In this document: piece after piece, positions 1 through 28,747 of the stretch
Layout of the letters: every line of letters starts with the position of its first letter
Position numbering within the stretch: position 1 is the first letter of the stretch
Virus record (IMG/VR): IMGVR_UViG_3300027771_000073
Location: 1 to 28,747 of that record
Length of the DNA stretch: 28,747 bases
DNA from: a virus
Taxonomy: Duplodnaviria; Caudoviricetes
Reading direction: 5' to 3' (one strand)
Notes under the pieces: generated by a model
What the model saw: only the letters and a program-made list of their open reading frames with translations
Database searches by the model: none
What the model was told of the DNA's origin: nothing
Program-made: the position numbers and the translations under genes

Positions 1-2
1 TA

Positions 3-3000
3 TATACTAAGTTGTGGGACAAGGCTTACAATAAAGATTATGTGGATGCTTTAGGTGACAACTATGTTAAAACATATACTAAAGATTATCAAGCTGACTA
101 TACAAAAGTTTGGTCTACAATTTATACTAAAACCTATTCAAAAGATTATAGTGCTGACTATACAACTGTGTATACAAGGATATGGCAGAGTGCAGACTTT
201 AGTAGGATATGGGACGGCCCAGTAGATTATGTTAAAGCATATACAGGTGCTGCAACATGGACAGGAACTCAGAATTATATTGTCAACTATGTTAAGACAT
301 ATACAGGTGTGCTTGATTATGTTAAATCATATCGTACAGATGTTACTTATATAGGTGAAGTAAACTATAGTAAGATTTATTTTAAAGCTTATGTAGGTAC
401 ATTATCTTTCACAGGTATTCATAATTTTGCAGGAGACGTAGCTTATAATAAACTTTATACAGGTGTTGCTTCTAACTACAGTATAGCTGGATATTTAAAA
501 TTATATGAAAAAGATTATTTAAAAAATTATACGGCAGTGTATACTAAGATCTGGGAAAAGGATTATGTTAAAGATTATAGTACTGACTATTTAAAAACTT
601 ATACAAAAATTTGGTCTAAGGATTATGTAAAAGATTATCTAAAAGATTATACTAAAATTTATACTAAAATATGGAATAAAGATTATATAAAAGAGTATAC
701 AAAAGTCTGGCAAAAAGCCTATACTAAGATATGGAATAAAGATTATCTTAAAATATATGTTGAATCATATGCAAAGGCTTATGTAAAAGATTACGATAAA
801 GAATATACAAAAATATGGGTAGGTCCTACTTACTATGGTGGCTATGAGTCTGGATCAGATGAAACTAACTATACTAAAATCTATACTAAAATTTGGTCTA
901 AAGATTATGTAAAAGATTACGTACATTCATTTGCAAAAGATTATTCAAAAGACTATAATAAATTATATGCTAAAGATTATGTAGATGTATATGAAGGCTC
1001 TTTTGATGCCAACTATACAAAGGTATGGGCTAAGATATGGGTTAAAGATTATGATGCCATCTATCTTAAAAATTATGTAAAGGCTTATGATGCCGCCTAT
1101 ACTAAGATATGGGTTAAGACTTATACTAAGGCTTACGATAAAATATATGAAGGTTCATTTGATGCAGACTATACAAAAGTATATGTTAAGACATATACTA
1201 AAGACTACTCTAAAGACTATGGTAAAGTTTATACTAAGACGTGGGCCCAACATTGGCATAAAGATTATGTTAAGACTTATACAAAGATCTGGACTAAAGA
1301 TTATACAAAGATTTATGCTAAAGTATGGGTTGGTGAATACAATAAAGATTATATAAAAGACTACACTAAAATTTATACTAAACTCTGGTCTAAAAATTAT
1401 GTAAAAGCATATGAAGGTTCTTTTGATGGATCGTTTGGTGCCAACTATACTAAGATCTGGGTTGGACCAACATACTATGGTGGCTATGAGTCAGGATCAG
1501 ATGAGACTAACTATACTAAAATCTATGCTAAGGTATGGGTTGGTTCTTATGTAGGTGTCTACAATAAAGATTACGTTAAAGATTATGATGCAGTTTATAC
1601 TAAGATCTGGTCTAAAAATTATGTTAAAACATATGAAGGTTCATTTGATGCTAACTACACTAAGGTATGGCAAAAAGATTATTCCACTGACTATCTTAAA
1701 AACTATGTTAAAGCATACCAGTTATCTTGGACTAAAACTTACACCACAATTTATACTAAAATATGGGATAAAACATATACAAAGATCTGGGTTGGACCAA
1801 CTTACTATGGTGGCTATGAGTCTGGATCAGATGAAACTAACTATACTAAAATCTATACTAAGGCGTGGGATAAAGAATATACTAAGGTATGGTCTAAAGA
1901 CTACCATGTAGATTGGGCTAAAGATTATGGAAAAATATGGACTAAAGTATATTCAAAAGATTACCTTAAAGATTATACTAAAATTTGGTCTAAGGTATGG
2001 GTTGGAGAGTATACTAAGCTTTGGGAAAAAGATTACCTTAAAGATTATACTACAGTATATACTAAGATATGGAATAAAGATTATGTAAAAAGTTATACAA
2101 AAGTATGGTCAAAAGATTATGCTGTTGATTATACTAAAATTTATGCTAAAGTATGGGTAGGAGAATATACTAAAGGTTGGGTTAAAGGTTACGTTAAAAC
2201 TTATACTAAAATTTATACTAAACATTATGATGCAGAGTGGACAAAAAATTGGGTAAAAACATATACCACAATTTACACTAAAGACTATACAACAATTTAT
2301 CTTAAAAATTATGTAAAGGCTTATGATGCCAACTATACTAAGATCTGGACTAAGAACTATCTTAAAAACTATGTTAAAGATTATGAGACAGACTATGTTA
2401 AAACATATACAAAGATCTGGTCTAAAAATTATGTTAAAACATACACTACAGACTATACTAAGATCTGGACTAAAACATATACAAAAGCATATGAAAGAAT
2501 ATGGGCTGTATGGATTGCGTATTATTCTGGGGTAACAGCTTACACATCACCAAAAGCATACACTGCATCTTACACAGGCATATTAAGTTACACAGGTAAC
2601 TATGCATCAGGTGGCTTCTCAAAAGATTATGTTAAAACTTATACAACAATATATGTTAAAACATATTCAAAAGATTACAATAAAGATTATGCATCAGACT
2701 TCTCACGTAACTGGCACAAACTTTGGCAAAAAGATTATGGTACTGAGTACGGTGCTGATTATGCTAAAGATTGGGTTGGACCTACTTACTATGGTGGTTT
2801 TGCTAGTGGTAGTGATACATCTGTTTATAATAAAGTATATGGTAAAGTGTGGACAAGAGATTGGGCTAAGAGTTATGATGCATCTTACACCGCAGTATAT
2901 ACTGGTGCATTTACAAAAACATACACTAAAGATTATAATAAAGACTATACTAAAATTTGGGAGAAGACATATACTAAAGTTTACGAAGGTGGGTCTGCTG

Positions 3001-3500
3001 GTACAAGAACATTCTCAGCTGAAGTATCATTCTTAAATCCTGCTACTGCAGTATCATATGTAAGTGTAAAAAATTATACTACCGGTCTACTGTTCTTTGC
3101 ATTAACAAATTACCTTAAAACTTATACAAAGGCATACACTAAAGTGTGGACTAAGATATGGTCAAAAGATTATAATAAAGACTATACTAAAATATATGCT
3201 GATGGTGATGATAACTATACTAAGATCTGGACTAAAACTTATACAAAAGATTACAGCACAGATTATACTACAGTATACAATAAAGATTATGTAAAAACTT
3301 ATGAGGGTGAAGCTATATTTAATTACAGAGGTACATTTGATGGTCTAATAAATTACAATAAAATATATACTAAGGTTTATAATTTAGATACTAACTTCCT
3401 TCAAACATATAGTCCAACATATACAGGGGATCAATATTTTGAAATAGCTTACACAGGTGAAAGAACATCACATTCAACTTATGTTGGACCTACAAACTTT
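3..3500 (+). repeat. Degenerate 12-nt (4-codon) coding repeat array, [YWF]-x-K-x
   Basis: Aromatic residue every fourth position (YTKI WSKD YVKD...), interrupted by 5-7 residue units and loop motifs at 816-869, 1458-1511, 1788-1841 and variant 2772-2825. Confidence 0.95.
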
Positions 3501-4697
3501 GTTGGATCACATAGTGGTGCATTAGCAAATACTAAACCTCAATTGTTTATTAAGAAAGATGATAACTGGGAACAAGCTAAGAAGCTATGGGTAAGAGAAG
3601 ATGATGTATGGAAAGAAGTACCTTACTTCCATAGTAAAGAAGGTGGTAATTGGAAACTTGTAAACATAGGATATAAACATACAGATGTATATCTTGATTC
3701 CCATGTAGGTAGTGCTCAAGCTAATACAGCTAGTGAATATTATTTAAGAGGTGAAAATGATACAACTGCTACTCCAGATACGTTAGGAGAGTTCTCATCT
3801 AAAGGTTCAGCAACTATTACAGGACACGAAGGTGCTAAGACATCTTACTTTGTAAATGAATTCAACCTAAAAGAATTCTTAGATCATAAAGGTAGAGACA
3901 GTGGAACTTATCCAACAATGACTACTATCCACGTTGGTCAACAAAATCAATTTGATAATTATTTTGTAATGGGATCTAACAATGCAGCAAGACCTGCTAT
4001 TGATCTAACTGGATTTGCATCTATATCAATTAATCAAACAGACGGTGGTAGTGCTCAATCATTCCAACACTTAGTAAGAATTGTTACATATAACAATGGT
4101 TACATTGTAGGTGCTGGTGGAGCTGGTGGAGCAGCTGCAGATAATACAGCAGGTGCTGATGGAGCAAATGGTGGTTCAGCTATTAAGACTGATGCTCATG
4201 TTAAATTATTTGTAGAAAATTATGGTACTATAGGTGGTGGAGCTGGCGGAGGTGGTGCTGGTGGCTTGACAATGTATAGTGATCCGTTAACTGGTGACAA
4301 ATCATCTGAGTTTACTAACCAATCAGGTTCTGGTGGCGGTGGTGGTGCTGGCTTCCCAGGTGGTGCAGCAGGTGCAACAGCAAGTGCTGTAACAGCAGCC
4401 TCAACAGCAGGCCAGTTATTAGTAGGTGGTACAGGAGCTAAACCAGATATATCTACAACACATAACTCAAGAGTATCAGGAGGTACAGGTGGTGTGCTAG
4501 GTGGTATAGGTTATGGTGCTAATATGGATAAAACTGTGACAGGCGTCTCTACAAGAACAATTTGGGCTATGAGTGGTGATGGTGGTATACCAGGTAAAGC
4601 TGTTGATGGATTTGATGCAGCTAGAGTTCACTTTACAGGACCAGGTGGATCTAATAGAGGTAACATTGCTGGTGATGAAACATTCAAATTGGCATAA
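3..4697 (+). CDS. Giant aromatic-x-Lys-x tetrapeptide-repeat fibre-like protein with C-terminal glycine-rich adhesin-like domain (5' partial)
   Basis: The frame is open from the window edge (TAT ACT AAG TTG TGG = YTKLW), so TTG at 12 is not a real start. Repeats run to about 3500. They are followed by a W-containing linker (IKKDDNWEQAKKLWVREDDVWKEV...KEGGNWKLV) and Gly-rich motifs (NNGYIVGAGGAGG...ENYGTIGGGAGGGGAGG) resembling T-even gp38-type adhesins. Confidence 0.8.
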   Translation, partial: YTKLWDKAYNKDYVDALGDNYVKTYTKDYQADYTKVWSTIYTKTYSKDYSADYTTVYTRIWQSADFSRIWDGPVDYVKAYTGAATWTGTQNYIVNYVKTYTGVLDYVKSYRTDVTYIGEVNYSKIYFKAYVGTLSFTGIHNFAGDVAYNKLYTGVASNYSIAGYLKLYEKDYLKNYTAVYTKIWEKDYVKDYSTDYLKTYTKIWSKDYVKDYLKDYTKIYTKIWNKDYIKEYTKVWQKAYTKIWNKDYLKIYVESYAKAYVKDYDKEYTKIWVGPTYYGGYESGSDETNYTKIYTKIWSKDYVKDYVHSFAKDYSKDYNKLYAKDYVDVYEGSFDANYTKVWAKIWVKDYDAIYLKNYVKAYDAAYTKIWVKTYTKAYDKIYEGSFDADYTKVYVKTYTKDYSKDYGKVYTKTWAQHWHKDYVKTYTKIWTKDYTKIYAKVWVGEYNKDYIKDYTKIYTKLWSKNYVKAYEGSFDGSFGANYTKIWVGPTYYGGYESGSDETNYTKIYAKVWVGSYVGVYNKDYVKDYDAVYTKIWSKNYVKTYEGSFDANYTKVWQKDYSTDYLKNYVKAYQLSWTKTYTTIYTKIWDKTYTKIWVGPTYYGGYESGSDETNYTKIYTKAWDKEYTKVWSKDYHVDWAKDYGKIWTKVYSKDYLKDYTKIWSKVWVGEYTKLWEKDYLKDYTTVYTKIWNKDYVKSYTKVWSKDYAVDYTKIYAKVWVGEYTKGWVKGYVKTYTKIYTKHYDAEWTKNWVKTYTTIYTKDYTTIYLKNYVKAYDANYTKIWTKNYLKNYVKDYETDYVKTYTKIWSKNYVKTYTTDYTKIWTKTYTKAYERIWAVWIAYYSGVTAYTSPKAYTASYTGILSYTGNYASGGFSKDYVKTYTTIYVKTYSKDYNKDYASDFSRNWHKLWQKDYGTEYGADYAKDWVGPTYYGGFASGSDTSVYNKVYGKVWTRDWAKSYDASYTAVYTGAFTKTYTKDYNKDYTKIWEKTYTKVYEGGSAGTRTFSAEVSFLNPATAVSYVSVKNYTTGLLFFALTNYLKTYTKAYTKVWTKIWSKDYNKDYTKIYADGDDNYTKIWTKTYTKDYSTDYTTVYNKDYVKTYEGEAIFNYRGTFDGLINYNKIYTKVYNLDTNFLQTYSPTYTGDQYFEIAYTGERTSHSTYVGPTNFVGSHSGALANTKPQLFIKKDDNWEQAKKLWVREDDVWKEVPYFHSKEGGNWKLVNIGYKHTDVYLDSHVGSAQANTASEYYLRGENDTTATPDTLGEFSSKGSATITGHEGAKTSYFVNEFNLKEFLDHKGRDSGTYPTMTTIHVGQQNQFDNYFVMGSNNAARPAIDLTGFASISINQTDGGSAQSFQHLVRIVTYNNGYIVGAGGAGGAAADNTAGADGANGGSAIKTDAHVKLFVENYGTIGGGAGGGGAGGLTMYSDPLTGDKSSEFTNQSGSGGGGGAGFPGGAAGATASAVTAASTAGQLLVGGTGAKPDISTTHNSRVSGGTGGVLGGIGYGANMDKTVTGVSTRTIWAMSGDGGIPGKAVDGFDAARVHFTGPGGSNRGNIAGDETFKLA

Positions 4698-4706
4698 TTA
4701 ATATAT

Positions 4707-4714
4707 CATAAATA
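4707..4714 (+). promoter_or_regulatory. Probable T4-type late promoter variant (CATAAATA)
   Basis: One mismatch to TATAAATA, in the short intergenic gap, upstream of AAGGTG (SD-like) and the ATG at 4734. Confidence 0.6.
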
Positions 4715-4733
4715 AGTAGGTAAAGGTGAACCT

Positions 4734-7700
4734 ATGGCCAACCCACTAAAGATAAAATATTCAGGTAGTACATTCAACGGTCTTCAAACTATGACCAATG
4801 AAAATATGGATCATACTGTCCATCAAATTCTTACTGAGTTTGTGGCTAATACTGGTCCTGGAATTATTTCTACCTCAGGTGATTATACATCTATAGGTTC
4901 TTTTGTTGATACTAGAAGAACAGAAGGTGTAGGTCAAACAACACCAGGTGGTGCTACATCAACTGTCAGTACAACAACAGTACGCCAATGGCAAGGTAAT
5001 AGCAACAATGATGAGTCTGGAATGGTCAGACCATTAGAGTACGTTTCAAGTACATATCCAATTCAAGAACAAACAGACACAACATTAAATGCTTCAATAA
5101 TAAACAGAGCATTAACTAATTTAGTTTCTAATGGTGTTGGGTCTTATGTTATGAATCCTTCTCAACCAAATAGTCAATACACTTCTATACTTACTTTATC
5201 AGATACAGTAACAGGTAATGGTACAGCTTCTAATACAACAACACAAATTTGGAGAAGAACAACTGGTGCCAGCACAACAGCACTATATCCTCTTAAACTT
5301 GGTAGTAGTAGTGGTTCACTTAATGAAATGTCTAATACTAATCTAGCAGCATTTATTAGTAGGTTTAGAAATCAAATGATGACTACTGGTATTGGTAAGT
5401 ATGTATTACAGGAGAATGCTCCAGCATCAGGAACATGGTTAAGACAGGGAGTTGCTTTTACAGATAGAAGACATATATTAGGTTCTGGTAAAACATATAC
5501 AAAAGCTTATACTAAATCTTATGGTGCAGACTATTCAGCTGACTATACAAAAACTTATACCTCTGTATATGTTAAAGAGTATGCTGGTGAATATTCTAAG
5601 ACTTATACAAAACTATATGGTAACTCATATGAAAAAGTTTACGTAGGTGGTTATGCTACAGACTATAGTAAGACATATACTAAAACATATACAAAAACAT
5701 ATGATGGAGAGTATACTAAAACATATACTAAGTTGTGGGTGGGTGAAGTAAATTATACAAAAGATTATGTTAAAGATTACAACAAGGCTTATGAAAAAAT
5801 TTATACTAAAACCTTTACTGGTGACTATACAAAAATTTGGACTAAACTTTATGATAAGATATATGTTAAACAATGGACAAAGAATTATACAAAAGCATAT
5901 ACATCTGCTTACTTAAAAGAGTATATAAAGTTATGGTCAAAAAACTATGTAGCTTCAGAAACATTTGATCACAATTGGGAAAAAATATACACTCATGCAT
6001 GGACAAAGTTATATGAAAAAACATATGTTGGGGACACAGTGTATGGAGGTTCATCAGCTAAAAGTTATTTAACTAACTACGATAGAATATATGAAGGTAC
6101 GTATACAGGAGCAAAAGTATATACAGGTGCATACACTAGCGTTGTTAATTATGAACAGCATTATGCAGGAGACGTTGCATATGAAGGTACCTTTGATGTT
6201 AACTATGCAAAGAATTGGTCTAAGACATACTCAGTTGATTATTTAAAAGGTTATGGTAAAGCATGGTCTAAAGATTATATTGGTAATTACATTCACACAT
6301 TTGTTGGATCATATTCAAAAGATTACTCTGTTGAATATACACATAACTGGACAAAAGAATATAGCAAGATATATGAAGGACATTTTGCTGGTGGTGCATA
6401 TGAAAACCAATGGGAAAAAGGCTACGTTAAATTATATACAAAATTGTGGACTAAAACCTATACAGGTAACTATACAAAGAATTGGGTCAAGTCATATATT
6501 ACACAATACCAAAAAGTTTGGGAAACATCTTATGCTCAAGAATGGCATAAGCTCTATACTAAGATATGGACAAAAGATTATGTTAAGAAGTATCAAAATA
6601 ATTGGTTTAAAAACTATGTAAAAAATTATGAAACAGATTATGTTAAAGCCTATACAAAAATTTATACTAAGTTATGGGATAAGGATTATGTTAAAGCCTA
6701 TACTAAGATCTGGGAAAAAGATTATACTAAGATATATTCAAAAGTATGGTTAGGGTTATATACTAAAGGTTGGGTTAAAGGATATACAAAGGACTATGTA
6801 AAAGCATACACTAAAGTTTGGTCAGCTGATTATAGTACTGACTACAATAAAGACTATATAAAAAATTATGTTAAAACATATACTACAACTTATGAGGGTA
6901 CATTCACAACTGGCTATACTAAAATTTATGCAAAGGTATGGTTGGGTGAGTATACTAAAGGTTGGGTTAAAGGTTATGTAAAAGCTTATGATGCTGCATA
7001 CGAAGGTTCGTTTGATGCTAACTATACTAAGGTATGGCAAAAAGATTATGATGCAGTGTATACTAAGATCTGGACTAAGACATATACTAAAGCATATGAT
7101 AAAGTATACGAAGGTTCGTTTGATGCTAACTATACAAAGATCTGGAATAAAGATTACACTAAGATATATGAAGGTTCTTTTGATGCTAATTATACTAAAG
7201 TATGGGATAAAGAATACACTAAGATTTGGGTAGGTCCAACTTACTATGGTGGCTATGAGTCTGGATCAGATGAGACTAACTACACTAAAATTTATGTTGG
7301 TGCCTGGACTAAAATATATGCTAAAGTATGGGTAGGGGAATATACTAAAGTATGGACTAAGGCCTATGACAAAGTATATGCAAAGGTTTGGGTAGGTGAG
7401 TATACTAAATTATATGAAAAAGATTATCTAAAAGACTACACTAAAATTTATACAAAGATCTGGACTAAAGATTATACAAAGATTTATGCTAAAGTATGGG
7501 TAGGTGAGTATACAAAGATCTGGAATAAGTTATACAACAAAGATTATGTTGATGTATATGAGGGGTCATTTGATGCTAACTATACTAAGATCTGGACTAA
7601 AAATTATGTAGGGGTTTATACTAAAGTATGGAATAAAGATTATATAAAAAATTATGTTAAGACATATACTAAAGTTTGGACTAAGTTATGGGAAACAGAT

Positions 7701-10700
7701 TACCTTAAAAATTATCAAAAGCTATACAATAAAAATTACGTAGATGTATATGAGGGATCGTTTGATGCAGACTATACTAAGATATGGACTAAGACATATA
7801 CTACTGACTATCTAAAAAATTATGTTAAATCTTATGATGCTGATTATAGTAAAGACTATCTTAAAACCTATACAAAGATCTGGCAAAAAGATTATGTTAA
7901 AAGATATAGAAAAAATTACCTCAAAACATATTCCAAAGATTATGAAACAACATATGAGAAAGCATACCAACAATCATTTTCTGCCAGATACTTAAAACAT
8001 TATGAAGGCGACTATACTAAGATATGGGAAAAGAATTATGTTAAAACATATGTAAAAGCCTGGGAAGCTGAGTATGCTAAAGAGTGGCATAGATTGTGGA
8101 CTAAAGATTATGTTAAAGATTATTCAGCTGACTATACTAAAAATTGGGTTAAGACTTATACAAAAATATATGAAGGATCTTTTGATGCTGCGTATACAAA
8201 AGTATGGTCTAAACTTTGGGATAAAGATTATGTCAAAACATACACCACTATCTATACCAAACTATGGGACAAGGATTATGTAAAGACTTATACAAAGTTA
8301 TGGTTGAAAGATTATGATAAAGTGTATACTAAGATCTGGTCAAAAGACTATACTAAAATCTATGCTAAAGTTTGGCTAGGGGAATATACTAAAGGTTGGG
8401 TCAAAGGTTATGTTAAAGCCTATGATGCTGTGTATGAGGGATCGTTTGATGCTAACTATACAAAGGTATGGGCTAAAGATTACAGTACAGACTATCTCAA
8501 AAATTATGTTAAAACATATAGTAAGGCCTATGATAAAGTATACGAAGGATCGTTTGATGCTAACTATACTAAAGTATGGGCTAAAGCTTATGATGCTGTA
8601 TACGAAGGATCGTTTGATGCTAACTATACTAAAGTGTGGGCTAAAGATTATGGTAAAGACTATACTAAAATATATGAGGGATCATTTGATGCTAACTATA
8701 CTAAGATCTGGGTTGGACCAACTTACTATGGTGGCTATGAGTCTGGATCAGATGAGACTAACTATACTAAAATCTATGCTAAAGTCTGGCTAGGTGAGTA
8801 TACTAAAGTTTGGGCTAAGGTATGGACTAAAGATTATACAAAGATATACTCTAAAGTTTGGGTAGGAGAGTATACTAAAATTTGGCAAAAAGATTATACT
8901 AAAATTTATGCAAAAGTATGGGTAGGTGAGTATACAAAAGTTTGGACTAAAGATTATCTTAAAGATTATGTTAAGACTTATACAAAGATCTGGACTAAAG
9001 ACTATACTAAAATATATGCAAAGGTTTGGGTTGGAGAGTATACTAAGATTTGGAATAAGCTATACAATAAAGATTATGTAGATGTATATGAAGGTTCGTT
9101 TGATGCTAACTATACTAAGGTATGGGTCAAAGATTACTCCACAGACTATACTAAAGCATGGCAAAAAGCTTATTCAAAAGACTATCTTAAAAACTATGTA
9201 AAGAGTTATGATGCAGAGTATACTAAGATCTGGGAAAAAAATTATGTAAAGAGTTATGGTGCTGACTATACTAAAATTTATAATAAGGTATGGGTAGGAG
9301 AGTATACAAAGATCTGGGAAAAAGATTATGTAAAAATCTATACAAAGTTATGGTCTAAAAATTATCTTAAAGATTATGAGGCAGCATATCAAGACTCGTG
9401 GACTGCAAATTATGTAAAAGCATATGAAAAGCTATACACAAAAGTATGGACTAAAGCATATGAGGGATCATTTGATGCTAACTATACTAAGATATGGGTT
9501 AAGACTTATACAACAGATTATAATAAAGACTATCTTAAAAATTATGTCAAGGCCTATACAACAACATATGATAAAGATTATGTTAAAGCCTATACTAAGA
9601 TCTGGTCAAAAGACTATACTAAAATATATGCTAAAGTCTGGCTAGGGGAATATACTAAAGGTTGGGTTAAAGGTTATGTTAAAGATTATGTGAAAACATA
9701 TACAACAACTTATGAAGGTACATTTGATACAGCATATGTTAAAACCTATACTAAGGTATGGAATAAAGATTATGTTAAAAATTACGTAAAGACATACAGT
9801 AAAGATTATGATGCTGTATATGAAGGATCCTTTGATGCAACATATGTTAAAACATATTCCAAAGATTACACTACAACCTACGATAAAGATTATCTTAAAA
9901 TTTATGTTAACACATGGGCTCAACATTGGCATAAAGATTATGTTAAAACTTATACTAAAATTTGGACTAAAGACTATACAAAGATTTATGCTAAAGTATG
10001 GGTGGGTGTATATGAAAAAGATTATGTAAAAGACTACACTAAAATTTATACAAAACTTTGGTCTAAAAATTATGTTAAATCATATGAGGGATCTTTTGAT
10101 GGTTCATTTGATGCTAACTATACTAAGATATGGGTAGGCCCAACTTACTATGGTGGCTATGAGTCTGGAGATGATGAAACTAACTATACTAAAATTTATG
10201 CTAAGGTATGGGTTGGTTCTTATGTAGGTGTGTACAATAAAGATTACGTTAAAGATTATGATGCAGTCTATACCAAAATTTGGTCCAAGACTTATGTTAA
10301 AGCCTATGAAGGTAGCTTTGATGCTAACTATACTAAAGTATGGCAAAAGGATTATTCAAAAGACTATCTTAAAAACTATGTTAAAGCATATCAATTATCT
10401 TGGACTAAAGATTATACAAAGATTTATGCTAAAGTATGGGATAAAGAATACACTAAGATTTGGGTAGGTCCAACATACTATGGTGGCTATGAGTCAGGAT
10501 CAGATGAGACTAACTATACTAAAATTTATACTAAAGTATGGGGTAAAGATTATACAAAGATATGGTCTAAAGACTACCATGTTGATTGGACTAAAAATTA
10601 TGAAAAAGTATGGACTAAAATTTATACTAAGATCTGGACTAAAGACTATAATAAAGATTATGCAAAGGTTTGGGTAGGTGAGTATACAAAGATCTGGGTT

Positions 10701-12326
10701 AAAGATTACAACAAAGATTATCTTAAAAATTATGTAAAGACATATACAACAGACTACAATAAAGATTATGTTAAAACATACACTGGTGTGTATACTAAAA
10801 TATGGGAAAAGAATTACCAGAAATTATATAATAAAGCTTATGCTGATGCGTACGAAGGATCGTTTGATGCCAACTATACTAAGATCTGGACTAAAGATTA
10901 TTCTACAGATTATCTTAAAAACTATGTTAAGACATATACTAAGATATGGAATAAAGATTATATAAAAAATTATGTTAAGACCTATACTAAAGTTTGGAAT
11001 AAAGATTATGATGCTGTGTATGCTAAAGTATGGGTGGGTGAATATGAAAAAGATTATACAACAATCTATACGAAGTTATGGTTAAAAGATTATGTTAAAA
11101 TTTGGCATGCTAATTGGACTCATGAGTGGGTAACTAACTATGATAAAGATTATGTAAAAACATATACAACTGTATACTCAACTCTATGGGAAAAAAATTA
11201 TGATAAGGATTGGCATACTGACTGGTTTAGAGAATGGGAAAAATTCTATACTAAGAATTGGGATAAAGATTATGTAACTGTCTACACTGGTACATTTGAT
11301 ACAGACTATTCAGTTAATTATGGAAGAGTGTGGACTAAAGCATATGTAGCTCACTACGAAGGTTTATGGCAACAAGAGTTTACTAAGCAATGGACAAAAG
11401 ACTATGAGGCTTCTTATACAAAACTTTGGACTAAAGAATGGTTGGGTGATTATAATAAAGAGTTTATCTCAACATGGACAAAAGACTATCTTGTAGAATA
11501 TCAAAAAACTTATACTGCCGACTATACTAAAACATATTCAAAATCCTACACTAAAGTATGGACAGGTTCATATTCTGGTCCTGTAAGATATACAAAACTG
11601 TGGTCAGGTGATACAGAATTTGTAGGTACAAATTGGGCACTTGCAACATTTGTTGGAGCTTACACTACTGAGTATACAACAGGATGGACTAAAGTTTATG
11701 AGGGTGGCTACACTAGTGCAACATCATACATTAAAGAATATGAAAAATCATACGATAGAGATTATACAAAAGCATACACTGGAACATATACAGGTGATAG
11801 AGCTTATACAAAAGTATGGCAAGCATCTTATGAAAGAACATATGATAGAGACTACACAAAGACATATAGTACAGACTACGAAGCAAACTATACAAAAGAT
11901 TATTCAAAAGATTACACTGCTGTATACACAGGAACCTTTGATCGTAACTATACTAAAAATTATGACAAGACATATACAAAGATATGGTCTAAAATATATG
12001 TAGGAGAAGTGAACTTTAGTGTTGACTACAACAAGGTATATGTGGGACAATACAATAAGAATTATACAAAAGATTATTCTAAAACATATAGTAAGATTTG
12101 GGAAGCAAATTATATTAAAGAGTATAGTGGTGACTGGGCTAAAGATTATATCAAACTATATGGTGGATCATACACTAAGGCATATACGGCTGTTTATACA
12201 AAGATATATAATAAGGTATGGTCTAAAGTTTGGAACAAAGATTATAACAAAGCATACGTCGGTACTAACATAGATGATGAAACTGAAGTGATAAGCACAG
12301 TGAGTTTATGGGTTAGGACCGCTTAA
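4734..12326 (+). CDS. Giant 2530-aa tetrapeptide-repeat virion fibre-like protein (three-module anchor domain plus ~2250-aa repeat insertion)
   Basis: ATG with SD and a late-promoter-like element. The 254-aa non-repeat N-terminus contains three related modules (PLK..LQ/NEM..G.G....S.....DT/DR). Repeats span 5496-12266, then a short tail ETEVISTVSLWVRTA. Confidence 0.85.
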   Translation: MANPLKIKYSGSTFNGLQTMTNENMDHTVHQILTEFVANTGPGIISTSGDYTSIGSFVDTRRTEGVGQTTPGGATSTVSTTTVRQWQGNSNNDESGMVRPLEYVSSTYPIQEQTDTTLNASIINRALTNLVSNGVGSYVMNPSQPNSQYTSILTLSDTVTGNGTASNTTTQIWRRTTGASTTALYPLKLGSSSGSLNEMSNTNLAAFISRFRNQMMTTGIGKYVLQENAPASGTWLRQGVAFTDRRHILGSGKTYTKAYTKSYGADYSADYTKTYTSVYVKEYAGEYSKTYTKLYGNSYEKVYVGGYATDYSKTYTKTYTKTYDGEYTKTYTKLWVGEVNYTKDYVKDYNKAYEKIYTKTFTGDYTKIWTKLYDKIYVKQWTKNYTKAYTSAYLKEYIKLWSKNYVASETFDHNWEKIYTHAWTKLYEKTYVGDTVYGGSSAKSYLTNYDRIYEGTYTGAKVYTGAYTSVVNYEQHYAGDVAYEGTFDVNYAKNWSKTYSVDYLKGYGKAWSKDYIGNYIHTFVGSYSKDYSVEYTHNWTKEYSKIYEGHFAGGAYENQWEKGYVKLYTKLWTKTYTGNYTKNWVKSYITQYQKVWETSYAQEWHKLYTKIWTKDYVKKYQNNWFKNYVKNYETDYVKAYTKIYTKLWDKDYVKAYTKIWEKDYTKIYSKVWLGLYTKGWVKGYTKDYVKAYTKVWSADYSTDYNKDYIKNYVKTYTTTYEGTFTTGYTKIYAKVWLGEYTKGWVKGYVKAYDAAYEGSFDANYTKVWQKDYDAVYTKIWTKTYTKAYDKVYEGSFDANYTKIWNKDYTKIYEGSFDANYTKVWDKEYTKIWVGPTYYGGYESGSDETNYTKIYVGAWTKIYAKVWVGEYTKVWTKAYDKVYAKVWVGEYTKLYEKDYLKDYTKIYTKIWTKDYTKIYAKVWVGEYTKIWNKLYNKDYVDVYEGSFDANYTKIWTKNYVGVYTKVWNKDYIKNYVKTYTKVWTKLWETDYLKNYQKLYNKNYVDVYEGSFDADYTKIWTKTYTTDYLKNYVKSYDADYSKDYLKTYTKIWQKDYVKRYRKNYLKTYSKDYETTYEKAYQQSFSARYLKHYEGDYTKIWEKNYVKTYVKAWEAEYAKEWHRLWTKDYVKDYSADYTKNWVKTYTKIYEGSFDAAYTKVWSKLWDKDYVKTYTTIYTKLWDKDYVKTYTKLWLKDYDKVYTKIWSKDYTKIYAKVWLGEYTKGWVKGYVKAYDAVYEGSFDANYTKVWAKDYSTDYLKNYVKTYSKAYDKVYEGSFDANYTKVWAKAYDAVYEGSFDANYTKVWAKDYGKDYTKIYEGSFDANYTKIWVGPTYYGGYESGSDETNYTKIYAKVWLGEYTKVWAKVWTKDYTKIYSKVWVGEYTKIWQKDYTKIYAKVWVGEYTKVWTKDYLKDYVKTYTKIWTKDYTKIYAKVWVGEYTKIWNKLYNKDYVDVYEGSFDANYTKVWVKDYSTDYTKAWQKAYSKDYLKNYVKSYDAEYTKIWEKNYVKSYGADYTKIYNKVWVGEYTKIWEKDYVKIYTKLWSKNYLKDYEAAYQDSWTANYVKAYEKLYTKVWTKAYEGSFDANYTKIWVKTYTTDYNKDYLKNYVKAYTTTYDKDYVKAYTKIWSKDYTKIYAKVWLGEYTKGWVKGYVKDYVKTYTTTYEGTFDTAYVKTYTKVWNKDYVKNYVKTYSKDYDAVYEGSFDATYVKTYSKDYTTTYDKDYLKIYVNTWAQHWHKDYVKTYTKIWTKDYTKIYAKVWVGVYEKDYVKDYTKIYTKLWSKNYVKSYEGSFDGSFDANYTKIWVGPTYYGGYESGDDETNYTKIYAKVWVGSYVGVYNKDYVKDYDAVYTKIWSKTYVKAYEGSFDANYTKVWQKDYSKDYLKNYVKAYQLSWTKDYTKIYAKVWDKEYTKIWVGPTYYGGYESGSDETNYTKIYTKVWGKDYTKIWSKDYHVDWTKNYEKVWTKIYTKIWTKDYNKDYAKVWVGEYTKIWVKDYNKDYLKNYVKTYTTDYNKDYVKTYTGVYTKIWEKNYQKLYNKAYADAYEGSFDANYTKIWTKDYSTDYLKNYVKTYTKIWNKDYIKNYVKTYTKVWNKDYDAVYAKVWVGEYEKDYTTIYTKLWLKDYVKIWHANWTHEWVTNYDKDYVKTYTTVYSTLWEKNYDKDWHTDWFREWEKFYTKNWDKDYVTVYTGTFDTDYSVNYGRVWTKAYVAHYEGLWQQEFTKQWTKDYEASYTKLWTKEWLGDYNKEFISTWTKDYLVEYQKTYTADYTKTYSKSYTKVWTGSYSGPVRYTKLWSGDTEFVGTNWALATFVGAYTTEYTTGWTKVYEGGYTSATSYIKEYEKSYDRDYTKAYTGTYTGDRAYTKVWQASYERTYDRDYTKTYSTDYEANYTKDYSKDYTAVYTGTFDRNYTKNYDKTYTKIWSKIYVGEVNFSVDYNKVYVGQYNKNYTKDYSKTYSKIWEANYIKEYSGDWAKDYIKLYGGSYTKAYTAVYTKIYNKVWSKVWNKDYNKAYVGTNIDDETEVISTVSLWVRTA
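5496..12266 (+). repeat. Degenerate 12-nt coding repeat array with four copies of a 54-nt loop motif
   Basis: [YWF]-x-K-x units; WVGPTYYGGYESG(S/D)DETN at 7227-7280, 8709-8762, 10131-10184 and 10461-10514. Confidence 0.95.
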
Positions 12327-12346
12327 CAATAAGAGGACTTTATAAT

Positions 12347-13288
12347 ATGAATAATAAAGAGCAAGGAAAATTGTTTGATTATTATGCTGTTGAAGAACTT
12401 AGAAATACCTATTTTTTTATGGATTGGAAAAATAATACTGTTAATCCATTATACCCAGCTTTGTCCGAAATCATAAAGCCCAACGTAAAAATGACACCAC
12501 AAGAGCATAAAGAGAATGGAAATATTGATGATAAATATATTACTGGAGCCAGTAAAATGACACCACAAGAGCATAAAGAGAATGGAGATTTTGATGACGC
12601 ATCAGTAACTGAGCATGCTTCAACTGAAGCAGAGCAAGCTAATAGAACAATAGATGCCAGAGAAGAAAAATCAAAAGACCGTTTAAATATTAACAGACCA
12701 CCACCCCAGACAACATCTTGGGAGAGAGAGAATAATATTATGGAAGAAGAAAAAACCAAGGTTGTAGCTCGTGCTGATGATGAGAAGCAACCGGAGAAAA
12801 AACAAGAACAAAAACAGGAACCGAAGTTTCCGTTCAATGATGCAGAGCCAATCTTTGCTTACTACGGTAATGATAAAAAATCTCTTATGCATTTCATTCT
12901 AAGACATCCAGACGGCCCACAAGGTCAACCTGGACCTACAGACGCACACCAAATTCATAATACCAAAGAACATCAAGACGCTTGGTATTGGGTACATAAG
13001 CTCGTAGGTCAAGAAGCTATCAATAGAAATACTAAAAAAGAAATTGATCGTCTTGATAAGATGAGAAAAAAAGAAGAAGTAGGTGATAAGGATCGTCAGC
13101 ATAAAATGGATCAAGAGAAGTTGTTCCAAGCTAAGATAGATGCTTTTGAAATGGATGTGATTCGTAATACAACTAATAGAGATATGAAATCTAAAATTAG
13201 AAGATCAAAAAGTATTATGGAACTGACCGCTTACGTAGGCGCAATTATAGCATTGGAGAGTATGAATGGAAAACCAGCAACAGACTAA
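12347..13288 (+). CDS. Hypothetical protein (charged, low-complexity N-terminal half; helical C-terminal domain)
   Basis: 313-aa ORF with GAGG SD upstream. A possible second start lies at ATG 12740, preceded by GGAGAGAGAG. No recognisable catalytic motif. Confidence 0.75.
   Translation: MNNKEQGKLFDYYAVEELRNTYFFMDWKNNTVNPLYPALSEIIKPNVKMTPQEHKENGNIDDKYITGASKMTPQEHKENGDFDDASVTEHASTEAEQANRTIDAREEKSKDRLNINRPPPQTTSWERENNIMEEEKTKVVARADDEKQPEKKQEQKQEPKFPFNDAEPIFAYYGNDKKSLMHFILRHPDGPQGQPGPTDAHQIHNTKEHQDAWYWVHKLVGQEAINRNTKKEIDRLDKMRKKEEVGDKDRQHKMDQEKLFQAKIDAFEMDVIRNTTNRDMKSKIRRSKSIMELTAYVGAIIALESMNGKPATD
12488..12586 (+). repeat. Exact 33-bp direct repeat (12488-12520 and 12554-12586), 66-bp period
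   Basis: AAAATGACACCACAAGAGCATAAAGAGAATGGA occurs twice in frame, encoding KMTPQEHKENG. Confidence 0.9.
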
Positions 13289-14126
13289 AGGATTTATGTT
13301 AGTTGCTTCATTTTCTAAACCTTATTATGATGCAGCTGTTATGTGTGCTGATTCAATTAAAGATTTTTATCCTGAAGCAAAGATAGCTATCTATACACAT
13401 AAAGATTGGTTCCAAGAAGAACATAGACATTTATTTGATCATGTTCATTTGGAAGTGCCAGTCCATGTCCGAGCTAAGCTCTGGGCACTAACAAAAACTC
13501 CTTATGATATAACAGCATATATTGATGCAGATATATATTGTCAGCACCAAGACGTCAGGCATATGTTTGACGAAATAGATGACGAGCATGACATGGCAAT
13601 GACATGCAATAGACCGTACAATGCAAAAGTAGTTTATATAACTCGTGATGAAGAATTAACTCATTATAAGCCAGAACATAAAGAACTTATTAAGACAGCA
13701 AAAGTTCATGAGTGGGACTTTAAAGGTCCTGAAGGTTGTTGGCGTATGAAGTGGCACTGTGGTATGTTTGTTTATAAAAAGAACAATCGTACATTTAAGA
13801 TGCTAGATATGTGGTATAAAAATTATAGGACTCAGATTGAATCTAATCCTAGAAAGAACTGGCCTTACGATTTCCCTCACACGTTATGGTATTGGGATAC
13901 ATTTGCTTTTTTTAATACTAACTACAAAACAGACTACGGTGTAAAAATAAAAGAAATTCATTCTAAGTGGAACTATATCAAAGGGTATAGACCTGAGGTT
14001 GAATTAAAAAATAACGAAGAGCCAGTATTCTGGCATTACACAATACCAAATGACTTAGTAGATAGGAGCACATACAATGACCCCGGTATACGAGATACAA
14101 TCGGAGATTTTAAAATTATTAAATGA
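13266..14126 (+). CDS. Putative GT-A fold glycosyltransferase (GT8-like / nucleotide-diphospho-sugar transferase)
   Basis: N-terminal Rossmann-like start (GFMLVAS..Y...A...ADSIK), RAKLWAL..TPYDITAYIDAD (DxD), CGMFVY, KWNY and a C-terminal HY. Confidence 0.7.
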   Translation: MENQQQTKGFMLVASFSKPYYDAAVMCADSIKDFYPEAKIAIYTHKDWFQEEHRHLFDHVHLEVPVHVRAKLWALTKTPYDITAYIDADIYCQHQDVRHMFDEIDDEHDMAMTCNRPYNAKVVYITRDEELTHYKPEHKELIKTAKVHEWDFKGPEGCWRMKWHCGMFVYKKNNRTFKMLDMWYKNYRTQIESNPRKNWPYDFPHTLWYWDTFAFFNTNYKTDYGVKIKEIHSKWNYIKGYRPEVELKNNEEPVFWHYTIPNDLVDRSTYNDPGIRDTIGDFKIIK

Positions 14127-14829
14127 GTGGAAAACATTTGTCTGGGGCTTAGACATGTCAACACTCATGACACGAAAAGGAAAGTTCTTTAGAGAAAACA
14201 GATCATTGTATGCAACAAGCATTGAATGTTTAAACTCTATGGAGCATGATACGCATGATGGCTTTCCACCTGACTCACATGGTTACGATTTTAATCAGAT
14301 AGCTACATGGGTCAAGAATGATCACATTAAAGATTTATCATTAGCAAAAGTAATACAAGAAAAGAACCAGTGGCTTGATAACGAGTTGGGTGCATTGCTT
14401 GGTATAAGATTTTGTGCATTGAAGATGTGGTATCCAAAAGATGGATACATTGCATGGCACAACAATTGGAATGTACCAGGGTACAATGTTCTATTTACAT
14501 TTACAGAAACTGGTAATGGTTTCTGGAGACATATTAATCCTGAAGGTTCTAAAGGCAAGATTAATAAACCTATTGAAAAGAACTTAGTACATATACCTGA
14601 TGTACCAGGATGGCATATGAAGACTGGCTATTATGGTAAGAAGGAAGAAGAAGATAAGATTATGTGGCATAGTGCTTATGGTGGTGAGCCAAGAATGACT
14701 TTAGGGTATGTTGTATACAATGAAGAGATATGGAAAAATATGGTAGAAGATATTGCCGGCAAAGCATTAGTGTGGCCACTAGCACCATTTGATAAAACTA
14801 TGTTACCTAAGGGAGCTACGTATTCATAA
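14077..14829 (+). CDS. Putative double-stranded beta-helix / 2OG-Fe(II) oxygenase-like protein
   Basis: YPKDGYIAWHNNW...MWHSAYGGEPRMTLGY: proximal His, distal His and R-x-T arrangement, but H-x-N in place of H-x-D/E. Confidence 0.5.
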   Translation: MTPVYEIQSEILKLLNEWKTFVWGLDMSTLMTRKGKFFRENRSLYATSIECLNSMEHDTHDGFPPDSHGYDFNQIATWVKNDHIKDLSLAKVIQEKNQWLDNELGALLGIRFCALKMWYPKDGYIAWHNNWNVPGYNVLFTFTETGNGFWRHINPEGSKGKINKPIEKNLVHIPDVPGWHMKTGYYGKKEEEDKIMWHSAYGGEPRMTLGYVVYNEEIWKNMVEDIAGKALVWPLAPFDKTMLPKGATYS

Positions 14830-15254
14830 TGCCAAACAACACAGCAGGAGTAGAGTTACCTGAATATTTTATACCTTGTCGTGGTAGTATTATGGATTAT
14901 TATAGACAAGTGGTGAACAATCGAGGTTGGAAAAACTATCTTGTCACAACATATAATGATACATATCAAGGTTATGATAATGTATTTAAATTTAGAGCTG
15001 AATTAAATGAACGTATACCTTTTGATTATGATGCTAAGTTAAGAGAGCATATAGTTAGAAAATCTAACATACGATATGTTAATCATGGCAGAGATGGTAT
15101 GATTGAAAAGTTCTTCCTCCAAGATCATCACACACTGCTTCATATCATATGTAGCAAAAGAGTTGATACGTTAACACTAATGCATAGAGATGAACAACCT
15201 GATAAACAAATAGATGAGTGGCTAACAATTAAAAGAAAATATTATTATGAATAA
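14829..15254 (+). CDS. Hypothetical protein
   Basis: 141-aa ORF coupled to the upstream gene (TAATG overlap, GGGAG SD). Confidence 0.7.
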   Translation: MPNNTAGVELPEYFIPCRGSIMDYYRQVVNNRGWKNYLVTTYNDTYQGYDNVFKFRAELNERIPFDYDAKLREHIVRKSNIRYVNHGRDGMIEKFFLQDHHTLLHIICSKRVDTLTLMHRDEQPDKQIDEWLTIKRKYYYE

Positions 15255-15957
15255 CATATTTGTTGTAAAGACAATACCAGAGAAAGCCACAGTCAAAGAA
15301 AAGTATAAAGATGCTCATGTGTGGGACATCTTTTGGCAATGTAAGAATTACTACAAGAAGCCATTTAAGTTTTATTTACTAACAAACTTTACAACTGTTA
15401 ACCATCCTGAAATTAAAATTGTTGATATATCTAAATTTAAGTATGATGGTTGGTGGAATAAAATGTTACTGTTCCATCCTGATATAGATAAAGAAGGTAC
15501 TAATCTATACTTTGATTTAGATACCACATTCCATAGAGACATATCAGATATTGATAAGTACATATCACCTGGTCTTCTAACATCTGTATTTTGTTATTGG
15601 AAGCCAATTGATTGGTTAGACCGGAGTGCTCAACCTAAAGAATTACAAGACGATCCTGATATGAAATATCCATCTATGTTTAATTCATCTGTGATGGGTT
15701 GGCAAGGCCATACATTAACAAGTATATGGGATGACTTTAAAGATGATGATCAACGATACTTGTTAGAGTATAGAGGTAATGATGATTATCTAGGACACAA
15801 ACAATTAGATAAGTTGAAAGCTCTTCCAAGAGGTATATGTTATTCACAGTACTATGGAGCAGATGTTGGTTCTGAATTCTTTCCTAGAGATAAAAAGAGC
15901 AACATTAAAAGAGATAATTATTATATAAGGTTACTGAATGGTCCAGGAAAAGATTAA
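15247..15957 (+). CDS. Putative GT-A glycosyltransferase
   Basis: GWWNKMLLF, NLYFDLD (DxD), FNSSVMGW and YRGNDDYL motifs typical of phage/bacterial nucleotide-diphospho-sugar transferases. Confidence 0.7.
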   Translation: MNNIFVVKTIPEKATVKEKYKDAHVWDIFWQCKNYYKKPFKFYLLTNFTTVNHPEIKIVDISKFKYDGWWNKMLLFHPDIDKEGTNLYFDLDTTFHRDISDIDKYISPGLLTSVFCYWKPIDWLDRSAQPKELQDDPDMKYPSMFNSSVMGWQGHTLTSIWDDFKDDDQRYLLEYRGNDDYLGHKQLDKLKALPRGICYSQYYGADVGSEFFPRDKKSNIKRDNYYIRLLNGPGKD

Positions 15958-16684
15958 CTTAATGACAATTAAGTGGGGTGATAAGTTTGCAGCTGAGTAT
16001 CCTAACCTAATTCATAGAATGGCCAAACGTCACATGCCTTGTGAGTTTAATTCATATTGTATGACTGATGATCCTACTGGTTTAGATAAAGACATTATAC
16101 CTGTTGAATGTACAGAGAAATGGTTATGGGATGATATACTATCAATGAAGCAATGGTGGTTTTGGGATGCAATTAAAATGTCTTTGTTTGCTCCTAAGTT
16201 ATGTGGTATAGAAGGTAAGATATTATTTACAGATCTAGATAACTTATTTTTAAATAGACTGGACAGAGTAATTCAAACAACCCCTCCAGCAATAATAAAA
16301 ACAGATTGGAATGCTAATTATCATTTAGGAATGCATAGTGGTAATTATTTTCTTACTATGGGATTCAATGCTAGTTTAATTTATGTGGACAACACATCAC
16401 CAGTAACAAAAGAAATATGGGATCACTTTGTAAATTATTATGACAGAGCAAAAGGTTCTTTGTATAGTAGTGATGCATATTTATGGAGATGCCATAGAGA
16501 TAAGATTAATACATATCCTGAAGGTACTGTATACTCACATAGTAGAGGTGCAAAGTATCCTGATCAACAAAAAGGAAAGTATAGATCAGATCATGAGGTC
16601 TGTGTTTTTATGGAAGACCATGAACCTGATCCTTTAGATATAAAAAAAGGTTGGGAGGCTGACTTATGCAAGTTGTATCTGTAA
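15938..16684 (+). CDS. Putative GT-A glycosyltransferase
   Basis: TIKWGDKF..EY.N, YCMTDDPTGL, IKMSLF, ILFTDLD (DxD), FNASLI. Confidence 0.7.
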   Translation: MVQEKINLMTIKWGDKFAAEYPNLIHRMAKRHMPCEFNSYCMTDDPTGLDKDIIPVECTEKWLWDDILSMKQWWFWDAIKMSLFAPKLCGIEGKILFTDLDNLFLNRLDRVIQTTPPAIIKTDWNANYHLGMHSGNYFLTMGFNASLIYVDNTSPVTKEIWDHFVNYYDRAKGSLYSSDAYLWRCHRDKINTYPEGTVYSHSRGAKYPDQQKGKYRSDHEVCVFMEDHEPDPLDIKKGWEADLCKLYL

Positions 16685-17337
16685 AGGTTGGTAAACTATA
16701 TGGTGTTGAATATGTCAACCAGTTATATAAACAACTGTTGACCTTCCATAAAGATTGTGTATACTATTGTATGACAGATGACCCAGAAGGGTTACATAAA
16801 GACATACAGATAATAAAAATTACTGATAGCTTTAAAGAACGTAAGTGGTGGAACAAGATAAAGTTATTTGAACCAGGTCTTTTTAATGAGCCTACTATCT
16901 ACTTAGATTTAGATTGTTACATACATACACCATTAGATAAGTTCCTAGAAACCTCTCATCCTGATAAACTAAACATTCTTAAAACAGCATGGTTCAGTGA
17001 TGGTATAGCAAAAAAAATACATATGTGTAATGTTAACTCATCTATAATGGTTATTAATGATCATAATTGTGAGCCTATGTGGAAAGAGTGCCATGACCAT
17101 ATAGATCGAATGTACAAGAGTTTCTATGGGTTAGATCCATGGTTGTACAGGAGACATATGAGTAGCATGCAATTCTTTCAACCTGGGTTAGCTTATTCAT
17201 TTAAACATGGTTGTATGTATCCATTAGATATAGAACAAAATAAATTAAGACAATTACCAGTATGCATATTTGATGATGCACAAAATAGAAAAGAGGTGTT
17301 AGATGGACTATGGCAAAGTTCAAAAGTTATGGGCTAA
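16666..17337 (+). CDS. Putative GT-A glycosyltransferase
   Basis: VKVGKLYGVEYVNQL, YCMTDDPEGL, WWNKIKLF, IYLDLD (DxD), NSSIMV; paralogous to the two preceding ORFs. Confidence 0.7.
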   Translation: MQVVSVKVGKLYGVEYVNQLYKQLLTFHKDCVYYCMTDDPEGLHKDIQIIKITDSFKERKWWNKIKLFEPGLFNEPTIYLDLDCYIHTPLDKFLETSHPDKLNILKTAWFSDGIAKKIHMCNVNSSIMVINDHNCEPMWKECHDHIDRMYKSFYGLDPWLYRRHMSSMQFFQPGLAYSFKHGCMYPLDIEQNKLRQLPVCIFDDAQNRKEVLDGLWQSSKVMG

Positions 17338-17899
17338 AGGATTAGGCTACGTAGCTGATAACCACATATACAAATACAAAGATTATTCAGAAGCAGTATT
17401 TGATACTCAGATTGAAAGTAAGGAATGGCTTTGTCATCAATTAAAAAAAGTTAAACCTGATGTTAAACACATATCAATATTAGCTAGTTGGTATGGATTA
17501 GTTGCTGTACCATTTTTATATGAAACCTTTGGTGAGATAGATATTGATCTATATGATGTGGATGAGTATACAACAGACATTGCAAAACATATATGGAATG
17601 ATTATCCTAAAGTAAATGTACATACAAAAGATGTTGTATTTGATGATATTGATTATAAAGGTGAAGTAATTATTAACACATCCTGTGAGCATATGATGGA
17701 TATGAAGTACATTACAAAAAATTATAATGATAAACTATTTGTATTTCAAAGTAACGATAATAGTAATGTTAAATGGTTACATATCAATTGTGCTATGAAC
17801 CAAGGAGAGCTGATAGAGCAAGCAGGGTTAACAGATATTAAATATGCTGGTTCAAAAATAATATATGAGCATAAGAGAATAATGGTGATAGGTAAATGA
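17303..17899 (+). CDS. Putative class I SAM-dependent methyltransferase-like protein
   Basis: ESKEWL, ISILASWYG (motif I-like), IDLYDVD (acidic motif II), KDV, IINTSCEHM, FVFQSN. Confidence 0.6.
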   Translation: MDYGKVQKLWAKGLGYVADNHIYKYKDYSEAVFDTQIESKEWLCHQLKKVKPDVKHISILASWYGLVAVPFLYETFGEIDIDLYDVDEYTTDIAKHIWNDYPKVNVHTKDVVFDDIDYKGEVIINTSCEHMMDMKYITKNYNDKLFVFQSNDNSNVKWLHINCAMNQGELIEQAGLTDIKYAGSKIIYEHKRIMVIGK

Positions 17900-19344
17900 A
17901 CGTACCTCAAAGACGATTTAATAATAATATAAATTTATGTATATGTATACATCAACACAGTGCATGTAAGCATGAAGAATTGACTGATCATATGAGAGAA
18001 TATACAGCCTTCTATGCAGGTTGGTTAACAACACAGTCTACCAAACTTCATGTTGTTCAAGCAAAGTCAATTGATGAAGGATTAAAAAAATTAGCAGATA
18101 GGTATGATCATATATTATTTATGGCTGCCGGTGTAAGATTATTCAGTGGAAGTATTATTAATGACATTGCAACTGAAATAGAAGCCCATCCGGATTATCT
18201 GGCAGCTGCTCATATATTAGATTGGACATGGCAAAATCGTTGGTATGAATTACATGAACAATTTGTTTTAATTAATAGTAAGACATGGAAAGAAATTGGA
18301 CGTCCAGAATTTGGAACTTTTACTGAAGGAGAAAAAGAACTTCCCGTCATAGAACGCAGTGAAGAAAACTTCCATGATAATTATACCCCTCTCTGGATCA
18401 AGGACAGTGGTATGAGAAAGGTACAGCATTATTCATGCCCTGGTTGGAACCTAATAGATACTGGTCTTAGATTTGGTTGTGAAATAATTAATTGGAACCT
18501 TAAAATAAGACTTCAGCGTACCTATTATTACCCAGAAGGAAATGCAGCTTCTTTGACCCACGGAGAACAATTACTTTGGGATGTAATTAAAAATGACTAC
18601 CAACCCTCAGAAGAAGAGTATCAGAAAATGATTGGTGGCCACCAACAATTTTTAAATATAATAGTCCATGGTGTACAAGATCAAATATGGATACTTAACA
18701 GTGAAGATATGTATATACAAAACAATGGTGATGACTATGATAATATAGCTTTACCAGCAAGTGGTTTTAAATGGTTAGATTGTTTTCATTCCAACGCATT
18801 AAAAAACAATGGTAATATAATTTTTTATGATTGGAATATAAAAGCATTGGATTGGATTCAGCATATCAAAAACTCACAAGCAACAGATATAGTCGAACTA
18901 ATACGTACATTTAAAGATTGGAAATATTTAACATGGTATGGCATCAATAACAAAAATATACTTCAGGATAATAAAAATATTAATCCAGCATTTATGAAAA
19001 GTTTCAGAAGAACTTTAGAATATTTTGGTGGAGAAAAACAATTTTGGAAATATGTTACAATGTTTCGAAATACTGACACATCATTTATGCAAGCAGATGT
19101 TATAAAACAACCAGATAATATAATTAAACACTTCCATGGTAAAACATTATTTCATGTATCTAATATTTTTTCTACAGATTGGTTGGTAGCTAAGTATGGA
19201 TTTGGTGGTGCTATTAAATTGTTTAATGATTTGCAGATTAAATTATTTTCAAAACCAGGAATAAAATTAACAGGCTATTCCCCAAATCAAATGAATAATA
19301 ATTATGCTATTATTTCTGATACCTCTATGATTAAGGAATTATAA
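17896..19344 (+). CDS. Hypothetical two-domain protein, possibly an enzyme
   Basis: 482-aa ORF with ATGA overlap. The C-terminal part has a Rossmann-like pattern (IALPASGF...IIFYDWN..AL...ADVI...FHVSNIF). No firm family assignment. Confidence 0.7.
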   Translation: MNVPQRRFNNNINLCICIHQHSACKHEELTDHMREYTAFYAGWLTTQSTKLHVVQAKSIDEGLKKLADRYDHILFMAAGVRLFSGSIINDIATEIEAHPDYLAAAHILDWTWQNRWYELHEQFVLINSKTWKEIGRPEFGTFTEGEKELPVIERSEENFHDNYTPLWIKDSGMRKVQHYSCPGWNLIDTGLRFGCEIINWNLKIRLQRTYYYPEGNAASLTHGEQLLWDVIKNDYQPSEEEYQKMIGGHQQFLNIIVHGVQDQIWILNSEDMYIQNNGDDYDNIALPASGFKWLDCFHSNALKNNGNIIFYDWNIKALDWIQHIKNSQATDIVELIRTFKDWKYLTWYGINNKNILQDNKNINPAFMKSFRRTLEYFGGEKQFWKYVTMFRNTDTSFMQADVIKQPDNIIKHFHGKTLFHVSNIFSTDWLVAKYGFGGAIKLFNDLQIKLFSKPGIKLTGYSPNQMNNNYAIISDTSMIKEL

Positions 19345-19346
19345 AA

Positions 19347-19745
19347 ATGAAGTTTGAAATAAATGAAAAAGTATATGGTTTCACTATGTTGTTGTTTGGC
19401 CAACAGTTGTTTCTTCAGATGTTTGATAATGATGGTAAGCTAGATGATTCTGAATTTGGTTTAATTAAACCTATAATAAAAGAATTGTATGAAGGATTAA
19501 CAGAAGAACATAGAATAAAAGGATACGAAAGAGCATTAAAATATAAAGGTTCAGCGTGTCCTATTTTAAAAGACTTTACAGATGTATGGTATATTATGTA
19601 TTGTATAAGTAACTACAGAGTGGATTGGGTAGGTATAGATTCAAGTCAGGACAGACAGGAGTTGCATATTATGAAGTATGCACTAATAAATGTTGCTAAA
19701 AAATCTCATAAAAATTTTCCAGAGTTTAGATCAAGACACGTATAA
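19347..19745 (+). CDS. Hypothetical protein
   Basis: 132-aa ORF with AAGGA SD; last gene before a late promoter. Confidence 0.7.
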   Translation: MKFEINEKVYGFTMLLFGQQLFLQMFDNDGKLDDSEFGLIKPIIKELYEGLTEEHRIKGYERALKYKGSACPILKDFTDVWYIMYCISNYRVDWVGIDSSQDRQELHIMKYALINVAKKSHKNFPEFRSRHV

Positions 19746-19753
19746 TCCTTTCT

Positions 19754-19761
19754 TATAAATA
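19754..19761 (+). promoter_or_regulatory. T4-type late promoter TATAAATA
   Basis: Exact consensus in the intergenic gap ahead of AAGGGAG SD and ATG 19790. Confidence 0.85.
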
Positions 19762-19789
19762 TATATAATACATATAAGGGAGTTTATCT

Positions 19790-20122
19790 ATGTCTGCAAG
19801 AGCTGATATTATTATTGATCAAGGAACTACATTTAGTACAGTTGTAACTGTAACAGAAGACACAGGAGAGGTTGTTAACTTGACAGGCTACTCAGCAAAC
19901 GCAATGATAAGAAAACATCATACATCATCCGCAATTACAAAAACATTCTCAATTACAAACGGTGGTACCAATGGACAGTTGACACTAGCTTTGAATGCAG
20001 CTAATACAGCTTCTATGGATTCTGGTAGATATGTATATGATGTTAAAGTAACATCAGGTGGCTCTGTTGTATCAAGAGTGGTAGAAGGTTTAGTAACAGT
20101 TAATCCAAATGTAACGAGGTAG
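19790..20122 (+). CDS. Small virion structural protein (beta-sandwich type seen in T4-like marine phages)
   Basis: IDQGTTF...LTGYSANAMIRKH...GQLTLAL...GRYVYDV...RVVEGLVTVNPNVTR pattern; first gene after a late promoter. Confidence 0.65.
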   Translation: MSARADIIIDQGTTFSTVVTVTEDTGEVVNLTGYSANAMIRKHHTSSAITKTFSITNGGTNGQLTLALNAANTASMDSGRYVYDVKVTSGGSVVSRVVEGLVTVNPNVTR

Positions 20123-20124
20123 CA

Positions 20125-20337
20125 ATGGCAATAACAACTAACAATGCTATACTAACAAACCAAACTAGACTTGCTGTAAGAATAGCTCAAACAGGAGCTG
20201 GAGGTACACAACCTAGACTAGATGGTATGGATGATGTTAAAGAAGTTAGTAGAGCAAATAATAATATATTAGTGTATAATGCTGATAGAGATCAATACCT
20301 ACTACAAAAACCAGATGCAGATGGAGGAACATTTTGA
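20125..20337 (+). CDS. Small putative structural protein ending DGGTF
   Basis: LDGMDDV....NNNILVYN....Y motif like fibre-associated repeats; GAGG SD. Confidence 0.65.
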   Translation: MAITTNNAILTNQTRLAVRIAQTGAGGTQPRLDGMDDVKEVSRANNNILVYNADRDQYLLQKPDADGGTF

Positions 20338-20534
20338 ACACAGCTAACATTGCAGGATCCATAACAGCTACATCTGGTATCAGTTCAAAAGTATTAACAC
20401 GTAAAGCAGAAATTGTAGACGATATGGCTGACATAAGTCTTACTAATAATGCAAACACATTTGTATTAAGATATAATAAATCTGATGATACATATAAAGC
20501 AACTGAGAGAAATTTAGAAGGAGGAACATTTTAA
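20334..20534 (+). CDS. Small putative structural protein ending EGGTF (paralog of the previous gene)
   Basis: TTG start overlapping the upstream TGA, GGAGG SD; VDDMADI....NTFVLRYN....Y...EGGTF. Confidence 0.6.
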   Translation: MNTANIAGSITATSGISSKVLTRKAEIVDDMADISLTNNANTFVLRYNKSDDTYKATERNLEGGTF

Positions 20535-20935
20535 TGGCTGGTACAATTCAGATCAAAAGATCAGCAAACACTGCTACACCAACAGCATTAGAGTTTGGAG
20601 AGCTAGCTTGGTCCTCTAATAGTCAAACAATAAGTATAGGTAGACAAGATGGTAACACATCTAATCTTGTATCTATTGGTGGAATAAGAACACCAGGTAC
20701 GTTAACAGCAAACCAAGCTCTTGTTGCAAACAGTACATCTTTTATTAATGAAATAAATGTTGCTAATCTTACTATACATACAGTTAAAGCAACAATGAAC
20801 ACAGAAGCAAACATAACAATGACAAGTACATCAACAGCCAATCTATATAATGTTAATTTTAGAGGTTCTCTAAAAGACAGCAGTGGTAATAAACTAGAGA
20901 TATATAATTCTAGTGGCACAAAGATTTGGGGATAA
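20534..20935 (+). CDS. Short tail-fibre-like structural protein
   Basis: N-terminal TIQIKRS....PTALEFGELAW motif characteristic of phage fibre attachment domains. Confidence 0.6.
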   Translation: MAGTIQIKRSANTATPTALEFGELAWSSNSQTISIGRQDGNTSNLVSIGGIRTPGTLTANQALVANSTSFINEINVANLTIHTVKATMNTEANITMTSTSTANLYNVNFRGSLKDSSGNKLEIYNSSGTKIWG

Positions 20936-20938
20936 CAA

Positions 20939-21679
20939 ATGGCAGCACCAAATAGTAAAGCAACATTCAAAGAATATATATTACGAAGATTAGGTAAGCC
21001 TGTAATAGAAATTAATATTGATGATGATCAAATGGATGATCGTATTGATGAGGCTCTAATGTTTTATCAAGATTATCACTTTGATGGAACACAAGACATG
21101 TTTTTAAAACATGAGATAACAGCTACCGATATATCTAATGAGTATATAACAATTGCTAATGACTACATAGGTATAGTTGATATATTTGATATAGGTGATT
21201 CAACAAGTACTAATAATTTATTTAATGTTAGATATCAAATAGCATTGAATGATATGTACGATCTATCAAGAATGGATCTTGTACCATACTTTATGAATAT
21301 GATGAACCTAAGACATATAGAAGAGATGCTTGTTGGTAAACAACCTATCAGATATAACAGACATGTTAATAAATTATGGATTGATATGGACTGGGGTAAA
21401 GTAACTGCAGGTCACTTTATAGTAGCTAAAGGTTATCAGAAAGTAGACCCAGATACATATACAGATGTGTATAATGATAGATGGTTACAAAGATATGCAT
21501 CAGCATTGTTTAGAATACAGTGGGGTAACAACCTAACTAAATTTATTGGTATGCAATTACCAGGTGGAGTTCAATTCAACGGAGAACAAATTCTACAACA
21601 AGGATTGGAAGAAAAAACTAAACTAGAAGAAGAAATGATTTCTAGTTACTCTCTTCCTGTTCATGACATGACTGGATAA
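20939..21679 (+). CDS. gp13: Neck protein gp13
   Basis: KEYILRRLGKPVIEINIDDDQMDDRIDEAL..YHFDG...WGNNLTKF.GMQLPGGVQFNG; synteny with gp14-gp19. Confidence 0.92.
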   Translation: MAAPNSKATFKEYILRRLGKPVIEINIDDDQMDDRIDEALMFYQDYHFDGTQDMFLKHEITATDISNEYITIANDYIGIVDIFDIGDSTSTNNLFNVRYQIALNDMYDLSRMDLVPYFMNMMNLRHIEEMLVGKQPIRYNRHVNKLWIDMDWGKVTAGHFIVAKGYQKVDPDTYTDVYNDRWLQRYASALFRIQWGNNLTKFIGMQLPGGVQFNGEQILQQGLEEKTKLEEEMISSYSLPVHDMTG

Positions 21680-21683
21680 TTAA

Positions 21684-22451
21684 ATGGCTAGAGGTACTAA
21701 TCTGTTCTTCAATAACTTTGCAAGTCCAGATGAGCAAAACTTAATCAACGATCTTGTCTATGAATCAATAAAGATTTATGGCATTGATGTTGGTTACATG
21801 GCATACACAGAAGACGGTACTGATGATATACTTAATGAAAACAATAAGAAACATTATAGTACATACTCTCAATGTGAAGTGTACGTTAAAAACGTAGATG
21901 GCTTTGAAGGAGAAGGTGACTTCTTAGGTAAGTTTGGTCTTGAAATTAGAGACAGGATTACTTTTTCTATTGCTCGTAGAGCATTTAGTGAATCTATTGA
22001 AGCTGATCAAGGTCTTACTAGACCAAGAGAAGGTGACTTAATTTTTCTTCCATTGAACAAAAAAATATATTCAATTAAATTTGTAGAACATGAGCCAACA
22101 TTCTATCAAATGGGTTCATTACAATTCTATGATATCACTTGTGAGTTATTTGAGTATAGTGGTGAAAGAATTAACACAGGCTTTGCTGAAGTTGATGTTG
22201 TTGAAACTAGCTTTAGCACAGACATATATCTTGATACGCAGCTTATGAGTGAAGATGGTATAACACCAATATATACACAAGAGGGTGTACGACTAATGAC
22301 AGAGGATGAAGATAGAAGTGATGGTAGTACAGAAGCAACATTAGATTACGATACAGTAAGTAACTCAGATAATATACAAATTGAAACAGATGCGGATGCA
22401 ATATTAGACTTTAGTGATGGAGATCCGTTCAGTGAAGGTGGGACCTTTTAA
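21684..22451 (+). CDS. gp14: Neck protein gp14
   Basis: EQNLINDLVYESIKIYG...GFEGEGDFLGKFGLEIRD...RPREGDLIFLP...FVEHEPTFYQMG...CELFEYSGE. Confidence 0.92.
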   Translation: MARGTNLFFNNFASPDEQNLINDLVYESIKIYGIDVGYMAYTEDGTDDILNENNKKHYSTYSQCEVYVKNVDGFEGEGDFLGKFGLEIRDRITFSIARRAFSESIEADQGLTRPREGDLIFLPLNKKIYSIKFVEHEPTFYQMGSLQFYDITCELFEYSGERINTGFAEVDVVETSFSTDIYLDTQLMSEDGITPIYTQEGVRLMTEDEDRSDGSTEATLDYDTVSNSDNIQIETDADAILDFSDGDPFSEGGTF

Positions 22452-23344
22452 TGTTAGGACATAATTTTTATCATCAACACATACGTAAATATGTAATTGT
22501 TTTTGGAACACTGTTCAATGATGTCATAGTACAGAGGAAAGATGCTAACGGCAACATCTTGCAAGACATTAAAGTACCATTAGCATATGCACCTAGAGAG
22601 AAAGCATTAGCAAGAATAAATGCTGATCCTGATCTTTCAAAGAAAGTTGGTATGGTATTACCACGTATGTCTTTTGAAATGACATCTATTAACTATGCTC
22701 CAGAAAGAAAATTAAATAAAATTCATAGAAATGTATCTGCATTTGCAGATGATAAAACAAAATTGTATGCAGCTTATAGTCCTGTAGCATATGATATAGG
22801 TTTTGAATTAAACATATACACAAGATACGCAGAAGACTCTACAAAAATATTAGAACAGATACTACCATTCTTTACACCAGAGTGGTCAGTAACTATGAAT
22901 TTAGTTCCAGAGATGAATTGGAAGCAAGACATACCAATTGTATTGAATGGAGTATCTATGCAAGACACATACGAAGGTGACTTTGAAACTAGACGAGCAT
23001 TAATTCATACAATAAACTTTACACTCAAAGGTTATCTATGGGGACCCGTAAGAAAATCTGGTATTATTAAAACTGCTAATGTTATGACACATGTGGACAC
23101 ATCTGCTGTATATGCAAATGAACATCCATCTAATACAGTATTTGCAAATGTCAATGTGACAGACTCCTCTCAACCAGGATACTACATACATAGTAGGACA
23201 ACAACAACACCAGGTCTATTAGCAAACGGTAGTCCAACATCCAACGCATCACTTTCAGTAGGCATAGGTTCTATAGATGAAGATGATGATTACGGATACA
23301 TACATAATTTTGAGGAGTGGTTCAGTGCAAACACAAGTGCCTAA
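22451..23344 (+). CDS. gp15: Tail sheath stabilizer / tail terminator gp15
   Basis: FYHQHIRKYVIVFGTLFND...KVPLAYAPREK...LPRMSFEM...EQILPFFTP...YEGDFETRR...FTLKGYLWGP. Confidence 0.92.
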   Translation: MLGHNFYHQHIRKYVIVFGTLFNDVIVQRKDANGNILQDIKVPLAYAPREKALARINADPDLSKKVGMVLPRMSFEMTSINYAPERKLNKIHRNVSAFADDKTKLYAAYSPVAYDIGFELNIYTRYAEDSTKILEQILPFFTPEWSVTMNLVPEMNWKQDIPIVLNGVSMQDTYEGDFETRRALIHTINFTLKGYLWGPVRKSGIIKTANVMTHVDTSAVYANEHPSNTVFANVNVTDSSQPGYYIHSRTTTTPGLLANGSPTSNASLSVGIGSIDEDDDYGYIHNFEEWFSANTSA

Positions 23345-23771
23345 AGAAGATCCAATAGCAAAATCATTAGACTTAGAACCATTAATAGATGAACCTAAAC
23401 CTGTTCAAGCTGTAGTAGAGGTAGATGATACAGCGGGTCAGTCTGAAAGAGATTTAAAATATTCCAGAGAGAACTTATACCATCTTATTGAAAGAGGTAG
23501 AGATGCTTTAGATGGAATACTTGATCTGGCTAGCCAAAGTCAATCACCTAGAGCATATGAAGTAGCTGGTCAGATAATTAAAGTAGTATCAGATACCAAT
23601 AGAGACTTAGTAGACCTACAGAGGAAAGCAAAGGATTTATTTGCAGAGGATGCTTTAAAAACTGGCAATGTAACTAATAATTTATTTGTAGGTAATACAT
23701 CTGAGCTAACAAAATTAATAGGTGGTAGTGCTAGAAATGTTTTAAAAAGCAAGGGAAACAAAAAGCTATGA
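23325..23771 (+). CDS. gp16: Terminase small subunit gp16
   Basis: D..YSRENLYHLIERG..AL...A..SQSPRAYEVAGQIIK...NNLFVGNTSEL. Start placed at GTG 23325 because GAGGAG (23312-23317) lies 7 nt upstream; the track's ATG 23277 is probably too long. Confidence 0.88.
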   Translation: MQTQVPKEDPIAKSLDLEPLIDEPKPVQAVVEVDDTAGQSERDLKYSRENLYHLIERGRDALDGILDLASQSQSPRAYEVAGQIIKVVSDTNRDLVDLQRKAKDLFAEDALKTGNVTNNLFVGNTSELTKLIGGSARNVLKSKGNKKL

Positions 23772-24190
23772 TAGATGAAGCATCAATGGACTTCACACTG
23801 TTCTTAGTACCGTGGATAGCTTTATTGATATCTTTAATAGCTACCCTGTGGATAAAAGAATGGGTGACGTCTTTAGTTAAAGGTATGAAGTTTAGAATGA
23901 ACAAAGCATTCAATGAAAGTGACCATGTAATATTAGACGGTAAGCCAGCTGTTATAGTTAAAGTAGGAATAACAGAAACAGTTTTTGGTGTATACTCAGA
24001 TGCTGGGTACACATGGAGGTATGTTCCTAATACTAAAATAGAAAATTTAAAATTAGAAAAAATAATTAATAGAGAACTACATCTTGATTCACCTCAAGAA
24101 AAAGCTCGCAAGTTACAGGACCTAATAGACGTAGGTCAGAATGATAAAATAAATGAGAATGCCAAAGCAATAGAAAGGTTAAAGAAATAA
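23768..24190 (+). CDS. Small membrane protein resembling the MscS TM / beta-domain core
   Basis: Hydrophobic segment FTLFLVPWIALLISLIATLWI, then GMKFRMNKAFNESDHVILDG..AVIVKVGITETVF...YVPN, like the MscS 'F..GD.I...G.V..I....T...IPN' signature. Confidence 0.55.
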   Translation: MIDEASMDFTLFLVPWIALLISLIATLWIKEWVTSLVKGMKFRMNKAFNESDHVILDGKPAVIVKVGITETVFGVYSDAGYTWRYVPNTKIENLKLEKIINRELHLDSPQEKARKLQDLIDVGQNDKINENAKAIERLKK

Positions 24191-24621
24191 TGTTTGAGTA
24201 CAATTTTAAATTAAGAAAAATCGTAGATGGGGACACAATAGATGTTGACATTGATCTAGGTTTTGGTGTATGGTTAAAGAAGCAACGTATTAGAATGATG
24301 GGTATTGACACTCCAGAGTCTAGGACATCAGATGATGAAGAAAAAGTTTATGGTCTTCTAGCTAAACAAAGACTTACTACTCTACTTGCAGATGCTAAAG
24401 TATTAAAAACATATAACGACGAGCGTGGTAAGTATGGTAGAATACTTGGTGAGGTCATTTGTTACTTTGCTGCAGAAGATCGCTGGGCTGGTTCTTCAGA
24501 AATAATGATTAGTGAAGGTCACGGTGTCGCATACCATGGTCAAAGTAAAGATGACATAGCAGAAGAGCATCTAGCTAATAGATTAAAATTAAAGGCAAGC
24601 GGACTTGTTAACAAAGAATGA
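24190..24621 (+). CDS. Thermonuclease (SNase-like) family nuclease
   Basis: KIVDGDTIDVDIDLGF...RIRMMGIDTPESRT...GKYGRILG motifs. Confidence 0.8.
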   Translation: MFEYNFKLRKIVDGDTIDVDIDLGFGVWLKKQRIRMMGIDTPESRTSDDEEKVYGLLAKQRLTTLLADAKVLKTYNDERGKYGRILGEVICYFAAEDRWAGSSEIMISEGHGVAYHGQSKDDIAEEHLANRLKLKASGLVNKE

Positions 24622-26263
24622 TATCTATCTTGGTAATCCAAGACTAAAAAAAGCTAATGTAAAGGTAGACTATACTGCTGAACAAGTGGAAGAGTTAGCT
24701 AAGTGTGCTAATGATATACATTACTTTTGTAATCAATATATGAAAATTGTTAATGTAGATGAAGGTTTAGTCAACTTCACTACATTTGATTTCCAAGAAA
24801 AAATACTTAACAGTGTACAAGGTAATCGTTTTACTATATGTAAGATGCCTAGACAGTCTGGTAAGACTACTGTTATGACTGCTCTTATATTGCATTTTGC
24901 TTTATTCAATGAATCATTTAATGTAGCTGTGCTAGCTAATAAGGCTGCAACTGCTAGAGAGATCTTACATAGAATACAATTAGGTTTTGAACATTTACCT
25001 TTTTGGATGCAGCAAGGTATAGTAGAGTGGAACAAAGGTAACATAGAACTTGAGAATGGTTCTAAGATATTAGCTGGTTCCACATCATCTGGTTCTGTTC
25101 GTGGTGGTTCATTTAATTTAATATACTTAGATGAGTTTGCATTCGTACCTGCACATCAACAAGAAGACTTCTTTGCATCAACTTATCCTACAATATCATC
25201 TGGTAATACTACGAGAGTTATGATAACATCTACTCCTAAAGGTATGAATCTATTCTATAAAATATGGACAGATGCTATTGAACACAGGAATGAGTATGAA
25301 GCTATTGAAGTTCATTGGTCTGATGTACCAGGTAGAGATGAAGAGTGGAAGAAACAAACAATAGAGAACACCAGTGTTGATCAGTTCCGACAAGAGTTTG
25401 AATGTGAGTTCATGGGTTCATCTAACACACTTATATCACCTACTAAGTTAGGGGCAATGGTATTTCATGAACCATTATATAGAGCTGAGAGTACAAAAAT
25501 ATTTAAAGAGCCTGAGCCAAACCATGTCTATACTATATGTGTAGATGTATCAAGAGGTGTAGGTAATGATTATTCAGCTTTTGTTGTTATGGATTGTAGC
25601 GTTGTACCGTATCAAGTAGTAGCAACATATAGAAATAATGTAATAAGTCCTATGTTATATCCTAATATTATTATTCAAGCTGCACGTAGATACAATGATG
25701 CATATTGTTTAATAGAGATAAACGACATAGGTCAACAAGTAGCTGACATATTACATCACGATTTAGAGTACGAAAATATAATGACAGCACAGTGGAGAGG
25801 TAGATCAGGACAGATAGTTAATGCTGGTTTTGGTGGAGGCACACAACAAATGGGTGTAAGAACTACTAAGCAATTGAAAAGAGTTGGGTGTTCATCATTA
25901 AAAACTATCATTGAAAACGATAAGATGGAGATAAATGACTTTGATATCCTACAAGAACTGACAGCTTTCTCTGTAAAAGGTACTAGCTTCCAAGCTGAAG
26001 AAGGTTATAATGATGACTTAGTAATGTGTTTAGTACTATTTGCATGGTTATCTAATCAAGAATACTTTAAAGAGTTAACAAACATAGACATTCGTAAGCA
26101 ATTACATAGTGATAATGAGAAAGCATTAGAAGAAGACGTGCTACCATTTGGTTTTGTAAATGATGGTACCTTTAATGATAAAGAAAAGGATGAGTTCATG
26201 CACGGTGATACATTGCTGACTCATTCCGAATGGGATGATAATGATACACATGGACTGTGGTAA
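24605..26263 (+). CDS. gp17: Terminase large subunit gp17
   Basis: YLGNPRLK, Walker A PRQSGKTT, Walker B IYLDEFAF, ITSTPKG, FRQEFEC, nuclease DVSRGVGNDYS and DDLVM; TTG start overlapping the upstream gene. Confidence 0.96.
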   Translation: MLTKNDIYLGNPRLKKANVKVDYTAEQVEELAKCANDIHYFCNQYMKIVNVDEGLVNFTTFDFQEKILNSVQGNRFTICKMPRQSGKTTVMTALILHFALFNESFNVAVLANKAATAREILHRIQLGFEHLPFWMQQGIVEWNKGNIELENGSKILAGSTSSGSVRGGSFNLIYLDEFAFVPAHQQEDFFASTYPTISSGNTTRVMITSTPKGMNLFYKIWTDAIEHRNEYEAIEVHWSDVPGRDEEWKKQTIENTSVDQFRQEFECEFMGSSNTLISPTKLGAMVFHEPLYRAESTKIFKEPEPNHVYTICVDVSRGVGNDYSAFVVMDCSVVPYQVVATYRNNVISPMLYPNIIIQAARRYNDAYCLIEINDIGQQVADILHHDLEYENIMTAQWRGRSGQIVNAGFGGGTQQMGVRTTKQLKRVGCSSLKTIIENDKMEINDFDILQELTAFSVKGTSFQAEEGYNDDLVMCLVLFAWLSNQEYFKELTNIDIRKQLHSDNEKALEEDVLPFGFVNDGTFNDKEKDEFMHGDTLLTHSEWDDNDTHGLW

Positions 26264-26288
26264 ACTTTATTCTCGAGCCCATGGTTCT

Positions 26289-26296
26289 TATAAATA
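26289..26296 (+). promoter_or_regulatory. T4-type late promoter TATAAATA
   Basis: Exact consensus in the gp17-gp18 intergenic region; AAGGAG SD precedes ATG 26354. Confidence 0.85.
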
Positions 26297-26353
26297 AATA
26301 CAAGAAGTTCAAATAAATTTTGAAGATCAAAACATCCATAAGGAGAGAGAAAC

Positions 26354-28549
26354 ATGGGATTTCAAGTCAGTCCAGGCGTAAACGTCTCAGAGATAGATCT
26401 GACAGGTATTATACCTGCAGTGTCTACCACAGAAGGTGCTATAGCCGGTTGGTTCAGATGGGGGCCTGCTGAAGAGCGTAACTTAATATCTTCTGAAGAA
26501 GAGTTAGCTGCGACTTTTGGCGAACCCGATTCAACTAACTTTACTACATATTTTACAGCTGCAAATTTCTTAGGCTACGGCAATAAGTTATATGTAGCAA
26601 GAGCTATTCCAGCTGATGCATTAAATGCAACAGTACTACAAACACAAGCAACTACACCTGTAGGCGGAACAGCTTCACATTCAGATTTAATTAAAAACTC
26701 AGAACATCACGACGGTCTAACATTATCATCTACAGCTGCTCTGTCATCTTTCATAGCAAAGTATCCAGGAGCTCTAGGTAATAGTTTAAAAGTTAGTGTA
26801 TGCGATAGTGCATTAGCATTTGAAAGTACATTTACTGGTGTAACAAACAGTTCAATGGATGTTAGTACATCTAATACTGGCTTTGTAGCTAACATTGCTG
26901 TAGGTAGTACTACATTACTATTCAGTCAATCAGGTACTGAATCAGGAACAGATAGTTCTGGTCAGGCAACTCACGTTATTAGAGTTGGTGCTAACTTATC
27001 TATGACTACTGCACAAACAGTATTCACAGTTGGTGACCAAGTACGTTTAGGTAACTCATCTATTGGTTATCAAACAGTTAAGATTACAGCAAAGAGTGCT
27101 GTACAAGCTGGAGCAACATATTCTACAGATACAACATTCTTAGCTAACGTATCATTTACTATAGATCAAAAATTCAGACTATCAAGTAACTGGAGTTGTA
27201 ACAATAGTGTTGGTGATAGTATTAACTCAGGTGGTATTACACGTTTCTGGGAATATAAAGATAATGTGGATAAAGCTCCAAGTCAATCTGAATATTCTAA
27301 TAACGTAGCAAACAATACTGCTAATGATGAATTACATATAGTTGTAACAGATGAAGATGGAGATATCACAGGTCTTAAAGGTAGTATCTTAGAAGTATAT
27401 GAAGGTCTTTCAAGAGCTTCTGATGCTAAGAACGAAAGTGGTGAATCAATTTACTACAAAGATGTTATCGATAACCAATCTAATTGGTTGTGGATAGGTG
27501 GTACTGAAATTAGAGCAACATCTAATGTTAATACTGCTGCACAAACATATTCTAATACAGGTGCACTCTTAAACAATTATGTTAACGCTGTAATACCATT
27601 TACATCATCCTTTAAAGTTGGTTCAGATGGTACTAATCCAAATGAAACTTCAATTGCAATAGGACAATTAGCAACAGCTGTTGACCTATTCAAGAATCCA
27701 GCGGATGTTGATGTATCATTAATACTTTCTGGTTTATCCAGAGGTGGTACTAATGGTGAACAATGGCCAAATTATCTAATAGATAATATTGCTGATGTTA
27801 GAAAAGACTGCGTAGTATTCTGCTCACCTGAAAAGGCTGATGTAGTAAACAATCAAGGTGGAGAATCAAATGATGTTACAACATTTGCAGACTCATTAAC
27901 ACCAAGTTCATATGCAGTTATGGATAGTGGATGGAAATATCAATACGATAAGTATAATGATGTTTACAGATACATTCCATTGAATGGAGACACTGCTGGT
28001 CTTTGTGTAAGAACAGATGATTTAAGAGACCCATGGTTCAGTCCTGCAGGATATAATAGAGGTGTGATGAAGAATGTAATCAAACTTCCATACAATCCAG
28101 ATAGAGCAGATAGAGATATACTTTACAAAGCTAAAGTTAATCCTGTTATAACTCAACCAGGTCAAGGAACATTGCTATTTGGTGATAAAACACTACTAGC
28201 AAAACCAAGTGCGTTTGATAGAATCAATGTAAGAAGATTATTCATTGTTCTAGAAAAAGCAATATCAACAGCAGCCAAGTATACTCTATTTGAATTTAAT
28301 GATGAGTTCACTAGAGCACAGTTCCGTAATATGGTAGAACCATTCTTACGAGATATACAAGGCAGAAGAGGTATACATGACTTTAGAGTTGTATGTGACG
28401 AAACAAATAACACTGGAGAAGTAATTGACAGTAACAGGTTCGTAGGAGATATCTACATTAAGCCTGCTAGAGCAATTAACTTTATACAGTTAAACTTTGT
28501 AGCGGTTCGTACAGGAGTTGAATTCTCTGAAGTAGTCGGCAAATTCTAA
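26354..28549 (+). CDS. gp18: Tail sheath protein gp18
   Basis: MGFQVSPGVNVSEIDLT...F.WGP...AKYPGALGN...PWFSPAGYNRG...FGDKT...FDRINVRRLF...FEFNDEFTR...IKPARAINFIQLNFVAVRTGVEF. Confidence 0.97.
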   Translation: MGFQVSPGVNVSEIDLTGIIPAVSTTEGAIAGWFRWGPAEERNLISSEEELAATFGEPDSTNFTTYFTAANFLGYGNKLYVARAIPADALNATVLQTQATTPVGGTASHSDLIKNSEHHDGLTLSSTAALSSFIAKYPGALGNSLKVSVCDSALAFESTFTGVTNSSMDVSTSNTGFVANIAVGSTTLLFSQSGTESGTDSSGQATHVIRVGANLSMTTAQTVFTVGDQVRLGNSSIGYQTVKITAKSAVQAGATYSTDTTFLANVSFTIDQKFRLSSNWSCNNSVGDSINSGGITRFWEYKDNVDKAPSQSEYSNNVANNTANDELHIVVTDEDGDITGLKGSILEVYEGLSRASDAKNESGESIYYKDVIDNQSNWLWIGGTEIRATSNVNTAAQTYSNTGALLNNYVNAVIPFTSSFKVGSDGTNPNETSIAIGQLATAVDLFKNPADVDVSLILSGLSRGGTNGEQWPNYLIDNIADVRKDCVVFCSPEKADVVNNQGGESNDVTTFADSLTPSSYAVMDSGWKYQYDKYNDVYRYIPLNGDTAGLCVRTDDLRDPWFSPAGYNRGVMKNVIKLPYNPDRADRDILYKAKVNPVITQPGQGTLLFGDKTLLAKPSAFDRINVRRLFIVLEKAISTAAKYTLFEFNDEFTRAQFRNMVEPFLRDIQGRRGIHDFRVVCDETNNTGEVIDSNRFVGDIYIKPARAINFIQLNFVAVRTGVEFSEVVGKF

Positions 28550-28557
28550 TATAAATA
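28550..28557 (+). promoter_or_regulatory. T4-type late promoter TATAAATA
   Basis: Exact consensus immediately after the gp18 stop, upstream of AAGGAG SD. Confidence 0.85.
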
Positions 28558-28581
28558 GTTAGGTAAAAAGGAGAAAGCATA

Positions 28582-28747
28582 ATGGCTTTTAATATTAACG
28601 AAATCAAATCCCAACTAGCATTAGGAGGCGCACGTCCGTCACTCTTTCAAGTGACATTGACTAACCCTGTAAATGCTGCTGCGGATTTAAAATTTCCATT
28701 TATGTGTAGGGCTGCGCAAATGCCAGCCTCAACACTTGGAATGATTG
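28582..28747 (+). CDS. gp19: Tail tube protein gp19 (3' partial; absent from the ORF track)
   Basis: My translation: MAFNINEIKSQLALGGARPSLFQVTLTNPVNAAADLKFPFMCRAAQMPASTLGMI. GGARPxLF and CRAAxxP motifs; follows gp18. Confidence 0.9.
   Translation, partial: MAFNINEIKSQLALGGARPSLFQVTLTNPVNAAADLKFPFMCRAAQMPASTLGMI

Follow-up and report, generated by a model that had tools for sequence, protein, structure and literature searches.

A marine T4-like phage protein with nested, mirror-ordered repeats: a probable branched antiparallel beta-ribbon formed by one chain

What shape can be taken up by a very long phage protein that consists, for the most part, of short aromatic-led repeats arranged in mirror order? 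The question is raised by a gene in the window considered here (the whole stretch of DNA analysed, 28,747 nucleotides, being IMG/VR record IMGVR_UViG_3300027771_000073), which is the structural module of a T4-like phage, with neck, tail-sheath stabiliser, terminase and sheath genes at 20939-28549. Family searches give little guidance: in Pfam, PHROG and NCBIfam no fibre family was found on the protein encoded at 4734-12326, nor any family covering it, the only matches being to Hexapep (with 0 passing stretches) and, over 100 residues, to phrog_5353 (function unknown). An earlier note on this DNA had proposed that the repeats pair with exact nested mirror symmetry, so that the chain would fold back on itself as a tree of two-stranded antiparallel ribbons, much as an RNA does in its secondary structure. 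The repeat region comprises 2257 residues in 558 aromatic-led units, four residues long in 521 of the 558, and the features into which the gene, its protein and its surroundings can be divided are collected in Table 1.

Table 1 The fibre gene, the parts of its protein and the adjacent genes, in coordinates of the window
Feature	Position	Strand	Basis or remark
Upstream gene	3..4697	+	5' end beyond window; 2554 aa in overlapping record L001
Fibre gene, whole: putative anchor domain, ribbon tree and closing strand	4734..12326	+	ORF, 2530 aa
Anchor domain, three internal repeats, third open at the hairpin where the tree would be inserted	4734..5495	+	Self-alignment; model of relative P0085
Trunk, outgoing strand, 345 aa, 82 units	5496..6530	+	Mirror tests, fold
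Junction 1, word A	6531..6542	+	Partners B 7965-7976, C 11211-11222
Arm 1, 57+57 units	6543..7964	+	Tip loop 7227-7280
Short internode, outgoing strand, 8 units	7977..8072	+	Partner 11115-11210; without Gly match
Junction 2, word A	8073..8084	+	Partners B 9387-9398, C 11103-11114
Arm 2, 52+52 units	8085..9386	+	Tip loop 8709-8762
Long internode, outgoing strand, 43 units	9399..9914	+	Partner 10587-11102
Junction 3, word A	9915..9926	+	Partners B 10389-10400, C 10575-10586
Arm 3, 17+17 units	9927..10388	+	Tip loop 10131-10184
Arm 4, 5+5 units	10401..10574	+	Tip loop 10461-10514
Long internode, returning strand	10587..11102	+	Balance with 9399..9914
Short internode, returning strand	11115..11210	+	Balance with 7977..8072
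Trunk, returning strand, 344 aa, 83 units	11223..12254	+	Mirror tests, fold
C-terminal strand, counterpart of the hairpin strand missing from anchor repeat 3	12255..12326	+	Self-alignment; family consensus ends in same motif
Three downstream genes travelling with the fibre gene	12347..14829	+	313, 286, 250 aa

All 16 coordinates of the proposed pairing that were checked begin at the words named for them, and the stem lengths proposed are those found: the six branch stems are all balanced (the arms as tabulated, the internodes at 8+8 and 43+43) and the trunk has strands of 345 and 344 residues. The mirror of the trunk is real but inexact, with a one-unit shift near 6024-6066. The distances at which units with Gly in third position had been said to face one another were reproduced (the long internode and arms 1 and 2 each match better than any of 20,000 permutations; for arm 3 p = 0.0013). 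Two unmatched Gly units had been left off the list, one at distance 2 on the right of arm 1 and one at distance 6 on the left of the short internode. Outside the trunk the Gly units are matched in 19 of 20 cases on the left and likewise 19 of 20 on the right; arm 4 and the 8+8 internode provide no Gly match, and their support consists of equal length and the learned pairing score. Within the trunk, Gly-Gly and long-long matches together number 18, as against 6.8 ± 1.5 after shuffling (0 of 5000 shuffles reach 18) and 6 in the parallel orientation.

The mirror is one of complementary words and not a palindrome of identical ones (YEGS-FDAN, for instance, stands opposite YAKV-WVGE). The longest exact DNA repeat within the gene is 47 nt, a second contig carrying the gene differs at 1 of 7593 bases, and over 689 codons the trunk differs from that of an ortholog (L016) by 129 synonymous and 111 non-synonymous codon changes; the mirror order is not an assembly artefact. 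Units also recur in direct order, if weakly, with periods of 5, 9 and 14 (z 3.7-4.9); at any fixed lag there are at most 20 Gly-Gly matches where 12 are expected, and the periods fit the sizes of duplication blocks.

A check named in advance was to compare mirror concordance with shuffled controls, and in this the real order lies far above both block and unit shuffles. In a supervised fold, where pairing scores learned from arms 1 and 2 were applied to the held-out stretch 9399-11102, the score was 125.6; the highest of 60 shuffles reached 19 with blocks of 1 unit, 29 with blocks of 2 and 50 with blocks of 4. A self-trained nested fold, in which no pairs were assumed and the sole prior was that a Gly unit should lie opposite a Gly unit, returned the trunk (as two segments), arms 1-4 and both internodes, i.e. 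all eight stem segments, with a score of 692; the maxima from four sets of 25 block shuffles, put through an identical procedure, were 128, 167, 217 and 348. It is the score that tells real from shuffled sequences here, as stem length alone does not. The first supervised fold had misplaced one short stem and recovered only 18 trunk pairs, and both faults were put right by the self-trained fold.

Scans for orthologs yielded 5 loci in viral contigs and 12 in metagenome contigs, some of them duplicates, and it is these that reveal how the trees are built. Each fork is marked by three conserved words, A entering, B between the arms and C leaving, while each tip is one 18-residue loop (T), so that a protein may be parsed as an anchor, a stem and a binary tree of balanced stems simply by reading these words in order: ATBATBATBTCCC for the window and L005 (4 tips), ATBATBTCC for L016 (3 tips) and ATBTC for L017 (2 tips). 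In all four of these parsed orthologs the tips exceed the forks by one and the trunk has 345 and 344 residues, and all 18 of their branch stems are balanced even though the length of arm 1 varies (57, 61, 65 or 44 units). Gly units outside the trunks are matched in 75 of 82 cases on the left and in 75 of 76 on the right. Over a wider set of ten proteins and 20 forks, the words A, B and C are equal in number in every protein, the word patterns having been composed with these sequences already in view.

When left and right strands were aligned independently between orthologs, the net insertion was identical on both in 7 of 7 stem comparisons (for example, 4 units at rung 31 of both strands). The positions agree to within 3 rungs for the 4-unit insertions relative to the window and for the 9-unit insertion of the long internode; for the 9-unit insertion of arm 2 they are 12 rungs apart, within duplicated blocks. 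In the distal part of arm 1, L016 has the Gly pattern that the window has in arm 2; blocks recur between arms, and the tip loops differ little in DNA sequence. Gene conversion between arms could give rise to such balanced changes, since the DNA encoding a hairpin, taken from any rung out to the tip, is continuous. The stems are related by duplication, and their rungs are not independent.

A fifth ortholog, L007, reads AABTCABTCBTC, that is, two forks joined head to head via a 2+2 stem, one of which is permuted to B-C-A and has an 8-residue loop at the end of its free stem. This pairing was first read by eye, and the de novo fold gives the same; as the permuted fork breaks the simple grammar, L007 stands outside the automatic stem count, and its stems were counted by hand (7+7, 2+2, 5+5, 5+5 and 6+6). 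Its trunk is far longer, at 561 and 560 residues, with the forks close to the end, and yet over all 16 tips of the five orthologs, differing as these do in shape, the distance from root to tip stays between 525 and 665 residues (577-629 in the window protein).

At the level of individual residues, mutual information over arms 1-4 peaks on two antidiagonals (300 shuffles), and pseudo-likelihood couplings calculated from 664 rungs (910 unique rows with symmetry, effective number about 210) show which residues are involved. In register c, side by side, both faces are coupled (Lys-Lys and Gly-Gly; Thr-Ile, Thr-Asp, Val-Asp and Val-Asn). Diagonal coupling at c+2 is confined to the aromatic/Lys face (1.35 vs -0.01), where the pairs are Tyr-Lys, Trp-Ala, Trp-Thr, Phe-Gly and Tyr-Gly, and that at c-2 to the other, Thr/Val/Asp, face (1.55 vs -0.19); no second lateral register was found in the couplings. 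Partner strands are, in this statistical sense, complementary residue by residue, both side by side and on the diagonal. Lys lies on the aromatic face in 347 of 520 regular units, and that face is a continuous aromatic/Lys ladder.

Toy models of the backbone suggest what this pattern may mean. Of eight backbone sets, five failed to keep their hydrogen bonds and were set aside, and one was nearly flat; both coiled ribbons that keep every hydrogen bond show opposite diagonals. Their rise is 2.6-3.1 Å, and residues related by c+2 approach each other on the face that carries the hydrogen bonds, those related by c-2 on the opposite face. The reversal of the diagonal from one face to the other in the couplings is thus the handed signature expected of a twisted two-stranded antiparallel ribbon in the Gly-Gly register that the earlier note had proposed, and the complementary pairs would be the contacts of such a coiled ribbon, with one aromatic/Lys and one Thr/Val/Asp face. 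The couplings, which were the covariation check, fit that antiparallel register, but since rungs share ancestry they are support and not proof. The lengths first suggested for a fully extended chain (about 115 nm for the trunk, about 190-210 nm from root to tip) are fair as upper bounds; at the 2.6-3.1 Å per residue of the coiled models the trunk would measure about 90-107 nm and root to tip 150-195 nm.

Taken together, held-out and self-trained folds, matched insertions and couplings agree on nested antiparallel pairing with branching, and that such pairing occurs in some form we regard as very likely. It is a further step, though one that we consider probable, to say that a single chain forms a twisted antiparallel beta-ribbon of two strands, which divides at three forks to end in four tips and would probably serve as a long branched appendage of the virion. 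To our knowledge there is no solved precedent for a bare two-stranded ribbon of more than 100 nm, which would expose two free edges.

One argument for a single chain comes from the root of the tree. The first 254 residues of the protein consist of three repeats (32% and 29% in self-alignment). Each of the first two finishes with a hairpin, and the strand that returns is similar to the final residues of the protein; the third repeat stops short of this strand. With repeat 3 lacking the strand and the C-terminus resembling it, the simplest interpretation is that the tree has been inserted into the loop of the repeat-3 hairpin, the pseudo-three-fold anchor then being completed by the C-terminal strand. 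Were the tree indeed such a loop, closed by the C-terminus, the two ends of the chain would meet at the base of the tree, and a single chain would suffice.

Structure prediction bears on this mainly through a short relative, P0085. For junction 3 of the window protein (9879-10622), AlphaFold2 gave no usable model (pLDDT 26.7) from an alignment of 6 sequences, in two of which a portion of arm 3 was displaced by one unit. For P0085, with 84 sequences, AlphaFold gave pLDDT values mostly above 90 for residues 1-245 and 490-513; the C-terminal strand is modelled as a strand in the latter, also above 90, and long strands at 234-258 and 479-511 leave and enter the anchor domain. The middle of the repeats is modelled with low confidence (under 50 at 260-389 and 432-475), and residues 370-450 were built as a solenoid resembling pentapeptide-repeat folds (Z about 5). 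Foldseek searches of the PDB and BFVD with this model returned no match at E ≤ 0.001, its best VIA Z scores being 7.3 and 4.0; a result for the model of the entire relative, by which a new fold is not shown. Among PDB sequences, 0 matched the translation of 9399-11102 at E ≤ 1, and a profile of the 84 relatives found compositional matches only; an atlas search with the repeats gave a best score of 0.89, to an unnamed entry, with low recognition.

The wider family is large: with representatives taken at 50% identity, 265 relatives are found at E ≤ 0.001. Anchor start and closing motif are both present, at lengths of 466 to 4046 aa, in 89 of the 158 family proteins examined. A search with the anchor only found nothing at E ≤ 1e-5 among long proteins. 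Just 1 of 50,697 GenBank phage records has a match, namely phage C48C1, with a family member of 3347 aa. On a crude mirror score based on Gly and unit length, z ≥ 3 is reached by only 14 of 77 distant members, and by 9 of the 77 when the strands are read in parallel; no register peak emerged from covariation over the whole family. Fold-back pairing is hence shown for the Lys-rich clade and not for the family, and distant relatives may use another pairing code.

As to function, the fibre gene lies near tail-fibre, neck, terminase and sheath genes. The gene upstream has the same repeats and tip loops and a copy of junction 3, and ends in a gp38-like adhesin; its automatic folds contain doubtful short stems and do not yield a full tree. 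Beyond it lies another, small tail-fibre-like gene, which carries a Peptidase_S74 domain. Elsewhere, related repeats are fused to baseplate wedge subunits (P0008, P0011, P0039 and P0041) and to gp38-like adhesins (P0015, P0016 and P0044). Gene context and domain fusions thus point to what is probably a virion appendage, whose anchor would, from the same context, be attached to the baseplate or a tail fibre. As the tips are identical, aromatic-rich, variable in number and nearly constant in reach, multivalent capture is the most likely role, although a purely mechanical or shielding role is possible. More speculatively, the tips, at about 150-215 nm from the root, might act as a multivalent capture canopy, with specificity perhaps supplied by the neighbouring gp38-like protein.

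The three genes downstream are kept behind orthologs wherever the contig extends so far, and in C48C1 they follow its family member in the same order. The 313-aa gene has no function assigned, the 286-aa gene is glycosyltransferase-like (below cut-off) and the 250-aa gene possibly hydroxylase-like, a weak lead (0.86); their products may serve in putative folding or coating of the ribbon. Terminase matches to named phages reach at most 59% (best 57-59%) and are spread over Methylophilales phages and cyanophages, and no host was found by this route. For a late promoter, exact TATAAATA sites in the window number 3, below chance expectation. A one-mismatch TATAAATA site precedes 4734 and carries no evidential weight. 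Among RNA runs, one sample contains short contigs on the fibre gene, several at full identity, by which transcription is not shown.

The same antiparallel registers could also be met between copies, in an intertwined dimer or trimer of fold-back chains that is branched as a whole. This we think unlikely, if deserving of serious attention: covariation is blind to chain identity, such an assembly would bury the aromatic face and the free edges, and the conserved His residues of the junction words might possibly bind metal, as those of the T4 gp37 needle do. Antiparallel strands are, moreover, known in that three-chain fibre tip (PMC9659904). On the other hand, each strand of a closed barrel has two neighbours, so that a second register would be expected on both faces, and the finding of only one is an indirect argument against a closed barrel; the three anchor repeats lie within one chain; and the permuted double fork of L007, with its 2-unit stems, would presumably be hard to build in a barrel.

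If the pairing tree is right, its ribbons might still stack by their faces, either one arm against another or against the upstream paralog, to give a thicker, bundled fibre that would not look like an antler. An unbroken aromatic/Lys ladder along one face would suit this, as would an upstream gene that shares the repeats and a junction 3 copy, and the tips end within about 50 residues of one another, arm 1, arm 2 and the path via the long internode being similar in length. Arm number and length, however, vary freely among orthologs (44-65 units, 2-4 tips), and this together with the Lys lining of the aromatic face argues against a fixed packing partner, so that bundling seems to us quite improbable.

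A parallel beta-helix or solenoid in which the mirror order is incidental is far less plausible again. The four-residue aromatic period, the Hexapep match (with no passing stretch), the low-confidence solenoid in the P0085 model and the weak periodicity at 5, 9 and 14 units might each recall one, but it offers no account of balanced stems that change length, of matched insertions or of nested fork words; the parallel-orientation score of the trunk is at shuffle level, the fixed-lag Gly-Gly matches scarcely favour it, and the 5- and 9-unit periods fit duplication blocks. Least credible of all is the reading in which DNA duplication or assembly left the symmetry behind and it has no structural meaning, for although arms do share blocks and near-identical tip-loop DNA, duplication yields direct and not mirror order, partner words are complementary while differing in sequence, no exact repeat is longer than that given above, and independent contigs carry the gene with orthologs keeping the balance.

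Returning to the single-chain ribbon, we favour, with some reserve, the fuller proposal of an RNA-like architecture, in which a branched beta-ribbon tree has a residue-level pairing code, a portable and permutable three-way junction and a standard tip loop, and marine T4-like phages tune the number of tips from 2 to 4 at a reach near 600 residues, placing a capture canopy about 150-215 nm from the anchor. If true, this would add a kind of protein fold whose shape comes from nested long-range strand complementarity, and which can be read from one sequence in the manner of an RNA structure, residues as many as 2250 positions apart being in contact. It would also supply natural components for branched protein nanostructures, namely a stem code, a fork, a tip and an anchor, allow a stringent test of the way in which such a chain settles into register while folding, and represent an undescribed adsorption device of uncultured marine T4-like phages. 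Arm length ratios and antidiagonal contacts are concrete predictions that can be tested cheaply. Searches of the open literature, at the level of titles and abstracts, brought up no account of the protein or its design, nor did searching yield a described family or solved structure; as far as these searches reach, the protein, most likely a branched fold-back beta-ribbon, has no described counterpart.

Several known systems invite comparison. In the needle of T4 gp37 each chain runs out and back, and metal-binding His-x-His repeats occur along it; here, no such repeat pattern was found among the 16 His of the 2257 residues, which lie largely at the forks. According to PMC9659904, the needle, at the tip of the long tail fibre, is a six-stranded antiparallel domain made by three chains (Bartual et al. 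2010), so that the view of known fibres as parallel trimers of linear domain order needs this antiparallel exception added to it. The two would share an elongated antiparallel beta structure (judged here from sequence statistics) in a T4-type tail-fibre setting. The needle has three intertwined chains, about 215 residues and no branches, whereas the present repeats run to about 2250 residues (ten times longer), with one lateral register and three forks; no homology to gp37 or any other solved fibre was found with Pfam, PHROG or NCBIfam, or among PDB sequences for 9399-11102. Pentapeptide and hexapeptide solenoids, which stack in register, have fixed periods of 5 or 6 residues, as compared with 4 in the regular units here. 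An adhesin of gp38 type (PF05268, phrog_2056) ends the upstream repeat protein, which ties the repeat family to adsorption devices; its glycine-rich C-terminal domain is absent from the protein at 4734-12326, where the tips are 18-residue loops.

For the anchor of the P0085 model, the best structural matches, from residue 42 to the C-terminus, are MABP/beta-prism-like domains, namely MVB12B (3tow; Z 6.4, rmsd 3.7, 109 aligned) and the MACPF proteins 8b6v (Z 7.3, rmsd 3.6, 120 aligned) and 2qp2 (Z 7.2). With middling VIA Z scores of 5.6-7.3, identities of 7-12% and alignments that cover less than half of the domain, these matches permit no transfer of function; they would fit a pseudo-three-fold beta core closed by the last strand. 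The capsid fibres of phage 7-7-1 are described in PMC12796354 as long and flexible (about 88-114 nm) and as making the first multivalent capture; they are on the capsid and are proposed there to be trimeric, and the likeness to the protein here, for which multivalent capture at long reach is proposed, is one of description. The system that this protein recalls by analogy is RNA secondary structure, with which it shares nested complementary pairing, the same kind of parsing algorithm, compensating insertions and a permuted junction, the difference being that here the polymer is protein and the pairing code a graded complementarity of side chains.

Junction 3 of the fibre protein recurs as a copy, at ~85–89% identity, in the 2554-aa protein encoded upstream of it, and orthologs of that upstream protein at three further loci (L007, L012 and L015) carry extra arms. 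Both L007 genes contain a head-to-head double fork, one junction of which is, in each gene, circularly permuted. The upstream protein has a larger tree of its own, with several other turn types and an additional fork type lacking the A, B and C words (those entering, between the arms and leaving), and it also carries three short Trp-Lys repeats, together with a gp38-like adhesin. Histidine in the fibre protein is rare in the stems and clustered at the fork words, where it might serve in metal binding or in junction capping.

Behind the fibre gene lies a 313-aa gene, the C-terminal part of which is kept in relatives, phage C48C1 included; near its start there is a short duplicated segment, which lies in a region that lacks a match in relatives. 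A block made up of glycosyltransferase-like genes and unknown genes has the opposite orientation in two other loci (L005 and L010) to that in the window, and neither locus yielded a match to the window's 482-aa gene. The three exact T4-late-type TATAAATA sites are all intergenic, ahead of, or just past, structural genes.

Coordinates of the features discussed
Feature	Window	Other records
Upstream protein, 2554 aa	3-4697	L001:2300-9964 (overlapping record)
His-bearing fork words	6531, 8073, 9915, 10575, 11103, 11211	
Duplicated segment, 313-aa gene	12347-12600	
Inverted block	14829-17899	L005:10623-14100; L010
482-aa gene	17896-19344	
TATAAATA sites	19754, 26289, 28550	
Double forks		L007:8981-14095; L007:1181-8962
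WJE88074.1 (phage C48C1)		L002:13638-23681

Among distant family members, an unbranched mirror signal is strong in two short proteins, P0062 (z 16.6) and P0101 (z 12.3), which would make suitable small targets for structure determination. The C48C1 member, WJE88074.1, has Arg-rich, 8-residue units, and a stretch around residues 2030-2130 is duplicated. Runs of repeats flank several globular inserts in this protein; these inserts are possibly branches bearing tip domains. Similar aromatic-led repeats are also found fused to baseplate wedge subunits (P0008, P0011, P0039 and P0041).

Follow-up and report, generated by a model that had tools for sequence, protein, structure and literature searches.

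A pairing code between facing tetrapeptides in a long protein of a T4-like phage suggests a branched tree of antiparallel ribbons

Repetitive strands slip register and aggregate, and long antiparallel ribbons are hence hard to predict or design. What could set the register of such strands is the question raised by a 28,747-nucleotide viral sequence (IMG/VR record IMGVR_UViG_3300027771_000073; the whole analyzed stretch is referred to here as the window), in which one very long open reading frame (ORF) encodes little else than tetrapeptides. An initial annotation of the window had read positions 6531 to 11222 as mirror-arranged tetrapeptide units matched by a complementary code, with a cation-π ladder for stability and Gly-containing pairs as register locks. 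We assessed this reading with pair counts, comparisons among relatives, and structure and fold searches.

The tetrapeptide protein and its gene neighborhood

The window covers part of the genome of a T4-like myovirus. Genes for neck, sheath stabilizer, terminase, and tail sheath proteins were identified by PHROGs profile matches at 20939..28549 (plus strand, as for all features below), and the terminase was 57 to 59% identical to terminases of marine Methylophilales phages and cyanobacterial phages. Tetrapeptide protein A (4734..12326; 2,530 aa), referred to here as P0001, comprises a base domain and the tetrapeptide tree described below; a 100% match to it is present in a second contig (L001). 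Beyond the 253-aa N-terminal domain, P0001 consists almost entirely of tetrapeptides beginning with Tyr, Trp, or Phe, and the DNA of this region is highly repetitive with a low GC content. The interval singled out by the initial annotation corresponds exactly to aa 600 to 2163, with the outermost junction units at its two ends.

A paralogue, protein B (P0002), lies immediately upstream (3..4697); its 5′ part is absent from the window, and it is 2,554 aa long in L001. Protein B has the same pair code, four tip loops, and one canonical junction, and its C terminus carries a gp38-like Gly-rich domain (Pfam PF05268; E value, 6.5e-8), which was not found in P0001 by a profile search. In L001, protein B is preceded by a gene encoding a peptidase S74 chaperone domain. 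This gene context (i.e., the S74 gene, the gp38-like paralogue, and the neck genes) suggests that P0001 serves as a tail-fiber appendage of the virion.

The N-terminal base domain (approximately 250 aa; 4734..5492) had no family match and was 43% identical to a relative, P0087. Pfam, PHROGs, NCBIfam, and PDB gave no name for it, with PDB sequence searches returning 0 and 2 weak unrelated matches. A word-index search among long proteins and a tblastn search against cultured phages were both empty, the ESM Atlas matched only unnamed clusters, and a PHROG of unknown function (5353) matched 98 residues. AlphaFold2 modeled the base domain of P0087 with confidence (72 sequences; residues 1 to 250, pLDDT of >90). 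This fold had no Foldseek match at an E value of 0.001 in the PDB or among viral structures, and the best VIA match (Z score, 7.3), to β domains of the pore-forming-toxin type, was within the range of unrelated matches. In the same model, unbroken strands 234 to 258 and 479 to 511 leave the base domain; their pairing is suggested by strand lengths only, and two unbroken end strands at the base are as expected if both ends start a ribbon there. The conserved C-terminal strand of P0001, which follows the returning strand of the root stem (together 11223..12326), likely docks on the base domain.

Covariation of facing tetrapeptide units

The pairing code between facing tetrapeptides is real and was confirmed by the counts below. 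To avoid circularity, mirror axes were set solely by a repeated 18-residue loop (WVGPTYYGG...; four copies in P0001) and by three junction motifs. This procedure yielded six nested stems rather than a single mirror, with 182 facing unit pairs in the annotated interval. The facing units were mostly nonidentical, as initially noted (identity in only 12 of 182 pairs), and the matches reported between them held up throughout. YEGS was opposite W(V/L)GE in 13 of 16 cases under the strict pattern and opposite (W/Y)(V/L)Gx in all 16; FDAx always faced Y(A/S/N)KV (16/16), with the reverse true of 16 of 17 Y(A/S/N)KV units. The rarer combinations, namely, YTKG with Y(V/A)D(V/A) (4/4), WVKG with YNK(D/N/A) (4/4), and YEGT with Y(V/T)GV (2/2), were without exception. 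YLK(N/D) faced YVK(T/A) in 7 of 11 cases (background, 0.08), and Lys-less units faced YTK(I/V/L) in 16 of 16 (background, 0.21), each time with Trp next. Gly was opposite Gly in 38 of 40 cases.

The matches depended on register. With the axis set by the loop alone, hairpins 1 and 2 gave 22 and 23 rule matches, respectively, and offsets of 1 to 4 units gave 0 to 4. Hairpin 3 gave 6 matches in register, and the short hairpin 4 gave none. Tabulating all facing pairs, as the initial annotation had proposed, gave mutual information of 0.547 bits for the diagonal between positions 1 and 3 of the units (p1-p3) and 1.021 bits for p2-p4, so that the refuting outcome named in that annotation (no mutual information beyond composition) did not occur; the maxima among 2,000 rotations of one arm were 0.093 and 0.444 bits, and a parallel-orientation control gave 0.107 and 0.376 bits, respectively. 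Since hairpins 1 and 2 are paralogous, the pairs are not independent. The signal survived the removal of duplicates (77 distinct pairs of hairpins 1 to 3; z, 8.5 to 11.9 for p2-p4, p3-p3, and p3-p4). The code also held in protein B (56 pairs), with Gly-Gly in 10 of 10 cases, the Lys-less rule in 4 of 5, and the YLK rule in 2 of 4.

At the residue level, the register is ambiguous by two residues (i.e., either p1 or p3 could be the residue directly opposite p1). In a cross-validated conditional model in which a unit's own strand was known, accuracy dropped only when offsets 0 or −2 (for p2/p4) or +2 or +4 (for p1/p3) were removed.

Proposed branched layout and paired change among relatives

Three motifs recur in triples along P0001: X, [YW]A[QK][EH] followed by WH[KR]; Y, YQ[QDL]S followed by Trp or Phe; and Z, [YW]H[VAT][DN] followed by Trp. 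Because X, Y, and Z units each face the other two, we regard them as markers of three-way junctions. Their spacing (X-228-loop-228-Y-32-X-208-loop-208-Y-172-X-68-loop-68-Y-20-loop-20-Z-172-Z-32-Z) describes a nested tree with four tips, whose six stems within the annotated interval are joined at three His-bearing three-way junctions.

From the base, the outgoing strand of the root stem (aa 254 to 599; 5493..6530), which lies outside that interval, leads to junction 1, whose X unit (YAQE and then WHK; 6531..6542) opens hairpin 1 (6543..7964; left arm, 6543 to 7226; loop, 7227 to 7280; right arm, 7281 to 7964; arms of 228 aa). The Y unit of junction 1 (YQQS; 7965..7976) is followed by the 32-aa outgoing strand of stem S1 (7977..8072), the partner of 11115..11210, and by the X unit of junction 2 (YAKE and then WHR; 8073..8084). 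Hairpin 2 (8085..9386; left arm, 8085 to 8708; loop, 8709 to 8762; right arm, 8763 to 9386; arms of 208 aa) ends at the Y unit of junction 2 (YQDS; 9387..9398), from which the 172-aa outgoing strand of stem S2 (9399..9914; partner, 10587..11102) extends to the X unit of junction 3 (WAQH and then WHK; 9915..9926). Junction 3 carries two hairpins separated by its Y unit (YQLS; 10389..10400): hairpin 3, with 68-aa arms (9927..10388; tip loop, 10131 to 10184), and hairpin 4, with 20-aa arms (10401..10574; loop, 10461 to 10514), the latter assigned on the basis of arm length and junction motifs, not marker pairs. The chain then returns through the Z unit of junction 3 (YHVD; 10575..10586), the 172-aa returning strand of S2 (10587..11102), the Z unit of junction 2 (WHAN; 11103..11114), the 32-aa returning strand of S1 (11115..11210), and the Z unit of junction 1 (WHTD; 11211..11222).

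A pair score trained on hairpins 1 to 3 gave, as the best held-out stem of P0001, aa 1544 to 1719 with aa 1960 to 2135, which is S2. The same search of the L002 orthologue gave a 65-unit stem that, like that of P0001, ended at the recurring motifs, and the held-out stem was also the top match in the L001 paralogue, where it terminated at junction motifs. The root stem (aa 254 to 599 with aa 2164 to 2511) closes the tree: inserts of 1 to 4 residues in one strand face inserts in the other, and, in a reading by hand, Gly was opposite Gly in 8 of the 12 inner cases and in 4 of the 5 outer ones. Residue usage also differed among parts of the tree. All 4 Pro residues in the 1,564 aa are inside tip loops, and 47 of 49 His residues are at junctions (8% of the span), a count that is partly circular because the motif patterns themselves contain His.

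Among 30 repeat ORFs listed, eight were fully parsed (A and B of L001 and of L002, A of L006, L022, and L024, and B of L007). In these eight proteins, all 32 anchored stems had arms of equal length; the junction parse left two stray Z matches unassigned, and L017 to L020 stood outside the count for one span each, where one junction had no recognizable X. Hairpin 1 arms were 176, 228, 244, or 260 aa long among relatives. P0001 and L006 had four tips, L022 and L002 had three, and L024 had two, and branch lengths varied independently between orthologues, with one to four branches. One junction of L002 was entered via the X-Y edge, a cyclic permutation that leaves the nesting intact. A motif scan found no canonical junction motifs in the distant relatives L009 to L012, L025, L027, L029, and L030. 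Of these, the unbranched L025 contained only one loop motif, and a greedy 70-unit fold gave Gly-Gly in 10 of 20 cases and a partial fit to the rules, probably because its arm length was guessed.

Facing units also changed together. When the two arms of each hairpin were aligned independently with those of L006, hairpin 1 had a 4-unit indel at mirror index 25 to 28 in both arms. Hairpin 2 had a 9-unit indel in both arms, which the aligner placed at 9 to 17 in one and 20 to 28 in the other; the placements differ because the module repeats, and only on that ground can they be read as one mirror site. Across 128 aligned pairs, substitution of a unit was associated with substitution of the unit facing it (odds ratio, 3.5; P = 0.001), with no significant association at shifts of 1 to 5 units. 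Compensatory change in these pairs was evident along the p1-p3 diagonal (odds ratio, 18.4; P = 5e-5) and for p2-p4 (odds ratio, 4.4; P = 3e-5); the opposite diagonal (P = 1) and p3-p3 (P = 0.15) showed none of significance. Between homologous arms of hairpins 1 and 2, synonymous sites were identical at 23 of 37 and 27 of 44 positions, compared with a background of 0.60, and the amino acids were kept. Retention of amino acids with codons at background identity points to selection on the protein. For the same reason, an origin of the mirror indels in a single recent double crossover between hairpins was unsupported. The exception to the codon background was one left-arm copy with 14 of 15 identical codons, the facing right-arm copy of which had only 6 of 13.

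Proposed fold, alternatives, and known fibers

Because facing units covary by fixed rules and arms are equal in length between motifs, the single chain of P0001 probably folds back on itself as antiparallel two-stranded β-ribbons arranged in a nested tree, which would serve as a branched fiber appendage of the virion. With a period of four, p1 and p3 would lie on one face of each ribbon and p2 and p4 on the other. On the p1/p3 face, each aromatic ring would pack on p3 of the partner strand (Tyr over Lys, Trp over Ala, Thr, or Asp, and Phe or Tyr over Gly), and large and small rings would alternate along it; p2/p4 residues would be coupled to both direct and diagonal neighbors. Such size-matched packing would provide a lone ribbon with a one-sided core, requiring neither an oligomer nor metal in the stems. 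At each fork, the His-bearing X, Y, and Z units would act as a clamp. The distance from the base to the tips is 578 to 630 residues, or about 190 to 210 nm for an extended chain with 0.33 nm per residue, and four copies of one tip loop would be presented to a host surface. We lean slightly toward a stronger form of this proposal, in which P0001 is a free monomeric dendritic fiber of about 200 nm with an RNA-like secondary structure grammar (stems, tip loop, and cyclic X-Y-Z junctions); evolution would have tuned how many branches there are and how long they grow, and the parts could be recombined as a design kit.

A possible, though unlikely, alternative keeps the pairing and has the stems pack laterally, against one another or against other chains, in four- or six-stranded assemblies like the needle of T4 gp37, with the code partly serving packing. 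That needle is a six-stranded antiparallel structure with an out-and-back chain path, and two-stranded ribbons of 200 residues are unusual on their own. The four tips of P0001 also lie at similar distances from the base, and modules homologous between hairpins 1 and 2 are equally far above junction 1 (offset of +4 in both arms). The equal module height is lost in L006, however, and the independent variation of branch length and number among orthologues, the geometric impossibility of a 3-fold axis for a branched chain, and the lack of His in the stems likewise argue against bundling. In the available portion of the description of the gp37 needle (domains D10 and D11 of the long tail fiber; PMC6957217), gp37 is a trimer whose needle, about 130 residues long, holds seven iron ions along its length, and D10 comprises residues 811 to 881 and 1010 to 1026. 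As far as that portion goes, the likeness is that of a tail-fiber chain that runs out, turns at the tip, and returns to a collar made of both ends. In P0001, such an antiparallel out-and-back path is indicated by covariation and arm symmetry rather than by a structure. The differences are that P0001 stems have up to 350 residues per strand, are free of His, carry a tetrapeptide pair code, and are branched; His-x-His iron sites of the gp37 type were not found along them, the single HxH of P0001 being at junction 3.

The mechanism that the initial annotation had attached to the ribbon, in which a cation-π ladder gives stability, Gly pairs lock the register, and the duplex is programmable, is doubtful as a whole, although parts of it stand. 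By periodicity, the aromatic residue and Lys do share a face, and along the covarying diagonal of P0001, Tyr met Lys in 228 of 254 cases. Along the same diagonal, Trp met mostly Ala, Thr, or Asp (56 of 90, with Lys in only 30) and Phe met Gly (19 of 20). Pooling 827 pairs of seven proteins gave the same picture (Tyr-Lys, 1,026/1,135; Trp-Ala/Thr/Asp, 234/426, with Lys in 162; Phe-Gly, 87/93), and two steps on along the diagonal, Trp was never opposite Trp or Phe (0 of 176). In model β-hairpins, cross-strand aromatic pairs and diagonal Trp-Lys and aromatic-over-Gly contacts occur without a tertiary core. The diagonals of a twisted two-stranded ribbon run in opposite directions on its two faces, as do the couplings observed here (−2 for p2/p4 and +2 for p1/p3). 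By that geometry, the aromatic face here would be the hydrogen-bonded one, and the model Trp-Lys contact sits on the other face and diagonal. Model hairpins are also 12 to 16 residues long, compared with hundreds here, and Trp mostly avoids Lys on the diagonal that covaries in P0001. The opposite diagonal had no covariation (z of about 0), and its Trp-Lys frequency (66/90) equaled the Lys background of 0.73. In all nine relatives tabulated, Gly or Arg, not Lys, was the leading residue at p3, and Lys is lacking in Gly-rich relatives. Because cation-π contacts do not explain the partners of Trp or Phe and because relatives use Gly or Arg at this position, the dominant pairing rule is size complementarity and not mainly cation-π interaction, to which Tyr-Lys contacts may still add some stability.

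The Gly pairs fared similarly. With a register score trained on other proteins, one of them a close orthologue, Gly/FD pairs carried 6.2 to 9.1 bits per pair, two to three times more than the remaining pairs (2.6 to 3.6 bits), and Gly modules would be the strongest single register marks. The non-Gly pairs alone sufficed to fix the register, at +32 to +118 bits for the cognate register compared with −1.5 to −47 for the best shifted one. Pairing of the wrong arms of hairpins 1 and 2 scored 118 to 133 bits over 24 to 25 units, compared with 227 to 260 bits for the cognate arms; since these hairpins are copies, the Gly module, which recurs more often than any other, also favors wrong cross-hairpin pairing. 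Gly pairs are thus strong marks of register and not its sole locks. The register itself is encoded in the sequence of the antiparallel arms, as had been proposed, and covariation, compensatory change, and mirror indels all support this. Knowledge of the partner strand contributed roughly 0.5 bit at p2/p4 and 0.14 to 0.21 bit at p1/p3. Given that non-Gly pairs fix the register and that cross-hairpin mispairing is possible, the register is spread over the aperiodic sequence. It would require zipping that starts at the identical tip loops and proceeds outward, in combination with a nonperiodic succession of numerous pairs that each carry little information. As the 827 pooled pairs comprise 305 distinct types, the code is many-to-many, and in view of this degeneracy, "programmable" is a hope and not a result.

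We consider it very improbable that the repeats form a β-solenoid or a parallel cross-β stack, with the mirror pattern as a by-product of duplication. Structure prediction offers a hint in that direction: outside the base domain, residues 252 to 375 and 410 to 486 of the P0087 model had pLDDT values of <50, and this low-confidence middle weakly resembled solenoids (Z score of up to 4.4 with a pentapeptide-repeat solenoid). Pfam Hexapep also scored weakly, with 0 passing stretches. A single-sequence AlphaFold2 run of hairpin 2 with its flanks (457 aa) gave no confident fold (pLDDT, 32). Against a solenoid, there was no signal in the parallel orientation, and relatives have compensatory substitutions and equal arms; duplication would moreover yield identical copies in the same direction, but only 12 of 182 pairs were identical. 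That the symmetry reflects inverted repeats in DNA or RNA or an assembly artifact, as a highly repetitive, low-GC sequence might suggest, has a negligible probability, because the inverted repeats at 5400 to 12330 were only short and scattered (20, each of 16 to 35 nt at 70 to 88% identity, none of them a long DNA stem joining facing arms), synonymous sites were at background with amino acids kept, and an identical protein in the second contig and the same logic in diverged relatives speak against an artifact.

A four-tipped, single-chain tree of pair-coded ribbons would be a protein analogue of the RNA cloverleaf. A description of such a branched self-pairing protein was not found in the databases searched or in the literature covered, which was mainly open access and main text, and the words "hairpin" and "repeat" do not occur in the available portion of a tail-fiber atlas preprint. 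The nearest known systems share some features with it, the T4 gp37 needle being the closest of them. In the available portions of the work on the gp38 adhesin (Salmonella phage S16/T2 type; PDB 6F45; PMC6851490; Pfam PF05268), gp38 is a monomer at the fiber end, and its gene adjoins an S74-chaperone fiber gene; as described there, gp38 lacks a long ribbon or branches. The Gly-rich PGII sandwich domain of gp38 is absent from P0001 and present at the C terminus of protein B. The receptor-binding complexes of multi-tailspike phages such as CBA120 (work cited in bioRxiv 10.1101/2024.10.28.620165) also combine more than one receptor-binding end with a branched support. That branching joins separate trimeric proteins, in contrast to the nested folding of a single chain proposed here.

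The proposal predicts that T4-like phages of an abundant uncultured group carry a branched appendage made of a single chain, of a kind not previously described. With hundreds of natural cross-strand pairs and compensatory changes among orthologues, the rules of ribbon stability and register become directly testable, and the family supplies a reusable three-way junction motif. If the proposal is true, stems, tips, and junctions would make up a kit for addressed β-ribbons and branched protein scaffolds. The family comprises 211 clusters at 50% identity, and 90 of the 156 family proteins compared matched a loose pattern requiring both ends. One member belongs to a cultured phage, C48C1 (Kyanoviridae): WJE88074.1 (CDS0201; hypothetical protein; 3,347 aa), which was compared by layout only, has the same layout as P0001, with a similar N-terminal domain and C-terminal strand, and is encoded in the tail-fiber gene region. 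Its aromatic tetrapeptide repeats use an Arg/Gly alphabet, compared with the Lys-rich one of P0001, and are accompanied by inserted globular domains.

Variation among the predicted repeat trees of the family

The contig of a relative that carries both paralogues (L002) encodes forked tips in each of them (L002:9983-15094 and L002:2183-9961), in which the three-way junction is entered via the edge between the X and Y units and the Z-X edge is a stub of 7 to 8 residues. Both paralogues carry the same forked-tip cassette. In the member from the cultured Phage C48C1 (L003:17787-27830), the outgoing arm is Arg/Ser rich, the returning arm is Gly rich, and several globular domains are inserted.

Paralogue B, encoded upstream in the window (positions 3 to 4697), contains short D-G-(D/S)-(D/T)-type turns, and its first tip loop has a noncanonical junction nearby. 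Its C-terminal gp38-like domain adjoins the point at which the repeat tree closes; on this arrangement, the domain would be placed at the base of the tree and not at a tip.

Repeats on other carrier proteins

The same repeats were found behind other N-termini in six proteins (P0016, P0020, P0021, P0033, P0041, and P0072), some of which have N-termini that look baseplate-like. This recurrence behind different N-termini indicates that the predicted ribbon module is fused to several carriers.

Tandem copy and sequons in the region predicted to branch

The left arm of hairpin 2 contains a 60-nt tandem copy (positions 8538 to 8652; 96% match) of recent-looking origin: 14 of 15 codons are identical between the copies, and the facing right-arm copies share 6 of 13 codons, which corresponds to background.

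Of the 18 N-X-S/T sequons at positions 6531 to 11222, 17 have the extended D/E-X-N-X-S/T form, and nearly all of these lie in the tip loops or in copies of the FDAN-YT module; another 48 Asn residues lie outside sequons. The extended sequons may be a side effect of the repetition. Three glycosyltransferase-like genes are located downstream of the repeat region (13266 to 14126, weak Pfam match; 15247 to 15957 and 16666 to 17337, both PHROG 1962).

Base domain and the gene following the fibre gene

Within the base domain of protein A (positions 4734 to 5492), residues at about 98 to 160 resemble residues 185 to 251, indicating an internal repeat; a structure search with the confident model of this domain found no fold match. 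Directly after the fibre gene, positions 12347 to 13288 encode a charged protein of 313 aa that is kept in L002. This product, for which the Pfam gp53 score is weak and below the cutoff, is a candidate assembly factor.

Follow-up and report, generated by a model that had tools for sequence, protein, structure and literature searches.

The window, by which we mean the whole stretch of 28,747 nucleotides analysed, is a 28.7-kb fragment of a T4-like myophage whose downstream part carries neck, gp15, terminase and sheath genes. Upstream of these lies a gene for a marine T4-like phage protein of 2,530 residues, both ends of which belong to one small three-module domain, referred to here as the anchor. 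The long insert between the two ends is a repeat with an aromatic residue at every fourth position; 519 of the steps from one aromatic residue to the next are four residues long, and the insert carries 365 Lys/Arg against 273 Asp/Glu. The features of this gene and of its upstream neighbor are as follows.

3..4697, plus strand: 3' part of an upstream repeat protein gene, with the same repeat and tips as the anchor protein, no anchor, and a gp38-like C-terminal domain
4734..12326, plus strand: open reading frame of 2,530 residues, comprising the three-module anchor, the 2,254-residue insert of an aromatic four-residue repeat (residues 255-2508) and a closing strand
4734..5006, plus strand: anchor module 1 (residues 1-91), with a hairpin loop of 13 residues
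5025..5270, plus strand: anchor module 2 (residues 98-179), with a hairpin loop of 6 residues; the best match to the Gp10_C profile among the modules
5286..5495, plus strand: N-terminal part of anchor module 3, through its opening strand (residues 185-254)
12258..12323, plus strand: strand at the extreme C-terminus that closes module 3 (residues 2509-2530)

The position of the anchor gene is fixed, before gp13-gp18 and after a gene of about 2,000 residues that is, by position, a putative wedge/VrlC-type gene. Gene order was compared in 38 loci, namely 28 with downstream DNA visible, nine that are cut, and the window's own contig; the same two genes directly follow the anchor gene in 28 of the 28 other loci with downstream DNA, and the same third gene does so in 25 of them. 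These first two genes open a cassette at 12347-19344 that encodes a conserved small protein followed by glycosyltransferase-like genes (PF00535 below cut-off, phrog_1962 twice), along with one oxygenase and one methyltransferase look-alike recognized by eye. The cassette may modify the Thr/Ser/Tyr/Lys-rich fiber. The gene context agrees with the host recognition cluster described for pelagimyophages and cyanomyophages (Zaragoza-Solas et al. 2020, PMC7029224), though the available passages of that paper make no mention of the repeat protein and read the glycosyltransferases as modifiers of the host O-chain. Elsewhere in the window, a staphylococcal-nuclease-like gene (PF00565; 24190-24621) separates the two terminase genes, small and large. 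The interval 4400-4900 showed neither a sigma-70 site nor a terminator, and TATAAATA occurs three times in the window, below chance, with no occurrence ahead of the anchor gene. At least half of the gene's sampled words were found in 18 public runs, 16 labelled marine metagenome and two labelled metagenome, while two RNA runs contain only 6-11% of them.

The first-pass annotation of this DNA had described three related modules at the N-terminus, and these proved to be real repeats that extend further than it stated. Alignment of the family profiles with HHalign gave 97.7% for modules 1 and 2, 98.0% for modules 1 and 3 and 99.5% for modules 2 and 3, and each module follows one plan: a P[LI]K strand, an EM helix, a GxGxY strand, a Pro loop, a GTW strand, a loop, and a closing LW[RK] strand. 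All six motifs named in that annotation were located (residues 52-62, 76-88, 150-159, 166-178, 238-253 and 2516-2530). The last of these is the closing motif of module 3, which indeed stands at the C-terminal extreme, 2,262 residues after the opening motif, and the alignment of modules 2 and 3 sets the closing strand of module 2 opposite the extreme C-terminus. Six relatives (P0157, P0188, P0196, P0197, P0237 and P0244) carry non-repeat insertions between or within their anchor modules, which suggests that the anchor tolerates inserts at several loops. Searches with the anchor returned no Pfam, PHROGs or NCBIfam family (PHROGs 0 of 101 members; one spurious row in NCBIfam), a best E value of 0.42 against PDB sequences, and, with Foldseek, nothing at E up to 0.001 among PDB entries or viral models. 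All clusters obtained from the ESM Atlas were viral and unnamed; the nearest named family was Gp10_C at 0.79, which we treat as a lead only. Among GenBank phages the query anchor had no match, and a short relative found one record.

Closure of module 3 by the C-terminus was examined by profile alignment of 268 sequences, made up of 267 search matches and the query. The opening Asp of module 3 aligned in 249 of these (19 showed no alignment at that column), and 225 of the 249 end in the terminal motif; the other 24 are mostly cut fragments, with three that carry a variant motif outside the search pattern. In these 225 sequences the terminal motif is kept at Asp-to-Trp distances from 16 to 2,282 residues. 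Eight short relatives end in [IV]STVSLWVRTA, and in seven of the eight this is identical to the query's own last 11 residues. The shortest extreme is represented by P0229, a practically insert-free relative. Its AlphaFold2 model (109 rows; pLDDT 90, pTM 0.89) places strands at 251-257 and 259-271, and that of a second natural relative, P0008 (101 rows; pLDDT 85), places them at 240-264 and 316-348, with pLDDT of 92 and 97 in the last two blocks and a confidence of only 47-56 in the distal hairpin. Pairing of the terminal strand was read from the strand layout of these two models together with structural alignments that reach the last residue. In the short relatives, the last strand is predicted to complete module 3 of a three-fold β-prism with flanking helices. 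It had been proposed that the N- and C-termini meet in module 3, and a comparison of insert lengths among homologues bears this out, since the C-terminal strand is kept from the near-zero insert of P0229 to the 2,282-residue distance; with the models and the alignments to the last residue, we regard closure of module 3 by the C-terminus as almost certain.

The base of the insert is predicted to be a trunk of two strands.

5496..6533, plus strand: outgoing strand of the trunk (residues 255-600), carrying six register bulges that have mirror counterparts in the returning strand
11223..12257, plus strand: returning strand of the trunk (residues 2164-2508)

The six bulges of the query have matching offsets, counted from Y255 on one strand and from Y2508 on the other (approximately 5e-9 under random placement), and they lie at the same offsets in two relatives, L028 and L029. 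A third relative, L038, encodes a protein of 2,965 residues (10001-18898) that appears as a single hairpin of about 1,350 residues each way, with a long run of mirror-placed bulges and a turn at the center; the gene adjoins that of a 3,243-residue repeat protein at 260-9991. A Gly-Gly step of five residues at 551-556 (window 6384-6401) has no partner on the returning strand of the query and recurs at the same offset in L028 and L029, and is possibly a fixed kink in the trunk. The distance from Asp to Trp is 0 modulo 8 in 96 of 225 sequences and 4 modulo 8 in 25 of 225 (p 5e-11), and among 116 representatives at 50% identity the corresponding counts are 35 and 12 (p 1e-3); a four-residue repeat that grows in eights points to paired gain on two strands. 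Covariation between the arms, measured as mutual information, peaks only at register shifts of -2 to +6, a narrow band centered on +2, with z of 19.7 over 232 rungs in L038 and 5.8 in the query trunk. The peak at +2 would fit an aromatic residue placed opposite position 3 of the other strand. In stems defined by the bulges, Trp stands opposite Ala/Thr more often than Tyr does, with p 5e-8 for L038 and p 2e-4 for the query trunk. Phe is paired with Gly/Ser in L038 (p 0.002), whereas the two cases in the query trunk do not reach significance. A weaker test is given by relatives with a single turn, in which the turn lies within 6 residues of the insert center in 16 of 33, where 4.6 are expected.

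No inverted DNA repeat was present among the 12 longest self-matches of the gene, and so the mirror arrangement is not a DNA palindrome. These observations also weigh on the proposal that only the anchor strands meet, with the insert forming a β-solenoid, a triple β-helix or a disordered linker that loops back. The low model confidence in the hairpin would suit such a structure, as would a weak hexapeptide-repeat match (with no passing stretch), but mirrored bulges, antiparallel covariation over 232 rungs and growth in steps of eight are unexpected from local stacking, and those 12 self-matches offer no inverted repeat to explain the mirror. We therefore give this proposal very little credence. 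The out-and-back course claimed in the first-pass annotation is upheld by the conserved terminal strand, the models of two relatives, the mirrored bulges and the blind fold described below, and we consider it very probable indeed that the insert pairs in this manner.

The pairing of the middle of the insert was approached with a nested-pairing algorithm that used pair scores trained on L038 only and folded the 551 units of the query blind to tips and forks. The blind fold recovers the trunk (255-600/2164-2508) and a link (1082-1114/2128-2160), closes the insert from 255 to 2508, and yields a branched arrangement with four arms.

6543..7967, plus strand: predicted arm A hairpin (residues 604-1078; strands 604-837/841-1078), 59 rungs, tip motif at 7227-7283
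8085..9389, plus strand: predicted arm B hairpin (residues 1118-1552; strands 1118-1331/1335-1552), 54 rungs, tip motif at 8709-8765
9399..11105, plus strand: predicted upper trunk (residues 1556-1724/1956-2124), ending in a fork with arms C and D
10131-10187, plus strand: tip of predicted arm C (residues 1736-1882; strands 1736-1805/1809-1882)
10461-10517, plus strand: tip of predicted short arm D (residues 1886-1952; strands 1886-1915/1919-1952), the weakest stem
6531..6551, plus strand: fork 1, motif J1 (residues 600-606), with J2 at 7965-7979 and J3 at 11211-11225
8073..8093, plus strand: fork 2, motif J1 (residues 1114-1120), with J2 at 9387-9401 and J3 at 11103-11117
9915..9935, plus strand: fork 3, motif J1 (residues 1728-1734), with J2 at 10389-10403 and J3 at 10575-10589
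9786..10721, plus strand: segment in common with the upstream gene (937 nt, 83% identical; residues 1685-1996, with an ungapped core at 1717-1963)

Predicted partners sum to about 2,765 in the lower trunk, 1,684 in arm A, 2,672 in arm B and 3,682 in the upper trunk. All four tips of the blind fold fall on YYGGY, and the tip motifs (GPTYYGG) are identical in the four. The fold scores 235.5, as compared to 92 ± 8 for shuffles of single units (25 runs), 107 ± 8 for shuffles of 8-unit blocks (25) and 139 ± 11 for those of 25-unit blocks (20). Across 18 parameter sets the ends close in 15 and fail to close in 3, and tip D, whose stem is weak (z 1.4), is kept in nine and lost in nine. One alternative is a single long unbranched hairpin, in which the four GPTYYGG and the His-containing motifs would serve as binding sites or side loops. 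L038 illustrates that a close relative can lack branches, but the best such fold of the query reaches only 149.8 and the motifs are not mirror-placed about the center.

The forks provide further evidence. Three motifs, [YW]-A-x-[EH]-W-H-[KR] (J1), Y-Q-x-S-[WF] (J2) and [WY]-H-x-[DN]-W (J3), each occur exactly three times in the query, and all nine matches lie 0-4 residues from the fork boundaries of the blind fold. Neither L038 nor L037 contains any of them. As the patterns were defined after the forks had been seen, the nominal probability of this agreement is too low, and the fair tests are the count, which is the number of tips minus one, and the absence from L038; that four tips accompany three fork triads in the query and that L038 has no triad again speaks against a single hairpin. 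His residues cluster at all three forks. At fork 3, the +2 register sets H1733 opposite H1949 and H1731 opposite D1951 (sums of 3,682), and these His and Asp residues form a possible cross-strand metal site. For L029 the blind fold yielded no more than the trunk and a single tip region, and its J1 and J2 lie 12 residues apart, twice, a spacing that the simple fork model leaves unexplained.

Further support for branching comes from L028, which is 75% identical to the query and differs from it in arm lengths while the tips, the forks and their order are unchanged. Its own blind fold has the topology of the query (282.6 against 153 ± 10 for 40 shuffles), and its changes in length from landmark to landmark (+16, +52, +72, 0 and +36) can be accounted for by paired expansions at three places (16, 36 and 36). 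The segment shared with the upstream gene leads in the same direction: its ends sum to 3,681 (residues 1685 and 1996) and those of its core to 3,680, matching the pairing sum of the upper trunk. As the ends are predicted pairing partners, a closed, whole subtree appears to have been copied between the genes. Both the length changes in L028 and the shared subtree fit a tree, and with these results we consider the unbranched hairpin very improbable. The upstream repeat protein is complete in another locus (L001, 2300-9964), where it has 2,554 residues, four tip motifs and one complete fork triad. Its C-terminal domain is gp38-like (PF05268, E 6.5e-8) and, if the protein folds out and back, would sit near the base and not at the tip. 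The blind-fold trees of three upstream proteins differ from one another.

A further alternative is that assembly of this repetitive gene produced the branched middle as an artefact. In four public runs the contigs break into short pieces between approximately 7,030 and 10,950, and none spans the gene. All 30 bins of the gene are nevertheless covered in each of the four runs, and the separately assembled L028 shows the same tips, forks and order with different arm lengths, which makes an artefact extremely unlikely. In sum, it is highly probable that the insert forms a branched tree with four tips and three look-alike forks.

These results lead to the following proposal. Residues 1-254 and the 22 residues at the C-terminus are predicted to form a single three-module anchor, and the intervening 2,254 residues a self-paired, branching tree of antiparallel β-ribbons, each of two strands. 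Every fourth residue, an aromatic, would lie over position 3 of the opposite strand, with Tyr mostly over Lys/Gly, Phe over Gly/Ser and Trp over Ala/Thr, so that the ribbon would cover its own backbone without partner chains. Changes in length would come about in pairs, 4+4 residues being gained or lost together, and a branch would move as a closed subtree. More tentatively, the anchor may be a single-chain triplication of the flower module of T4 gp10/gp11/gp12 that attaches to a three-fold site at the neck or the periphery of the baseplate, from which the tree might project as a Lys- and aromatic-rich, net-positive net that is the first to catch host surface polymers. The path from the base to the farthest tip comprises 622 residues, equivalent to about 200 nm at 3.3 Å per residue when fully extended and less if coiled, and the predicted arm lengths are about 77 and 70 nm.

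What has been established from sequence are the modules, the terminal strand at all insert lengths, the mirrored bulges, the arm covariation, the tip motifs and the fork triads. Because covariation is blind to whether pairing occurs within one chain or between chains, two or three copies could instead intertwine into a four- or six-stranded needle like the trimeric gp37 tip, possibly with the closing strand swapped between anchors. With aromatic residues on one face, a single ribbon of two strands could pack that face on another ribbon and so bury it, and T4 gp10, gp11, gp12 and most phage fibers are trimers according to a table in PMC3004832. Against this, the anchor already has three modules per chain, that of P0229 is predicted to fold alone at pTM 0.89, the insert is found in one module only, and threading three forks into a bundle would be difficult; we therefore judge intertwining to be unlikely, while recognizing that it would reduce the whole to a variant of the T4 gp10/gp11/gp37 plan. 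A single-chain ribbon on the virion is, in our estimation, probable. The gene context, the gp38-like neighbor and the domains of a relative from phage C48C1 (discussed below) suggest that a virion fiber catching host surface polymers is the likely role.

The closest points of reference are phage fibers and baseplate proteins of T4. The T4 gp37 tip reportedly consists of a collar (D10) and a needle (D11), in which the chain extends outward, returns, and completes the collar with its C-terminal strand; it is said to be an unbranched trimer of three intertwined hairpins around His-bound metal ions, with regularly spaced His-x-His. The chain described here likewise runs out and returns to a collar, but the prediction for its ladder is a branched, many times longer structure of two strands that pair with each other in one chain, and its insert of 2,254 residues has 16 His and one H-x-H, at fork 3, without regular metal sites of the gp37 type. 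The flower motif of T4 (Gp10_C, Pfam PF21939; PDB 1EL6; gp10 C-terminal domain, gp11 and gp12) is also similar in that the domain holds an inserted loop and is closed by the final strand of the protein. It differs in being a homotrimer with one motif per chain, whereas here three modules share one chain and only one is extended, and its insert is of tens to over 100 residues, in contrast to an aromatic four-residue ladder of up to 2,250.

The resemblance was also assessed with profiles. The Pfam Gp10_C model matches T4 gp10 and all eight pattern-derived sequences tested, and gave no match to the query anchor or 24 relatives at E up to 1. With the insert columns removed, the Gp10_C profile aligned to module 2 at 89.6%, module 3 at 70.5% and module 1 at 2.8%; module 2 scored 32.8, where 40 shuffles gave no more than 15.0 and 23 unrelated phage families no more than 22.9, a likeness that is still below clear homology. 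With the inserts left in, HHalign reached 44% at best, and profiles of T4 gp10 and gp11 alone reached 4% at best. The core compared consists of G[ST]xY, the Pro loop, GTW and the terminal WxRxA. In structural comparison, the top five rows were all MABP-containing chains for the P0008 and P0229 models alike; the comparators among MABP β-prisms, whose three-fold fold is made of three homologous subdomains, are MVB12B (3TOW), Plu-MACPF (2QP2) and the P2 domain of perforin-2/MPEG1 (6SB1). The MABP signature is PXGY at the second strand (PMC2881412); in our family consensus, modules 2 and 3 show P-x-G-(G)-T-W, and module 1 lacks this Pro. Acidic lipids are bound by MABP domains, in MPEG1 via an elongated hairpin of the same fold (PMC6753088). 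Together with the structural rows, this would accommodate a prism that serves as a membrane-binding, MABP-type head, or a protein that acts off the virion at the host surface or on lysis debris, readings that we consider quite unlikely.

The family is large, with 765 matches in one search and 283 clusters at 50% identity in another, and ranges from an insert-free member through single hairpins of 40-300 residues and two-tip members to giants. The fiber had been suggested to have grown by expansion of an ordinary β-hairpin loop, and this holds in part. The equivalent loops of modules 1 and 2 are short in the query, and at least five relatives (P0126, P0172, P0190, P0218 and P0230) carry the aromatic repeat in the module-1 loop, in P0230 with a short module-3 loop, which suggests that equivalent loops accept the repeat. 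In a FastTree phylogeny of 124 anchors (midpoint root), proteins of more than 1,200 residues occur in at least four separate places, and repeated expansion of the insert is supported on these sequence grounds. The ordinary loop as starting point fares less well. P0229 is nested among long-insert relatives of 591-878 residues (support 0.966, midpoint root), such that its insert-free state looks like a loss, and the same loop of the probably related Gp10_C module already carries an insert of tens of residues to over 100, pointing to a habitual insertion site of the family and not an ordinary loop. The relative in phage C48C1 (L040, 16012-26055; OQ984149), annotated as hypothetical, has 3,347 residues; it shares the anchor and the terminal strand, its version of the repeat is rich in Arg/Ser, and its insert holds several non-repeat globular domains. 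Another locus (L027, 7787-13410) has two anchor genes in tandem, of 841 and 998 residues, with a different, 9-residue, Pro-containing repeat.

Overall, we consider it likely that the protein is a virion fiber with one anchor built from both ends and an insert self-paired as a branched ribbon tree. We lean, with somewhat less confidence, towards a fuller description in which a single chain would fold in an RNA-like manner, using a four-residue stem code, a fixed tip and a three-part His/Trp fork, possibly metal-stapled, to raise a tree of about 200 nm on one petal of a triplicated collar domain that may also be ancestral to the MABP prism, the subtrees being lengthened, branched and swapped between genes. 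The anchor and its closure by the last strand would be variants of the T4 gp10/gp11/gp37 plan, and what is new is the predicted branched ribbon with its grammar of tips and forks, together with the insert-free and module-1-insert relatives and the likely origin of the anchor from a flower module. Known protein fibers are bundles or solenoids that do not branch, separate subunits normally being required for branching. The literature searched, including PMC7824862, holds no account of this protein family or of a branched β-ribbon, though supplementary tables of phage-genome papers could list such proteins and subscription journals lay mostly outside the search.

If the proposal is correct, one chain branching three times under a sequence grammar that can be read would represent a new architecture and offer a template for the design of branched nanofibers. 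The range of the family, from insert-free, single-hairpin and two-tip members to giants, along with the cultured-collection record of C48C1 with its ribbon-hung domains, makes this architecture testable now. The finding may link a phage collar module to the MABP prism, and it would give structure to a widespread, unannotated gene in the host-recognition island of aquatic T4-like phages.
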